A stretch of 64,000 nucleotides of DNA from an uncultured Actinomycetota bacterium (GTDB lineage: Bacteria; Actinomycetota; Actinomycetes; Actinomycetales; Micrococcaceae), in assembly GCA_963810895.1 (NCBI GenBank), contig CAWEPM010000020.1:34785-98784 (forward strand), written 5' to 3'. Position numbers and translations under genes: made by a program. This document shows positions 1 to 64,000 of the stretch, in pieces. Positions within the stretch are counted from its first letter, which is position 1. Each line of letters begins with the position of its first letter. The notes under the pieces were generated by a model. The model did no database searches. It was not told where the DNA came from and saw nothing but the letters and a program-made list of their open reading frames with translations.

Positions 1-50
1 CTGCTCACCGCACGCATCCGCCCCATCGAAGTCCTCCGAGGAGAATAGCC

Positions 51-758
51 ATGATCGAAGTCAAGAACCTGGTCCGCACGTTCAAGTCCGGCGACCGGAC
101 CATCAAGCCGGTCAATGACGTCAGCTTCGAGCTCGAACAGGGCACGCTGGCCTCGATCGTGGGCAAGAGCGGCAGCGGCAAGAGCACCCTGCTGTCCCTG
201 CTCGGCGCCCTGGACAAGCCCACCAGCGGCGATGTGGTGGTCAACGGCGTGAGCCTGGCCAGCATGCCGGATGGAAAGCTGACCAACTACCGGCGCCGGG
301 ACATCGGCTTCGTGTTCCAGCAGTTCAACCTGATCCCGAACCTCTCGGCCGTGGACAACGTGATGCTGCCGATGGAGTTTGCCGGGGTGCGCAAGGCCGC
401 CCGGCTGGCGCGTGCCCGGCAGCTGCTCGAACAGGTCCAGCTCGATCCGGACAAGCACGTGCGGCGCATCAACCGGCTCTCCGGCGGCGAGCAGCAGCGG
501 GTGGCGATCGCCCGGGCCCTGGCGAACGAACCCAAGCTGATCCTGGCCGATGAACCCACGGGCAACCTGGACGAGCAGACCGGCGAGCACATCATCGAAC
601 TGCTCAGCGCGCTCAGCCGGGACCACAACACCACCATCCTGGTGGTCACCCACGACCGCTCCCTGGCCAACAAGACGGACCGGCGGTTCCGGCTCCAGCA
701 GGGCCGGCTCACGGAGGAAACGGCCAAGACCCGTGCGACGGCGGCCCTGCCGGGCTGA
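51..758 (+). CDS. ABC transporter ATP-binding protein (MacB/LolD-like)
   Basis: 235-aa ORF with Walker [13 protein letters not shown] signature [15 protein letters not shown] and Walker [17 protein letters not shown]-type RBS sits a few nt upstream of the ATG. Confidence 0.85.
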
Positions 759-889
759 GTGAGGCGCTGCCGGCCGGATCGCCTTCCGAGTCCTCCCGCA
801 GCTCTTGGCCCGCCAGCAGCTCGCATCCCTCCCGCAGCTCCTGCCGCCAAAGCCGCATCCCTCCCGCAGTCGGGTGAGAAGATGGCTCC

Positions 890-1960
890 ATGTCTGCCCT
901 CATCGCGAAGCCGTGGCTGTTCACCCAGCCGGACCAGGATCCCCGCACAGCCACCGGCGCCAGGCTGCGCTGGGGCATCATCGCCACCGGCGGGATCGCC
1001 GCCGCGGTCACCCGCGACCTCGAACTCCTGGCGGACGCGGAGCTGTATGCCGTCAGCTCCCGCACGCAGGCGGCGGCCGACGCGTTCGCGGCCGACTACG
1101 GCTTTGTCCGCGCCTACGGTGACCAGGACGGTGTGAGCGGTTATGACCGCCTGCTCGCGGATGCCGCCGTCGACGTCGTCTACGTCGCCACGCCGCACGC
1201 CCGCCACCACGAAATCGCCCTCGCCGCCCTCAACGCCGGCAAGCACGTGCTGTGCGAGAAGGCCCTCACCATCAACGCCCGGGAAGCGGCCGAGCTGATC
1301 GCGGTGGCCCGGGCCAACGGGTTGTTCCTGATGGAGGCGGTGTGGAGCCGGTTCCTGCCCAGCATGCAGCGGGCGTTCGAGATCGCTGCTTCGGGCGAGA
1401 TCGGTGCGGTCAAGTGGGTGGGCGCGGACCTCGGCTTCCCGGCACCATACTCGCCCGGTTCCCGGCTCTGGGCGCCCAAGGACGGCGGCGGCGCCCTGCT
1501 GGACCTCACGGTCTATCCGCTGCTCTGGGCCCTCGGCACGCTGGGGTTCCCGCAAACGGTCAGCGCCACCGGCTGGCTCAATGACGACGGCGTGGACGCC
1601 CAGAACGCCCTGACGCTCGGCTACCACCATGGCGCCCAGGCCCAGCTGACCTCGTCATTGCTGGCGCACGGACCCCGCACGGCCACGGTTGCCGGCAGCG
1701 AGGGCTTCCTCCAGACGACCGGCTCCATCAACAACCCGAAGGAACTGCTGGTCAGGATCGGCTTCGACGATCCCCGCACGGAGCACTTCACGGTGGTGGG
1801 CCGTGGCTACACCTACGAGCTCCGCGAGGTCACGCGGTGCATCCAGCAGGGGCTCACCGAGAGCCCGGTCATGCCGCTGGAGGACTCCCTGAACACCATG
1901 CGGCTCTTCGACGGCGTACGCGCGCAACTCGGCGTGAGCTACCCGAACGACGCCCACTGA
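890..1960 (+). CDS. Gfo/Idh/MocA family NAD(P)-dependent oxidoreductase
   Basis: 356-aa ORF with N-terminal Rossmann motif [10 protein letters not shown] and the EKAL-type motif ([12 protein letters not shown]) typical of this family. Confidence 0.8.
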
Positions 1961-2094
1961 CCACGTCCGGCGGGCACCGAACCTGGCAAGTAGCGAGTGT
2001 CTCGGTATGCGTACAGTTTCTGCTCCGCTCTGGACTCGCCCGCTGGGGCCGACTTACCCTGTAGGCATTCGTCCGGTCGTCCCGAAGCGGGGGT

Positions 2095-3389
2095 GTGCGC
2101 ATGGCTCCAGCAGCAGCGACCTCCCGCACGGGCCGAACCCTCCGCCCCCTGCGCCGCGTCCTTTTGGCCGCCGTCGCCGGCGCCGCGTGGCTGACGCTCT
2201 CCGCAACTGCCGCACAGGCGGATGACCCCTGCACGTTCTACGGGCCTCCCGGCGGCTCCGGTGAGAGCGTGGTTGCGGCCGATTGCGCGGACGCCGACGA
2301 CTTCCCGGTTCCCTTCCTCGACGGAGCCCAGGTATCCCTCGACGCCGATCCGGCCCCGGCGGGCACGTGGGCGGCGGGCGCCGTTCCGGGCCCGAGAGTG
2401 CCGACGGCGGACATTGAACCGGACATTGCGCCGGATGTGGCGCCGGTCGCTGCTCACGTGACTGCTCTCCAGCCCGCCGCCGCTGCCCCCGAGCCCGCGG
2501 CTGCGGTTCCGGACGCGGCACCACCCGCCACTGACCCGGCGGCAACCGGTTCCTCCCTCCCCGCACCAGGGATCACACCGCCCGCAACCGTGCCCGTGGC
2601 GGACCCTGCCGCTCCCGTACCCGTCCCGGTGGTCCCGGATCCCGCAGCATCGGACCCGGCAGGTCCCGGAGCCCACGCTGCACCAGGTGCGGGACCTCAC
2701 AGTTCCGGACCCGGGCGTTGTTCCGCCGCTTGTGGACCCCGCGGCCCCGGTTCCCGATCCGGCCGGCCCGCTGCCCGGCGACCCTGCGGCAGTGCCGCCG
2801 GGCGGCATCCTTCCGGGCGACGTGCCGGCGGAGGCCCCAGCGGAAGCCCCGGTGACAACTCCGGCGGCCGCGGATGGCGCGTCCCCACCGGCAGACACCC
2901 CTAAGCGGGCACCGCAAAGCAGGCACCGCAAAAGCCAGCACCGCCAAGGCATCGAAACCGGAACCACCGGCTCCTGCTCCGGTTGGTCCCGAGGCGGCCG
3001 TCCCACTCGCTGCATACCGTCCCCCGGTTGCGCCGCGGGCTATTTCCCCGTGGCTGGTGCCTGAATCCCCTGCGGCGGCTCCTGTCCTAGCTGGCGCTGC
3101 CCCTCCGGTAGAACCCCCTGCCGGGACAGGTGAACCGCCGACGCCCGCGGGAGACCCGGGTCCGGGTCCCTGGCATGGAGGCACGGGCCTGCCCGCGCCT
3201 GACGCGCTCCCTCCTGCTCCCGGGTCGGGGTCCGGCAGCGGGAACTCTGCCAATGGGCCTGCCGGAACGGCTGCATGGATGCCCAGCCTGTACTTCTACC
3301 TGCCCACAACGGGGGCCGACCCCATCAGCGGTCCGCTCCAGCACGAGTACGCCGCCGTTTGCGCTGATCCCGGTTCTTCTCCTGACTAG
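2095..3389 (+). CDS. Pro/Ala-rich secreted protein; reading frame interrupted (frameshifts near 2700 and 2890), possible LPXTG sorting signal near the end
   Basis: N-terminal signal-like segment (RPLRRVLLAAVAGAAWLTLSATAAQA), then low-complexity PAPV repeats continuing across three overlapping ORFs (2095-2904, 2687-3064, 2874-3389). LPTTG lies at about 3300, and an alternative frame after it gives the hydrophobic stretch FALIPVLLLTS followed by R. Confidence 0.35.
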
Positions 3390-3938
3390 TCGGGCCGTCT
3401 CTGCCTCCACAGAGCACGGCCCGTCGGGCTGCCTTGGCCGCCCGTTAACAGTCACCCAGGAGATCTCCCCATGGACTCGACCGTCCACCGCCGGGTTTCC
3501 GGCACCCCACTTCCCAACGGGCTAATCCCGTCAGCGCCGTCGCCCTCAGCGCCGTCGACTTTCTGCGCCCTTACTTTCTGTGCCCCCGATATTCACGTCC
3601 AGGCCGGCACGAGAAGTACTGCGCACCCCCGCGCCCCCGGAGCGTTCCGGTCCGCATCCGCGCCCGGGGTGCATGCCCCGCCCTCCATAGCGCACTCACC
3701 GCTCCCGCCGAGGTCCTGTAACCGCCGGAGCGAGGTCGTTGGGTCCGCTGGGGGACCGAACGGCATTCACTGGCTCCGGCGGCAGGGCTTCTGCGGATGG
3801 GCAACAGGTCAAGCAATGAGGGCCGTTGCGGGCTGCGGCGCGATCTGACGCAAGCCGCACGGCACGGAACCGGATACCCGTCCCCGTATTATTCTTTAGG
3901 AGCGCCGCCGGGGCGCACACGGAAGGTATGGGGACATC

Positions 3939-5177
3939 GTGGACAGTTCGCCCAACAGCGTCGCGACGGAGCCCTTGGGCGGCCGCTATCAGTTGGGCGA
4001 CGTGATTGGCCGGGGCGGCATGGCCTCGGTCTACACGGCCAAGGACCTGAACCTGGGCCGGGACGTGGCCCTGAAACTCTTCGCACCGCAGTCGGCCGAT
4101 CCTGACGAGCTTCGCCGCCAGGAGGCCGAGATCGAGCTCTTGGCGACACTGAACCATCCAAGCCTGGTGACACTGTTCGACGCCGGGACGGACACCCGGA
4201 TTCCCGACGAGCCCCGGCCCTTCCTGACCATGGAGCTCGTGGACGGCCAGGATCTGCGGACCCGGATCCGCCACAGTCCACTGCCGCTTGACGAGTTGGC
4301 CGTGGTCGGTGCCGGGATCGCCGACGCCCTCGCCTACGTCCACGGCCTCGGCATCGTCCACCGGGACATCAAACCCGCCAACATCCTCCTGGTACCGGTC
4401 CGGCCGGGAGAGCCGCTTCGGCCCAAGCTCACAGACTTTGGCATCGCGCGCATCATCGACGGCACCCGGCTAACGGCCACGGGAACCATGGTGGGAACAG
4501 CCGCCTATCTCAGCCCGGAACAGGCCCGCGGCGCCGACCTCGGACCGGCGAGCGACATCTACTCCCTGGGACTGGTTCTGCTCGAATGCCTCAAGGGCGA
4601 AGTGGAGTACCCGGGTAGCGCCGTCGAATCCGCCGTCGCGCGACTGCACCGCGCCCCCGCAATTCCGGACGCGGTCCCCGCCGAGTGGGCCCGGCTCATC
4701 CGGGCCATGACCGCCGTCGACCCCTTGGACCGCCCCTCGGCTGCCGAACTTGAGGCAGCCTTGCGCTTTGCCCTCGTTTCCCCCGGGTCTTTGCCGGGGC
4801 CCGTCAAAGAGGAACCCACCCGGGTGCTGCCGGCCCCGCCATCGAGGCCACGCCGGCCACCCCGGCGCGGAGCCGCAGCGGCGGCGGGAACCCGCCCCCT
4901 GAACCTGCCGGACCCGGATGCTCTGCCGCGGCGGCCGCGCCGCCGCCCCTCCGCTTCCCGCCGTTCCCTCCTTTCCCGCGGAACCGCCTTGTTCTCCCGG
5001 GCCCGGCTCCGCACACGCCTGGCCCTGGTGCTTGCCGTGCTGGCTGTCCTCGCCGTGGGGGCAGCGATCGCGGTCACTCTCTCCACCCCTGACGCTCCCG
5101 ACGTCGTCCCCTACCCCACCGTCACGGGGCCGCTCGGCGATCACCTGAAAGACCTGCAGAAGAGCGTGGAACCATGA
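3939..5177 (+). CDS. Ser/Thr protein kinase (Hanks-type) with C-terminal membrane anchor
   Basis: 412 aa with GRGGMASVY...K (subdomains I/II), HRDIKPANILL catalytic loop, DFGIA and SPEQ motifs. A Pro/Arg-rich linker precedes a C-terminal hydrophobic helix LALVLAVLAVLAVGAAIAV. Confidence 0.85.
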   Translation: MDSSPNSVATEPLGGRYQLGDVIGRGGMASVYTAKDLNLGRDVALKLFAPQSADPDELRRQEAEIELLATLNHPSLVTLFDAGTDTRIPDEPRPFLTMELVDGQDLRTRIRHSPLPLDELAVVGAGIADALAYVHGLGIVHRDIKPANILLVPVRPGEPLRPKLTDFGIARIIDGTRLTATGTMVGTAAYLSPEQARGADLGPASDIYSLGLVLLECLKGEVEYPGSAVESAVARLHRAPAIPDAVPAEWARLIRAMTAVDPLDRPSAAELEAALRFALVSPGSLPGPVKEEPTRVLPAPPSRPRRPPRRGAAAAAGTRPLNLPDPDALPRRPRRRPSASRRSLLSRGTALFSRARLRTRLALVLAVLAVLAVGAAIAVTLSTPDAPDVVPYPTVTGPLGDHLKDLQKSVEP

Positions 5178-5689
5178 TGCATCCGCGAATCACCCGGCAG
5201 GGCCGCAGCCGTTCCAACTACCGGACGCCGGCAGGATTCCTGGCGGGAGTGCTGCTGGCCGGGGCGCTGGCCGGCTGCGGCTCCCCTGCGCCTGAGTTGG
5301 ACCGCGACGCCGCCAGGCAACTGCAATCCCAGGTCCTGTCCGTCAGCCAGGCTGCTGCCGCCAACGACCCCGCCGGCTCCCTGAAGCTCCTTGACGGGCT
5401 GCTGACCCGGCTGGATGCTGCCGCCGCCAGCGGCGAGGTTTCCTTCAAACGTCACCAGAGCATCAAGTCAGCGATCGACGCCGTCCGGGCGGACCTTGCC
5501 GCGCAGCAGGCCGCCGCCGAACGCGCGGCGGCCGAACAAGCGGCCGCGGCACAGGCGGCTGCGGAAAAAGTCGCTGCAGAAAAAGCGGCGGCTGAACAAG
5601 CCGCAGCGGCCCAGGCGGTCGCCCCGGCTCCGGCACCGGCCGGCAACGGCAATGCCAAGGGAAAATCGAAGGGAAAGGGGAAGGGCTGA
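5174..5689 (+). CDS. Ala-rich lipoprotein, hypothetical
   Basis: Start ATG overlaps the kinase stop (ATGATG), suggesting translational coupling. Signal peptide with lipobox LAGC, then tandem AAEQAAAAQAAAEKVAAEKAAAEQ repeats and a Lys/Gly tail. Confidence 0.5.
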   Translation: MMHPRITRQGRSRSNYRTPAGFLAGVLLAGALAGCGSPAPELDRDAARQLQSQVLSVSQAAAANDPAGSLKLLDGLLTRLDAAAASGEVSFKRHQSIKSAIDAVRADLAAQQAAAERAAAEQAAAAQAAAEKVAAEKAAAEQAAAAQAVAPAPAPAGNGNAKGKSKGKGKG

Positions 5690-5840
5690 TCCAGCGGCCC
5701 TTCCCGACGGCCCCTCCCGACAGCCCGTCCCGGACGGACGGCAAAACGCCCCGGCAGCAGAACGCCCCGCCTCCCTTCCGGGAGGCGGGGCGTTCTGCGC
5801 GATCGCTGCCTGAGCGCTGCCTGAGTGCTGCGGCCGAGGA

Positions 5841-8116
<2,276 letters not shown>

Positions 8117-8310
8117 TCAACACCCCCTAACTTACCCGAGGTGCCCCCGTTGGCGCCTACCGGCGTCGTGCGCGGGCGGGTGCGTGACACCCCAACACGG
8201 CATAACAAGAATTGACAAATGACTTTACAGATTAGTCAAACTGCCGTAGTTTCGTTCCCATCCAGCGGCCGCCACCGGCGGCCGCCTCGCTTTCCACCGG
8301 TTAGGACACC

Positions 8311-9339
8311 ATGAGAACACCCAAGACTCTGGCCACCAGCCTGCTGACTTTTTCGGCCGCCGCCCTGCTGGCCCTGAGTGCCGCGGGGGCGGCCACCGCC
8401 TCCCCCGCGCCGGCCAAGGCACCGGCTTCCGCATCCGATGTCTCGAGCCATACAGTCACGGAAACGGGCACGGCGGACTACTGGACCGCGGAGCGCATGC
8501 GCAACGCCGTCCCCGGTGACGTCCTGGCGGACAAGGCCATGAAGCGCGGCAAGTCCTCGAAGTCCGCGGCGGCACCGCTGGAGGGTGCCGCCCCGAGCAC
8601 GGTCGAGGCTGCGGCTCCGGCGCCTCAATCCCCGGCCCTGAAGTCGCAGACGCTGCAGTCGCAGACGCCGCAGACCAAGGCCAACGCGAGCGAGTCCCCT
8701 GTCCCGCACATCGGCAAGGTCTTCTTCACCCTTGGCGGGACCAACTACGTGTGCTCCGGCAACTCGGTCTCCTCCGGCAACAGGAGCACCGTCTCCACGG
8801 CCGGGCATTGCGTCAATGAGGGCCCGGGCGCGTTCGCCACCAAGTTTACGTTCGTCCCGGCGTACCTCAACGGCGCCGCCCCGTACGGCAAGTGGACGGC
8901 CAAGGCCCTCTACGCCCCCACCCAGTGGAGCTCCTCGGGCGACATGACTTACGACACCGGCTTCGCCGTGATGTCCACGCTCAACGGGCAGTACCTGACC
9001 GATGTGGTCGGCGGCTCCGGGCTGCAGTTCAACGCCGCCCGCGGCCTGAGCTACAAGTCCTTCGGCTACCCCGCCGCGGCGCCCTTCAACGGTGAATCCC
9101 TCAAGAGCTGCTCCGGCACCGCCACCAACGATCCCAACAACCCGCAGTTCAACACCCAGGGGATCCCGTGCAACATGACCGGCGGCTCTTCGGGCGGTCC
9201 GTGGTTCATCGGCACCAGCGCGTCCGGCTACCAGAACTCCATCAACAGCTACGGATACGGCAGCAACTCCACCACGATGTACGGCCCCTACTGGGGCAGC
9301 GTCATCCAGCAGGCCTACACCACAGCGGCCGCTTCCTAG
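8311..9339 (+). CDS. secreted trypsin-like serine protease (S1 family, glutamyl-endopeptidase-like)
   Basis: Signal peptide, catalytic His context TAGHC, and GDSGGP-type Ser motif MTGGSSGGPWF. 342 aa. Confidence 0.8.
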   Translation: MRTPKTLATSLLTFSAAALLALSAAGAATASPAPAKAPASASDVSSHTVTETGTADYWTAERMRNAVPGDVLADKAMKRGKSSKSAAAPLEGAAPSTVEAAAPAPQSPALKSQTLQSQTPQTKANASESPVPHIGKVFFTLGGTNYVCSGNSVSSGNRSTVSTAGHCVNEGPGAFATKFTFVPAYLNGAAPYGKWTAKALYAPTQWSSSGDMTYDTGFAVMSTLNGQYLTDVVGGSGLQFNAARGLSYKSFGYPAAAPFNGESLKSCSGTATNDPNNPQFNTQGIPCNMTGGSSGGPWFIGTSASGYQNSINSYGYGSNSTTMYGPYWGSVIQQAYTTAAAS

Positions 9340-9407
9340 CCTGATCTGCACGGGCCTGGTTGACCCCGGGCTCGTGCACTTCAGGCTTGCTTATCCGGGC
9401 TGCGCCT

Positions 9408-9555
9408 GCCCGGCTTCATGTACCGCAGGTGCGCGCATCCCAGCCGCTTACTGCAGCTTCATGCTATCCCAGCTTCTTCTGCCCGGGCTTCATGTACCGC
9501 CGCATCCCAACCGTATTAACTGCAGCTTCATCCATCCCAAGCTTCATGAACCCCA
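9408..9555. repeat. tandem duplication of about 75 nt (cccggcttcatgtaccgc...gcagcttcat..atccca)
   Basis: Two adjacent copies in the 3'-3' intergenic region between the protease and purH. Confidence 0.6.
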
Positions 9556-9648
9556 GCGCGGGGTCACTTGCGGCCCATCTCCAGCAGCGGGGAGGGCTCG
9601 CGGTGGCCTCGCGTTGGCGTTAATGCGCGACGGCGGCGGCCCACCACT

Positions 9649-10040
9649 GGACATGCCCTCCCCACAGGGCAAGGCATGGACATATCCCCCATATGTCCAC
9701 TCCTTGCCATGAAAAATGAGCATGTCCCCCGGCAAGGATGAGCATGTTCCACGGGCAGACCCACCAGCCCAACCCTTGGCACAAGGAATGAGCATGTCCC
9801 TCGGGGCAGCATGTCCCGCGGCCGGCATGTCCCCGGGCCCAGCCACCGTGCCCCACGAAGAAAGGGCATGTCCCTGCAGCGGGCCCGGCCAACGTCTGAG
9901 CTCACGGGACATGCCCTCCCCACAGCCCAAGGCATGGACATATCCCGCATATGCCCACTCCTTGCTATGAAAAATGAGCATGTCCCCCGGCAAGAATGAG
10001 CATGTCCCCCGGGCGGGCAGTCAGCCCAACCCCTGGCACA
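9649..10040. repeat. two copies of an about 130-nt unit densely packed with the CATGTCC / GGACATGTCC motif
   Basis: Copy 1 at about 9649-9790 and copy 2 at about 9907-10040 are near-identical (ggacatgccctccccacag..caaggcatggacatatccc..catatg.ccactccttgc.atgaaaaatgagcatgtcccccggcaag.atgagcatgt). There are 12 or more CATGTCC occurrences in about 450 nt. Confidence 0.6.
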
Positions 10041-10043
10041 AAA

Positions 10044-10091
10044 AATGGACATGTCCTCCGGGTAAGGGAGGACATGTCCATTCTTTGTGCT
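10044..10091 (-). terminator. intrinsic terminator of purH
   Basis: Perfect 16-bp inverted repeat AATGGACATGTCCTCC / GGAGGACATGTCCATT. On the minus strand the stem is followed by TTTTTTGTG, and it lies immediately 3' of the purH stop. Confidence 0.7.
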
Positions 10092-10116
10092 GATTCTTCC
10101 TGCGGAAGACGACGCC

Positions 10117-11802
10117 CTAGTGGAAGAAGTGGCGGGCTCCCGTGAAGTACATGGTGATGCCTGCGGCGTTGGCTGCGGCGATGACTTCCTCGTCGCGGAC
10201 GGAGCCGCCGGGCTGGACCACGGCACGCACGCCGGCATCGATCAGGATCTGCAGGCCGTCGGCGAACGGGAAGAACGCGTCCGATGCCGCCACCGCGCCG
10301 CGGGCACGCTCGGGTGCTTCGGACGCGTCGGTGCCGGCCGCACCGCCGGCTGCGTCGACGTCGGACTCCACGGTGACGCCGAGCGTGTTGGCGCGCTCGA
10401 CCGCGAGCTTGCAGGAATCGAGCCGGTTGACCTGGCCCATGCCGATGCCGACGGCGGCACCGTTGTCCGCGAGCAGGATGGCGTTGGACTTGGCGGCGCG
10501 GCAGGCGGTCCAGGCGAACGCGAGGTCGGCCAGGGTGTCGGCATCGGCGGCGTCGCCCGCGGCGAGGGTCCAGTTGGCGGGGTTGTCACCCTCGGCGTCG
10601 ACCTTGTCCGTGGCCTGCACCAGCATGCCGCCGGAGACCTGGCGGAACTCGGTCGGGTAGCGGCCGTATCCCTCGGGCAGGGCCAGGAGGCGGATGTTCT
10701 TCTTCTTGGACAGGATCTCCACGGCCTCGTCCTCGAAGCCCGGCGCGATGACGACCTCCGTGAAGATGCCGGCGACGGTGCGCGCCATGCCGGCGGTGAC
10801 CGTGCGGTTCGCGGCGATGACGCCGCCGAACGCGGACACGGGATCGCAGGCGTGCGCCTTGGCGTGGGCGTCGGCGATGGAGTCAGCCGCGGAGGCCGAA
10901 CCCACGGCCACGCCGCACGGGTTGGCGTGCTTGATGATGGCGACGGCGGGCTCGGCGAAGTCGAACGCGGCGCGCAGGGCGGCATCGGCGTCGACAAAGT
11001 TGTTGTAGCTCATGGCCTTGCCGTGCAGCTGGTCGGCCTGCGCGATGCCGGCCGGGGCGGCCCGGTCCACGTACAGCGCGGCCTGCTGGTGCGGGTTTTC
11101 GCCGTAGCGCAGGACCTCGGAGCGTTCCAGGGCCAGGCCGGCGTAGGCGGGCCAGTCGATCACGCCGTCGCCGTCCTCGTCGCGGAACTGGCTGGCGGTC
11201 CAGGTGGCCACGGCGGTGTCGTAGGACGCGGTGTGCGCGAACGCCTTGGCGGCGAGCCGGCGCCGGGTCTTCAGGTCAAAGCCGCCCGAGGCGGCCGCCT
11301 CCACCACGGCACCGTAGGACGCCGGGTCCACCACGATCGCGACGGCGGCGTGGTTCTTCGCGGCCGAGCGCACCATTGCCGGGCCGCCGATGTCGATCTG
11401 CTCGACGACGTCGTCCGGCGCCGCGCCGGACTTCACGGTCTCCACGAAGGGGTACAGGTTGACGACGACGAGGTCGAACGGCTCGATCTCCATGTCCGCC
11501 AGCGTCTGCATGTGCGCCGGGACGCGGCGGTCCGCGAGGATGCCGCCGTGCACGCGCGGGTGCAGGGTCTTGACCCGGCCGTCCAGCATTTCCGGCGAGC
11601 CGGTGACTTCTTCGACTTCCTGCACGGGGATGCCCGCGGCGGCGATCTTCTTGGCCGTGGAGCCGGTGGAGACGATCTTGACGCCGGCGTCGTGCAGGCC
11701 CTGAGCGAGCTCCTCCAGACCGGTCTTGTCGTAGACCGAAATCAGTGCCCGGCGGATGGGCACTCGGTCGATGGATACACGGTCAAGCTGCGTGAAGCTC
11801 AC
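10117..11802 (-). CDS. purH: bifunctional AICAR transformylase / IMP cyclohydrolase
   Basis: Hallmark N-terminus [14 protein letters not shown] and the MGS-like plus AICARFT/IMPCH domains are conserved over full length. Start placed at a GTG with upstream GGAGAC; the ORF extends further upstream to 11928. Confidence 0.9.
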
Positions 11803-11952
11803 AAAAGTCTCCGTCTTATGTCGCGGCGGGGCCGCGGGTGGTGGGGATGCGGCCAGTTTATCGCGTCCGGGCACCGGGCCGTCCCGCGCGCCGGAGTGTG
11901 AAGCACACACCGGCCGCGCCCGGGCCACGTAGAGTTTTCACAGGAGGCCAAG

Positions 11953-13305
11953 ATGAACACGTACACCACTGTGCCCAGCGGCGAACAGGTGGTCCAGGAA
12001 CTGCCGTGGCGGTGGAAGGTCCAGGGCAGGATCTTCCTGATCGGCGGCCTGGGCTTCATGTTCGATGCCTGGGACGTCACCCTCAACGGCATCCTCATTC
12101 CGCTGCTGTCCAAGCACTGGTCGCTGAGCCCGGGCGATGCCGCCTGGATCGGCACGGCAAACCTCATCGGCATGGCCCTGGGCGCCTTCGTCTGGGGCAC
12201 CATCGCGGACACGATCGGGCGCAAGAAGGCCTTCACCGCGACCCTGCTGATCTTCTCCATCTTCACCGTGCTCGGCGCGTTCTCCCCCGATTTCATGTGG
12301 TTCGTCGTGTTCCGTTTCCTGGCCGGGTTCGGCCTGGGCGGCTGCATCCCGGTCGACTATGCGCTGGTGGGCGAGTTCACTCCCCGCAAACAGCGCGGCC
12401 GGGTGCTCACCGCGATGGATGGCTGGTGGCCGATCGGCGCCGCCCTCTGCGGTTTCGTCTCAGCCGGGCTGGTCGCGGCCTTCGCGGACTGGCGGCTGAC
12501 CATGCTGGTCATGGTGCTCCCGGCGCTGCTCGTGTTCTGGATCCGCCGCAGCGTGCCGGAATCCCCGCTGTTCCTGATCCGCAAGGGCCGCCGCGACGAG
12601 GCCGCCAAGGTGATCGACGGCCTGGTCGAAGCCACCGGCGCCGAGCCCCGGGTCTACAGCCTGCCCGCACCGCAGGACGCGCCCCGCCTCTCCGCAGGCA
12701 GCGCGTGGACGCAGTTGCGCGCGCTCTGGCAGTTCAACTGGAAGATCACGACGGCGGCGTGGGCCCTCTTCTTCTCCATCCTGCTGGTCTACTACCTCTC
12801 GCTGACGTGGATGCCGCGGATCCTGATCGGCGCCGGGTTCGAGGAGTACAAGGCCTTCCTCACGACGGCGTCCATGGCCGCCGTCGGGCTCCTCGGCGTG
12901 GTGGTGGCCGCCCTGCTGGTGGAGCGCGTGGGCCGCAAGTGGATCCTGGCCATCACCGGCCCCTTGTCCGCACTGACGCTCGTGATCGTGGCGATCGTGG
13001 TGGACATCCCGACGGCGGCCGTGTTCTGGCTGCTGGTGTTCGGCTTCGTCGTGCAGGTGGCCATCCCGGTGCTCTACGCCTACGTCTCCGAGCTGTACCC
13101 CACGGAACTGCGCGGCTCCGGCTTCGGCTGGGCCTCGACGTTCTCCCGGCTCGGCGCCGGGTTCGGGCCGCTGGTCTTCGCGGCGTTCCTGTGGCCGGAG
13201 CTGGGGCTGGCGACGTCGTTCGCCCTGGCCGGCGGGCTCGTGCTGCTGTCCGTGCTGTGGATGGCGTTCTTCGCCCCCGAAACCAAGCAACGCCGGCTCG
13301 AGTAG
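11953..13305 (+). CDS. MFS transporter
   Basis: 450 aa, 12 predicted TM segments, and the MFS motif GTIADTIGRKKAF between TM2 and TM3. It is inserted in opposite orientation between purN and purH. Confidence 0.85.
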   Translation: MNTYTTVPSGEQVVQELPWRWKVQGRIFLIGGLGFMFDAWDVTLNGILIPLLSKHWSLSPGDAAWIGTANLIGMALGAFVWGTIADTIGRKKAFTATLLIFSIFTVLGAFSPDFMWFVVFRFLAGFGLGGCIPVDYALVGEFTPRKQRGRVLTAMDGWWPIGAALCGFVSAGLVAAFADWRLTMLVMVLPALLVFWIRRSVPESPLFLIRKGRRDEAAKVIDGLVEATGAEPRVYSLPAPQDAPRLSAGSAWTQLRALWQFNWKITTAAWALFFSILLVYYLSLTWMPRILIGAGFEEYKAFLTTASMAAVGLLGVVVAALLVERVGRKWILAITGPLSALTLVIVAIVVDIPTAAVFWLLVFGFVVQVAIPVLYAYVSELYPTELRGSGFGWASTFSRLGAGFGPLVFAAFLWPELGLATSFALAGGLVLLSVLWMAFFAPETKQRRLE

Positions 13306-13328
13306 CGCCCCACCACTCGCATGCGCTA

Positions 13329-13958
13329 TCACGTCAGGCGGTTCTGAGAGCTGAGAACCACCTCAAGTGATAGCGCATCTGGGAAATCAGGCGTCTGGGC
13401 GGCGGCGAGGGAGGCCAGGGTGGAGACCAGGAGGCGGCGCTCCACGACCTTGATGCGCTCGTGCAGGGAGTCCTCGGTCTCGCCGTCCTCGATCGCCACG
13501 GCTTCCTGGGCGATGATGGGGCCCGTGTCCACTCCGGCGTCGGCCCAGTGCACCGTGCAGCCGGTGACCTTCACGCCGTAGGCCAGGGCGTCGCGGACAC
13601 CGTGGGCGCCGGGGAAGGACGGCAGCAGCGCCGGGTGCGTGTTGAGGTACTTGCCGCCAAACGCGTCGATGAAGCCCGCGCTGACAATCCGCATGAAGCC
13701 CGAGGACACCACCACATCCGGGGCATACGCGGCGACCGCCTCGGTCAGGGCCGCGTTCCAGGCCGCCCGGTCCGGGTAGGCCTTGAAGTCCACCACGAAC
13801 GTGGGAATTCCGGCGGCGGCGGAGCGCTCCACCCCGAATGTCCCCGGCCGGTCGGCGCCGACGGCGGCGATCTCGACGTCGAGCGCGCCGGACTTCACGG
13901 CATCGATAACTGCCTGGAGGTTGGAGCCGGTGCCGGAAACGAGGACAACTATGCGCAT
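13329..13958 (-). CDS. purN: phosphoribosylglycinamide formyltransferase
   Basis: 209 aa with VVLVSGTGSNLQA N-terminus, formyltransferase motifs NTHPALLP and the catalytic His/Asp region. Confidence 0.9.
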   Translation of the reverse strand: MRIVVLVSGTGSNLQAVIDAVKSGALDVEIAAVGADRPGTFGVERSAAAGIPTFVVDFKAYPDRAAWNAALTEAVAAYAPDVVVSSGFMRIVSAGFIDAFGGKYLNTHPALLPSFPGAHGVRDALAYGVKVTGCTVHWADAGVDTGPIIAQEAVAIEDGETEDSLHERIKVVERRLLVSTLASLAAAQTPDFPDALSLEVVLSSQNRLT

Positions 13959-13997
13959 GGTCCTAGCTTATGGGGCCGCTCGCGTAGGCTGGAAAAC

Positions 13998-14429
13998 ATG
14001 AATTCCCCCACGGACTCCGGCGGCGGCGAGCCGGGCCGGAATCCGGGCGGCGCTGCGGCCAAAGAATCCCCGCAGCTGACCCACACCCTGTTCCGGCTGT
14101 TCGTCGTCGCGGTCCTGGGCTCGTTCTTCGTCTTCCAGCTCGACGTCAGCTACCTGTGGCTGACGGCCATCCTCACGGCGGCCGGGATTGTGCTGGGCAT
14201 CGTGGTGCTGATCCGGGCGGTGAAGTACAAGGAATCGCGGCTGGTCCTGTTCGGCACGATTTCCGGGATGGTCGTCTCGGCCGTCATGCTGCTGGTGATC
14301 CTGGCCTCGACGCTGTTCTTCACCCAGATCCGCGATTACCAGCAGTGCGTCCGCCAGGCCCTGACGGAGCAGGCAACCTCGGCATGCCGGACGCAGCTGG
14401 AGAACTCCCTGCCAAGGCAGGTGCGTTAA
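13998..14429 (+). CDS. small integral membrane protein, hypothetical
   Basis: 143 aa with ATG at 13998 and three hydrophobic helices. The annotated ORF upstream of this ATG is antisense to purN. Confidence 0.5.
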   Translation: MNSPTDSGGGEPGRNPGGAAAKESPQLTHTLFRLFVVAVLGSFFVFQLDVSYLWLTAILTAAGIVLGIVVLIRAVKYKESRLVLFGTISGMVVSAVMLLVILASTLFFTQIRDYQQCVRQALTEQATSACRTQLENSLPRQVR

Positions 14430-14444
14430 CCCCACGCAGGTGCG

Positions 14445-15764
14445 TTAGCGGCTGTTGACCGCTTCGAGGTCCGCCTCACGCAGGCGCTGCTGGCGTTCCA
14501 GCCAGGGACCTGCCGCGTAACCGATCACGACGCCGATCCCCACCTCCGCGGCCACGAACAGTGCCGTGCGGAGCGGGTCGGGCCCGATTTCCGTCAGCCT
14601 CCCGATGCCGGCGGACCCGCGGGCCAGCCAGGCGAGCCCCGCCGCGAGCAGCCCGGCCACGGAGCCGATCACGGCGCCCAGCACCAGGGTGGACGCCGCG
14701 GCCGTAAACCAGCGGGCCCGGATCTTGATGGACAGCCATTCGTCGAAGTGGTTCTCGCCCTCGCGCAGGAACCACCAGCCGGCCAGCACCCCGGCGAGCG
14801 CCGGCACCACGAGGGCCACGAAACCGAAGTCCAGCGACCCGGACGGCAGCGCGGCGAACACGGGAATGGCCGGCAGCGGCCCGACGGCGGTACCGAGCGG
14901 CCCGGCCAGCGAGCCGGCCCCCAGGGCGAACCCCGCGCCGGAGATCCACGCCAGGCCAAACACCACGAGGTTGGGCAGGAAGCCCAGCTGCAGGATGGTG
15001 AGGACGGCGCCGCCCGTGGCGCCGGCGTCGAGCCCTTCATAGACGGCCACCACGAGGTTCCAGTGGATGAAGAGGTCGACGGCGAGCAGCGCCGCCGACA
15101 TCGCCAGGCTCGCCATGAGCGCCACCGACCCGGCCTGGATGGCCGAGCCCAGGTACGAGCCGGCCCAGCGGGAGTGCTGGCTGGTGCGGGAAAGCCAGGC
15201 CACGGCGTCGACGCCGATCAGCCGGCTCCACGAGCCGGCCTCGCGGCGCGCACCGACCACCATGCCGAGCCCGAACGGGATGAGCGGAATCAAGGCGGCG
15301 GACCAGAGGCTGATGCCGACGTCGGCCGTGCGGCAGACGAAGCCCGTGGCGATCCCGAACGCCGCATACGCGAGCCAGGAGCCGAGCAGCGCCTGCCAGA
15401 GCTGGTCCGTATAGGAGGCGCGGGCGAGCCGCCGGCCGGCGCGCCAGGCGAGCAGGAACGGGATGAGGGTCAGCCCCAGCGGGATGAGGGAGAGCGTGCC
15501 GGATTCCGGGTGTGCCGCGGACCCGGATCCGGGGGTGTCCAGCAGCAGGGGCACGCCGTGGATCAGCAGCCAGGCCTGGCCGGCCAGGCGGGCCAGGACG
15601 TCGAACCCGCTGTGCTGGAACCCGGCGTTGGCCCAGACCGTGACGATCGGCGCCACCACCACGAGGGCGGAGATGACGGCGGCCTGGGCAGACTCGAGGG
15701 CACCCTGCAGCCCCAGGGGCATGGGAAGGCCACGTTGTCCGGTCTGATCAGCGCGCAGTTTCAT
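14445..15764 (-). CDS. PerM-like polytopic membrane protein (DUF6350 family, cell-division associated; Rv0955-like)
   Basis: About 440 aa, highly hydrophobic, located immediately upstream of purN as in Mycobacterium Rv0955-purN-purH. Start chosen at MKLRADQ...; the 5' extension of the ORF looks non-coding. Confidence 0.6.
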   Translation of the reverse strand: MKLRADQTGQRGLPMPLGLQGALESAQAAVISALVVVAPIVTVWANAGFQHSGFDVLARLAGQAWLLIHGVPLLLDTPGSGSAAHPESGTLSLIPLGLTLIPFLLAWRAGRRLARASYTDQLWQALLGSWLAYAAFGIATGFVCRTADVGISLWSAALIPLIPFGLGMVVGARREAGSWSRLIGVDAVAWLSRTSQHSRWAGSYLGSAIQAGSVALMASLAMSAALLAVDLFIHWNLVVAVYEGLDAGATGGAVLTILQLGFLPNLVVFGLAWISGAGFALGAGSLAGPLGTAVGPLPAIPVFAALPSGSLDFGFVALVVPALAGVLAGWWFLREGENHFDEWLSIKIRARWFTAAASTLVLGAVIGSVAGLLAAGLAWLARGSAGIGRLTEIGPDPLRTALFVAAEVGIGVVIGYAAGPWLERQQRLREADLEAVNSR

Positions 15765-15917
15765 CGAGATCCATGGTGCCACGCGCCCGGCATCCGGCCG
15801 GTTTCCGACAGGCACAACGCGCGGATCCGCGGAATTCGCCTGCCCCGGCCGCCGGAGCTTTTTCCACACCCCGGCCGTAAAATTGTAAATGTCCGCAATC
15901 AGTGGTTGGAGGCAGAA

Positions 15918-16403
15918 ATGACTACCGCATCTCCGCATGCCCATGGCGTTCATTTTGGTCGGACAGATGTACAGAACGTTGGCATGGGTGTAGGTATCGT
16001 CCTTATCGTCGTGGGCATCTTGGGGTTCATCCCGGGCATCACGACGAACTACAGCGAACTAAGGTTCTTCGGGCCTGATTCCAAGGCCCTGTTCCTGAAC
16101 CTGTTCCAGGTGTCGATGTTGCTGAACATCGTTCAGCTCGCGATCGGTGCCACCGGCCTGACCATGTCCCGGACCGCCGTGGGCGCCAGGAATTTCCTCA
16201 TGGGCTCCGGCCTGCTGTACATCGTCCTGGGCATTTACGGGTTTATCGTCGGAGTGAATTCGGCGGCCAACTTCCTGTCGCTGAACACCATGGACAATTG
16301 GGCCTTTATGGTGATGGGCATCGTGATGGCCGGCGCAGGCTGGCTGATGACAAGGCACCTCGAAGAAGACGCACAGACCCGGTCATCAACCCCCGGGACC
16401 TAG
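15918..16403 (+). CDS. DUF4383-like small membrane protein
   Basis: 161 aa with GGAGG RBS 6 nt upstream of the ATG and four TM helices. The longer ORF 14748-16403 is antisense to the perM-like gene. Confidence 0.55.
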   Translation: MTTASPHAHGVHFGRTDVQNVGMGVGIVLIVVGILGFIPGITTNYSELRFFGPDSKALFLNLFQVSMLLNIVQLAIGATGLTMSRTAVGARNFLMGSGLLYIVLGIYGFIVGVNSAANFLSLNTMDNWAFMVMGIVMAGAGWLMTRHLEEDAQTRSSTPGT

Positions 16404-16547
16404 GGAGCCGCGAATGAGTAACGTTTCATAGATTCGAAAAAATTCGTACTACCTGCTGGTGCAGTGGCTTAGCGGAAACGCGGCGGCTGCACCAGCTTTC
16501 CTTGTGCCGGGCCAATCGTCTGGCGACGGCGACGGCGGGCCTTCCGG

Positions 16548-16580
16548 CACGCAAGAAGGCCGGGACTCTGGCGGTCCCGG
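16548..16580. terminator. bidirectional hairpin between convergent genes
   Basis: Perfect 11-bp stem AAGGCCGGGAC / GTCCCGGCCTT with a 7-nt loop, lying between the 3' ends of the DUF4383 gene and the cda-like gene. Confidence 0.4.
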
Positions 16581-16636
16581 CCTTCCGTAATGCTGGCAAG
16601 CGTGATGGCAATCAGATTGCTGCCCTTGCCGCCGTG

Positions 16637-17124
16637 CTAGATGGTGCTGTCCTCCACGCGGGGCGGAAGGGTGTCCCACTCCGTTTCCGCGGCCCGCATC
16701 CAGGGAAAGGGCAGCAGTTCCTTGATCCGGATCTTGCCCACCTCGCCCTCGGCATCGACCAGGACGGAGGTCTCGGTCCCGTAAGAGCGCAGCAGTTCCC
16801 GGCAGACGCCACAGGGGTTGGTGACCTGGGGTTCTCCCTGGCCGTCCATGCTGACGGCTACCACGGAGTGGATTGATGTCTCCTGTGCCATGCGGGCGTT
16901 GGCGAGGGCGCTGGATTCGGCGCACACATTGATGCGTTTTGCGCCGATGTGCAGTCCGAGGTAGATGGCCCCGGACCCGCCGCGCATGGCGGCGGCCACC
17001 CGGTGGTTCTCGCTGTGATGGGCGGTCAGCAACAGCCCGCGGGCTGCCTCGTAAAGCTCCACGTCTGACGCGTCCAGTTCAAAGGAGATCACGTTTGCCT
17101 CTACTCCGCTTCGGTCCGGGCGGC
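16637..17124 (-). CDS. cytidine/deoxycytidylate deaminase family protein
   Basis: 162 aa with zinc-binding motifs CAESSA (C/H-A-E) and PCGVCRE. Confidence 0.7.
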
Positions 17125-17189
17125 TGGCGTCCATGATGCGTTCCCACTTTCCGTTCTTACCTGTGTTCCAACTTCTGAAATGTGTGTTC

Positions 17190-18494
17190 TCACCTGCCGA
17201 TGAAGATGCCGTTCTTCTTCCGGGCGAGCAGATAGAAGACGATGCTGAGCGCCGACAGGACGGCCACGTAGACCGGGAAGATCCAGGATGCATTCAGGGA
17301 CTGGAGCCAGACCAGGAGGTAGGAGGCCGTGCCGCCGAAGAGCGCTACGCCGAGGCCGTAGCCGAGGGCGGTTCCGGCGCCGCGGCAACCCTTCGGCATG
17401 AGGGAACTGGTGACCACGTTGTACAGGGTCATGTTCAGGACCAGCACAACAGAGCCGCCGAGGAGCACGGCAGCGAAGCCGGCGATGCCGGGCTTGACGT
17501 ACATCAGCATCAGGAAGACGGACGGAATGGCCAGCGCGCGGGTGATCAGGAACCACTTGGACATCGACTTGCCATCGGCAACCTTGCTGATGATGAGGCT
17601 TCCGACGACCAACACGACGCCCAGCACGGTGGTGAGTGCGAAGACAGCGGTCGCGTCTTCCTTGAAGCCGCTGCGGGCCGCCGTCGGGAGGCCCGTGTTC
17701 CAGGCGTAGTTGTACGCCTGCGCAGCGCCGACGACGAACGTGATGGCCAGCACGCTGAGCCAGTGCTTGCGCACCCCGCCCCAGACCTTTTTGGCGGAGT
17801 TGTCCGCCAGCTCCTCGGGCTTCATGGTTTCCGGAAGGGTCCGGCGAAGGTAGACCACCACAAAGCCGAAGGCAGCGCCGACGACGAAGGGCACACGCCA
17901 GCCCCAATCGGCCATGACGGCTCCACCGAGCGTCAGGGACGACAAGTAGCTGACAAGTGAGGCGAGCAAGATGCCCGCATTGACGTAGAAGGAGATGATG
18001 CCCGCGACAAAGCCCTCGCGTCCCTCAGGGACGAGTTCGACGGCGTGGGCGGTGGACAGCGGAGCTTCAACGCCTGTGGAGATGCCCTGGATGATGCGGC
18101 AGACCAGCAGGATGACGCCGGCGGCGGCCCCGATCTGGTCGTAGGTGGGGCACAGGGCAATGATCAGGGTGGTGCCGGCCATCATCATGATGGACCAGAG
18201 CATTACCCGCCGTCGTCCGATCCTGTCGGCCAGGGTACCGAGCATGATTCCGCCCAGCGGACGGAACGCGAAACCGACGGCGAAGACTGCCAAAGCACTC
18301 AGCGTTGCGGCAACGGGGTCCTGCGACGGGAAAAACTTTGGCCCGATGAAAGCCGACAGAAGGCCAAAGACCATCCAGTCGTACCACTCCAGGGTGTTCC
18401 CCAGTCCGAGGCCAAGCAGCCCCCGGCGTACTTCCGGCGAGAGCCGGGACTTCCGGCCGCTCTCTACGTCAATCTTGACGACAGTGTCAGTCAT
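17190..18494 (-). CDS. MFS transporter, metabolite:H+ symporter (MHS) family
   Basis: 434 aa with 12 TM helices and an MHS-type N-terminus LGNTLEWYDWMVFG. Confidence 0.85.
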   Translation of the reverse strand: MTDTVVKIDVESGRKSRLSPEVRRGLLGLGLGNTLEWYDWMVFGLLSAFIGPKFFPSQDPVAATLSALAVFAVGFAFRPLGGIMLGTLADRIGRRRVMLWSIMMMAGTTLIIALCPTYDQIGAAAGVILLVCRIIQGISTGVEAPLSTAHAVELVPEGREGFVAGIISFYVNAGILLASLVSYLSSLTLGGAVMADWGWRVPFVVGAAFGFVVVYLRRTLPETMKPEELADNSAKKVWGGVRKHWLSVLAITFVVGAAQAYNYAWNTGLPTAARSGFKEDATAVFALTTVLGVVLVVGSLIISKVADGKSMSKWFLITRALAIPSVFLMLMYVKPGIAGFAAVLLGGSVVLVLNMTLYNVVTSSLMPKGCRGAGTALGYGLGVALFGGTASYLLVWLQSLNASWIFPVYVAVLSALSIVFYLLARKKNGIFIGR

Positions 18495-19123
18495 GATACT
18501 TTTCCTTCCCCCGCGCCTTCGGGGCGCGGGAGGGTACGGATCACCGGCGGACGCCCTCTTGGGGTCGCCGGTAATCGAAACTATCGTTTGGCTTGGTCCG
18601 CAGGGCGGGACCGGTTCACCACATGGGAGGTGAGTTAGCCCAGATAGCTACGCATGCCTCTTCGTAGCGATTGAATGCAAACGGGCCATCCAGCTCGGCA
18701 ACAAGGAACGTATCCCTAAGGAACGCGTCTTTAGTTAACCGGCCAGCATCAGGCTTGCGGATGGCTTGGCAGATGCCACTGCATCAGTACAAGGGAACGA
18801 TCACGAACGCGGGCCGGGCGCACCTTCCGCCAGAAGGTCGTTGCGCCCCATCCTTGTTCGCCTAGCGTCGAACCCTTAGTGTTGCGGCTCACACAACTAT
18901 ATTGAAGATCTTCACAGAGTCAATGGTTTTGGGAAAAATACGGCCCCACCTCGAAGGACGCCGCCATGCCATGCAGGGGCGGATCGGGGCCCGGGTCCGG
19001 ACCTGGTCCCGGCCGGCCGGGGCTTGGGGCGGAAACCGTAAAGAAATTTACGAAAACCATTGATTCGCTAAAAGTTTTCACTATAGTTATGTGTGTCAGC
19101 TCACCGAGAGAGAAAGTCGGACC

Positions 19124-19732
19124 ATGGCCAACGAGAGCGTCACGGGATCTTCCCCCGCCGGCACGAGCGTCCTTCTTGCCACCGTAGGCAACAAGGTCCG
19201 CAACATGCGTAAGGACAAAGGGATGACGCTTGCGAAGCTCTCGGAAGTCACTGGCCTCAGCCCGGCGATCGTAAGCCAGATCGAGCGCGGCCTGGCCAAT
19301 CCGTCCTTCACCACTCTGGCGCAGCTGGCGCACGGCCTGGACATCCCCGTGGGGAAGTTCTTCGGCGGACAAGAAGAAACCAGGTCCCCCGTGGTCCGCA
19401 AGGCCGAGCGGCGAAACCTCAAAGGCGTCACCAAGAAGTCTGTGGGTGAGGCGGTCTATGAACTGCTCACCCCGGACCTCAATGGCGCCCTGGAGGCCCA
19501 ATGGATCGTGAGTCCGCCAGGCCACGACACCAGCGCCACTCCTTTCCGGCACAGCGGCGAGGAATTCGGCATCGTCCTCTCCGGCCGGAAGGACATCTTC
19601 CTGGACGGCGAGTGCTACACCCTAGAAGAAGGCGATTCGATCACCTTCTCTTCGGATACGCCTCACTGGTACAAAAACAGCTACGAAGAGGTCTGCGTAG
19701 CGATCTGGGTTAACGCACCTCACGCGTGGTGA
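19124..19732 (+). CDS. XRE-family HTH regulator with C-terminal cupin domain
   Basis: HTH_XRE region LAKLSEVTGLSPAIVSQIERG followed by a cupin fold (GEEFGIVLSG...TPHWYKN). Sits upstream of the catabolic cluster and divergent from the MHS transporter. Confidence 0.8.
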   Translation: MANESVTGSSPAGTSVLLATVGNKVRNMRKDKGMTLAKLSEVTGLSPAIVSQIERGLANPSFTTLAQLAHGLDIPVGKFFGGQEETRSPVVRKAERRNLKGVTKKSVGEAVYELLTPDLNGALEAQWIVSPPGHDTSATPFRHSGEEFGIVLSGRKDIFLDGECYTLEEGDSITFSSDTPHWYKNSYEEVCVAIWVNAPHAW

Positions 19733-19957
19733 TCAGCCGGCCCTAGCCGCCGTCGCCATTCTCCGGCTCCGACACATAGGTGTCCACCGGTAACTCTTCC
19801 ACACTCCGCAGCAAGGTCCGCAACGGGCCACGCTGCGTCATACCCTCTGCCGGGTGGATTTCGCGGTCAGCGCCGCCGCGCCCTCCTCCTGAGCACCGTC
19901 TTCTACGTCACCGGCCGCCCTTCCAACGGCACTTTCGCCGGAAAAGTTAGGATCCCC

Positions 19958-21340
19958 ATGAACCCGTCTACAGCCATGTCGTCGCTGGAACTCAGCACCA
20001 CCACGGCGGACCTCACCGCTCCCGTCATCTCCCGCTCCGACGTCCTGGTGGTCGGCGGCGGCCCCGCCGGCGTCGCCGCCGCCGTCACCGCGGCCCGCTC
20101 GGGCGCCTCGGTCACCCTGTTGGAGCGCTATTCCTCCCTCGGCGGCCTCGCCTCCGGCGGCATGGTCCTGGTGCTCGACGACATGATCAACGGCCAGGAA
20201 ATCACCGTCACCGGCATCGTTTCCGAGTACGTCGAGCGCCTGCAGAAGCTGGGCCTGGCGATCGTCCCGCCGGCCGATGACCGCAAGACCTCCGAGGAAC
20301 TGTGGAACAGGTGGGGCCGCTACGGCACCTTCGACTTCCACTCCCACACCACCCCCAAGCCGGTCTGCTACGCCGCCGCCTTCGATCCCGACGGCTGGAA
20401 GCGCGTCTCCAACGACCTCGTCCGCGAGGCCGGCGTCAACCTTCGCCTGCACTCCTGGTTCTCCCGCCCGATCGTGGACAACGGCGTCATGAAGGGCGTT
20501 ATCTGCGAGACCAAGTCCGGCCCGCAGGCCTTCATGGCCGACATCGTCATCGACACCACCGGCGACATCGACGTCGCCTCCCGGGCCGGCGCCAGCTACG
20601 TCAAGGACAGCTACCTCACCACGCTGGTCTTCCGTCTCGGCAACGTGGACACCAACGCCGCGGAAGCCTTCGAACAGGCCAACCCGAAGGAAGCCCGCGC
20701 CATCAACCGCAAGATCAAGCGCCTCCTCGGCGGCGCCTGGGAACTGTGGTGGCTCAAGACCCCCATCGACGGCGTCGTCTGGTGCAACGCACCGCACATG
20801 ACCGGATTCGACGGCGTCGACCCGGCAGACATGACCGCCGCCGAGTTCGCCGCCCGTGACCGGATCACCGAGGCCGTGGACTACGTCCGCGCCAACCTGC
20901 CCGGCTTCGAGAACTGCTACATGCTCGACGTCGCGTCCCAGATGGGCGTCCGGCAGACCCGCCTGCTCGAGGGCGAGTACGTCATGACCAAGGACGACGT
21001 CACCTCCCGCCGGCACTTCGCCGACACCGTGGCCCGCGGCCGCGACTACTACTACCCCTACCGCTCGCTGCTGCCCAAGGAAGTGGACCAGCTGCTCGTG
21101 GCCGGCCGCCACTACTCCGCCACCCCCGAGGCCCAGAAGATGTCCCGCGAGATCCCGCCCTGCATGGCCATGGGCCAGGCCGTCGGCGTCGCCGCCGCCC
21201 TCGCCATCCAGAACGGCACCCTCGTCCGCGACGTCTCCGCACTGGACATCCAGCAGGGCATGCGCCGGCACGGCGCGGACCCGGGCGACGTCCCGTCGTC
21301 GAACGCCACCCTTGACGCGGACGCGGTGGTGGGGGCATGA
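19958..21340 (+). CDS. FAD-dependent oxidoreductase
   Basis: 460 aa with dinucleotide-binding motif VLVVGGGPAGVAAA near the N-terminus. Confidence 0.75.
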   Translation: MNPSTAMSSLELSTTTADLTAPVISRSDVLVVGGGPAGVAAAVTAARSGASVTLLERYSSLGGLASGGMVLVLDDMINGQEITVTGIVSEYVERLQKLGLAIVPPADDRKTSEELWNRWGRYGTFDFHSHTTPKPVCYAAAFDPDGWKRVSNDLVREAGVNLRLHSWFSRPIVDNGVMKGVICETKSGPQAFMADIVIDTTGDIDVASRAGASYVKDSYLTTLVFRLGNVDTNAAEAFEQANPKEARAINRKIKRLLGGAWELWWLKTPIDGVVWCNAPHMTGFDGVDPADMTAAEFAARDRITEAVDYVRANLPGFENCYMLDVASQMGVRQTRLLEGEYVMTKDDVTSRRHFADTVARGRDYYYPYRSLLPKEVDQLLVAGRHYSATPEAQKMSREIPPCMAMGQAVGVAAALAIQNGTLVRDVSALDIQQGMRRHGADPGDVPSSNATLDADAVVGA

Positions 21341-22617
21341 GCACCGTCATCGAGGAACTCCTGGCAGGCACAGCAACAGACAGCACGACGGCGGCCCCCG
21401 CCGCCGCCCTCGGGCCGGATTCCGAACCGGCCGGCACCCCGCTGCCGCTGGACGGCATCAAGATCGTCGACTTCACGCAGGTGTTCATGGGCCCGTCCTG
21501 CACCCAGCTCCTGGGCGACTACGGCGCGGACATCATCAAGGTGGAACGCCCGGGCGCCGGGGACATCTCCCGCAACTCGTTCCCGGACAAGGACGGCCAG
21601 GACAACCCGATCTTCCTGTCCATCAACCGGAACAAGCGCAGCATCTCCGTGGACACCCGCACCGACGAGGGCAAGGCCGTGCTCCGCCGGCTGCTGGCCG
21701 ACGCCGACGTGGTGGTCAGCAACTTCCGCTCCGGCGTCATGGAGCGGATGGGCTTCGGCTACGAGGACCTCAAGGAGCAGAACCCGGGCATCATCTGGGC
21801 CTCCGGCACGGGCTTCGGCCCCGAGGGCCCCTACTCGCACAAGGGCGGCCAGGACGCGATCGCCCAGGCCTACTCCGGCGTCATGTGGCGGCGCGAGTCG
21901 GACGACATGAAGCCCTCCATCTACCCCACCACGCTCTGCGACTACATCACCGGCATGCACCTCATGCAGGGCATCCTGCTGGCACTGCGCACCCGGGAAT
22001 CCGCCGGCGTCGGGCAGAAGGTGGAGGTGACGATGTACGACTCCATGCTGCACCTGCAGATGCAGGAGGCGTGCATGCAGCTCAACCGCGGCTACGAGGT
22101 CAACTGGGGCGCCATGCCGCTCAGCGGCGTCTTTGAAACCACCGACGGCGCCGTCTGCATGGTGGGCGGCTTCACCCCGGACCCGCTGGCCCGCATCTCC
22201 GAGGCGCTGGGCCTGGACGAGGACCTCACGCAGCGCCCCGAGTTCGCCACCCTCGAGCAGCAGTTCCAGCACAAGCCGGCACTGCAGGCGATCTTCCGCG
22301 AGCGCATCGCCACCAACACCACCGAGTACTGGACCGGCCGGCTGGAGGACAAGGGACTGCTCAACGCCCCCGTGCACACCCTGGAACAGACCCTCGCCGA
22401 CGCGCAGACCGCAGCCAACGGCATGATTGTCGAGGCCGAACACCCCGGCGTCGGCACCGTGAAAATGCTCAACGCGCCCATCCGGCTCTCCGCCACCCCG
22501 CCCACCATCCGCCGGGTGGCCCCGCGGCTCGGCGAACACAACGTCGAGGTCCTGCTGGAGAACGGGTTCGACGCCGAGACCATCGAGCGCCTGCAGCAGC
22601 TGGGGGTGCTCCGGTGA
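21337..22617 (+). CDS. CoA-transferase family III (CaiB/BaiF)
   Basis: 426 aa with the characteristic region KIVDFTQVFMGPSCTQLLGDYGADIIKVERP. Its start overlaps the previous gene's stop (ATGA). Confidence 0.85.
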   Translation: MSTVIEELLAGTATDSTTAAPAAALGPDSEPAGTPLPLDGIKIVDFTQVFMGPSCTQLLGDYGADIIKVERPGAGDISRNSFPDKDGQDNPIFLSINRNKRSISVDTRTDEGKAVLRRLLADADVVVSNFRSGVMERMGFGYEDLKEQNPGIIWASGTGFGPEGPYSHKGGQDAIAQAYSGVMWRRESDDMKPSIYPTTLCDYITGMHLMQGILLALRTRESAGVGQKVEVTMYDSMLHLQMQEACMQLNRGYEVNWGAMPLSGVFETTDGAVCMVGGFTPDPLARISEALGLDEDLTQRPEFATLEQQFQHKPALQAIFRERIATNTTEYWTGRLEDKGLLNAPVHTLEQTLADAQTAANGMIVEAEHPGVGTVKMLNAPIRLSATPPTIRRVAPRLGEHNVEVLLENGFDAETIERLQQLGVLR

Positions 22618-23421
22618 CCGCCGTGACCGAAACCCTCATCGACGAGGTCACCCTCACCATCGAAAACCACGTCGCCACAGTGGTCATCGACCGCCAGCAC
22701 GTCCTCAACGCCGTCGACGGCCGCGCCCAGGCCCGGCTCAACGAGATCTGGGACCAGCTGGAAGCCGATCCCGACGTCCGCGCCGTGGTCATCACCGGCG
22801 CCGGGACCCGCGCCTTCTGCGTCGGGGCGGACATGTCCGCTTCTGCCGTGGACAAGACCGGCCTGCAGTACTGGGCCGGTCTCGATCCGAACGGCTTCGG
22901 CGGGCTCAGCCTGCGCAGCCACGCTGGACGTGCCGGTGATCGCCAAGGTCAACGGCTACGCGCTCGGCGGCGGCATGGAGATCGTGCTGGGCGCGGACAT
23001 CGTGGTCGCCGCGGACACGGCCCGGTTCGGGCTGACGGAACCGCGCGTCGGGCGTCTGGCGCTCGACGGCGGCATCCACCAGCTGGTGCGCCGGATCCCC
23101 TACACCCAGGCGATGGGCATGCTCCTGACCGGGCGGAAGGCCGAGGCCGCGGAAATGCAGTCCATGGGCCTGGTCAACGAGGTGGTCCCCGCGGAGGAGC
23201 TCGACGCCGCGGTGCAGCGCTGGCTGGATGCGATCCTCGCCTGTGCCCCCACCTCCGTCCGGGCCGTCAAGCAGATGGTCACCCGGACCGCGCACCTGAC
23301 CGCCACCGAGGCCCGCGGGCTCCGGCTCCCGGCCCTCATGGCGGCGCTGGACAGCGAGGACTCGGCCGAGGGCGTGCGCGCCTTCCAGGAGAAGCGCCCG
23401 CCGGTCTGGCCGGGACGCTAG
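22614..23421 (+). CDS. enoyl-CoA hydratase/isomerase family protein, frameshifted near 22915
   Basis: N-terminal half (AVVITGAGTRAFCVGADM) in one frame and C-terminal half (ORF 22930-23421, LDVPVIAKVNGYALGGGMEIVLGADI...) in another. The 886-aa ORF 22614-25274 is a frame artefact spanning four genes. Confidence 0.75.
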
Positions 23422-23492
23422 GGATGCAGCCGTTAGAGATACAGACACCAGCGATGCAGCAACTCGCAGGACAACGAATTAAGGAGAATCCG

Positions 23493-24432
23493 ATGCGGGA
23501 GTCACTGACACCCGGAGTGTGGGGCGTCGTCGCCACACCATTCCAGGGCAGCAGCCTGGACGTGGACCTGGACAGCCTGGCCGGGCTCGTGGAACGCTAC
23601 GAGGCCATCGGCGCCACCGGCCTGACGGTCCTGGGCGTCTTCGGCGAAGCCGCCGCGCTGACCTCCGCGGAACGCGCGCAGGTCCTGGAGACCGCCGTCG
23701 AATGCACCGCCCTCCCGCTCGTGGTGGGCGTGACGGCACTGGCCACGCGGCCGGCCATCGAGGAAATCCTCGCTGCCCAGGCCGTCGCCGGCGAGCGCCT
23801 GGCCGCCGTGATGGTCCAGGCCAACTCGCCGCGGGCGGACACGGTGATCCGGCATCTGGACGCCATCCACCGGGCCACCGGCGCCAAGGTGGTCCTGCAG
23901 GACTACCCGCTGGCCAGCGGTGTCAGCATCACCGCCCAGTCCCTGATCACCGTGGTGCAGGCCTGCAGCTATCGTCATCGCGGTCAAGGCCGAGGCGCCG
24001 CCCACGTCCGTGGCGATCGGACAACTGACCGCGGCCCTCGACGTCTCCGTGTTCGGCGGGCTCGGCGGACAGGGACTGCTGGACGAACTCCTGGCCGGCG
24101 CCGCCGGGGCAATGACCGGCTTCTCCTACCCCGAAGCGCTCATCGCCTGCGTCCGGGCGTGGCAGTCCGACGGCTACGAGGCCGCCCGCGATGCCCTGCT
24201 GCCCTACCTGCCGCTGATCAACTTCGAACAGCAGGCACGGATCGCGCTGGCGGTCCGCAAGGAATGCCTGCACCAGCGCGGACTCATCGCCGACGCCGGC
24301 GTCCGGACCCCGGCGTCGCCGTTCCCGGAGGTCCTCCGGCCGGCCCTGCTGGCGCACCTCGCGGAGGCGGCCGAGACCCTGGAATCCGGTGCAACAACAA
24401 CGCCGGCCCTCACGACGGCGGGGAGGAACTGA
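23493..24432 (+). CDS. DapA-family (dihydrodipicolinate synthase/NAL-like) aldolase, frameshifted near 23965
   Basis: AAGGAG RBS then MRESLTPGVWGVVATPF...GLTVLGVFGEAAALT (DapA-like N-terminus). The C-terminal part continues in ORF 24010-24432 (IVIAVKAEAPP...). Confidence 0.7.
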
Positions 24433-25221
24433 TGGATCTCGGAATCAGCGGGAAGACCGCCTTCGTGGCAGCCTCCACCGGCGGACTCGGCCTCGCCATC
24501 GCCCGCGCCCTCGCCGCCGAAGGGGCGCGCGTGGCCATCACCGGCAGGCGCCAGGTCCGTGCCAAGGAGATCGTCGCCGAACTGACGGAGGCCTACGGGC
24601 CGGGCGCAGTCGCCATCGAGGCGGACCTGAGCACCGCCGAAGGCGTGGCCGCCGCCGTCGAACAGACCGTGGCGGAACTCGGCCCCATCGACATCCTCGT
24701 GCTCAACGGTCCCGGGCCCGAAGCCCGGGGCCGCGGCCACGCTCGGCGCCGAGGACATCGCCGCCGCGTTCGAACAACTCGTCAAACCGCACCACGCCCT
24801 GGTCTCGCACATCCTGCCCGGCATGCGGGAACGGCGCTGGGGACGGATCCTCGCCGTCGGTTCCAGCGGCGTCGTGGCACCGCTGCCCAACCTGGCTGTG
24901 TCCAACACCGGCCGTGCGGCACTGGCCGGCTACCTCAAGACCCTCGCCGCCGAGGTCGCCCTGGACGCCGTCACGGTCAACATGCTCCTGCCCGGCCGCA
25001 TCGCCACGGACCGGGTCGCGGAACTCGACCAGGCCGCCGCCAAGCGGCGCGGCACCACGCCCGAGGAAATCCAGCTCGAATCCCGCAAGACCATCCCCGC
25101 CCGCCGCTACGGCGAACCCGAGGAATTCGGCGCCGCCGCCGCGTTCCTCTGCAGCGCCCCGGCCTCCTACATCACCGGCGTGGCGCTGCGGTGCGACGGC
25201 GGCCTGATCCGCGGGCTCTAG
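24432..25221 (+). CDS. short-chain dehydrogenase/reductase (SDR), frameshifted near 24720
   Basis: [22 protein letters not shown] (TGxxxGxG Rossmann motif) N-terminus, then the C-terminal part in ORF 24823-25221. The shift falls in the GC homopolymer run ggtcccgggcccgaagcccgggg. Confidence 0.75.
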
Positions 25222-25270
25222 CCCCGCCACTCCGCCCCTTTCTTCCAGACCACTCTTCAGAAGGAACCCC

Positions 25271-26771
25271 ATGACTTCCACCGTTACAGATGTAACCACC
25301 ACCGCCACCCCCGCCGAGCGGGACCTCATCACCGCCCGGCACCTCATCAACGGCGAATGGCTCGGCGAGGCCGACACCAAACGTATGAACCCGGCCCGCC
25401 CCGGCGAGCTCGCGGCGCTCTCCCCCAGCGGCACCGCGGCCGACGTCGACGCCGCCATCAGCGCCGCCACCGCCGCGCAGCCGGCCTGGGCCGCCCTGCC
25501 CGCCCCCGCCCGCGGCGCCATCCTCATGGCCGCCGGCGACCTCCTGCTGGACCGCCAGGCCGCGATCGCCGGGGACCTCGTCCGCGAGGAAGGCAAGACC
25601 CTCGCCGAGGCCAAGGGCGAGGTCAAGCGCGCCTCGGACGTGCTGCGGTTCTTCGGCTCGCTCGGCTGGGCCGCCACCGGCGAGGTGCTGCCCAGCGGCC
25701 TGCCGGACACCACCATCACCACCCGCCGCGAGGCTCTCGGCGTCGTCGGGCTCATCACGCCGTGGAACTTCCCCATCGCCATCCCGGCCTGGAAGTCCGC
25801 CCCGGCGCTGATCAGCGGCAACGCCGTGGTCATCAAGCCGGCCGAGCTCACCCCGCTCTCCGCCACCCACCTGGCCCGCGCCCTGCAGGACGCCGGACTG
25901 CCCGCCGGCGTGTTCAACGTGGTCCACGGCAAGGGCCGCGTGGTGGGCGACGCCCTGGCCCGCGATCCCGCGCATCGCCGGGCTGTCCTTCACCGGCTCC
26001 ACCAACGTGGGCCTGGGCCTGCAGGAGATCCTGAACGCCCGCCGCGCCCGGGTCCAGCTCGAAATGGGCGGCAAGAACGGCGTCCTGGTCCTGGACGACG
26101 CCGATCCCCGCAAGGCCGCCAAGGTGGTGGCCGCCGGTGCGTTCGGGCTCACCGGCCAGGCCTGCACCGCGACCTCCCGCGTCTACGTCACCCCCGGCAT
26201 CCGCGAGGTCTTCCTCGCGGCCCTCACCGAGGAAGCCGCGGCGTACACCCCCGGCGACGGCCTCGGCCGTGATGGATCGGTCGGCGCCGCCATGGGCGCC
26301 GTCGTGAGCAGCCAGCAGTTCGAACAGAACCAGGCGGCGGTGCGCACCGCCGTCGAACGCGGCGCCACGCTGCTGCACGGTGCCTACGACGGCGGCGCGG
26401 ACGCCGGTTTCCTCTTCCCGGCCGCCATCCTCACGGACCTGCCGTTCGACGACGCCGCCGTGACCGAAGAGATTTTCGGACCCGTGGTGGCCGTCCTCGA
26501 GGTCCCGGACTACGAGGCAGGACTCGCCGCGATCAACGATTCCCGTTACGGCCTCACCGCGGGCATCTGCACCGACTCGCTGGCGTTCGCCACCGACTTC
26601 GCCGCGCGCGCCCAGGCCGGCGTCATCAAGGTCAACCGTCCGACGGCGGGCCTGGACCTGAATGTGCCGTTCGGCGGCGTCAAGGACTCCTCCACCAACA
26701 CGTTCCGCGAGCAGGGGAAGTCGGCGCTGGACTTCTTCACGTGGGGCAAGACCGTCTACACGGGTGTGTAG
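25271..26771 (+). CDS. NAD(P)-dependent aldehyde dehydrogenase, frameshifted near 25965
   Basis: ALDH motifs [21 protein letters not shown] and the catalytic Cys region GQACTA, split across ORFs 25271-26272 and 26007-26771. Confidence 0.8.
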
Positions 26772-26777
26772 CCTGCC

Positions 26778-27107
26778 ATGACGTATGTGATCGCGCAGCC
26801 CTGCGTGGATGTGAAGGACAAGGCGTGCATCGAGGAATGCCCGGTGGACTGCATCTACGAGGGCGAACGCTCGCTCTACATCCACCCGTCCGAGTGCGTG
26901 GACTGCGGCGCCTGCGATCCCGTGTGCCCGGTCGAGGCCATCTACTACTCGGACGACGTCCCGGACGAGTGGGCCGACTACGTGCGGGCCAATGTGGAGT
27001 TCTTCGAGGAGCTGGGGTCGCCGCAGGGCGCCTCGGCCCTCGGGAACCTGCACCGCGACCACCCCGTGGTGGCGGACGCGCCGGCGACGGCAGGAGCCAT
27101 CGGCTGA
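26778..27107 (+). CDS. fdxA: 7Fe ferredoxin
   Basis: 109 aa, [27 protein letters not shown]...[16 protein letters not shown], with both Cys clusters present. Confidence 0.85.
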
Positions 27108-27231
27108 CGCCGTGACTTATGGCTCTAGTCGCCGGCGGGCGGCCTGAGGAGCATCACAAGGGTCAGGACTGTGCCCGGCCAGGGGCATCCTCCGACCCCG
27201 AGTGCAAACCCGACCTGCAAGAAGGACCGTC

Positions 27232-28491
27232 ATGTCGGTGGCCTGGATTCGCGCATCATCACGCCGGCTCACGGCCGCAGTCGTCGCCGTCGTGCTCACG
27301 GCGGCCCTGGGCGGGTGCAGTCCCGGGCCGGAGCCGCCGGCCCAGCCGCTCTCGCCCGATTCCGGCTACCGGGCAGTGCTCGAAGAGTTCAGCAGGAGAA
27401 TGCTCGACGACGGCGCCCCCGCCGTGCTCATCCAGGTCCGCGTGGGCGGGGACGAATGGTCCGCGGCGTACGGTGTCCGGAACCTGGACAGCGGCTCCCG
27501 GGCCGAGACAACGGACCCTGTCCACGTCGGCGGCGTCACCAAGTCCATGGTGGCGGTCTGCGTGCTGAAACTGGTCGAGGAAGGCCGGATCCAGCTGGAC
27601 GCGCCGGTCAGCACCTACCTGCCGGACTTTGACAAGGTCACCCACGCTCCGGGACCCGTCACCGTCCGCCAGCTGCTGCAGCATCGTTCCGGGATGCCAT
27701 CCGTGGACGGGCCGCTGTACGATCCCGCCACTGTCCAGCAGGCCCTGACCACCAAAGTGAGCCTGGCGGACCTGCTGGCCATGGCGGGCCGCATATCGTG
27801 GCAGGCGAAGCTGGCCCAGGGATTTGAGTACTCCAACTCGAACTACATTGCCCTGGCGCTGATCGTCGAGCGCCTGCGGGGCCGGCCGATCGGCGAGGTG
27901 ATCCGCACCGACATCATCGAGCCGCTCGGGTTGACCGGAACCTCGATGACGGCGGCCGGGCCTCCGCCGTCGTCCATGGTCCACGGCTACATCACGCTGG
28001 ACCGCAAACGGCTCGACGTCACCTACCCGGCGGCCCAGATCGACAACGCCGCCGGCGGCATGGTGTCCTCCATGGCGGACGTGAATACGTTCTACCGCGC
28101 TTTGCTGCAGGACCGGCTGCTCAAGGCCGATACGATCACGCAGATGCAGAGCCCGCTCTACGCCAGGTACGGGCTCGGCGTGGTCCGCTGGAACGACCTC
28201 TGCACGAACGACTTCTACTATGGCCATCCCGGCGACGTTCCCGGCTACGGCACCATCGCCATGACCAGCTCCGACGGAACCCGGCAGCTCGCCATGGCCG
28301 TGGCCTTCCCGCCGGAACCGCTCCAGTCCGGCGCCCCCCGCATCCTGCAGGAAATGCAGGCCATCGCGGAGGATACCCTCAACGCCACGTGCCAGACCGG
28401 GCCGTCAACGCCTGTCCAGGCTGCCGCAGGCAGTCCGGCTAGCGACGCGTCAGGCTACGTGACACTACGGCAAGAGTCACTGCGACAATAG
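27232..28491 (+). CDS. beta-lactamase/DD-peptidase (R61-like) family lipoprotein with substituted active-site residues
   Basis: Lipobox LGGC. Aligns to Streptomyces R61 DD-peptidase (VGSVTKSF...[10 protein letters not shown] vs VGGVTKSM...LKLVEEGRI), but the SxxK Ser is Gly (GGC codon) and HTG is HPG. The YSNSNY motif is conserved. Confidence 0.7.
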   Translation: MSVAWIRASSRRLTAAVVAVVLTAALGGCSPGPEPPAQPLSPDSGYRAVLEEFSRRMLDDGAPAVLIQVRVGGDEWSAAYGVRNLDSGSRAETTDPVHVGGVTKSMVAVCVLKLVEEGRIQLDAPVSTYLPDFDKVTHAPGPVTVRQLLQHRSGMPSVDGPLYDPATVQQALTTKVSLADLLAMAGRISWQAKLAQGFEYSNSNYIALALIVERLRGRPIGEVIRTDIIEPLGLTGTSMTAAGPPPSSMVHGYITLDRKRLDVTYPAAQIDNAAGGMVSSMADVNTFYRALLQDRLLKADTITQMQSPLYARYGLGVVRWNDLCTNDFYYGHPGDVPGYGTIAMTSSDGTRQLAMAVAFPPEPLQSGAPRILQEMQAIAEDTLNATCQTGPSTPVQAAAGSPASDASGYVTLRQESLRQ

Positions 28492-28495
28492 GCAG

Positions 28496-29494
28496 ATGAC
28501 AGCCATCATCCTCGTCTGGAACCCGGACGAATGGAACGAGTGGACCTACCCGGCAGTCCTGGACGAGGTGGCCGAAACCGGCTGGTTCCTGGCCAGCTGG
28601 GAGGTAGGCAACGCGGACGTGGGCGGCTCCGACGTCGAGGGCCGTGAGGGCGGCTCCGACGTGGAGGACCGTGAGGCCGGCAACGTGGAGGCGGGCGGCC
28701 GGGAGGCCGGCGGCCAGGCGGAGTTCGCCGCCTCCGGCACGGAGGCGTGGCTCCTGCTCCAGGGCCGCCACGGACGCGGCCTGATCGGCCACGGCGTCAT
28801 CGTCTCGGAGCGGCCGGCACCCCGCCTTCCAGAACCGGACGCCCCAGAATCGGACGCCGGGATCACCGCGCCGGCCGGTTCCCGGCTCTACGTCCGCGTG
28901 GCCTTCGACGCCCTCCTGCCCGCCGGGGACCAAATCCCGCCCGGGGTCCTCAAGGAGGCCGTGCCCGGCATCGACTGGGACGCGCTGCACGGCTCCGGAC
29001 TGGCCATCGAACCGACCGTCGAGCCCCTGCTCCGCGGACTTTGGGACGAGTTCGGCCCGCGGCCGGGGGCCGACCCCACCCAGCCCCTGCCCGGCACCGT
29101 CCCGGCGGCAGCGGTCAGCCGCGTCGAGGTGAACCGGTATGAGCACAGCCCCGACGCGCGGCGGGCCTGCATCGCCCATCACGGAACCAGCTGCGCCGTC
29201 TGCGGGTTCTCGTTTGAAATCGCGTACGGGGAGATCGGCAAGGAGTTCATCCCGGTCCACCATCTTGTCCCGATGTCACAGCTGGGCAGCCACTATGAGC
29301 TGGACCCCGTCACGGACCTCGTGCCGCTCTGCGCCAACTGCCATGCCATGGCGCACCACGGAGTGAGCACGCCGCGCACGGTCGCGGAACTGCGCCGGAT
29401 CATGGCCGCCGCCGGGTACCTGGCCGGACACGCGCTGAGCCCGGACGAACTCCAGGCCCAGCAGGACGCCCGGCGGATCCTCGAACAGCAATAA
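28496..29494 (+). CDS. HNH endonuclease with uncharacterised N-terminal region
   Basis: C-terminal HNH motif CIAHHGTSCAVCGF...HHLVPMS...LCANCHAMAHH. N-terminal roughly 200 aa have no recognisable domain and contain an acidic tandem repeat GGSDVEGREGGSDVEDREAGNVEAGGREAGG. Confidence 0.7.
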   Translation: MTAIILVWNPDEWNEWTYPAVLDEVAETGWFLASWEVGNADVGGSDVEGREGGSDVEDREAGNVEAGGREAGGQAEFAASGTEAWLLLQGRHGRGLIGHGVIVSERPAPRLPEPDAPESDAGITAPAGSRLYVRVAFDALLPAGDQIPPGVLKEAVPGIDWDALHGSGLAIEPTVEPLLRGLWDEFGPRPGADPTQPLPGTVPAAAVSRVEVNRYEHSPDARRACIAHHGTSCAVCGFSFEIAYGEIGKEFIPVHHLVPMSQLGSHYELDPVTDLVPLCANCHAMAHHGVSTPRTVAELRRIMAAAGYLAGHALSPDELQAQQDARRILEQQ

Positions 29495-29529
29495 CGGCAG
29501 CAGTAACGCAGTACACAGCAGTACCGTCC

Positions 29530-30936
29530 TCAGGCGGACCACACCTGCCGGAACTTGCCGCTGCGGTCCGGCCGGGGCGGCTCATCGGCAAACCGGACGT
29601 CGACGCCGTCGGCGCCTTGGGCCGCGAAGAACTGACGCAGGCGTTCCCCCACCGCCGCCCGCACGTCCGCCGTCGCGGCTTCCGGCCACAGCTCGAGCCG
29701 CACGGTGAGCGACCGCGCCCCGGTGCGGATCGCCTGGAACCGGCGGACGCCGGCGGTTTCCTCGATCACCGTGCCCAGCGCCAGCGGCAGCACCGTCACC
29801 ACACCCCCGTCGGCACCAGCGTCAGCGCCAGCGGCAGCGGCAGCAAACCTCAGCACGTCGCCGCTGCGGCCCTCGACCCGCAGTGCGGGAAACACGCTGC
29901 CGCAAGCGCACGGGCCGGGAACCAGCTGCACCCGGTCGCCGAGGTTGTAGCGGATGAGGGGCTGGACCCGGTTGGCCAGGTTGGTGACCAGCACCGTGTG
30001 GGAGAGTTCACCGGCCGGGACGGGCTGGTAGTTCTCGTCCACCGGCTCCACGATGTACCAGTCCGCGTTGACGTGGAACAGTCCCTCCCGGCACCGGCTG
30101 GTCAGGGCCAGGGCCTCCGAGGCAAGATACCGCACGGTGGCACGGCAGCCGAGGGCCGCCTCGATGTCCGCCGCCCCGCTGGCCGCCAAGCCTTCGCCGG
30201 ACGCGATTGCCAGGACGGGATGGATCCTGAGCCGTCCCGACTTTTGTTCGGCGGCCAGTTGCAGCATGGCGCTCGGATACCCGTAGAGCATGGTCGGTTG
30301 GAAGTCGTTGAGCTCCGCCACGAGTTCCGGGAGCGGCCGGAGCACGGAGAACACGCGGACCCGGCGGGCGATGTGCGGGCTGCGGCGCCGCGCCGTTTCC
30401 GTCAGCACGACGCCGGCAAAGTGGTCCCCGTCCGCGATCAGCGCCGCTGCCCGCAGCCCCCGGCGCAGGAAGGCCCGGGTCTCCGCAGCCGTCATCAGGG
30501 TCCGCCGTTCGCGGATCCGGGCGAGGAGGTTCGCCACGAGCCACGAGTTCCGGTCCTGGACCAGGACCGCGGGTTCTCCCGTGGACCCCGACGTCGTCAT
30601 GACCAGGTATTGCCCGCGGTAGAAGCCGCCGATGCGCGAGGGGTCGCCGAGGAGGTCCTCCTTCAGGCCGGCGAGCGTGATGTGGGGGTCGGTCACCCAG
30701 TCATCGAAATTCTGCATGAGTTCGCGCTTGCCCACCGGAGGCAGCTCCCGCAGATTCGTGACCAGGTCCGTGACTGTGTCCGGCACGTCCCGGTACAGCC
30801 TGCGGTAGAAGGGCGAGGCGGACCGCGCGTAGTCGACGAGCACGGCGAGCCGGTCCCGCTGCCGGCGGGCGATCGCGTCCTGGCTGGCCCGCTCGGCCCG
30901 CCAGATGTCCCACGCGATCCCGGTCATCTGCGTCAT
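29530..30936 (-). CDS. phenylacetate-CoA ligase (PaaK)-like adenylate-forming enzyme family protein
   Basis: AMP-binding motif VMTTSGSTGEP and F390-synthetase/PaaK-like overall organisation. Start uncertain; the ORF extends to 31014. Confidence 0.6.
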   Translation of the reverse strand: MTQMTGIAWDIWRAERASQDAIARRQRDRLAVLVDYARSASPFYRRLYRDVPDTVTDLVTNLRELPPVGKRELMQNFDDWVTDPHITLAGLKEDLLGDPSRIGGFYRGQYLVMTTSGSTGEPAVLVQDRNSWLVANLLARIRERRTLMTAAETRAFLRRGLRAAALIADGDHFAGVVLTETARRRSPHIARRVRVFSVLRPLPELVAELNDFQPTMLYGYPSAMLQLAAEQKSGRLRIHPVLAIASGEGLAASGAADIEAALGCRATVRYLASEALALTSRCREGLFHVNADWYIVEPVDENYQPVPAGELSHTVLVTNLANRVQPLIRYNLGDRVQLVPGPCACGSVFPALRVEGRSGDVLRFAAAAAGADAGADGGVVTVLPLALGTVIEETAGVRRFQAIRTGARSLTVRLELWPEAATADVRAAVGERLRQFFAAQGADGVDVRFADEPPRPDRSGKFRQVWSA

Positions 30937-31256
30937 CCCGGGAGGAGAGCTGCGCATCACCATCACCCTTTCGCGGGCCCGGCAGTCCTGGTCCCCGCCT
31001 ATCCACGCTTGCACGCTCTTTCACGCTCGCACGGCGGCGGCCGCCCCAACAGGGGCTTTCGGCACCGGCAGTATTCCGATGCGGCATCGGGATCGCCGAT
31101 TTGCTGGACTTACCGGCAGGAAGCACCTCAGACTGTGTACAACGGCTGGCTGGGCGGCGCCGCAATTCCTGCCGCCAGGCCTGCCGGGGACTACCAGCAG
31201 CATCGTTTGGGGCTTTGCTTTACACCTTTTCCACCGCCGTGAAGGGACCTGGTTAT

Positions 31257-32694
31257 ATGCCGGACTTGTCAGTTTTCTACCCGCTCATTTCGATCATCGT
31301 CGGGGCGGCCGTGGTCATCGGCGTCATCTGGGTGGCAACAAAACTGATGTGGAAGGTGGCTGAACCGAACGAGGCCCTCATCATCTCCGGGCTGACGCGC
31401 GGCACGCTGGAGACCCGGGAGGGGATGGACTTCAAGATCGTCACGGGCAAGGGGGCCCTGGTGCTACCGGGCCTGCAGACAGTGCGGCCGCTGTCCCTGA
31501 CGCTGAACGAAACCGAACTCAAGGTCTCCTGCGTGACCTCCCAGGGCATCCAGGTAATTGTCGACGGCGTGGTCATCTACAAGATCGGGGATGCCCCGCC
31601 GTTCATTGCCAACGCCGCCCGGCGGTTCCTGGGCCAGCAGCCCAAGATGGAAAGCCAGGTCTACAACGTCTTCGAAGGCCACCTTCGCTCGATCATCGGC
31701 AGCATGACGGTCGAGGAAATCATCCGCGAGCGCGACAAGCTGGCATCCCAGGTCCGCAGCGCCAGCGGCGTCGAGATGGAAAAGCTGGGGCTGGTGGTCG
31801 ATTCGCTGCAGATCAAGGACCTCCAGGACCCCACGGGCTACATCCAGAACATCGCCAAGCCGCACATTGCCCAGGTCAAGATGGAGGCCCGGATCGCGGA
31901 AGCCACCCGGAACCGCGAGGCGGCGGAAAAGGAAGCGGAAGCCGAAGCCATGATCGCCGACGCCCAGAGCTTGTCCGCGATCCGGCAGTCCGAGGCGCAG
32001 GCCAATGCCGAACGCGCCAAGGCAAACGCGGCGCAGGCCGGCCCGTTGGCCGACGCCACGGCGCGCCAGCAGGTGGTGGTCCAGGAAACCGAGGTGGCCA
32101 AGCTCGAGGCCGACCGGGAGGAACAGAAGCTCCAGACCACCGTCCGCAAGCCCGCCGATGCGAGGGCCTATGCCAAGCGCACCGATGCCGAGGGCCAGAA
32201 GTCCGCGGACATCAGCGCGGCCGAGGCCCTGGCCCGGCGCACGGAACTCGAGGCCCAGGCCAACGCGCGCCGGACCGAACTGCAGGCCCAGGCGAACGCG
32301 AACGCGGCAGCGGCGGCTGCCGGGGCCACCCGGGTCACCGGCGAGGCCGAGGCCGCCGCCACGAAGGCGCGCGGCGATGCCAGCCGCCTCCGCCATCAAG
32401 GCCAAGGCACTGGCCGAGGCGGACGGCATCAAGGCCCGTGCCGAGGCGCTCGCAACCAACCAGGACGCCGTCATCTCCCAGCAGCTCGCCGAGAACATGC
32501 CGGCCATCGTGGCGGCGGCGGCCGAGCCGTTTGCGCACGTCGGCCAGATGACCGTCCTCAACGGCGGCGAAGGGGTCAACCAGATGATCGGCGGGATTAT
32601 GGCACAGGTGGGCAACTACCTCCCGGCGCTCTCCAACGCGCTCAAGAACGGCAGGGACGCCGGCAAGCGGAACCCGAAGGCTCCGGAAGCGTAG
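31257..32694 (+). CDS. flotillin / SPFH-domain protein, frameshifted near 32390
   Basis: N-terminal TM helix, SPFH domain, then a long Ala/Glu-rich coiled coil. The C-terminal part continues in the frame of ORF 32005-32694 (AIKAKALAEADGIKARAEA...). Confidence 0.75.
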
Positions 32695-32740
32695 GGCTGC
32701 CGTGCGTGCGGAGATCCGGGGGTTCTGATGCACTGGGTTT

Positions 32741-32983
32741 GTGATGCATAAGGATGTTGACCGGAGCCTGACCGGAAAAATCGGGCGCGTCACCGGACGG
32801 ATCGGCCCGGGCACCATCGGCGAGGTCATGCTCCCCGTCCGCGGCGGAACCAGCGCGTTCCATGCCCACCCGTTCGACAAGAGCAGCGTCTTCGCCGTCG
32901 GCGAGCAGGTCCTGGTCATCTATTTCGAACCGCCCCAGACCGTGTTTGTGGACGAACTCCCGGACGTGCTCAAGGGCGATTGA
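32741..32983 (+). CDS. NfeD-like OB-fold protein (short form)
   Basis: 80 aa, GKIGRVTGRIGPGTIGEVMLPVRGG...VLVIYFEP, typical of the NfeD C-terminal beta-barrel, immediately downstream of flotillin. Confidence 0.6.
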   Translation: MMHKDVDRSLTGKIGRVTGRIGPGTIGEVMLPVRGGTSAFHAHPFDKSSVFAVGEQVLVIYFEPPQTVFVDELPDVLKGD

Positions 32984-33425
32984 CCCCCTCTGGACGCTAG
33001 GAGGCGACCGGCGTATCCTGAAGTTCCGTCGCCTCTGGAGGTATTTCAGATGGAAGGCAATATGCGCGAGCGTGGCCCGGCTGTCGAGGTTACCGATGGT
33101 TTCCGGCATGCTGGCCCGCGGCCCGGTCGGCAATTGGCCCGATCCGCTATAGCCCGTCCTTTCGTCATGCTGTCCGGCACCGCCGTTCTGTCGGGGTGCG
33201 CCTTGGACTCATGGCCGCGGTCGTTTACGCCCTCTTAGAGCCTCCCGCCCTGCTTCGCCTTCGTTCCTCCCAGCCGCGCCTACGTTGACCGCGTTCGGCT
33301 CCGCTCCTGCCTGAACCACGGCCGGTTCCGCTCCCGCCTGACCGCGCCCACCTGTTAACCCACTCTTCCCCTGCCGGCCACGCCCGCTCCCCCGCGCCGC
33401 AAGCCGCCGCCCGCACCGTGGAGGA

Positions 33426-34598
33426 GTGAGGATCGCAATCGTCGCCGAATCATTCCTGCCGCTCATGAACGGAGTCACCCACTCCATCCTGCGCGTGCTG
33501 GAGCATCTGCAGGAGCGCGGGGACGAGGTGCTCGTGATCGCGCCGTCCACGCAGGACACGGACGTCCCGGACGAGGTCTCTGGCGCCCACGTCCACCGGC
33601 TCCCGTCGGTCCCGCTGGCCGGCTATGCGAATGTGCGGGTGGCGTTGGGCGGTGTGTATCGGGTCAAGCGAATCCTTGCCGACTACGCGCCCGACGTCGT
33701 CCACCTCGCGTCCCCGTTCGTGCTCGGCTGGCGGGCGGCGCAGGCCGCCCACCAGCTCGGAATCCCGACCGTCGCCATCTACCAGACCGAGGTCCCCGGC
33801 TACGCGGCGCACTACGGCGTCCCGTTCCTGGAGAACTGGGCCTGGAACCGGGTGGAACAGATCCATCTGCTGGCCTCGCGCACCCTGGTTCCCTCCACTT
33901 TCGCGCTCAACCAGCTCCGCGGCCGCGGCATTCCGCGCGTGGACATGTGGCGGCGCGGCGTGGACACGCAGCGGTTCAACCCGGACAAGCGCGACGCCGG
34001 CTGGCGGGCTTCCGTGGCGCCCGGCGGCGAGCGCCTGATCGGCTACGTGGGCCGGCTGGCGGCCGAGAAGCAGGTGGAGGACCTGGCCGTGCTGGCGGAT
34101 GTTCCCGGCACCCGGCTGGTGATCGTCGGCGACGGTCCCCAGCGGCCGGCCCTGGAAGCCGCCCTGCCGCAGGCGGTCTTCACCGGGTTCCTCGGCGGCG
34201 CCGACCTCGCCCGGGCGGTGGCGTCCTTCGATCTCTTCGTGCACCCCGGCGAGTTCGAGACCTTTTGCCAGACCATCCAGGAGGCCATGGCGTCGGGCGT
34301 GCCGGTGGTGGCCACGGGCCGCGGCGGGCCGCTGGACCTCGTGGAGAATTCGCGGACCGGCTGGCTGTACGAACCCGGCGACCTTGCCGGGCTCCGGGCC
34401 CGGGTGATGGACCTGATGGGCGACGACGCCAAGCGCCGCGCGTTCGCCGCGGCCGCGCACGCCTCGGTCCAGGGCCGGACGTGGTCCGTCCTCGGGGCCG
34501 AACTCGTTGGCCACTACAAGGCCGTGACCCGGGAGCCGCCCGTTGGCCGGTCCCACCTCGTTGCCCTATCACCTAGGGCGGCTAAACCGGGGTTTTAA
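33426..34598 (+). CDS. GT4-family glycosyltransferase (PimB/MgtA-like mannosyltransferase type)
   Basis: 390 aa with N-terminus MRIAIVAESFLPLMNGV and the EX7E-like region near the C-terminus. Confidence 0.8.
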   Translation: MRIAIVAESFLPLMNGVTHSILRVLEHLQERGDEVLVIAPSTQDTDVPDEVSGAHVHRLPSVPLAGYANVRVALGGVYRVKRILADYAPDVVHLASPFVLGWRAAQAAHQLGIPTVAIYQTEVPGYAAHYGVPFLENWAWNRVEQIHLLASRTLVPSTFALNQLRGRGIPRVDMWRRGVDTQRFNPDKRDAGWRASVAPGGERLIGYVGRLAAEKQVEDLAVLADVPGTRLVIVGDGPQRPALEAALPQAVFTGFLGGADLARAVASFDLFVHPGEFETFCQTIQEAMASGVPVVATGRGGPLDLVENSRTGWLYEPGDLAGLRARVMDLMGDDAKRRAFAAAAHASVQGRTWSVLGAELVGHYKAVTREPPVGRSHLVALSPRAAKPGF

Positions 34599-34750
34599 GC
34601 ACCATAGGCGATAGAGCAACCGGGGCAGGACCCGCGGCAACCGGTTGTTTGCTCCTCCCCCGCGGGCCCGGACCCGGCCCCGCCCTCGTGTTGACGCCCA
34701 GGGGAGCCCCGGGACGCCTATGATTTCCCGATGGGAGGGTTCTACATGTC

Positions 34751-37030
34751 TTGTTGGTCTCAGGTTCGCCCGGCGGCTGCCGGGTGACGGCGTCGTCGTA
34801 CCCGGAGGAAACCTCCGGCGCGGTTCCCGGCTACGGGGATCTGGTGGAATCCAGCCCCGACGCCCTGCTGGTGGTGGCAGAGGACGGCACCATCAGCATG
34901 GTCAACACCGCCGCGGAGCGCATGTTCGGGTACGTCCGCGAGGAGCTCGTGGGCTCGGACCACCGCATGCTCCTGGCCGAGGGATTCCGGGACGGACTCC
35001 AGCGGCTGTTCTTCAACCTCCGCCGCGAGGCCCACGCCGGCGCCGACACCCATGGCGGTACCGCCACCCAGGACGATGCCGCCGAGACTGACTTTGCTCC
35101 CGTGGAGGCCTATGGGCTGCGGCGGGACGGCACGGAGTTCCAGGCCGAAGTGGCCGGATCCATTCTGGTCACCGGCGAAGGGACCGCGAGCATGATCGCC
35201 GCGGTCCGGGACACCTCGCACCGGCCGGAGAGCGACGACAGCCTCCGCGAGGCCATGTCGCTGCTGACCGCGACGCTCGAATCCACCGCCGACGGCATCC
35301 TGGTGGTCAGCAGCGAGGGCGAGATCGCCGGCGTCAACAACCAGTTTCTTTCCATGTGGGGCATCCCGCGGGAGTTGCTGGCCACCCGGGACGATGAATC
35401 CGTGATGGCGTTCGTCCTGGACCAGCTGCAGGACCCGGCCCAGTTCGTCGAGAAGGTCGTCGCCCTCTACGCCGATCCCACGGCCGAAAGCCACGATGTC
35501 CTGGATTTCCGGGACGGCCGGACGATCGAACGCTACTCCCGCCCGCAGAAAGTCGCGGGCGAGGTGGTCGGACGCGTGTGGAGCTTCCGCGACGTGACCG
35601 CCGCCAAGGTTGCCCAGGACCGGATTGCCCGGGCCATGGCGGACCTCGCCGAGCAGTCCGCCCAGCTCACGGCGCTGGCGTTCCGGGACGGACTGACCGG
35701 ACTGTCCAACCGCCAGCTCTTCAACGACCGCCTCGCCAGTGCCCTCGCGGGCCCGCGCGGCACCGCCGTCGACGTCCTGCTCCTGGACCTGGACGACTTC
35801 AAGGAAGTCAATGACATCCTGGGCCACCACGCCGGGGACCAGATGCTCATTGAGGTCGGCCGGCGGCTCCGCACGTGCGTCCGGCCGGACGACGTCGTGG
35901 CCCGGCTGGGCGGCGACGAATTCGTGGTGCTCCTGGTCGGCTCGCAGGAGCCCGAGGCCGTCGCCGGCAGGATCGTCGACTCCCTGCGCGTCCCGGTGTG
36001 GATCGACGGCACCATGCTGCGGCCCAGCCTCAGCCTGGGGCTCGCCTCGATCGGCGGGCCCGGCGAGGACACCGGTCGAGCCGACGACGGCGAGGCCGGC
36101 GATGCCGCCGTGGACGCCTCCGAGCTCCTGCGCCGCGCCGACGTCGCGATGTATGCCGCCAAGACCGCCGGCAAGAACCGGTACATGCGCTTCCGGCCCG
36201 AGATGATGAAGGCCCTCGTGGACCGCAACGACCTCGAGGCCGGCCTGCGCCTGGCCGTGGACAACGGGCAGATCGCCGTGCACTACCAGCCGATCGTGTC
36301 CGCGGGCCGCGGGACGGTGACCAAGGTCGAGGCCCTGGCCCGCTGGGTGCGTGACGGTGCGCTCGTTCCGCCCCAGCAGTTCATTCCGGCAGCGGAACGC
36401 AGCGGCCTCATTGTCGAGATCGGCACCGAGGTGCTGCTGCGCGGCTGCACCGAGCTCAAGCCCTGGCTGCTGGAGGATCCTTCCCGGTCGCTGGCCGTGA
36501 ACGTTTCCGGTGTCCAGCTCCAGCACGGGGACTTCGCCGAACTGGTCCTGGCAGTGACGGAATCCTGCGGCGTGGACCCGCACCAGCTGGTCCTGGAGGT
36601 CACGGAGAGTGTCTTTTTCGAGGACGACTGCCACGTGATCCAGCAGCTCATGAGCCTGCGCAAGGCCGGCGTCCGGGTGGCGCTGGATGACTTCGGCACC
36701 GGTTTCTCCTCCCTCGGACGCCTCCAGGGCCTGCCGGTGGACACGCTGAAGATCGATCAGTCGTTCGTGGCCATGATCCACAACGGCACCGAACAGCTGC
36801 CCATCCTCAACGCCATGATCGGCATGGCCCACGGGCTGGGGCTTACCGTCACGGCCGAAGGCGTGGAAACGGCCGCCCAGGCCGGCTACCTGATGAATCT
36901 GGACTGCGATTGCATGCAGGGCTTCCTGTTCTCGGGCCCCCAGCCGGAGACCGCGCTCCTGCCGGCGCTGGATCAGGCGGCGCGGGCCATCGCCGCGCTG
37001 CGGGGCGCCCGGGTGCCCGGCAACCGGTGA
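34751..37030 (+). CDS. PAS-PAS-GGDEF-EAL signalling protein (paralog 1)
   Basis: Two PAS domains, GGDEF with intact RLGGDEF, and EAL with the EALARW motif plus DDFGTG and KIDQSF. Confidence 0.8.
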   Translation: MLVSGSPGGCRVTASSYPEETSGAVPGYGDLVESSPDALLVVAEDGTISMVNTAAERMFGYVREELVGSDHRMLLAEGFRDGLQRLFFNLRREAHAGADTHGGTATQDDAAETDFAPVEAYGLRRDGTEFQAEVAGSILVTGEGTASMIAAVRDTSHRPESDDSLREAMSLLTATLESTADGILVVSSEGEIAGVNNQFLSMWGIPRELLATRDDESVMAFVLDQLQDPAQFVEKVVALYADPTAESHDVLDFRDGRTIERYSRPQKVAGEVVGRVWSFRDVTAAKVAQDRIARAMADLAEQSAQLTALAFRDGLTGLSNRQLFNDRLASALAGPRGTAVDVLLLDLDDFKEVNDILGHHAGDQMLIEVGRRLRTCVRPDDVVARLGGDEFVVLLVGSQEPEAVAGRIVDSLRVPVWIDGTMLRPSLSLGLASIGGPGEDTGRADDGEAGDAAVDASELLRRADVAMYAAKTAGKNRYMRFRPEMMKALVDRNDLEAGLRLAVDNGQIAVHYQPIVSAGRGTVTKVEALARWVRDGALVPPQQFIPAAERSGLIVEIGTEVLLRGCTELKPWLLEDPSRSLAVNVSGVQLQHGDFAELVLAVTESCGVDPHQLVLEVTESVFFEDDCHVIQQLMSLRKAGVRVALDDFGTGFSSLGRLQGLPVDTLKIDQSFVAMIHNGTEQLPILNAMIGMAHGLGLTVTAEGVETAAQAGYLMNLDCDCMQGFLFSGPQPETALLPALDQAARAIAALRGARVPGNR

Positions 37031-37192
37031 CCCGCAACCGGTGACCCGCAAAGTTCCCGGGCCGATGTGCTGGACAGATGTGCTGGACAGATGTACTGGA
37101 CATTGGGCCGAAGGACCCTATGATTCAGGGAAACGCATTGAGCCCGGCATCTTGGCCGGGGAACATCATCGCTGAAATGAACTTCCGTCGCT

Positions 37193-39313
37193 TTGGGGGC
37201 CGGTATCGTCGTGGGAACTGGATTTGGTGAAGACCTGCTGGAGCAGGGTCCTGATGCGTTTCTGCTGCTGACCGCGGACGGGACCATCGCCTTCGTGAAT
37301 TCGGCCGCGGAACGGCTCTTCGGCTATCCCCGTGAGGACCTGCTGGGCGTGCAGCACACGGTCCTGCTTTCGGAGGAAGGCCGCGGCGGCTTCCTGCGGG
37401 TCTTTGGCCGGCTGGGCCGCAAGAGCCGGGCCGGCAGCCGGCCGTTCGCCGCCGTCGGACTCCACCGGGACGGCTCGGAACTCGCCGTCGAAATCACCTG
37501 CTCGCTCGTGAGCGTCGACGCCGGCACGGCCATGGCGGTCGCCGTCCGCGACGCCGGGCACCGGAACGACTCCGACTCAGGCCGGCGGCTGGCCGTCTCA
37601 CTCCTGGACGCCACGCTGGAAACGACGTCGGACGGAATCGTCGTGGTCTCCAGCGAGGGCCAAATCACCGGGATCAACGACCAATACCTGAAGCTCTGGG
37701 GCATGCCGCCGGAGCTGATCGCGGCCGAGGACCCCACTGCGCTGGTCCGGTTCATCGCGGACCAGCTGGCCGACCCCGACTACTTCCTGCAAAAGGTTGC
37801 CGCGCTCTACGCAGACACCATGATGCAGAGCCACGACGTCCTGGAGTTCGCCGACGGCCGCACCGTGGAGCTGTACTCGCGCCCGCAGAAGGTGGCGGAC
37901 ACGATCGTGGGACGGATCTGGAACTTCCGCGACATCACCTCGCGCCGCCGCGCCCAGGACCAGGCCCGCCGCGCCATGGAGGAACTGGCCGAGCAGGCCG
38001 GCAAGCTCAAGGAACTGGCCTTTCAGGACCCGCTCACGGGACTGGCCAACCGGATGCTCTTCAACGAACGGGCCGCCGCGGCGCTGCTCACCCCGGAACC
38101 AGTGCACGTGCTGCTCCTGGACCTGGACGACTTCAAGGAAGTCAACGACGTCCTGGGCCACCATGCCGGCGACCAGATGCTGGTCGAGATCTCCCGGCGG
38201 CTCCAGAACTGCGTGGGCCCGCACGGCACCGTCGCCCGGCTGGGCGGGGACGAGTTCGTGGTCCTGCTGGTCGGCTGCCGCGACGCCGACGCCGTCGCCC
38301 AGCGCGTGGTCAGCACCCTGAACGCCCCGGTCTCCATCGAGGGGACGCTCATGCGGCCCGGCCTGAGCCTGGGCGTGGCCTCCCGCGACGCCGGGACGGA
38401 GACGTCGTCGGAGCTGCTGCGGCAGGCGGACCTGGCCATGTACGCGGCCAAGGAGGCCGGCAAGAACTGCTATGTGCACTTCCGGCCCGAGATGCTGGCC
38501 GCACTGCTGGAGCGCACCCAGCTCACGGCCGGGCTGCGGCGGGCGGTGGAGCTCGGGCAGATCACGGTCCACTACCAGCCCGTCATCTCCAGCGACCGGC
38601 TCGACGTCGTGCAGTTCGAGGCCCTGGCCCGCTGGGAATGGGAAGGCGAGCTGATCCCGCCGGACGACTTCATCGAGACGGCGGAACGCAGCGGCCTGAT
38701 CCGGGAGATCGGCGCCGAGGTGCTGCGGCGCAGCTGCACCGAACTCGCCCCGTGGCTCGCCGAGGATCCCTTCCGGAGCGTGGCCGTCAACGTTTCCGGC
38801 GTGCAGCTGCAGCACCGGGACTTCGCCGAGCGCGTCCTGGACATTGCGGCGTGGAGCGGGGTGGACCCGCGCCAGCTGGTCCTGGAAGTGACCGAGAGCG
38901 TGTTCTTCGACGCCCACTCCCACGTGATCGGCCAGCTCGAGACCCTGCGCGAGGCCGGCATCCGGGTGGCCCTGGACGACTTCGGCACCGGCTATTCCTC
39001 GCTGGGCCGCCTGCAGGACCTGCCGGTGGACGTGGTGAAGATCGACAAGTCGTTCGTGTCCATGCTGCACACCGGCACCGAAAAGCTGCCCATCCTCACC
39101 TCGATGATCCACATGGCGCGAAGCCTGGGACTGAAGGTCACGGCCGAGGGCATCGAGACGCCGGCCCAGGCGCGCTACCTCATGGACCACGGCTGCGACG
39201 CCCTGCAGGGCTTCCTCTTCTCCCGCCCGGAACCCGCGGCGGACAGGCAGCAGGCCGTCCGCAACTCGGCGGCGGCCATCGCCGAACTCGAGGGCGTGCC
39301 GCTGCCCGGGTAG
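37193..39313 (+). CDS. PAS-PAS-GGDEF-EAL signalling protein (paralog 2)
   Basis: Same architecture as paralog 1, with RLGGDEF and FEALARW motifs. Start is a TTG/GTG in this region. Confidence 0.8.
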   Translation: MGAGIVVGTGFGEDLLEQGPDAFLLLTADGTIAFVNSAAERLFGYPREDLLGVQHTVLLSEEGRGGFLRVFGRLGRKSRAGSRPFAAVGLHRDGSELAVEITCSLVSVDAGTAMAVAVRDAGHRNDSDSGRRLAVSLLDATLETTSDGIVVVSSEGQITGINDQYLKLWGMPPELIAAEDPTALVRFIADQLADPDYFLQKVAALYADTMMQSHDVLEFADGRTVELYSRPQKVADTIVGRIWNFRDITSRRRAQDQARRAMEELAEQAGKLKELAFQDPLTGLANRMLFNERAAAALLTPEPVHVLLLDLDDFKEVNDVLGHHAGDQMLVEISRRLQNCVGPHGTVARLGGDEFVVLLVGCRDADAVAQRVVSTLNAPVSIEGTLMRPGLSLGVASRDAGTETSSELLRQADLAMYAAKEAGKNCYVHFRPEMLAALLERTQLTAGLRRAVELGQITVHYQPVISSDRLDVVQFEALARWEWEGELIPPDDFIETAERSGLIREIGAEVLRRSCTELAPWLAEDPFRSVAVNVSGVQLQHRDFAERVLDIAAWSGVDPRQLVLEVTESVFFDAHSHVIGQLETLREAGIRVALDDFGTGYSSLGRLQDLPVDVVKIDKSFVSMLHTGTEKLPILTSMIHMARSLGLKVTAEGIETPAQARYLMDHGCDALQGFLFSRPEPAADRQQAVRNSAAAIAELEGVPLPG

Positions 39314-39494
39314 CGGGGCTGCGGGTAGCTGGGCCGCGGGTTGTTGGGCTGCTTTCCGACACATTTACAGCGCGGCATGAGGCCCATCACGTCCGGGGAG
39401 CCGGCACCGCATATGATTCAGTCAGCGCAGTGCGCCTTGTTCTCCGCAGGGTGCCCGCTATCCGCATTCGTCGCCTGGGGGGCTGTCAAACATC

Positions 39495-41395
39495 GTGGAA
39501 GCCGGTTTCGCACAACACCTGCTGGAGTACAGCCCGGACGCCCTGCTGCTGGTCGGCCCGGACGGATCAATTTCCTTCCTTAATACGGCCGCGGAACAGC
39601 TCTTCGGCTACCCCCGGGCGCAACTTCTGGGGGCTGACCACAGCCTGCTCCTGGCCGAGGCCTCGCGGGAGGATTTCCACGGCGTCCTGGCCGGGCTCGG
39701 CACGGCCGCAGGCCCCCGCCTTCCGTTCGCCGGCTCGGGCCGCCGGGCCGACGGCACCGAACTCCCGGTCGAAATCACGTGCTCGCTGGTCCCCGCCCCG
39801 GCAGGAGCGGCCGACGCCGGCACCTCCGTGGCCCTCTCGGTCCGCGGCGCCGGCCACCGGAACGGCCACCCGGACGGCCAAAGGAATGCAGACCAGAACG
39901 GTCACCAGCCCCTTCAGCCGCAGGTCCGGCCCGCGGGTGCCGGTCACGACGCCGGAGCCCACCTCGGGCCGGCAGCGCCGGCAGCGCCGGCCGTTCCCTC
40001 AGCGGTGACTTCCACCGCCGTCGTGCTCCCGGTTCTGCGGGAGTTGCCGGTGCGCCGGGTGCCGCTCCCGCGGCGTTCGCCGGGCACGACGACGAGCTCA
40101 AGGCCGGGTCCCTCCGCGACCCCCTGACGGCGTTGCCCAACGGTCCCTTCTTCAATGAACGGCTCGCCGCGGCCCTGCGCCGCCCGGATCCGGTGGACAT
40201 CCTGCTGTTGAATATCGATGACTTCAAGCACCTCAATGGCGTGCTGGGACGCTCGGCGGCCGATGAGCTGCTGGTGGAGGTGGCGAGCAGGCTGCGCAAC
40301 TGCGTCCGCCCGCACGACACCGTGGCCCGGCTGGGCGGCGACGAATTCGCGGTGCTCCTGACCGAATGCCTCAACGCGGACGCGGTGGCCAAGCGGATCG
40401 CCGAGGCCCTCTATGCGCCCCTGCGCGTCGGCGGCTCCATGGTCCGGCCCGGCGTGAGCATGGGCCTGGCGTCGAAGTCGGCGCAGACCCTGGACGGGGC
40501 GGAACTGCTGCGGCAGGCCGACGCCGCCATGACCGCGGCGAAGGCCGCCGGGAAGAACAACTGGCTGCGGTTCCGGCCGGAGATGCTCAACACCGCGGCC
40601 CACAAGGCCGACGGCGAGACCGGGCTCCGGCGCGCCGTCGAGCTGGGCCAGATCTCGGTGCACTACCAGCCCGTGGTGTCCCCGGGCATCGGCTCGGTGG
40701 TGCAGTTCGAGGCGTTCGCCCGGTGGGAGCGGCACGGCCGGCTCGTCCCGCCCAACCAGTTCCTGCCCGTGGCCGAGCAGAGCGGCCTGATCCGCGAGAT
40801 CGGCGACGAAGTCCTGCGCCGCGCCTGCGCCGAGATCCGGCCGTGGCTGGCCGGCGACGCCGCGTACAGCGTCGCCGTGAATGTCTCCGGCCTGCAGTTC
40901 CAGCACCGGGACTTCGCCGCGGACGTGCTCGCGATTGCGGCGTCCACCGGCGTCGACCCGCACCAGCTCACGCTGGAGCTGACGGAAAGCGTGTTCTTCG
41001 ACGCGTCCTCGGACGTGCTGACCCAGCTGCGGCAGCTGCGCGAGGCCGGTGTCCGGATTGCCATGGACGACTTCGGCACCGGGTATTCCACGCTCGGCCG
41101 GCTCCAGGAGCTGCCCCTGGACATGGTCAAGATCGACCGCTCCTTCGTGGCCATGATCAAGACCGGCCAGGAGCAGCTCCCGTTCTTCGCCACCATGATC
41201 AACGCCGCGCATGCCCTCGGCCTGAAGGTCACGGCGGAAGGCATCGAGACCCCGGCGCAGGCCAAGTACCTGATGGAGCGCGGCTGCGACTCCCTGCAGG
41301 GCTACCTGTTCGCCAAGCCCGCCCCGGCCAGCGACCTCGCCGGAACCATGGAGAGCGCCCTGAACGCCCTGGACAAGGTCGACGTCGGGCGGTGA
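39495..41395 (+). CDS. PAS-GGDEF-EAL paralog 3, shorter (second PAS replaced by a low-complexity linker), frame broken between ORFs 39495-40127 and 39779-41395
   Basis: PAS N-terminus in one frame; GGDEF (RLGGDEF) and EAL in another. The EAL motif reads EAFARW instead of EAL. Confidence 0.6.
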
Positions 41396-41571
41396 CCCTG
41401 CTTGTGCCCCTGTTGCCGGGCGTCGCCGGGTCTCGGAGCGCATTGACGCCGCCACACTCCGCCATTGGACGCAAACGGCCGCTAAGCATTATGGCTTAGC
41501 GGCCGTTCTTGGCACTTCGTTGGATGTACCGGCCCGGCTCCGGAAGTCCGGGGCCAGCCCGGCTCCCGGGC

Positions 41572-41886
41572 CTAGCGCTTTTCGCAGGCGATGCCGTCGT
41601 TGTCACGGTCGAGGTCGTATTCGCCCCAGTGGCGGGGCGCACCGCCGTCGTTGTAGCTGTACACGGTGTTGTCGACGCGGAAGGTGGTGACCGGCTTTCC
41701 GCTGGTCTTGTCCCGGGCCCCGTTGCGGCCGACGCCGTGCGGGTAGACCTTGTTGAGCTCCGTGCAGTTCTTGTACGATTTCGGCGCGGGCGCGGCAGAT
41801 GCCGGCACGGCCGTGGCGCTCAGGACGACGGCGGCACCCGCCAGTGACGCAATAACAATTTTCTTCAGGCGCACGTTTAAGAGCAC
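41572..41886 (-). CDS. Excalibur calcium-binding domain secreted protein
   Basis: Signal peptide plus the C-terminal DxDxDGxxCE motif (DLDRDNDGIACE). Confidence 0.7.
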   Translation of the reverse strand: MLLNVRLKKIVIASLAGAAVVLSATAVPASAAPAPKSYKNCTELNKVYPHGVGRNGARDKTSGKPVTTFRVDNTVYSYNDGGAPRHWGEYDLDRDNDGIACEKR

Positions 41887-41982
41887 TCCCCCAGGTAGAA
41901 GCCCTCAGCCGCGTGTCGGCGAGGGGCAGGAAAATGCTAACCCACGATTTCGCCGTTTCCGGTGAGGCTCCGCCCGGGTGAT

Positions 41983-42831
41983 TTACTGCCGGTGGTCCAG
42001 CTTGTCGATGTCCTGCGCCACCATCGCCTCGCTGCGCTGCCACAACGCCTTGGCCAGGCCCGCGTCGTAGGCCTGCTTGTTGGCCTTGGAGAGTGTCCGC
42101 TTGGCGTAGTAGGTGCCGGAGATCCAGTCGTGGCCCGGGGTGGCGTTGGCGAGCCACACGAGGGTGTCCGCGCCCTGGTCCGGGGTCAGCATGAAGCGCT
42201 TGAGGAAGGACTTGTAGGCCAGGCGCATGTGGCTCGTGGAGTCGGCCGCGAAGTTGGTGGCCACGCCGCCGGGGTGGAAGGCCGCCGTCGAGATCCCCTC
42301 GGCGTTGTAGCGGTTGTGGAGCTCGGTGGTGAAGAGGATGTTGGCGAGCTTGGCGTTGCCGTAGGCGCGGTTGGTGGAGTAGCTCCGGGCCGCGTCGAGG
42401 TCGTCGATGTCCAGCTTGCCGAAGAGCGAATTCGCCACGCTCGAGGTGTTGATGACCGTGGCCTGGCTGGCGGCGAGCACGTCGATCAGCTGGGTGGTGA
42501 GCAGGAACGGGGCGAGGTGGTTGACCTGGAAGGTTTTCTCGTGGCCGTCCACGGTGAGCTCGCGGGGTCCCATGATGCCGCCGGCGTTGTTCGCCAGGAC
42601 GTCGATCCGCGGGTATTTCTCCTTCAGCTGCGCGGCCAGGCTGCGCACCTGGGCGAGCTCGGCGAAGTCACTGACGAAGAAGTCGGCGCCGATTTCGTTC
42701 GCGATCGCCTCGGTCTTCTGCGCGGAACGCCCGACGACGACCACCCGTTCCCCCTGCCGGGCGAACGTCCGTGCGGCGGAGGCACCGATGCCGTCGCTGG
42801 CTCCGGTGATGACGATAGTGCGCTCGGGCAT
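41983..42831 (-). CDS. SDR-family oxidoreductase
   Basis: 282 aa with TGASDGIGAS Rossmann motif, NNAG, and the catalytic YGNAK (YxxxK). Confidence 0.85.
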   Translation of the reverse strand: MPERTIVITGASDGIGASAARTFARQGERVVVVGRSAQKTEAIANEIGADFFVSDFAELAQVRSLAAQLKEKYPRIDVLANNAGGIMGPRELTVDGHEKTFQVNHLAPFLLTTQLIDVLAASQATVINTSSVANSLFGKLDIDDLDAARSYSTNRAYGNAKLANILFTTELHNRYNAEGISTAAFHPGGVATNFAADSTSHMRLAYKSFLKRFMLTPDQGADTLVWLANATPGHDWISGTYYAKRTLSKANKQAYDAGLAKALWQRSEAMVAQDIDKLDHRQ

Positions 42832-42949
42832 TGAAGTGTCCTTAGAACGAAGCGTTGGGCTGATCTTTTTGGAATCCAGCCCCGTCGCATTCTAACGAGC
42901 CTAACTAGGAGTTCGTTCCGCTGGAGCCGGTGCTTTCCCCGGAATCTGC

Positions 42950-43420
42950 TGGGAGTTTCCCTGATCCCGCCACGACGCTCCCTCACGTCTCGCAGCGCTC
43001 CGGCGCGACGCTCCCTCACGTCTCGCAGGCTCGGCGCGGTCCCTACCGGGGCCGACCGACGCTCCCTCACTTGTTGCGGCGTCCGGCGCGACGCTCCCTC
43101 ACATCTCGCGCGTCCGGCCGACGCTCCCTCACTGTGCGCCGGCGCGACGCTCCCTCACGTTGCGGGTGTTCGGCGTCCGGCGCCGGGTCCGGGTGGCCTG
43201 CCGGCCTGTGCCGGAGCGGAGGGAGCGTCCCGGAACCTGCGGGGTGAAGGGTCCCCGGTGGCGCGGTGGTGAGGGAGGGTCCCGCGGGGTGGCGCCGGTG
43301 GTGAGGGAGGGTCCCCCGGGGTGGCGCCGGTGGTGAGGGAGGGTCGCGGGAACCTGCGGTGCTGAGGGAGCGTCGCGGGGTGCGCCGGTGGTGAGGGAGG
43401 GTCTCTGTTGTGCCCTGGGG
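42950..43420. repeat. quasi-palindromic block: about six direct about 30-nt repeats (core GACGCTCCCTCAC) followed by about six inverted copies (core GTGAGGGAGGGTC)
   Basis: Direct copies at about 42972, 43007, 43059, 43089, 43120 and 43147, and reverse-complement copies at about 43208, 43268, 43298, 43330, 43364 and 43393. Centre of symmetry is near 43185, between the 5S 3' end and the SDR promoter. Confidence 0.7.
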
Positions 43421-43445
43421 TTGGTGGTTGGGGGGTTAAATGCGG

Positions 43446-43478
43446 GAGGACCCCCAACCTGTGGTTGGGGGTCCTCGA
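43446..43478 (-). terminator. hairpin immediately 3' of 5S rRNA (rrn operon terminator candidate)
   Basis: Perfect 14-bp stem GAGGACCCCCAACC / GGTTGGGGGTCCTC with a 4-nt loop, and no U-tract after it. Confidence 0.5.
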
Positions 43479-43485
43479 CCTTAAT

Positions 43486-43608
43486 GATGTTCCGGCGGTG
43501 ACCTACTCTCCCACACCCTCCCGGGTGCAGTACCATCGGCGCTGTGGGTCTTAGCTTCCGGGTTCGGAATGGGACCGGGCGTTTCCCCCACGCTATGACC
43601 GCCGTAAC
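43486..43608 (-). rRNA. rrf: 5S ribosomal RNA
   Basis: Reverse complement reads GTTACGGCGGTCATAGCGTGGGGGAAACGCCCGGTCCCATTCCGAACCCGGAAGCTAAGACCCACAGCGCCGATGGTACTGCACCCGGGAGGGTGTGGGAGAGTAGGTCACCGCCGGAACATC. Confidence 0.9.
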
Positions 43609-43837
43609 CCTTGCTCCTCCACCCTGCCGGTTGCCGGGGGTGGGGAAATCTTGTGGTTACAACATGCCTGCACCGGTGTTCTGGTGCAGTTGTGGTGTTG
43701 TGTATTTAGTTGTCGGTTCCTTGCAACGTGCCCGTGACGGGTTTGTTGGTTGGGAACCACATAGTGGACGCAAGCAGTCTTGTTTCTTTGTACCCTTCCC
43801 CTGGTGTGAACGTCTTTTGAATCCGTTCACGGGAAGG

Positions 43838-46980
<3,143 letters not shown>

Positions 46981-47499
46981 AGGAGTAATTCACGAGAGAA
47001 CCATGAAAACCACCACCACCACCCCAAAGGAGCAACAGCGACAGATCCAGGTTCATATTCTTGGAAATTGCTTCTTATAAAAGATGCTCGCGTCCACTAT
47101 GTAGTTCTCAAACAACAACCCCGTACCACACACCCCACACACCAGCCCCCGCAAAGGGACCAACCGTGTGATCGGTGCAGCCAGGAAACCAGAAACAGCC
47201 GTCCCACACCACGCACCACGCACCCTCCCCGAAGGAAGAGCAACGCGGCCGCGCCGTGGTCCTGTTGTCTCAGGACCCAACAGTGTGCCAAACACTAAAC
47301 CGCTGATCACCTCTCCCGCACCGTTCCAGGACACTCTCAAGAGAGCATCCGTACTGGGTGCCGGTGAAGAACCGGCGGCCGCTATTTGTTGATATTCCAC
47401 CCGTGAGCACCCGCCGCAGAACAAGCGTCTGCGCAACGGGCGTACTCCTGACAACCCCTCCACACCCGCATACACGGGGCAGGGTGATTGTGAGGTGCT

Positions 47500-49034
<1,535 letters not shown>

Positions 49035-49261
49035 AAAAACAGACACAACCATGGAACCCCGGGAAAACGGGACACCAGGCTGCACAAAATTTGAAACCAG
49101 CCAAAAACACCAGACCACACCACGGGGTGGCGGATCCGGCACATTCAACCAATCCAATACAATAAATTGGTATCAACAAACTTGGCACACTATTGAGTTC
49201 TCAAACAACAGACACACCCGGCACCACCACAACCACCATTCGGTCGCGGATCGCTCCGGAG

Positions 49262-49300
49262 CAACTTTTCAAACTTACCCGATCTCGGGAGTCTTTGCAA
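49262..49300 (-). promoter_or_regulatory. candidate rrn promoter (TTGCAA-N17-TAAGTT)
   Basis: On the minus strand, ttgcaaagactcccgagatcgggtaagttt sits about 230 nt upstream of the 16S 5' end, an A/T-rich leader in an otherwise GC-rich genome. Confidence 0.3.
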
Positions 49301-49601
49301 ATTCGCATTTCTGCGATTTACATTCTCCAAGAAGGTCCCCACCCTTATTTGGCACGCTAATCTGCGAACCATTTTCAGGCTGTTTAGAAGGGGGTCGGTC
49401 GCTTTCTTTCCGCATCAGCGGCGGCGACTCGAATTACTTTACACGCCGGGAGGACCCGGCACAAATCGGCCCTCCGAGGGGTCCCTTGGCGTCATAATCC
49501 CCGGATCCGCGCGGAATCCGGCCGCCCCAGCCGCCCCCAGGGGCCAGCGGGCCGGCGTCGGACTTCTATGGAGTGGGTCACACCGGTCTTGTCGGGGCCA
49601 A

Positions 49602-50886
49602 CTACCTGTCCTCCAGCAGCGCCTGCACCTCGAGCAGGAACTTCAGGCCGCCGTCGGTCAGTTCCTTCTCCCTGAGAAGGAAGCGCGGGGCGGGGACCGT
49701 GAGCTGGAGGCAGTCCAGGGACTGGCGCACGGTGCGGTCGATGTCCCACGCCCACTGCTCCGGAATCGGGTCGCCGGAGCGGTTGACGAAGCCGGAGGCC
49801 TCGAGCGCACTGAGAATGACCTCGCCGCGCAGGGTGTAGGACGGGGCAAGTCCCTGGACCAGCCAGTGCGCCGCAAGCCTGGTCATGAGCTTCACGGCGT
49901 CGTTCTCCGGGGCTCCGATCGTCCGCACCATGAAGTCCCAGAGTTCGTCGGGTTCGTCCAGGCCGATTTTGCCCATCGGACCGAGCACCATCCTGCCGTT
50001 GCGCTTGCGCAGCAGCTTCCAGTCCAGCAGGTGCAGGCGGAGGTTGAGCACGTCCTTGGCGTTGAGTTCGCGGTTGCCTTTGCCCATGATTTCGTCGTGC
50101 CAGCCGAGCTCATCCAGCGTGCGCCGGACCATCGCCGGCTTCAGGTAGCCATCCTTCGTCAGCTCCAGCCCCTCCCCCGCCGAGTTTTCCAGGAACCACA
50201 TGATGGGTCGGAGTACGGCGTCCCGCTCGGCCGGGGTGACGGGCCGCGGCCACAGCTGCAGGCTGAGCCGCCCAAGCCTCCGGTTGACGGCGTCAAGGTC
50301 GAAGGCGCCGACGTCGAACTCCCCGGCGCGTTCACCGGTGACCTCCGAATACCAGGTGGCGGCGTCGTAAAACTCCGGGTGTTTCTCGTCCGCGAGGACC
50401 TCCGCCAGCCGCCGGTAGCCGCCCGGACCGCCGGAGTCCTCCACGGGACCGCGGTTGGCACCCTCCACACACGTGATGGTCCCCTCCGGGACCATTGCGG
50501 GACCCACCAGCTCGACCTTGTGCGTCCAGGAGTCGCCAAAGTCGTATTCGTACTCAAAGTCAGCGGGTCCGGCCCCCTGAGCGTCGATCAGTTCAAAGAG
50601 GACGACGCCGGAAGCCGGCTCCGCGTCGACGTCCTCGGCCGCTTCGTCGGGGCCAACGATCACGCGCGGCTCGCCGTTGCGGTCGAGGCACCGGATGCCG
50701 TAGAGGTGGCGGTCCTGCCACCCGAAGGCGCACTGGATGGCGTCGTGGAACTGCGGCACGGTGATTGTTTCCGGCAGGAGGAGACGCCGCCAAATCTCGG
50801 GCTCGGTGCCCGCGATGCTGATGCGCAGGTCAAAGGCAGGGACTGTGCTGGGGAGGGCCGGACCCGCTGGGTGCATGCTGGTCATT
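49602..50886 (-). CDS. plasmid pRiA4b ORF-3-like family protein
   Basis: N-terminal region IWRRLLLPETITVPQFHDAIQCAFGWQDRHLYGI matches the PRiA4_ORF3 signature. Start chosen at MTSMHPAG; the ORF's 5' extension overlaps the rrn leader. Confidence 0.6.
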
Positions 50887-51157
50887 GTGCCAGAGCCGCG
50901 GCGGCCCATCCCGGATTCGGGCCCGGATGCAAGGCGACGTCGATATCTTGACTGGGCAAACAACCCCTGTCCCGGCCGCGCCCGAGCGACTAACATGCAG
51001 CAGTACCGGTGTGGTTGCCGCCGGTGTTGCTGTTTACTGCTGGACTTCACGGGAACGCCGTCCGAGCGCCGTTCCCTTTCGTGATGACCGGGCTGGTTGA
51101 GGTCTGGACGGTCGGACCTCGATTAAGCACAGGCGGGTTAAGGCTTGAGGAGGACGT

Positions 51158-52347
51158 GATGTCGAATTTCCTCTTCGCCACGCTCGACGCCGGCGGCAAC
51201 CTTTCCCCGGCCCTGGGCATCGGCCGCGAGCTGCTGCGGCAAGGACACCGGGTCCGCTTCCTCGGGCACGCCCGGCAGGCGGCGGAGGTGGAGGCCGCCG
51301 GCGCCGAATTCGTCCCGTACCGCCATGCGGCCCCGCTGGATCCGGCCGTTGCCGCTCCGGCGCACCGGCAGTTCGCGGCCATGCTGAACGTGTTCAGCGA
51401 CGCCGGCATCGGCCGGGACCTCGTGGAGGAGGCACGGCGCGAGCCGCCCGACGTCGTCGTCGTCGATTGCCTGCTCCTGGGCGCGATCGATGCCGCCGCG
51501 AAGGCCGGGCTGCCGCAGGTGGTCTTGGTGCACAGCTTCTTCGCGTACTTCGACGGCCCGTTCCGGCATGGTCCCATGGGCGCCGCGCTCTCGCTCAAGG
51601 GGCTGCCGCCGCGCCGCGTGATGGGGCGGGCGGAACGGGTTTTGGTCTGCGCGGACCCGTTGCTGGATCCGGCCGGCTCCTGGGACAGCGTCTCCTGGGA
51701 TAGCGACCCGGACAGGGTGGTGTGGTCCGGGGCCGTGGTGGATGACGTCGTCCCGGCTCGAGCTACCGCCGGCTCCGGGCTCCCGGCGCCGGACTCGCCG
51801 GCGACTCGGCGCGGCCGCCGGGCCGCCGCCGCGGGTCCTGGCGAGCCTGAGCACCACGGCGTTTCCCGGGCAGCAGGAGGTGCTGCAGAAGATCCTGGAC
51901 GCGGCGTCCGGATTGCCTGTGGAACTGGTCGTGACCACGGGCGCGGTGGATCCGGCGAGCCTGTCCGCGCCGGCGAACGCCTCGGTGCACCGCTACGTGG
52001 ACCACAACCAGATCATGCCGGGCTGCAGCGCGGTCATCAGCCACGGCGGGCACTCCACCTCCATGCGCGCGCTGGCCCACGGCCTGCCGGTCATGGTCCT
52101 GCCGATGCACCCCATGATGGACCAGCACATGGTCGGCAAGGCCATCAGCAATGCGGGGGCCGGCGTGCTCCTGAACCGCAAGTCGTCGCCGGATCAGATC
52201 GGCGCCGCCCTCACGGCCCTCCTGGCGTCGGAGAGCCAGCGCAAGGCCGCAGCGTACATCGGCGCCCGCCTCCGCAAGGCCGACGGCGCCCGGGCAGGTG
52301 CTCAGGTTCTCGCCGACCTTGCCGGTCTCGCCAGCCTGGCCGGGTGA
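51158..52347 (+). CDS. GT1-family (MGT/UDP-glycosyltransferase-like) glycosyltransferase, frameshifted near 51800
   Basis: N-terminal half MSNFLFATLDAGGNLSPALGIGRELLRQGHRV... and the C-terminal UDPGT-like part (ORF 51742-52347, HGGHSTSMRALAHGLPVMVLP..DQ) lie in different frames. Confidence 0.7.
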
Positions 52348-52452
52348 GCTTGCCGCAGCCTCTGTCCCGGCGTCGGCCGCAGGACTAAGATTCCAGCTGC
52401 ACCGATGGGATTGCCACCGTGCGGAAACCGTTGCGTGGAAGGACATCTGTCA

Positions 52453-52799
52453 TGGAATGCATAACGTGGTTCGCGCCGATCCTGCCCGGGAAACTGGAGG
52501 CGTGGAAAGCACTGGGCGCCGAGATGACCGGGGCTCGCGCCGCAGACCACAAACGCTCGCGCGAGCGCATGGGCATGACGCGGGAGGTCGCCAGCCTCGT
52601 GCAGACGCCGCAAGGGGACTTCGTCTGCCTGTACCACGAGGCCGAGGACCTGACCAAGGCGTTCCAGTCCCTCGCGACCTCGGACGATCCCTATGACGTG
52701 TGGTTCCGCGAGCAACTCGTGGACCTTCACGGCCTGACGCAGGAGATGCTGCAGGGCCCTCCCCCGGCCCAGCTGATGTTCGACTACAAGGCAGGCTGA
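52453..52799 (+). CDS. hypothetical small protein (115 aa)
   Basis: Clean ORF with ATG at 52453. No recognisable motif. Confidence 0.4.
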
Positions 52800-52824
52800 T
52801 CGGCGGCCGGCGCTCTGAGCGCCT

Positions 52825-52990
52825 ATCAGTTCGACAGTACGACGCCGGAGGCCGGCTCCGCGTCAACTGTCATCACCCGCCTCGTCGGGGCCAACGATCA
52901 CGCGCGGCTCGCCGCTGCGGCTGAGGCTCGGCATGCCGTCGAGGCGGAAGTCCTCCCAGGGCCAGCCGATGACCGCCTCAGGAACGTCCA
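52825..52990 (-). pseudogene. truncated fragment of a PRiA4_ORF3-like paralog
   Basis: About 150 nt show roughly 75% identity to 50590-50735 inside the intact gene (shared ...GEPRVIVGPDEA... coding segment). Both the N- and C-terminal parts of the gene are absent. Confidence 0.5.
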
Positions 52991-53040
52991 GCCTCTTACC
53001 CGGTGACCGAAGCGTTGCTACGGTTTTTACGGAGGCTGGC

Positions 53041-53307
53041 ATGACAACAATTCCGCACCGCGAACTTCGCAATCAGAGCAGCAAAATTCTTGAGCGGGTG
53101 AAGAACGGCGAAACCATTGAGGTGACAAACAACGGGGAAGTCGCCGCCGTTCTCATCCCACCGTCCTCTTCCCCGTTCGAGCGGCTGCTTTTGGCAGGAC
53201 AGATCCGGCCGGCCTCTGCGGAGGCCGTTGATTTTCAGTCCCTGCCGCGGGTCAGTTCAGCGACCATGACCGCGGAGATCCTGGCCGATGTTCGCGGGGA
53301 CCGTTGA
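53041..53307 (+). CDS. Phd/YefM-family type II antitoxin
   Basis: 88 aa, MTTIPHRELRNQSSKILERVKNGETIEVTNNGEVAAVLIP, a canonical Phd/YefM N-terminus, with GGAGG RBS upstream. Confidence 0.8.
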   Translation: MTTIPHRELRNQSSKILERVKNGETIEVTNNGEVAAVLIPPSSSPFERLLLAGQIRPASAEAVDFQSLPRVSSATMTAEILADVRGDR

Positions 53308-53384
53308 TCCTCTACGTGGACACGTCGGCGGCCAAGGGGCACCGGGGTTACTCCGCCGGATGTCTGTGGTCGAATGTACTTTAG
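53304..53384 (+). pseudogene. remnant of PIN-domain (VapC-like) toxin gene, 26 codons then stop
   Basis: TTG overlapping the antitoxin stop (cgTTGAtcc) opens LILYVDTSAAKGHRGYSAGCLWSNVL*. LILYVDTSA is the classic VapC N-terminus carrying the first catalytic Asp; the rest of the gene is missing. Confidence 0.45.
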
Positions 53385-53479
53385 GACCAACGGCAAGGCA
53401 CGCTCACCCCTTACCAGAGAACGCTGAACGAAAGCACGCCGCACAAGAGCATCACGCAAGAAATCACCGCAGGGACACG

Positions 53480-54923
53480 ATGGACTACTACGCAATCAAT
53501 GCACTGCGTGAGAACCACGCAGGCTGGTCGCTCCTGCGCGCGCAGAATGCTCCGCTCGCCGTCTCCTTCTTCATCAAGGCCTTCACCGGGCCCAACCAGC
53601 GGGACATCGGCCGCCAGGAACTCATCGACCACCTTGACGACGTCCTGTTCGGGCTCCGGGATGCATATGGTGAGGACAAGTTCCCGCGCCCGGCCGCCGA
53701 ATACCTGGACGACTGGGCCGCGCCCGAGCGGGCCTGGCTCCGCAAATACTACGTGCCCGGCCAGGACGAGCCCCGTTACGATCTCACCGCCGCGTCAGAA
53801 GATGTGGTGCGCTGGGTGGAGAGCCTGCGTGGCCGCGACTTCGTGGCCACCCAGTCACGGCTGACCAGCATCTTCGCCGTACTCAAGGCCCTGGTCCAGC
53901 AGTCCGAAACGGACCCGGAAGTCCGGCTCGCCGAGCTCCAGCGCCAGCGCGACGGGATCGACGCCGAAATGCAGCGGATCCGGGACGGCCACGTCAAGGT
54001 GATGAGCGGCCCCGAAGCCCTGGACCACTTCCAGCAGCTCACCACCCTGGCCAAGGACCTGCTGGCGGACTTCCGCGAAGTCGAACAGAACTTCCGCAAG
54101 CTGGACCGGCAGGTCCGTGAACAGATCGCCACGTGGGACGGCACCCAGGGCGAGCTGCTGGCCTCGATTTTCGCCAACCAGCAGGACATCAGCGGCTCAC
54201 TGCAGGGCCGCACGTTCCAAGGGCTTCTGGGACTACCTCATGTCCCCGCAGCTTCGCACCGAACTGCGGGACCTGCTCCAGCGGGCCACCCAGGTCGAGG
54301 CTCTGGCGAAGCTGGACAACCTCCAGGCCGTGACCAACCTCCACCAGGACTGGCTGCCCGCCGTCGAGCAGACCCAGGCGACGGTGCGCCAGCTGTCGCA
54401 GCAGATGCGCCGCCTCCTCGACGACAAGGTCTTCCTGGAGAACAAGCGGATCATGCAGCTGGTGCGGAGCATCGAAGCCGGCGCCCTCGCAACACGCAAC
54501 GAAACGCCGCCCGGCGTCTTCATGGAGATCGCGGCCCAGTCCGTCGACGTCGCGCTCCCTTTCGAACGTCCCCTGTATGAGCCCAGCCGGCGGACGATGG
54601 TGGACGACGTCGTCACCACCGCCGACGACGCCGAAGTGGACGCCGGCGCCCTCTTCAGCCAATTCCACGTGGACACCGAGCGGCTGAAGTCCAACATCGA
54701 GGACGTCCTCGCCGGAGCCGAACAGGCCACGCTGGGCGACGTCACCGATGCCCACCCGATCTCCCAGGGGCTCGCCGAGATCGTGGCCTACTTCCAGCTG
54801 GCCACCGAATCGGACTGGGCCGCCATCAACCCGGACCAGGCCCAGCACTTGTCCTGGCAGCTCCAGGACGGCAGCACCCGGGAAGCCACAGTCGACCAGA
54901 TCATCTTCGTGAGGCCAGCATGA
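53480..54923 (+). CDS. jetA: Wadjet JetA / MksF-like kleisin-type subunit (DUF3375 family), one frameshift near 54225
   Basis: N-terminus MDYYAINALRENHAGWSLLRAQNAPLAVSFFIKAF... and downstream RLAELQRQRDGIDAEMQRIRDG...FREVEQNFRKLDRQVRE match the DUF3375 pattern. The C-terminal part continues in ORF 54117-54923 after a GGG-run shift. Confidence 0.75.
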
Positions 54924-55007
54924 ACCCCGCCGACCCCCGAAACGCACGCACCGGAAACGCACGCGCCCGAGGAGCTTCCCGGCGTCGTCACCAAGCTGTT
55001 CAAGGGC

Positions 55008-55550
55008 GTGGTCTACGCCGAGTCGGATGAGAAGGCCTGGCAGTCGCTGCTGGGCTTGTCCTCCCACGTCCGCGACTACGTGGCCGTCCTGGGCCTGGAC
55101 CTGATCCTCGACGAGTCCGAAGGCTACGCGTTCCTGAAGTCGCGCGAGGACCCGGACGGCACCCTGCCGCGGCTGATCCCCCGCCGCCCGCTCACCTTCA
55201 ACGTCAGCCTCCTTCTGGCCCTGCTGCGCGGCCGGATGCTCGAATTCGACACGAACAGCAGCGAGCTCCGCCTCATCATGACCGAGCAGGACATCGCGGA
55301 CATGGTCGCCGTCTTCCTGCCCGAGTCCAGCAACGAGGCGAGGATCCTGGATCAGCTCGCCACCGAACATCAAGAAAGTGGTGGAACTCGGCTTCCTCCG
55401 GAAACTGCGCGGCCAGACCGGCACCTACGAGGTCGCCCGCATCCTCAAGGCCTACGTCGATGCCCAATGGCTGGAGGAATTCGACGCGCGGCTGGCAGAT
55501 TACCGGCAGTCCCTCACCGGAGCCGGGCCGACGGAAGCGAGCCACCCATG
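55008..55550 (+). CDS. jetB: Wadjet JetB / MksE-like subunit (DUF4194 family), one frameshift near 55375
   Basis: VVYAESDEKAWQSLLGLSSHVRDYVAVLGLDLILDESEGYAFLK...RLIPRRPLTFNVSLLLALLR and, after the shift, FLRKLRGQTGTYEVARILKAYVDAQWLEEFDARLADYR. Start may instead be the ATG at 54919 overlapping the jetA stop. Confidence 0.7.
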
Positions 55551-58500
55551 ACCACCGAACTCATGAACAGCGGGACTGACAGACCAGCAGGACACGCTTT
55601 TCAGCCTGGATGAAAAAGCGGACGACGCCGGCACTCCCCCGGGCTTTCGGCTGCACCGCCTGGAGCTGCTCAATTGGGGCACCTTCCACCAGGAGGTCCG
55701 GACCTTCCGGCTGGACGGATCCAACAGCCTGCTGACCGGCGACATCGGCTCCGGCAAGTCCACCGTGGTGGATGCCATCACCACGCTGCTGCTGCCGGCC
55801 AACAGGATCGAGTACAACAAGGCCGCGGGCGCGCAGAAGAAGGAACGCACCCTGATGTCCTATGTGCGGGGGTTCCATAAGAGCACCCGCAGCACGGGCG
55901 GTGAGTACTCCAAGCCGGTGGCACTGCGCGGAACGGGCAAACTCACGGTGGTGCTCGGCGTCTTCCACAACGCCGTCCTGGGCAAGTCCGTCACCCTGGC
56001 CATCACCCTGTGGGCCACCCAGGAGGCAGGGCAGCCGAACCGTTTCTATTCGCTCATGGAGGCCGAGCAGTCCATCGCCGCGGACTTCGCCAACTTCGGC
56101 CAGGACCCTGCGAAGCTGAAGAAGCAGCTCCGGGCTGCCGGCGCGTCCGTCCATGACACTTTCGAGCCGTACGCGGCGGCGTTCAAGCGGCAGTTCGGTA
56201 TCAGCGGCAACCAGGCCATGGAGCTCTTCCACCGCACGGTGTCCATGAAGCAGGTGGAGAACATCACCAACTTCGTGCGCACCAACATGCTCGAAGAGGA
56301 CGACGTCCAGGCCCGGATCGGCAACCTCATCCACCACTTCGACGACCTCAAGAAGGCCCACGACGCCGTCCTCCGCGCCAAGGACCAGATCGCCCTGCTG
56401 ACCCCCATCACCCAGAGCGCCGCCCAGCATGCCGGCCTGAGCACCGAGGACGAATTCGCGCGCCGGCAGCGGGACCAGCTGCACCCGTGGTTCACCGGAC
56501 AAAAACTGCAGCTCAGCCTCGAGCACCAGACGGAACTGCACAGCACCGGAACCCGGCTGCAGGAGGACGCCGGCGAAGCTGGCCGCCGAGATCACCCAGC
56601 TGCGCCTCGACCTCGCCGCCGTCAAGGACGATATCCGCAGCAACGGCGGCGGACGTCTGGCATCCATCGAGGCCGAGGCTGCGCGGCTGGGCGAGGAATC
56701 GCGGCAGCAGCGGGCCCGGTTCGAAAAATACGCCGAAGCCGCCGCGGATCTGGGCCTGCAGGCCCCGGCCGACCGGGTCCTCTTCGACGCCAACCGGGCG
56801 CGGCTCGCCGAGGTCGAACAGGACCTCGCCACCCAGGCCGACGGGCTGCAGGACCGCCGCACCGAGCTGACCATGACGCGCACAGCGCTCACCGGCCGCG
56901 CCGACGACATCGCCGCGGAGCTGACCAGCCTGCAGTCCCGCCCCAATCTCCTGCCGCGCCCGCAGCTCGAGCTCCGCCGCCGGTTGTGCGACGGGACCGG
57001 CATCCGGGAGTCGGAGCTGCCGTACGCCGGCGAGCTGCTGCGGGTCCGTGACGGCGAAGGGGCGTGGGAGGGCGCCGCCGAACGCACGCTGCGCGGCTTT
57101 GCCCTGTCGCTGCTGGTGCCGGCGGAACACTATGCCGCCGTGAGCGGCTGGGTGGACGGTAACAACCTGCGCGGCCGGCTGGTGTACCTGAAGATCGGCG
57201 AATCCCACGCGCCAAGGCCGGCGGAGGCCGGGACCCTGGCCGCGAAAATTGCCATCAAGCAGGGCACGCCGTTCCGCGACTTCCTGCTCGATGAACTCGG
57301 CAGCCGCTTCGACTATTTCTGCTGCGACACCCTGGAGGACTTCCGCCGCCGTTCCAAGGCGCTCACCGCCAACGGGCAGCTCAAGGGCGGGCGCGGACGG
57401 CACGAGAAGGACGACCGCCAGGACCTGTCGGACCGCCGCAACTATGTCCTGGGCTGGGACAACCACGACAAAATCAGCCGCTTCCGCGCCGAGCACGACG
57501 ACGTCCAGGGCGAGCTCAGCGTCGTCGCAGGCCAGCTGGCCCGGGTCAACGAATCCCTGGGCGCCATTGGCCGGCAGAACCGGCAGCTGGGCATCATCGG
57601 CTCGGTGCCGGACTTCGCCGAGATCAGCTGGCAGCTCACCGCACGCCGGATCGAGGACCTCAACCAGGAGAAGCGCCAGCTGGAGTCCACCAGCGATGTG
57701 CTGCGGCAACTGACGGCCAAAGAGGCCGAGGTCTCCGGACGGCTGACGCGCCTCGAGACCCGGGCGGACGACATCCAGCGCCGGATCGGGTCCAACGAGA
57801 ACGCCGCCAAGGACATCGCCGAGGCGATCGCGGACTGCCGCGACGTCCTGCAGGCTGCGCCGTTGACGGACGACGCCGGCGTGCTGGCCGCCGTCGCCCG
57901 GCTTGCCGGCGCGGAACTCGCCGGGAAGCCGCTCACCTACAAGAACACCGGAACCGTGGAAAGCGCGGTCCGCTCCGGGCTGACGGACACCATCGACGCC
58001 CTGGCCAAGCAGATCGCCCGCGCGGCCGAGAAGACCGTCCGGCTCATGGCCGAATTCCGCAACAAATACCCGAACGAGACCACGGAGATCGACGCCGCCC
58101 TGGAGTCGGCCGGGGACTTCGGCAAGCTGCTCGAGGAGCTCGTCAGCAACGATCTCCCCCGTTTTGAGGCGCACTTCAAGGAGTCCCTGAACCAGAACAC
58201 CATCCACGAGGTGGTGGCGTTCAACGCGTTCCTGGACAGCCGCAGGCAGGACATCGCGAACCGCATCGGCGAAATCAACCTCTCCCTGGCCGGGATCGAG
58301 TACAACTCCGGCCGGCATATCCAGCTGGAGCACCAGAACAGCACAGACCTGGACGTGCGCCAGTTCGGGATAGACCTGCGGGCCTGTTCGGAGGGGACCA
58401 TCGGGGACGATGACCAGTACTCCGAGCAGAAGTACCTGCAGGTCGCGCGGCTGATCGAACGGTTCCGCGGCCGCGACGGCTTCACCGCCCTCGATGAACG

Positions 58501-58966
58501 CTGGACCGCCAAGGTCACGGACGTGCGCAACTGGTTCACCTTCTCCGCCTCGGAGAAATGGACCGAGACCGGCGAAGAGTTCGAGCACTTCACCGACTCC
58601 GGCGGCAAGTCCGGCGGCCAGAAAGAGAAGCTTGCCTACACCATTCTCGCCGCCGCCCTGGCGTTCCAGTTCGGGCTCGCGTCCGGAAAGGGCGCAGGCC
58701 GGAACGCCGGCAGCGGGCGCAGTTTCCGCTTCGTGGTGATCGACGAGGCGTTCGGCCGCGGCTCCGATGAGTCCGCGCGGTACGGTCTGGAACTGTTCCA
58801 GCGGATGAAGCTCCAGCTGCTGATCGTCACTCCCCTGCAGAAGATCCATGTGATCGAGCCGTTCGTGGCCCACGTGGGCTTCGTGGCCAACACCAACGGC
58901 AATGATTCCCAGCTGCGGAACATGACCATCCAGGAGTACCGGGCGGAGAGGGACCGCCGTGCCTAA
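55548..58966 (+). CDS. jetC: Wadjet JetC / MksB-like SMC-family ATPase (about 1140 aa), two frameshifts (near 55570 and near 56578)
   Basis: ATG overlaps the jetB stop (ccATGAcc). N-terminal FRLHRLELLNWGTFH and Walker A GDIGSGKST, a long coiled-coil middle, and C-terminal Walker B/D-loop FRFVVIDEAFGRGSDES...LQLLIVTPLQK. Confidence 0.8.
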
Positions 58967-60410
58967 GCGGCGTCCCGAGGGCCCCGAACCGAGCTTGCGA
59001 GGTTTGGGAAGGGACCTCCGCGCTGAGCCGTCAGCCGGAAAGGCCCAGGGCTGGACCACGCTGGCAATGCTGCGGGCGCAGTCACTGAAGGCATGGGAGA
59101 GCGGGGAGCTGCTGCGCGAACTCCTGGCACCGGGCGGCCTGAATACCGGCGGCCTGTATCCGCGGCGCCGCACGTTGAAGCGTCCGACGGCGGCCACCCT
59201 CCGGACGGACTATGCAGCAGCCCATGCGTGGGCCAGCGAGCTGTTCGCGGCGGCAGGGCCCTTCAGCCTGGAGACGGCCGACGTGGGCCGCACCACCATC
59301 GGCTCGAACCGGCTTCCCGCTGCGGCGGTGTTCGCGGCCGTCGAGGACGAGATTTCCTTTGTGGGCAAGACCCGTGACGCGGCACGATTCCGGGATCTTG
59401 CCGACGGGCTGGCGGCGCTGGATCCGGCGCTGACCCGGTGGGCGCTGCAAACGTCCGCTGCAGCTGCTGAACCTGGGTGCAGCGGCGCTGACGGCCGGGC
59501 GGGTGGCCCTCTGGCTCCGCGACAATCCAGCGCCGGGCATCTACGTCCGGCAGCTGAGCATGCCCGGGGTCCACACGAAATTCCTGGAGACGAACCGGCG
59601 GGTCATCGATGAGATGGCCAGCTGCGGTGCAGCCCGGCGTGGCTTTGAACGATGTTTCTACCGAGGACGTGCCTCCGGACGGCTTGCCGGAGGCCCAGCG
59701 AAGTGCCGGACCAACCGGCCGAAGTCCTTGGCACCGCGGCGGCCCGGACTCCGGCGGCGCGCTTCGCCGAGCGCCACGGCTTCATCCATCCGCCAGAACT
59801 GGTGCGGCTGCGGTTGCTGGACCCGGAGATCCCGCTGCTTGGCAGCGCGCGGGACATCACCGTCACGGCCGACGCTTTCAGCACGTTGCGGCTGCCGGTC
59901 CACACGGTGATCGTCACCGAAAACCTCGTGAATTTTCTCGCCCTGCCGGACCGGCCCGGCACCGTGGCGCTTTTTGGTGCAGGCTACGGGTTTTCCGCGC
60001 TGCGGGACGCCGCCTGGCTGCGTGAATGTGAAGTCCTGTATTGGGGCGATCTGGACACCCACGGATTCCGGATCCTGGACCAGTTGCGGGCTGCCCATCC
60101 CCACGTGGTGAGTGTGCTGATGGACCAGTCCACGCTGCTGGCCCATCGCGATGCCTGGGGCACCGAAACGGCCCCGGTCCGGGCGGCCCTGACACGGCTG
60201 ACGCCAGAGGAGTCCATGCTGTATACCGCGCTGGCCAACGGAGACTTTGGCCCGGCCGTGCGGCTGGAGCAGGAACTGATCGACTGGGACTGGGCGTGTG
60301 AGCGGCTCCTGCCGGGCGCTTCTGGGCGACGGCGTCTGGGCAGCGCGGCTCAGGGAAGGACGGCTGAGGCAGCCCGATCGGGGCGCCATATGAAGAAGGT
60401 GTCCATTTAG
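58959..60410 (+). CDS. jetD: Wadjet JetD / MksG-like subunit with C-terminal Toprim-like domain, two compensating frameshifts (near 59455 and near 59640)
   Basis: GTG overlaps the jetC stop (GTGCCTAA). C-terminal TVIVTENLVNFLALP (Toprim Glu) and VLYWGDLDTHGFRILDQL (DxD) are present, and the middle segment reads in frame +1 (ALWLRDNPAPGIYVRQLSMPGVHTKFLETN). Confidence 0.75.
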
Positions 60411-60874
60411 CGCGCCGGAATCCCCTCCACGAAGGGCACCTGGGTCGCATATTGCTGATAGAGCTTGACCGCTTCGTCGATCTCAATATGGCCGAAGTTC
60501 AACGCGACCTGCAGCCCCTCCAGCTGGGCGCCGCAGGTCTCGGCCGCGCTCACCCGGTCCGCCAGCGAATGGGACGTGGCAAAATTCGTGGCCAGCGCCG
60601 CGGCAACGGAACAGATCACCGCCAGCAGGCACAGCCCGCGCCACACAATCGAGTCGTCGCTCAGGTTGAAGAGGTCGGCCACCGCGCTGGTGAACCCCGT
60701 GCCCCCGACGGCCGGACCGGCTGTGAACGCCGCGGCCAGCGCGCTGCCCACGATGCTGATGTTGGCCAGCCGGGTGCGTCGGGGGCGCTCCTTGCCGAGA
60801 TAGGAGCGGATGGCCTGCTGTTTCTCGTCGATGCGGGTGGACAGCCTTTGCCGCGTATCGGATGTTTCGTCCAT
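60407..60874 (-). CDS. hypothetical 2-TM membrane protein (155 aa), convergent with and overlapping the jetD stop
   Basis: Charged N-terminus, two hydrophobic helices (ANISIVGSALAAAFTAGPAVGG; LCLLAVICSVAAALATNFA), and an about 60-aa C-terminal helical tail. RBS-like GAGGGAAG sits upstream of the ATG. Confidence 0.45.
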   Translation of the reverse strand: MDETSDTRQRLSTRIDEKQQAIRSYLGKERPRRTRLANISIVGSALAAAFTAGPAVGGTGFTSAVADLFNLSDDSIVWRGLCLLAVICSVAAALATNFATSHSLADRVSAAETCGAQLEGLQVALNFGHIEIDEAVKLYQQYATQVPFVEGIPAR

Positions 60875-61252
60875 GATCTGGTACCAGCTTCCCTCGCCGA
60901 TCGTGTCCGCACGCCTGGAAAGTGGGGCCCGCCTGCCAGCGGCCCGCCGGCTTCCCCGGATTCCTCCAGCCGGGGCGAAAGCTCCCCGCCCCGTTGCCGC
61001 TCTCCTCCCGAAACGCGCACACGTTTAGGATGCTCCCGCGCCGCTGCGGGTGTCTAGACGGACACTCAAGACGGCCGGTGGCGACTCCCGGCCCCGGTCG
61101 CCGGTGGTGACCGCCGACGTCGGCCCTGCACACCGCCGGGGTACCGGCGCCTTCCGCCGGGCGGCACTCCAAAGAACAACATGACGACGGGCACGACCCC
61201 CACCTCCGGCGCTGGAGATGGGGGCCGTGCCCGTGCGGATACTGTCGTGCGG

Positions 61253-61426
61253 TCAGCGCAGGGACCGCAGCGACGCGTACGGTTCGCTGGGGAGGTTTCC
61301 CGCCGTCCAGGGGCGGGTGGACCGCTCGAGCGGGGTGTGGCCGCGGCCGTCGCGGACGACCGCGACGATGGTGGCGACGGCTGCGTAGACCATGAGTCCT
61401 ACGAGCAGGATGGCGGCAAATTCCAT
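61253..61426 (-). CDS. candidate small membrane protein (57 aa)
   Basis: MEFAAILLVGLMVYAAVATIVAVVRDGRGH... with GAGGTG 8 nt upstream of the ATG and a strong GC hairpin right after the stop. Confidence 0.35.
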   Translation of the reverse strand: MEFAAILLVGLMVYAAVATIVAVVRDGRGHTPLERSTRPWTAGNLPSEPYASLRSLR

Positions 61427-61800
61427 TGTGAAAGCACCTCGGGCGATTGATGAAGCTGGTTGTTGGAGTGAGCGATGAAACAGGTTGCCGGGGCCGGATT
61501 CCGGGGTGGTCGGTGCGGTGAGGTTTGCGGTTGTGGTTCGGGTTTCCGGTCCCTTTGTGGGGACATGTCCAGTTTCCGCGGCCACCGTGTGAGCCAGCGT
61601 GTGAGCGGTGAGACCCTCAACGTCAACGGCGGCATGCCGACGCCGTAGCTCAGCTCTGCAGTCACCGCGCCGGCGCCGTTTGCCCCAAGTCGGGCCCTTC
61701 CCTGTACGGCCTTGTGCCGCTGGGGAAGAGCCCGCTTGCGTTGTGCGGCTCTTCGGGCTGGGCTGTTCCGCTGGCGTGGCCACACTGCTACCTTGGCTGG

Positions 61801-61983
61801 ATGGAACGATCTCTGATGAGGCCAAGGAACCGCAAGATCCTCGCGGGAGTCTGCGCAGCTATGGCTCAACGCCTCGGCATCTCCGTGACGCTGGTCCGCC
61901 TCGGCTTCGTATTCTTCGGCTTTTTCGGCGTCGGCGAGCTGGTCTATATCGCGTTGTGGATCCTCATCCCCAAGGCCGAATAA
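61801..61983 (+). CDS. PspC-domain mini-protein (60 aa)
   Basis: MERSLMRPRNRKILAGVCAAMAQRLGISVTLVRLGFVFFGFFGVGELVYIALWILIP matches the PspC domain consensus (R..RD.MIAGVCGGLA.Y.G.D.T.VRL.FV...). Confidence 0.6.
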   Translation: MERSLMRPRNRKILAGVCAAMAQRLGISVTLVRLGFVFFGFFGVGELVYIALWILIPKAE

Positions 61984-62203
61984 CGGCCACTTGTCAGGAC
62001 AGTCCGCCGGGCGGACACCAGCACGACGGCGGGAGTCCGGCAGCGTTGCCGGCCTCCCGCCGTCGTGCAGGACTCGAGCCGTTTCCTCGGGTGGAGTGCG
62101 GATTGGATGCCTCCGGTTTCCGCGGCGGCTTTCTGCAGCCGCCGGGTAAGCAAGCCTGCGAAGCCCCTGCGCCGCCGCCACTCCCCCGGCGTAGCATGAC
62201 TCA

Positions 62204-64000
62204 TATGGCCGACACATGGATTCGGCTCCTCGGTCCGCCCAGGATCGAGTCCGCTGGCACCGCACTCCGGCAGCCCCGGGGCCGCAAGGCCTGGGCTGTG
62301 CTGGCCTACCTCGCGCTGCAACCGGACGGCACCGGCCGGGCCCGGACGGCCGCCCTCCTGTTCCCCGACGCCGAGGACCCCCTCGGCGCCCTGCGCTGGA
62401 ACCTCTCCGAGCTGCGGCGGACCCTCGGCGCGGAATCGGTCGGCGGCGACCCGCTGCGGCTCGTGCTGCCGGCCGGGTGGCACTGCGATGTGCTGGCGGC
62501 CCTGCACCCCGCCGGCGACGCCGACCCCCGCGCCTTCGACGGCCAGCTCCTGGAGGGCCTGTCCTTCGCGGACTGCCCCGTGTTCGAGTCGTGGCTGGAG
62601 GACCAGCGGCACCGGCTCGAGAACTGCGTGCTGGCGCTGCTCTACGAGGCGTCGCTCGGCGCGCTGTCGGCGGGAAGGGCGGACGACGCCGTCGACCTCG
62701 CCACCCGCGCGCTGCGCCTGGACCCCTTCAACGCCGACTGCCACGCCGCGCTGATCAAGGCCCTGCTCTCCCTGGGCGAGTACCGGCGGGCGCGGGAGCA
62801 GGCCGACAAGTGCCGGGACCTCTACCGCCGGGAGCTCGGGCTCGGCCTGCCCGCGGAGGTGCGCCGGGCCCTGGTGGACGCGGACCCCGTGGCCGAGCCC
62901 GGGATGCCGGCCAGTGCGGCCACGGTGCGGTCCTACCTCGACGCCGCCGGGGCGTCGCTCTCGGCGGGCTCGGTGGACCGCGGGCTGGAGCAGCTGCGGC
63001 TCGCCGTCGGGCTCGCCCAACGGACCGATGATCATCATCTGCTCGCCGAATCCCTGGTCACGCTGTCCGGGGCGCATGATCCATCAGGCCGGCGGCCGCG
63101 GTGCCGAGGTGGCCGATCTCCTGCACCGCGCGCTGTCCGCGGAAGGGCCCGACGGCGTCTCCCGGACTGCCGCCACCGCCTTCCGCGAGCTCGGCTATCT
63201 GTCCGTCCAGCGCGGCGTTCCGGACCGCGCGGCCGGCTGGCTGGACCGGGCGATGCGCGCGGCCCAGGGAATCCCGGACGAGCAGGCACGGATCCTGGCG
63301 ATCCAGGGCATGCTGGCCTCGGACACCGCGCACTATGGGGACGCGGTGACGGCCTTCACCGAATCCGGGAGACTGGCCCGGGAGGTCGGGAACCGGCGGC
63401 AACAGGCGTTCAGCGAGGCCCTGCTGGGACGCGTGCATCTGCTGCGCGGGGACCTGGAGCTGGCGGCCGCCTGCCTGGACCGGGCCCGGGACTGGGTCGC
63501 GGGGGAACACTGGACGGCGTTCGAGCCGTTTGTCGCCGGAGTCCGGGGCGAAATCTACCTTGCCGCGGGCCGGCTGGACGCGGCGGCGGACCTGATTGAC
63601 CGGTCCTGGGTCATGGCCGAGCTCGCCGGCGACCACTGCTACATGGCCCTGGCGGCAGGCGCCGAAGCCCGGCTGTTCCTGGCGCACGGCGACCTCGCCG
63701 CCGCCGAACACTGGATCAACCGGGGCCTGGAACCCACGCCGTGGTACCTCTGGTACTCGGCCCGGCTGCTCGATGCCGCGGCGGAAGTCGCCATCGCCAC
63801 CGGATCGCCGCGTGCTGCCGAGTTCGTGGAGCGTCTGGCCGCGCTGGCCAGCCGGAGCGGCATGCGGGAGTTCGTGGTCCGGGCGCAGTCGCATCGGGCG
63901 GTCCTCGGCGACGAGGCCGCCGCCCAGACCGTGCCGTGGCTGGCCAGGGAGATCGACAACCCCGCGCTGACCGCGTTCCTGGACCGGCGCCACGGCGTCT
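62204..64000 (+). CDS. SARP/AfsR-family regulator (OmpR-type wHTH + BTAD + TPR-like), partial at window end, frameshift near 63075
   Basis: N-terminus MADTWIRLLGPPRIE...ALRQPRGRKAWAVLAYLAL (winged helix) is followed by the BTAD region (CHAALIKALLSLGEYRRAREQADKCRDLYRRELGLGLPAEV). A helical repeat region continues to position 64000 in another frame. Confidence 0.7.

What the first reader, a model, noticed from the sequence alone, without database searches (positions are those of the whole stretch)
53041..53384. Orphan Phd/YefM antitoxin followed by a 26-codon stub of a VapC-like PIN toxin, directly upstream of jetA
The antitoxin ORF is intact and has a good RBS. The downstream overlapping reading frame starts with TTG and reads LILYVDTSAAKG (classic PIN/VapC N-terminus with the first catalytic Asp) but stops after 26 codons. 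About 95 nt later jetA begins. This looks like a deletion or insertion scar: either the Wadjet cassette inserted into, or recombined next to, a phd-vapC module, leaving an antitoxin-only remnant. Intact antitoxins without toxin can act as anti-addiction elements or be co-opted as regulators, so whether this one still does anything, and whether it controls the jet promoter region between 53385 and 53480, is open.
Basis: seen in the sequence. Interest (0 to 1): 0.6.

Follow-up and report, generated by a model that had tools for sequence, protein, structure and literature searches.

The report
Toxin-deleted antitoxin gene beside Wadjet
A small toxin-antitoxin gene pair that normally sits just upstream of the Wadjet anti-plasmid operon in Arthrobacter-type bacteria has lost its toxin here through one clean 381-base deletion; this is ordinary gene decay, but the recurring pairing of this module with Wadjet appears undescribed in the papers I searched.

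Summary
Window 53041-53307 encodes an intact 88-aa Phd/YefM-type (VapB-like) antitoxin. A 26-codon ORF (53304-53384) overlaps its stop codon. jetA starts at 53480.

Only the first 10 codons of the stub come from vapC. A near-identical metagenome contig (L084) carries the intact 132-aa vapC in the same locus. The window, L001 and L002 differ from it by a single 381-bp deletion with a 2-nt CC microhomology. The deletion removes vapC codons 11-132, the stop codon and about 10 nt of spacer. The last 16 stub codons are the former vapC-jetA spacer, read across a conserved jet promoter-like element (TACTTT, 53377-53382).

Wadjet did not insert into the module. phd-vapC immediately next to jetABCD is the common arrangement: 26 of 80 species-level loci have Wadjet within 10 kb (20 directly adjacent), as do 4 of 6 loci sampled from JetA.

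The toxin is dead, keeping 1 of 4 catalytic acids. Phd looks maintained: no amino-acid change in residues 1-58. Its near-invariant operator-like repeat is mutated in the window. No such repeat lies near jetA, so control of jet by Phd is unsupported.

This is ordinary toxin-antitoxin decay. The specific toxin-antitoxin/Wadjet linkage is the more interesting by-product.

The parts
53015..53035 (+). Operator/promoter-like direct repeat plus Shine-Dalgarno upstream of phd. It is degenerate here: TTGCTACGGTTTTTACGGAGG.
   Evidence: The canonical form TGCTACGnTTGCTACGGAGG is exact in 57 of 78 genome loci, and GCTACnnTTGCTAC is present in 69 of 78. It persists even in Actinomyces loci whose Phd is 45% identical, and nothing further upstream is conserved. 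The window and L002 carry three changes (A>G in the spacer, GC>TT in the proximal repeat). L001 and L084 are canonical. It is the only hit in the window outside chance level. Function as an operator is inferred.
53041..53307 (+). phd (vapB-type) antitoxin gene, intact, 88 aa
   Evidence: PF02604 at 40.4 bits against a cut-off of 29.8. N-terminal similarity to M. tuberculosis VapB46 (6jqy) and to 3dbo chain A. 326 homologues were found, the best 120 listed at 75-97% identity, mostly Arthrobacter, Pseudarthrobacter and Paenarthrobacter. Residues 1-58 are identical in the four closest alleles, with only synonymous changes there.
53304..53333 (+). vapC remnant: TTG start plus the first 10 codons (LILYVDTSAA), keeping only catalytic Asp6
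   Evidence: Identical over 30 of 30 nt to the intact vapC of L084. The four acidic residues conserved in at least 97% of 75 aligned family members are D6, E46, D92 and D111. The stub gives no Pfam hit.
53332..53333 (.). Deletion junction (CC microhomology). 381 bp are missing relative to L084.
   Evidence: Alignment A4, columns 344-724, are absent in the window, L001 and L002 and present in L084.
53334..53384 (+). Tail of the stub ORF: former vapC-jetA spacer read in the vapC frame, ending at TAG 53382-53384
   Evidence: Identical to the L084 spacer that follows its vapC stop codon.
53346..53390 (+). Conserved jet upstream motif (ttactccgccggATGTCtgtggtcgaatgTACTTTagg). -10-like TAnnnT at 53377-53382.
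   Evidence: T, A and T of TAnnnT and the GTCnGnG core are invariant in alignment A3. The motif lies upstream of jetA in arrangements A, B and C and at Wadjet loci with no toxin-antitoxin module. Promoter function is inferred; the sigma-70 consensus scan found nothing.
53480..54923 (+). jetA (DUF3375), type I Wadjet. One apparent frameshift near 54220.
   Evidence: Pfam DUF3375 matches in two frames. PADLOC JetA1 for the L002 orthologue. The frameshift is a 1-nt homopolymer insertion absent from the 98%-identical L002.
54942..60410 (+). jetB, jetC and jetD (the first JetB match starts at 54942; jetC about 55573-58966; jetD about 58959-60410), with apparent single-base frameshifts
   Evidence: tblastn with the L078 JetB/C/D proteins gives 92-96% identity for JetB and JetC. 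There are frame changes at about 55365 and 56577. The PADLOC JetB1/C1/D1 assignment was made on the L078 orthologues.

Best explanation
This is a toxin-deleted (delta-vapC) allele of a chromosomal phd(vapB)-vapC toxin-antitoxin module that, in this group of Micrococcaceae, sits immediately upstream of a type I Wadjet operon (jetABCD).

Shown: a single 381-bp deletion between a 2-nt CC microhomology removed VapC codons 11-132, its stop codon and about 10 nt of spacer. The first 10 vapC codons are now fused to the vapC-jetA spacer, where the frame runs 16 more codons across the jet upstream motif to a TAG. The remnant keeps one of the four PIN catalytic acids, so it cannot be a nuclease. Wadjet was already there and kept its own upstream motif.

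Inferred: Phd is still made, because its start codon, RBS and coupled overlap are intact. It still folds as a DNA-binding dimer, since its N-terminal half shows only synonymous change. With its co-repressor toxin gone, and in the window and L002 with the proximal repeat mutated, autorepression is probably weaker. No terminator separates phd from jetA, so phd transcripts probably read through and add modestly to jet transcription. The main consequence is loss of VapC toxicity and addiction. I see no evidence that Phd has gained a new role.
For: The pre-deletion allele L084 has the same neighbours (DUF6176-phd-vapC-jetABCD-155 aa ORF). It aligns base for base on both sides of a 381-bp gap. The same junction occurs in three assemblies.

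vapC is intact (125-138 aa, 4-nt overlap with phd) in nearly all of the 80 species-level loci. phd-vapC lies directly upstream of jetA in 11 loci, with vapC intact in 10 of them, and directly downstream of jetD in 9. Four of six loci sampled from JetA also have it directly upstream.

The four acidic residues D6, E46, D92 and D111 are conserved in at least 97% of 75 aligned VapC sequences. The stub keeps only D6.

The jet upstream motif is conserved independently of the toxin-antitoxin module. There is no terminator-like site between phd and jetA on the + strand, and the region shows no significant RNA structure.

phd between two deletion alleles (window versus L001) shows 10.5 synonymous and 3.5 non-synonymous differences (ratio 0.12, binomial p = 5e-4). 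All amino-acid changes fall in residues 59-84.
Against: Expression, DNA binding and read-through are inferred, not measured.

Substitution density among the window, L001 and L002 is mosaic. Recombination with intact alleles could therefore mimic purifying selection on phd.

The L002 branch has 3 non-synonymous and 0 synonymous changes in the C-terminal part, and the repeat is mutated in the window and L002. Both hint at incipient decay rather than maintenance.

Only 64 kb of the genome is visible. A paralogous VapC that this Phd still neutralises cannot be excluded.

The assemblies are error-prone for indels, although a 381-bp gap shared by three of them is not that kind of error.
Confidence: 0.8

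Rival explanations
1. Wadjet insertion scar: the jetABCD cassette inserted into, or recombined into, vapC and truncated it.
For: Homology to vapC stops abruptly at 53333, and the jet-cassette motif begins about 12 nt later. The region is rearrangement-prone: jet lies on either side of the toxin-antitoxin module in different species.
Against: L084 has intact vapC followed by the same spacer and the same jetA. The window differs only by a 381-bp internal gap. Ten other species have intact vapC directly upstream of jetA.
Confidence: 0.02
2. Sequencing or assembly artefact: vapC is really intact, and the stub results from indel errors.
For: The window and its relatives carry many single-base frameshifts in jetA-D and in the glycosyltransferase gene. 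These are not shared between assemblies.
Against: Only 146 nt lie between the junction and jetA, so 122 codons cannot fit. The identical junction occurs in three independently assembled contigs from different samples.
Confidence: 0.02
3. Co-opted regulator: orphan Phd now binds and controls the jet promoter.
For: It lies close to jetA on the same strand. The N-terminal DNA-binding half is conserved. There were no substitutions between 53290 and 53385 among the three deletion alleles.
Against: The phd-upstream repeat has no copy in 53300-53480, even allowing 3 mismatches. The jet motif is the same at Wadjet loci without any toxin-antitoxin module (L085, L089) and in the intact allele L084. Nothing about the jet motif changed with the deletion.
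Confidence: 0.08
4. Anti-addiction or immunity element: the toxin-less Phd is kept because it neutralises related VapC toxins from incoming plasmids or phages, or from paralogous chromosomal modules. This would complement Wadjet's plasmid destruction by preventing post-segregational killing.
For: Excess of synonymous change in phd after the deletion. Chromosomal antitoxins acting as anti-addiction modules are an established concept (my own knowledge; reviewed in PMC7354431, listed).
Against: No Micrococcaceae plasmid in PLSDB and no phage in INPHARED encodes a close Phd homologue. The best hits are mycobacterial plasmids at 35-44% identity. No other vapC lies in the 64-kb window. The amino-acid changes fall in the C-terminal, toxin-binding part.
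Confidence: 0.12
5. Neutral relic: phd has no remaining function and simply has not yet decayed.
For: The repeat is mutated in the window and L002, while it is preserved in nearly all intact modules. L002 has three unique amino-acid changes and no synonymous ones. The deletion is polymorphic among very close relatives, since L084 is intact, so it may be young.
Against: Window versus L001 gives dN/dS of 0.12 (p = 5e-4), with no change in residues 1-58. Recombination could explain this.
Confidence: 0.3

Closest known systems
VapBC toxin-antitoxin modules with a Phd/YefM-fold VapB (M. tuberculosis VapB46 in PDB 6jqy; PDB 3dbo, which I recall as the VapBC-5 complex)
   Same: In orthologues and in the ancestor, an antitoxin with a Phd/YefM N-terminal domain is followed by a 4-nt-overlapping PIN-domain toxin that carries the D-E-D-D acidic quartet.
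   Different: Here the toxin is reduced to 10 codons. No solved structure matches the VapC by sequence. Identity to VapB46 is confined to about 40 N-terminal residues.
Orphan antitoxins and degenerate chromosomal toxin-antitoxin loci (for example the anti-addiction model for chromosomal ccd; orphan antitoxins surveyed in Klebsiella and E. coli, PMC7192599 and PMC10790755, listed)
   Same: An intact antitoxin without its toxin, produced by deletion and polymorphic within a population.
   Different: No cognate toxin on known mobile elements was found. The exact pre-deletion allele is available, so the event can be reconstructed to the base.
Type I Wadjet (JetABCD, also called MksBEFG or EptABCD), an SMC-family system that cleaves small circular DNA
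   Same: The jetA-B-C-D order and the PADLOC JetA1-D1 and Pfam domains match.
   Different: In this clade the operon is recurrently flanked, within 26-215 nt and on the same strand, by one specific phd-vapC family. I found no report of this in three targeted full-text searches.
Toxin-antitoxin modules that stabilise adjacent DNA or safeguard a defence system (superintegron toxin-antitoxin modules, mosAT of SXT, CreTA with CRISPR-Cas). This comparison rests on my own knowledge.
   Same: A toxin-antitoxin pair tightly linked to a dispensable defence locus. Loss alleles of either partner exist: delta-vapC here, and Wadjet loss in L006.
   Different: No functional dependence between Phd-VapC and Jet proteins has been shown. 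Unlike CreTA, the antitoxin is a protein with its own operator-like site.

Membership tests
Phd/YefM-type (VapB) antitoxin | Sequence match to the PhdYeFM_antitox domain above the curated cut-off | tested here: met
   PF02604, 40.4 bits against a cut-off of 29.8, residues 1-42. N-terminal match to VapB46 (6jqy, E = 4e-6) and to 3dbo chain A.
Phd/YefM-type (VapB) antitoxin | Encoded immediately upstream of, and translationally coupled to, a cognate toxin gene | tested here: not met
   In the window only a 10-codon toxin remnant follows. The feature is met in orthologues: vapC is intact in nearly all of the 80 species-level loci and in L084. By descent this is a member whose partner has been lost.
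Phd/YefM-type (VapB) antitoxin | Neutralises its toxin and autorepresses its operon by binding an operator | not testable with these tools
   There is only indirect evidence: a near-invariant direct repeat TGCTACGnTTGCTACG directly upstream of the RBS.
VapC / PIN-domain toxin | PIN domain fold (about 120-135 aa) recognised by PF01850 | tested here: not met
   The stub gives no Pfam hit. The C9C5 orthologue scores 34.5 bits against a cut-off of 23.6.
VapC / PIN-domain toxin | Four conserved acidic active-site residues | tested here: not met
   The family's conserved acidic residues are D6, E46, D92 and D111. The stub retains D6 only.
Type I Wadjet (JetABCD) | Four genes jetA (DUF3375), jetB (MukE-like), jetC (SMC/MukB-like ATPase) and jetD (Toprim/JetD_C), in that order | tested here: met
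   Pfam DUF3375. tblastn finds JetA-D in order in the window. PADLOC JetA1/B1/C1/D1 and JetD_C/DUF3322 were assigned on close orthologues.
Type I Wadjet (JetABCD) | Uninterrupted reading frames | tested here: inconclusive
   The window has one frame change each in jetA, jetB and jetC, and a split jetD. The jetA change is a 1-nt homopolymer insertion absent from the 98%-identical L002. It is probably an assembly error, but reads are needed to confirm.
Anti-addiction orphan antitoxin | Cognate or closely related toxin carried by mobile elements that enter the host | tested here: not met
   PLSDB gives only mycobacterial plasmids at 35-44% identity. INPHARED phages give no hit. This holds only for those collections.

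The most novel reading that the evidence does not exclude
The phd-vapC family is not a random neighbour but a dedicated partner of type I Wadjet in Micrococcaceae. It would act either as an addiction module that stabilises the costly Wadjet locus, or as a second-line abortive arm that is transcriptionally coupled to it. Natural delta-vapC alleles (this window, A. ipis, L090) and a Wadjet-loss allele (L006) would then be the escape routes.

Evidence not excluding this:
- Wadjet lies within 10 kb in 26 of 80 species-level phd-vapC loci. Twenty of these are directly adjacent on the same strand, on either side of the module. One further locus keeps a jetD remnant.
- Four of six loci sampled from JetA have the module directly upstream.
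- Flanking contexts are diverse.
- A second, 28%-identical Wadjet sub-lineage is also adjacent (L065).
- Neighbours of modules without Wadjet are mostly metabolic genes, not defence islands.
Probability: 0.25. Interest if true: 0.6.

Novelty: new member of a known kind. Interest (0 to 1): 0.35.

Why it matters
The finding itself is a textbook case of toxin loss from a chromosomal toxin-antitoxin module. Both the before and after alleles were recovered from natural samples, so the event is resolved to the base: 381 bp, with a CC microhomology. That makes it a clean natural control, not a discovery.

The value lies in the context it exposed. One specific phd-vapC family is tightly and recurrently linked to type I Wadjet across Arthrobacter, Pseudarthrobacter and relatives, in two permutations and with two Wadjet sub-lineages. 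Its other neighbourhoods are not defence islands.

If the linkage is functional (stabilisation, backup toxicity or shared transcription), it would be a previously undescribed accessory of an SMC-type anti-plasmid system. The natural delta-vapC strains would then be ready-made mutants for testing it.

Tried and rejected
- **Exact-sequence lookup of the window's Phd:** not on record.
- **Frameshift repair of the stub:** rejected. There is no room for the missing codons, and three assemblies share the junction.
- **Wadjet insertion into vapC:** rejected by L084 and by the ten species with intact vapC directly upstream of jetA.
- **Phd operator in the jet promoter:** the pattern search with up to 3 mismatches found only the phd-upstream site plus one chance-level hit at 21628.
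- **Terminator or structured RNA between phd and jetA:** no + strand terminator lies after the phd stop. The fold z-score was 0.94.
- **Rfam scan of the window:** only rRNAs.
- **Sigma-70 consensus promoter scan:** no hits. This is uninformative for high-GC actinobacteria.
- **Plasmid and phage homologues (anti-addiction idea):** only distant mycobacterial plasmid hits, and no phage hits.
- **PADLOC models for Phd or VapC:** none.
- **Solved structures for VapC by sequence:** none.
- **A second vapC or phd in the window:** none.
- **General defence-island hypothesis:** 104 flanking ORFs from 30 toxin-antitoxin loci without Wadjet gave about 9 PADLOC hits and mostly metabolic Pfam families. A generic hotspot is therefore not favoured.
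- **Lack of substitutions at 53290-53385 as evidence of constraint:** judged weak. Local divergence is only about 4-5% and is mosaic.
- **Literature:** no paper linking Wadjet with Phd or VapC was found.

Full report
**What is in the sequence.** Window 53041-53307 (+) is an 88-codon ORF with GGAGG 5 nt upstream of the ATG. It matches Pfam PhdYeFM_antitox at 40.4 bits against a cut-off of 29.8. Its N-terminal 40 residues resemble M. tuberculosis VapB46 (6jqy) and 3dbo chain A. A TTG at 53304 overlaps the phd stop by 4 nt and opens a 26-codon frame, LILYVDTSAAKGHRGYSAGCLWSNVL, ending at TAG 53382-53384. The locus is chromosomal: a complete rRNA operon lies at 43490-49032 on the minus strand.

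**Relatives of the antitoxin.** A protein search found 326 homologues. The best 120 listed are 75-97% identical, and those that carry a source name are almost all Arthrobacter, Pseudarthrobacter or Paenarthrobacter. A scan of one genome per species returned 80 loci.
- vapC is intact (125-138 aa, same 4-nt overlap) in nearly all of them. The exceptions are L067, L073, L076 and L080.
- The orthologous toxin is a PIN domain protein (PF01850, 34.5 bits).
- Across 75 aligned VapC sequences the conserved acidic residues are D6, E46, D92 and D111. The stub keeps only D6.

**The decisive comparison.** Two metagenome contigs (L001, L002) carry the same phd-stub-jetA junction as the window. A third contig, L084, was found through a 98%-identical JetA. 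It has the same neighbours as L001 (TetR ... DUF6176, phd, jetABCD, a 155-aa ORF, an 82-aa ORF, RibD_C), but with a full vapC between phd and jetA.

In alignment A4 the four sequences match on both sides of one gap. The window, L001 and L002 lack 381 bp (columns 344-724). The two bases CC are present at both edges. The deletion removes vapC codons 11-132, the TGA stop and about 10 nt of spacer. In window coordinates the left flank ends at 53331, the microhomology is 53332-53333, and the right flank starts at 53334.

So only codons 1-10 of the stub are VapC. Codons 11-26 are the old vapC-jetA spacer read in frame.

**Wadjet was already there.**
- blastn and tblastn of the 80 species-level loci show jetABCD within 10 kb of phd-vapC in 26 of them. 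One more (L006) keeps only the last 240 bp or so of jetD right after vapC.
- In 11 loci jetA starts 60-215 nt after the vapC end; vapC is intact in 10 of these and degraded in L076. I call this arrangement A. In 9 loci jetD ends 26-126 nt before phd (arrangement B). All are on the same strand.
- Six loci chosen from JetA hits without regard to the toxin-antitoxin module gave 4 with phd-PIN directly upstream (L084, L086, L087, L088) and 2 without (L085, L089).
- The window's arrangement is therefore the common one minus the toxin. It is not an insertion of Wadjet into a toxin-antitoxin module.

**The jet promoter region.** A motif of the form (A/T)TGTC-N11-12-TAnnnT lies 45-135 nt upstream of jetA in every arrangement, often preceded by CCTCCACAG. 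It is also present at Wadjet loci without the toxin-antitoxin module. In the window it is at 53346-53390, with the TAnnnT hexamer TACTTT at 53377-53382. That places it inside the 3' end of the stub ORF, whose TAG stop is part of the conserved TTAGG.

It is identical in the intact allele L084, so the deletion did not touch it. I infer that it is the Wadjet promoter or operator, and I predict a transcription start near 53389. A sigma-70 consensus scan found nothing, which is not informative for this phylum.

**Does Phd control jet?** Directly upstream of the phd RBS, nearly all loci carry TGCTACGnTTGCTACGGAGG. It is exact in 57 of 78 loci, and the core is present in 69 of 78. It is conserved even in Actinomyces loci whose Phd is 45% identical, while nothing further upstream is conserved. 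This is the obvious candidate for a Phd operator overlapping a TAnnnT (TACGAT). That role is inferred.

The window has only one copy of it, at 53016-53031, and none near jetA even with three mismatches. So there is no sequence support for Phd acting on the jet promoter.

There is also no terminator-like site between phd and jetA on the + strand, and no significant RNA structure. The deletion brings the phd promoter 381 bp closer to jet, so read-through is plausible but unmeasured.

**State of the orphan antitoxin.**
- Window and L001 both carry the deletion. Between them phd shows 10.5 synonymous and 3.5 non-synonymous differences (ratio 0.12, binomial p = 5e-4).
- Across the four closest alleles, residues 1-58 are identical and carry only synonymous changes. 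All amino-acid changes lie in residues 59-84, the presumed toxin-binding part.
- Signs of relaxation also exist. L002 has three unique amino-acid changes and no unique synonymous ones.
- In the window and L002 the proximal repeat TTGCTAC has become TTTTTAC. That repeat is otherwise lost only in L067, L074 and L080, two of which have damaged modules.
- Substitution density among the three deletion alleles is mosaic. Recombination with intact alleles may therefore inflate the apparent purifying selection.
- My reading is that Phd is still a working DNA-binding protein, with regulation beginning to drift.

**Anti-addiction idea.** tblastn of Phd against 72,556 plasmids found only mycobacterial plasmids at 35-44% identity. 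Against 50,697 phage records it found nothing. No other vapC or phd lies in the 64-kb window. The idea is not excluded, since unknown elements and the rest of the genome remain unsearched, but it has no positive support.

**Assembly quality.** The window has frame changes in jetA (about 54220), jetB (about 55365), jetC (about 56577), jetD and the upstream glycosyltransferase. The jetA change is a 1-nt insertion in a short homopolymer that is absent from the 98%-identical L002. L001 has many other frame changes of its own. These look like long-read indel errors, so Wadjet is probably intact.

**The by-product: a specific linkage between this module and Wadjet.**
- According to PMC10482375, 42% of Actinobacteria encode Wadjet. 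I used that figure with a genome of about 4.5 Mb, which is my own assumption. Random placement would then put Wadjet within 10 kb of a given gene in roughly 0.2% of genomes, or about 0.15 of 80. The observed number is 26. Shared ancestry inflates this count.
- Several observations argue that the linkage is more than one inherited accident:
  - Flanking DNA around the pair is diverse.
  - Arrangements A and B interleave on a JetA neighbour-joining tree. The tree has no support values.
  - A. subterraneus (L065) has a different type I Wadjet sub-lineage (JetA 28% identical, different PADLOC sub-models) that ends 52 nt before phd.
- It is not a generic defence island. 104 ORFs flanking 30 toxin-antitoxin loci without Wadjet are mostly metabolic, and only about 9 hit PADLOC models.
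- Independent toxin losses next to Wadjet also occur in A. ipis (L076) and in L090, where vapC homology stops at residue 90.
- Full-text searches found no report of this linkage.
- Whether the module stabilises the Wadjet locus, provides a backup toxic arm, or merely hitch-hikes is open.

**Verdict.** The feature is a delta-vapC allele created by one 381-bp microhomology deletion within a pre-existing phd-vapC-jetABCD arrangement. That is ordinary toxin-antitoxin decay, documented here with both alleles. Interest is modest, at 0.35. It rests mainly on the recurrent, specific module-Wadjet adjacency and on the natural toxin-less alleles that would let it be tested.

Noticed in passing
window 43490-49032 (-): A complete rRNA operon (5S, 23S, 16S) lies about 4 kb from the toxin-antitoxin/Wadjet block, so the locus is chromosomal.
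   Followed up: partly
window 51009-52388, ~54220, ~55365, ~56577, 58959-60410: The glycosyltransferase gene and jetA, jetB, jetC and jetD each appear split by single-base frame changes. The jetA change is a homopolymer insertion absent from the 98%-identical L002. L001 has many different ones. These are probably long-read assembly errors rather than pseudogenes.
   Followed up: partly
window 52826-52960 (-) versus 50566-50720 (-): A fragment of about 155 bp, 81-83% identical to part of the PRiA4_ORF3 gene (49602-51050), lies directly upstream of phd. It is also present in L001 and L002. In Arthrobacter sp. C9C5 the PRiA4-like gene directly abuts phd. This suggests the GT-DUF6176 segment was inserted or recombined in.
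   Followed up: partly
window 50965-61123; L001 7950-18085; L084: The roughly 10-kb block GT-DUF6176-phd-(vapC)-jetABCD-155 aa ORF sits in two different flanking contexts: PRiA4 plus rRNA in the window and L002, and TetR ... RibD_C in L001 and L084. The deletion allele occurs in both contexts.
   Followed up: partly
upstream of phd in about 80 loci; window 53015-53035: The 20-nt direct repeat plus Shine-Dalgarno, TGCTACGnTTGCTACGGAGG, is more conserved than the coding sequence. It is retained at 45% protein identity in Actinomyces, with a sharp loss of conservation immediately upstream.
   Followed up: partly
L076 10264-10713; L090 9264-9640; L080; L006 3310-3557; L052: Several other decay or rearrangement alleles exist. 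In A. ipis, vapC is reduced to a 33-aa ORF upstream of jetA. In L090, vapC homology ends at residue 90 and unrelated DNA, including an acyltransferase gene, precedes jetA. L080 has a phd-vapC fusion deletion. L006 keeps only the 3' end of jetD after vapC. L052 has a duplicated jetD-end/phd junction 5.3 kb apart.
   Followed up: partly
L065 1584-9949: Arthrobacter subterraneus has a divergent type I Wadjet (JetA 28% identical) ending 52 nt before phd. A PD-T4-6/mad6-like kinase gene lies upstream of its jetA.
   Followed up: partly
L089 15696-16022 (-); L087 16446-16700 (-): Other toxin genes sit right after jetD at Wadjet loci: PemK in L089, which lacks phd-vapC, and HicA in L087.
   Followed up: no
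L078 10656-10816 and upstream of phd in L012, L032, L046, L049, L075, L078, L086: A REP-like palindromic repeat (GGTTGAGCCTGTCGAAACC / CTCGACAGGCTCGATCACC) recurs in the spacers around the toxin-antitoxin module and jet.
   Followed up: no
window 62200-63600 (+): A SARP/BTAD-TPR-type regulator gene, also apparently frameshifted. Its orthologue lies upstream or downstream of phd-vapC in several species.
   Followed up: no
window 53405-53479: The window lineage has a longer jetA leader than other species, with about 50 extra nt between the conserved motif and the ATG. It has no Rfam match and no significant fold.
   Followed up: partly

What the first reader, a model, noticed from the sequence alone, without database searches (positions are those of the whole stretch)
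53480..60410. Four-gene Wadjet-like (JetABCD / MksFEBG) SMC-type anti-plasmid system in an island next to the rrn operon
Four co-oriented, translationally coupled ORFs have the JetA-JetB-JetC-JetD order and size pattern: a DUF3375-like subunit (about 480 aa), a DUF4194-like subunit (about 200 aa), an about 1140-aa SMC-like ATPase and an about 480-aa Toprim-bearing subunit. The ATPase carries Walker A GDIGSGKST, a long coiled coil and Walker B VVIDEAF; the Toprim subunit carries the E...DxD residues. Stop/start overlaps (ATGA between jetB and jetC, GTGCCTAA between jetC and jetD) support the coupling. The family is described (Wadjet, Doron et al. 2018; MksBEFG in Corynebacterium), but this copy is worth attention for its context. 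It sits directly behind an orphan antitoxin and a toxin stub, beside plasmid-associated PRiA4-like genes, and every one of its four genes carries 1-2 apparent frameshifts. Wadjet type (I/II/III) cannot be assigned by eye.
Basis: partly seen in the sequence, partly recalled or inferred. Interest (0 to 1): 0.75.

Follow-up and report, generated by a model that had tools for sequence, protein, structure and literature searches.

The report
Ordinary type I Wadjet anti-plasmid operon
This is a standard four-gene type I Wadjet (JetABCD) anti-plasmid system of a Pseudarthrobacter/Arthrobacter-like soil bacterium, and the frameshifts that made it look like a decaying copy are most likely single-base assembly errors that occur all over the window.

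Summary
The four co-oriented genes are there, at 53480-60410 on the + strand. After single extra bases are removed they give full-length, very strong matches to JetA, JetB, JetC and JetD of type I Wadjet (Pfam, PADLOC, and PDB JetC/JetD/MksG). So the family assignment is right, and the type is now I.

The claimed special feature, frameshifts in every gene, is real in the sequence: I count nine +1 and one -1, not six. It is not specific to Wadjet. The same kind of single-base insertion breaks icd (twice), an enoyl-CoA hydratase, a DHDPS-like gene, an SDR, an aldehyde dehydrogenase, a flotillin, a glycosyltransferase and a SARP regulator elsewhere in the window.

Sister contigs 98% identical to the window, from long-read-style metagenome assemblies, break different genes at different places. 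One has jetB and jetC intact. Another has icd intact but purH split.

Window-versus-sister substitutions in jetC are 30 synonymous to 5 non-synonymous, so the gene is under purifying selection. The frameshifts are therefore most likely consensus errors. Two of them (jetA 54219, jetD 59449) are shared with one sister contig and remain uncertain.

The operon, with a Phd-VapC pair upstream and often a PRiA4 gene within 5 kb, is common in this genus. Low interest; already known.

The parts
53480..54923 (+). jetA (kleisin-like subunit, DUF3375), 480 aa after removing one extra base at about 54219
   Evidence: Pfam DUF3375 7.9e-137 covering profile 2-474/474. PADLOC JetA1 3e-199 covering 1-479/480. 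The extra A (CC[A]AGG) is absent from 7 relatives and from L082 but present in sister contig L083.
54920..55551 (+). jetB (KITE subunit, DUF4194/MksE), 209 aa after removing extra bases at about 54936 and 55363
   Evidence: Pfam DUF4194 1.7e-41 and MksE 1.3e-17. PADLOC JetB1 1.4e-91. The extra base at 55363 is private to the window; L083 encodes an intact 208-aa JetB.
55548..58966 (+). jetC (SMC-like ATPase), 1138 aa after removing extra bases at 55575 and 56575. Walker A at 55738-55764, signature SGGQ at 58610-58633, Walker B at 58733-58753.
   Evidence: PADLOC JetC1 E=0, 1411.7 bits, profile 11-1120/1123. Pfam AAA_29 1.1e-22 and SbcC_Walker_B 1.2e-20. PDB JetC 8dk2 5.9e-53 and 8as8 2.8e-51, both end to end. 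Both extra bases are private to the window; L083 encodes an intact 1138-aa JetC. No in-frame start codon lies between the first frameshift and the P-loop.
58959..60410 (+). jetD (CAP + Toprim nuclease). Extra bases at 59449, 59618, 59699 and 60328; missing base at 60339. The true stop is probably near 60340. Toprim E lies in 59913-59936 and DxD in 60042-60065.
   Evidence: Pfam DUF3322 6.2e-39 and JetD_C 4e-52. PADLOC JetD1 4.4e-131. PDB MksG 8b7f 2.1e-21, JetD 7til and 8q72, with the ENL and GDLD motifs aligned. The 59449 insertion is shared with L083; the others are private to the window.
53041..53307 (+). phd/yefM-type antitoxin gene, intact (88 aa)
   Evidence: Pfam PhdYeFM_antitox 3.6e-10. 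A homologue lies near jetA in 24 related loci; in the seven best-matching loci where position can be read it is just upstream of jetA.
53304..53384 (+). vapC (PIN toxin) remnant. Only the first 10 or so codons (LILYVDTSAA) are homologous; unrelated sequence follows, with a stop.
   Evidence: Relatives L001, L004, L007 and L041 have an intact PIN ORF of about 130 aa (VIIYLDTSAVLKLVVEE...) between phd and jetA. The alignment shows homology ending after about 30 nt in both the window and L083.
49602..51050 (-). PRiA4_ORF3-family gene between the 16S rRNA gene and the locus
   Evidence: Pfam PRiA4_ORF3 2.4e-39. Homologues lie within about 5 kb upstream of jetA in 13 related loci.
51159..52347 (+). 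Glycosyltransferase (EryCIII-like/UDPGT) with a +1 frame change near 51804
   Evidence: The C-terminal domains sit in a different frame from the N-terminus. The gene is intact at 387 aa in L082 and split in L083.
52452..52799 (+). DUF6176 gene (115 aa), intact
   Evidence: Pfam DUF6176 1.1e-06. The protein is identical in L082 and L083.
60407..60874 (-). Convergent 155-aa ORF with no Pfam match, downstream of jetD
   Evidence: No Pfam hit. 97% identical in L082 and L083 and 85% identical in L008, where it lies next to PRiA4.

Best explanation
The locus is a chromosomal type I Wadjet operon (jetA-jetB-jetC-jetD, also called mksF-E-B-G or eptA-D) of a Pseudarthrobacter/Arthrobacter-like actinobacterium.

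Mechanism, taken from characterised type I systems and not tested here:
- JetA (kleisin), JetB (KITE) and JetC (SMC ATPase) form a dimer-of-dimers motor.
- The motor loads on DNA and extrudes loops using ATP.
- On small circular DNA (below about 50-100 kb) the motor units are thought to stall once the whole circle has been extruded.
- That state activates the otherwise autoinhibited Toprim nuclease JetD, which cuts the plasmid.
- Chromosomes and linear DNA are spared.

In the organism the operon is most likely intact and working. The nine extra bases and one missing base that break all four reading frames are most likely consensus errors of an insertion-prone (long-read, metagenome-style) assembly. 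Two of them (jetA 54219, jetD 59449) are less certain because a sister contig shares them.
For: Identity:
- Full-length HMM matches to all four type I subunits.
- End-to-end matches to solved JetC, and matches to solved JetD/MksG centred on the Toprim domain, with catalytic motifs conserved.
- 135 related loci in Arthrobacter-group genomes, and 6236 JetC homologues with E<=1e-50, the best at 92-93% aa identity.

Mechanism:
- Literature on type I systems: PMC10586767, PMC10123090, and the abstracts of 10.1101/2022.10.04.510915 and PMC10889018.

Frameshifts as artefacts:
1. Seven relatives are in frame at every site tested in jetA-C.
2. The same single-base insertions split unrelated genes across the window. 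Pfam profiles are cut between frames: IDH 1-171 | 188-733, ECH_1 2-63 | 85-250, adh_short 1-85 | 92-192, Aldedh 9-206 | 204-461. About 17 of 18 frame changes are +1.
3. Seven sister contigs, all but one (L082, 89.5%) 97.7-98.7% identical, each break a different set of the same genes. All those analysed show private 1-nt insertions far outnumbering deletions.
4. The pattern is reciprocal: icd is intact (742 aa) in L090, where purH and an MFS gene are split; the window has icd split and those two intact.
5. L083 has jetB and jetC intact.
6. Window-versus-L083 substitutions in jetC fall 4/2/30 on codon positions 1/2/3, with 30 synonymous and 5 non-synonymous codons. Downstream of the two shared frameshifts, 19 of 29 substitutions are at third positions in the corrected frame.
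7. After correction, 6.9 kb contains no internal stop codon, and translational coupling is preserved.
Against: - Indel density in the operon (8-10 in 6.9 kb) is 2-5 times that of the rest of the coding sequence (10 in 37.6 kb; binomial p about 0.0003-0.003). However, I searched the operon more deeply, and 22.9-26 kb has a comparable cluster (4 in 3 kb).
- Two frameshifts (54219, 59449) are shared by the window and L083, which differ by about 1.5% mostly synonymous substitutions. Those two are either inherited real mutations or context-specific systematic errors.
- Most inserted bases are not homopolymer extensions, so the error mode is not the classic homopolymer one.
- I could not identify the window's own record or its reads.
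- No activity was tested.
Confidence: 0.8

Rival explanations
1. The whole operon is a genuine pseudogene cluster. This lineage has lost Wadjet immunity and the genes are decaying by accumulated frameshifts.
For: All four genes are interrupted. The first jetC frameshift lies upstream of the P-loop with no alternative start codon. Indel density is higher than in the rest of the window. The neighbouring vapC is truly deleted and the glycosyltransferase is split in both the window and L083.
Against: Six or seven of the indels are private to the window, while a 98.2%-identical sister has jetB and jetC intact. jetC substitutions are 30 synonymous to 5 non-synonymous. There are no nonsense codons after correction, and HMM coverage is full length. 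Identical-looking insertions break icd and other metabolic genes, and every sister contig has its own set. Natural decay in bacteria is biased towards deletions, whereas here nearly all events are 1-nt insertions (the deletion bias is from my own knowledge; the count is).
Confidence: 0.07
2. A mixed case. Only the two frameshifts shared with sister contig L083 (jetA 54219, jetD 59449) are real, so this sub-lineage carries a recently disabled Wadjet. All other indels are assembly errors.
For: The same extra base at the same position is found in two contigs that differ by 171 substitutions over 11.5 kb. It is absent from L082 and from 7 relatives.
Against: Downstream of both sites, substitutions between the window and L083 still favour third codon positions in the corrected frame (19 of 29; p=0.016 against a GC-weighted neutral expectation). 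jetC remains under strong purifying selection. Shared indels also occur between other sister contigs in an unrelated gene (flotillin 32384, shared with L085), which fits context-specific systematic error.
Confidence: 0.12
3. The ATPase is a chromosome-organising MksBEF/MukBEF condensin or an SbcC/RecN repair ATPase rather than a defence system.
For: There are weak Pfam hits to MukB N-terminal (2.8e-4) and AAA_23. Sources name the homologues only 'ATP-binding protein' or 'SbcCD C subunit-like'.
Against: A JetD (DUF3322 + Toprim JetD_C) gene is translationally coupled downstream, and DUF3375/DUF4194 partners lie upstream. The PADLOC JetC1 score is 1412 bits. The best PDB matches are JetC, not MukB, Rad50 or SbcC. 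No SbcD-type nuclease gene lies within or directly flanking the four-gene operon.
Confidence: 0.01

Closest known systems
Type I Wadjet JetABCD of Pseudomonas aeruginosa PA14 and Escherichia coli GF4-3 (PDB 8dk2/8dk3, 8as8, 7til, 8q72)
   Same: Same four subunits in the same order and the same Pfam families. JetC aligns end to end (E 5.9e-53 and 2.8e-51). The JetD Toprim acidic motifs are conserved.
   Different: Distant in sequence (phmmer bit scores of only about 180 for 1138 aa). The host is an actinobacterium. JetD here carries a longer linker between the CAP and Toprim domains: about 460-480 aa against a 391-position PADLOC profile.
MksBEFG of Corynebacterium glutamicum (MksG structure 8b7f) and EptABCD of Mycobacterium smegmatis
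   Same: Actinobacterial type I Wadjet. MksG is the best solved match for JetD (2.1e-21), matching both the CAP-like and Toprim parts. Plasmid copy-number control and restriction have been shown experimentally for those systems (PMC10123090; PMC10586767).
   Different: A different family within the Actinomycetota. Polar DivIVA-dependent localisation is known only for Corynebacterium and cannot be assessed here.
Orthologous operons in Pseudarthrobacter/Arthrobacter genomes (for example Pseudarthrobacter sp. MDT3-26 L001, Arthrobacter sp. SPG23 L002, Pseudarthrobacter sp. S9 L008)
   Same: jetA-C are 86-91% identical at nucleotide level and JetC is 92-93% identical at protein level. There is a Phd antitoxin upstream, often with a PRiA4 gene nearby. 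L008 and L002 also sit next to a 16S rRNA gene.
   Different: The relatives are in frame and keep an intact vapC. In L008 the operon lies on the other side of the SARP regulator gene. jetD is only 71-77% identical.

Membership tests
Wadjet type I (JetABCD / MksFEBG) | Four co-oriented adjacent genes in the order jetA-jetB-jetC-jetD | tested here: met
   53480-60410 on the + strand, with 4-nt or 8-nt start/stop overlaps at all three junctions.
Wadjet type I (JetABCD / MksFEBG) | JetA with DUF3375 (kleisin-like) | tested here: met
   Pfam PF11855 7.9e-137, full profile; PADLOC JetA1 3e-199. Met only after removing one base.
Wadjet type I (JetABCD / MksFEBG) | JetB with DUF4194 / MksE (KITE) | tested here: met
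   PF13835 1.7e-41, PF21980 1.3e-17; PADLOC JetB1 1.4e-91. Met only after removing two bases.
Wadjet type I (JetABCD / MksFEBG) | JetC: SMC-like ATPase with N-terminal Walker A, a long central region and C-terminal signature and Walker B motifs | tested here: met
   AAA_29 at residues 35-95 and SbcC_Walker_B at 988-1084. GDIGSGKST, SGGQ and VVIDEAF are present. PADLOC JetC1 1411.7 bits. PDB JetC matches end to end. The coiled coil is inferred from the alignment to solved JetC and was not predicted separately.
Wadjet type I (JetABCD / MksFEBG) | JetD with DUF3322 (CAP-like) plus a Toprim domain (JetD_C/DUF2220) carrying the conserved E and DxD | tested here: met
   PF11795 6.2e-39, PF09983 4e-52; PADLOC JetD1 4.4e-131. 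The ENL and GDLD motifs align to MksG 8b7f and JetD 7til.
Wadjet type I (JetABCD / MksFEBG) | Uninterrupted reading frames in the sequence as given | tested here: not met
   Nine +1 and one -1 single-base indels. They are judged to be assembly artefacts, but that cannot be proven without reads.
Wadjet type I (JetABCD / MksFEBG) | Restriction of small circular plasmids in vivo, or cleavage of circular DNA in vitro | not testable with these tools
   Known for homologues only (PMC10586767, PMC10123090).
Wadjet type II / III | Best matches to the JetA2/B2/C2/D2 or type III subunit models | tested here: not met
   The only non-type-I Wadjet hit is JetC2 at 3.3e-07, against JetC1 at E=0. There are no JetA2/3, JetB2/3 or JetD2/3 hits.
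MukBEF / MksBEF condensin without nuclease | Three-gene operon lacking a Toprim JetD/MksG partner | tested here: not met
   jetD is present and overlaps the jetC stop codon.
Type II toxin-antitoxin Phd/YefM-VapC (neighbour) | Antitoxin gene followed by an intact PIN toxin gene | tested here: not met
   The antitoxin is intact. The toxin is reduced to about 10 homologous codons, whereas relatives keep about 130 aa.

The most novel reading that the evidence does not exclude
The two frameshifts shared by the window and an independent sister contig (jetA 54219, jetD 59449) are real and fixed in a natural soil sub-lineage. That lineage would then carry a Wadjet whose kleisin and nuclease genes are knocked out while jetB and jetC stay under purifying selection. 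This would be either a very recent natural loss of plasmid immunity or a nuclease-independent role for JetBC.
Probability: 0.1. Interest if true: 0.35.

Novelty: already known. Interest (0 to 1): 0.1.

Why it matters
It matters mainly as a caution. The feature that raised the interest score, frameshifts in every gene of a defence operon, reflects the quality of the sequence and not the biology of the organism. The same insertion-type frame breaks will make any gene in this window, and in its sister contigs, look like a pseudogene.

The biology is routine. Type I Wadjet is widespread, and close orthologues (92-93% identical JetC) are already present in many sequenced Arthrobacter and Pseudarthrobacter genomes. 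A practical consequence is that strains of this group probably resist transformation with small circular plasmids, which is relevant to anyone trying to engineer them.

Tried and rejected
- tblastn of relatives' JetD against the window did not resolve the frame changes: it returned one gapped HSP in a single frame. I placed them by reading three-frame translations and by nucleotide alignment to L083 instead.
- Exact-protein look-ups failed for the antitoxin, the 155-aa ORF, purH and the MFS transporter. Look-ups with the SDR, DUF6176, the ferredoxin and a 143-aa ORF succeeded.
- I did not find the window's own record. The nearest contigs are 97.7-98.7% identical, not identical.
- I compared the 16S rRNA gene with L008 to look for stray insertions in a non-coding gene. 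Identity was 97.9%, with only paired indels in variable regions, which is uninformative at the expected rate.
- I first thought every frameshift was a homopolymer extension. The alignments show that most are insertions of a base unlike its neighbours.
- I first thought all frame changes were +1. One in the third PAS-GGDEF-EAL gene (39968) and one at 60339 are -1.
- I considered recombination as the reason jetD is much more diverged than jetA-C. I rejected it as a special feature because jetD is the faster-evolving gene in every pairwise comparison among relatives.
- I did not run structure prediction, because the sequence evidence for family membership is already saturating.
Full report
**What is in the sequence**

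The window is G+C-rich (about 0.69). It carries an rRNA operon on the minus strand: 5S at 43490-43606, 23S at 43842-46969 and 16S at 47506-49032.

Downstream of the rRNA operon, on the plus strand, no single long ORF covers 53480-60410. The mechanical ORF list shows pieces of 430, 268, 201, 428, 697, 217 and 252 aa in alternating frames.

Three-frame translation shows that these pieces join into four proteins if the frame is advanced by one base at several points. After single bases are removed the products are 480, 209, 1138 and about 460-482 aa with no internal stop codon.

All three gene junctions overlap:
- ATGA at 54920-54923 (jetA/jetB)
- ATGA at 55548-55551 (jetB/jetC)
- GTGCCTAA at 58959-58966 (jetC/jetD)

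**What it is**

| Corrected protein | Pfam | PADLOC best model |
|---|---|---|
| JetA | DUF3375, 7.9e-137, whole profile | JetA1, 3e-199 |
| JetB | DUF4194 1.7e-41; MksE 1.3e-17 | JetB1, 1.4e-91 |
| JetC | AAA_29 at the N-terminus; SbcC_Walker_B at the C-terminus | JetC1, E=0, 1411.7 bits, profile 11-1120 of 1123 |
| JetD | DUF3322; JetD_C 4e-52 | JetD1, 4.4e-131 |

- The best PADLOC models are type I for every subunit. The only non-type-I Wadjet hit is JetC2 at 3.3e-07.
- Against solved structures, JetC aligns end to end with JetC of P. aeruginosa (8dk2, 5.9e-53) and E. coli GF4-3 (8as8, 2.8e-51).
- JetD matches C. glutamicum MksG (8b7f, 2.1e-21) and JetD 7til/8q72. The Toprim ENL and GDLD motifs are aligned.

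This is a type I Wadjet operon. The rival readings (SbcC/RecN, or a nuclease-less MksBEF condensin) fail because the DUF3375, DUF4194 and Toprim partners are all present and translationally coupled.

**How it most likely works**

This is inferred from characterised homologues and was not tested here.
[quoted passage not shown] JetD is a Toprim nuclease that is autoinhibited until JetABC acts on target DNA.
- The complex cleaves circular DNA below roughly 50-100 kb and spares linear and larger molecules (PMC10586767; abstracts of 10.1101/2022.10.04.510915 and PMC10889018).
- In the actinobacterium C. glutamicum, deleting mksB, mksF or mksG raises the copy number of a low-copy plasmid, and MksG is a cation-dependent nuclease (PMC10123090).

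**The frameshifts**

I compared the locus with seven relatives whose jetA-C are 86-91% identical (Pseudarthrobacter and Arthrobacter genomes found).
- The window alone has one extra base at about 54219, 55365 and 56575.
- It has a 13-nt (12+1) excess at 54933 and a 5-nt deficit at 55571.
- All the relatives stay in frame.

A much closer sequence, L083 (ENA ERZ25039478:contig_40484), is 98.2% identical over window 49583-61128 and has the same gene order. It pins the events to single bases:
- **Private to the window:** extra bases at 55363, 55575, 56575, 59618, 59699 and 60328, and a net +4 at the jetB start.
- **Missing in the window:** a base at 60339. This destroys the jetD stop codon that L083 and L082 have.
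- **Shared by the window and L083:** two extra bases, at 54219 and 59449.

L083 encodes an intact 208-aa JetB and an intact 1138-aa JetC. The count is therefore nine +1 and one -1, not six.

**The frameshifts are not specific to Wadjet**

A codon-position G+C tracker, translations and sister-contig alignments found the same kind of frame change elsewhere in the window:

| Gene | Approximate position |
|---|---|
| icd, monomeric isocitrate dehydrogenase (two events) | 7489 and 7549 |
| enoyl-CoA hydratase | 22918 |
| DHDPS-family gene | 23971 |
| SDR | 24710 |
| aldehyde dehydrogenase | 25966 |
| flotillin | 32384 |
| third PAS-GGDEF-EAL gene (this one is -1) | 39968 |
| glycosyltransferase | 51804 |
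| SARP regulator | 63076 |

Pfam confirms the splits, because one profile is divided between two frames:
- IDH 1-171 and 188-733
- ECH_1 2-63 and 85-250
- adh_short 1-85 and 92-192
- Aldedh 9-206 and 204-461

About 17 of 18 frame changes are +1 (sign test 1.4e-4).

**Sister contigs**

Exact-protein look-ups recovered seven further contigs from one series of ENA metagenome assemblies (accessions ERZ25039478 to ERZ25039554). Their names are of the form 'contig_N'. All but one are 97.7-98.7% identical to the window; the exception, L082, is 89.5% identical.
- Each contig breaks or fuses a different subset of the same genes.
- The window's extra bases at 22918, 23971, 24710, 25966 and 32384 are absent from three or four of the sister contigs.
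- In a five-way alignment, every contig has private 1-nt insertions far outnumbering deletions: 8:1, 9:1, 6:1 and 13:3 in the sisters, and 3:1 in the window.
- The pattern is reciprocal. L090 has icd intact at 742 aa but purH and an MFS transporter split. The window has icd split and those two genes intact.
- L082 carries the same Wadjet shattered into at least ten called genes. It differs from the window by 213 gap positions in 10 kb.

This is the behaviour of consensus errors, not of inherited mutations.

**Selection**

Substitutions between the window and L083, read in the corrected frame:
- **jetC:** 4, 2 and 30 substitutions on codon positions 1, 2 and 3, giving 30 synonymous and 5 non-synonymous codons. 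The probability of 30 of 36 at third positions under a GC-weighted neutral expectation is 1.4e-6.
- **Downstream of the two shared frameshifts:** 19 of 29 substitutions are at third positions (jetA C-terminal part 1/0/5, jetD C-terminal part 8/1/14). This gives p=0.016 against the GC-weighted expectation and 4e-4 against one third.

The genes have therefore been evolving as coding sequence in the corrected frames.

**What remains open**
- Indel density in the operon is 2-5 times that of the other coding sequence (binomial p 0.0003-0.003). However, I examined the operon far more closely than the rest, and 22.9-26 kb holds four events in 3 kb.
- The two indels shared with L083 could be real. I give about 0.1-0.15 to a genuinely disabled jetA and jetD in this sub-lineage, and about 0.07 to decay of the whole operon.
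- Most inserted bases are not homopolymer extensions. I could not identify the sequencing platform or the window's own record.

**Context**
- A Phd/YefM antitoxin (53041-53307) is followed by about 10 codons of a vapC PIN toxin and then unrelated sequence. Relatives L001, L004, L007 and L041 keep an intact PIN ORF of about 130 aa between phd and jetA.
- A Phd homologue lies near jetA in 24 related loci. In the seven best-matching loci where its position can be read it is just upstream of jetA. A PRiA4_ORF3 gene lies within about 5 kb in 13 related loci.
- In Pseudarthrobacter sp. S9 (L008) the same 16S-PRiA4 flank is present, but the operon lies beyond the SARP regulator gene rather than before it. 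L002 also abuts the 16S upstream region.
- The region next to this rrn operon is therefore variable in order. The operon with its phd neighbour, and often PRiA4, is nonetheless a recurrent chromosomal unit of the genus and not a fresh island. G+C content does not set it apart.

**Verdict**

The indel count, the stated end coordinate and the number of PRiA4 genes need correcting.

This is an ordinary, already known kind of system with close orthologues in public genomes. Interest is low.

Noticed in passing
window 7489, 7549, 22918, 23971, 24710, 25966, 32384, 39968, 51804, 63076: Single-base frame breaks, nearly all +1 insertions and mostly not homopolymer extensions, split icd, an enoyl-CoA hydratase, a DHDPS-like gene, an SDR, an aldehyde dehydrogenase, a flotillin, a PAS-GGDEF-EAL gene, a glycosyltransferase and a SARP regulator. 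Any pseudogene call in this window is suspect.
   Followed up: yes
L081-L088, L090 (ENA ERZ25039478, ERZ25039502, ERZ25039524, ERZ25039545, ERZ25039554): A series of metagenome assemblies holds contigs 97.7-98.7% identical to the window. Each has its own insertion-dominated frameshifts. The window's own record was not found among them.
   Followed up: partly
window 58959-60410 versus L001-L006, L063, L002: jetD is consistently much more diverged than jetA-C between the same genome pairs (for example L001 versus L005: 95% in jetC but 80% in jetD; window versus relatives: 88% versus 71-77%). The nuclease subunit is the fast-evolving part of the operon in this genus.
   Followed up: partly
window 53304-53479; L001 7390-7942: vapC is replaced after about 30 nt by about 140 nt of unrelated sequence in the window and in L083. 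Relatives keep an intact phd-vapC pair directly upstream of jetA.
   Followed up: yes
window 49033-64000 versus L008 1-14710: In Pseudarthrobacter sp. S9 the order is 16S, PRiA4, 155-aa ORF, SARP, Wadjet. In the window it is 16S, PRiA4, GT, DUF6176, phd, Wadjet, 155-aa ORF, SARP. The Wadjet block sits at a different point of the same rrn-adjacent region.
   Followed up: partly
window 34751-41395; L081: There are three tandem PAS-GGDEF-EAL paralogues. Sister contig_633 lacks the segment 37234-39173, which fits loss of one copy by recombination between paralogues.
   Followed up: no
L063 (Arthrobacter sp. Hiyo4, AP014718), positions aligned to window 53686, 56403, 58950: This complete genome has its own single-base gaps inside jetA and jetC relative to all other relatives. 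Its Wadjet also reads as frameshifted.
   Followed up: no
window 60846-62264: This stretch has weak coding signal, and sister contig L083 stops matching the window at 61128. L083 continues into RibD_C and DUF2252 genes instead of the SARP gene. It is a possible rearrangement breakpoint.
   Followed up: no
window 60407-60874 (-): A 155-aa ORF with no Pfam match is conserved in L082/L083 (97%), L008 (85%, next to PRiA4) and L012.
   Followed up: no
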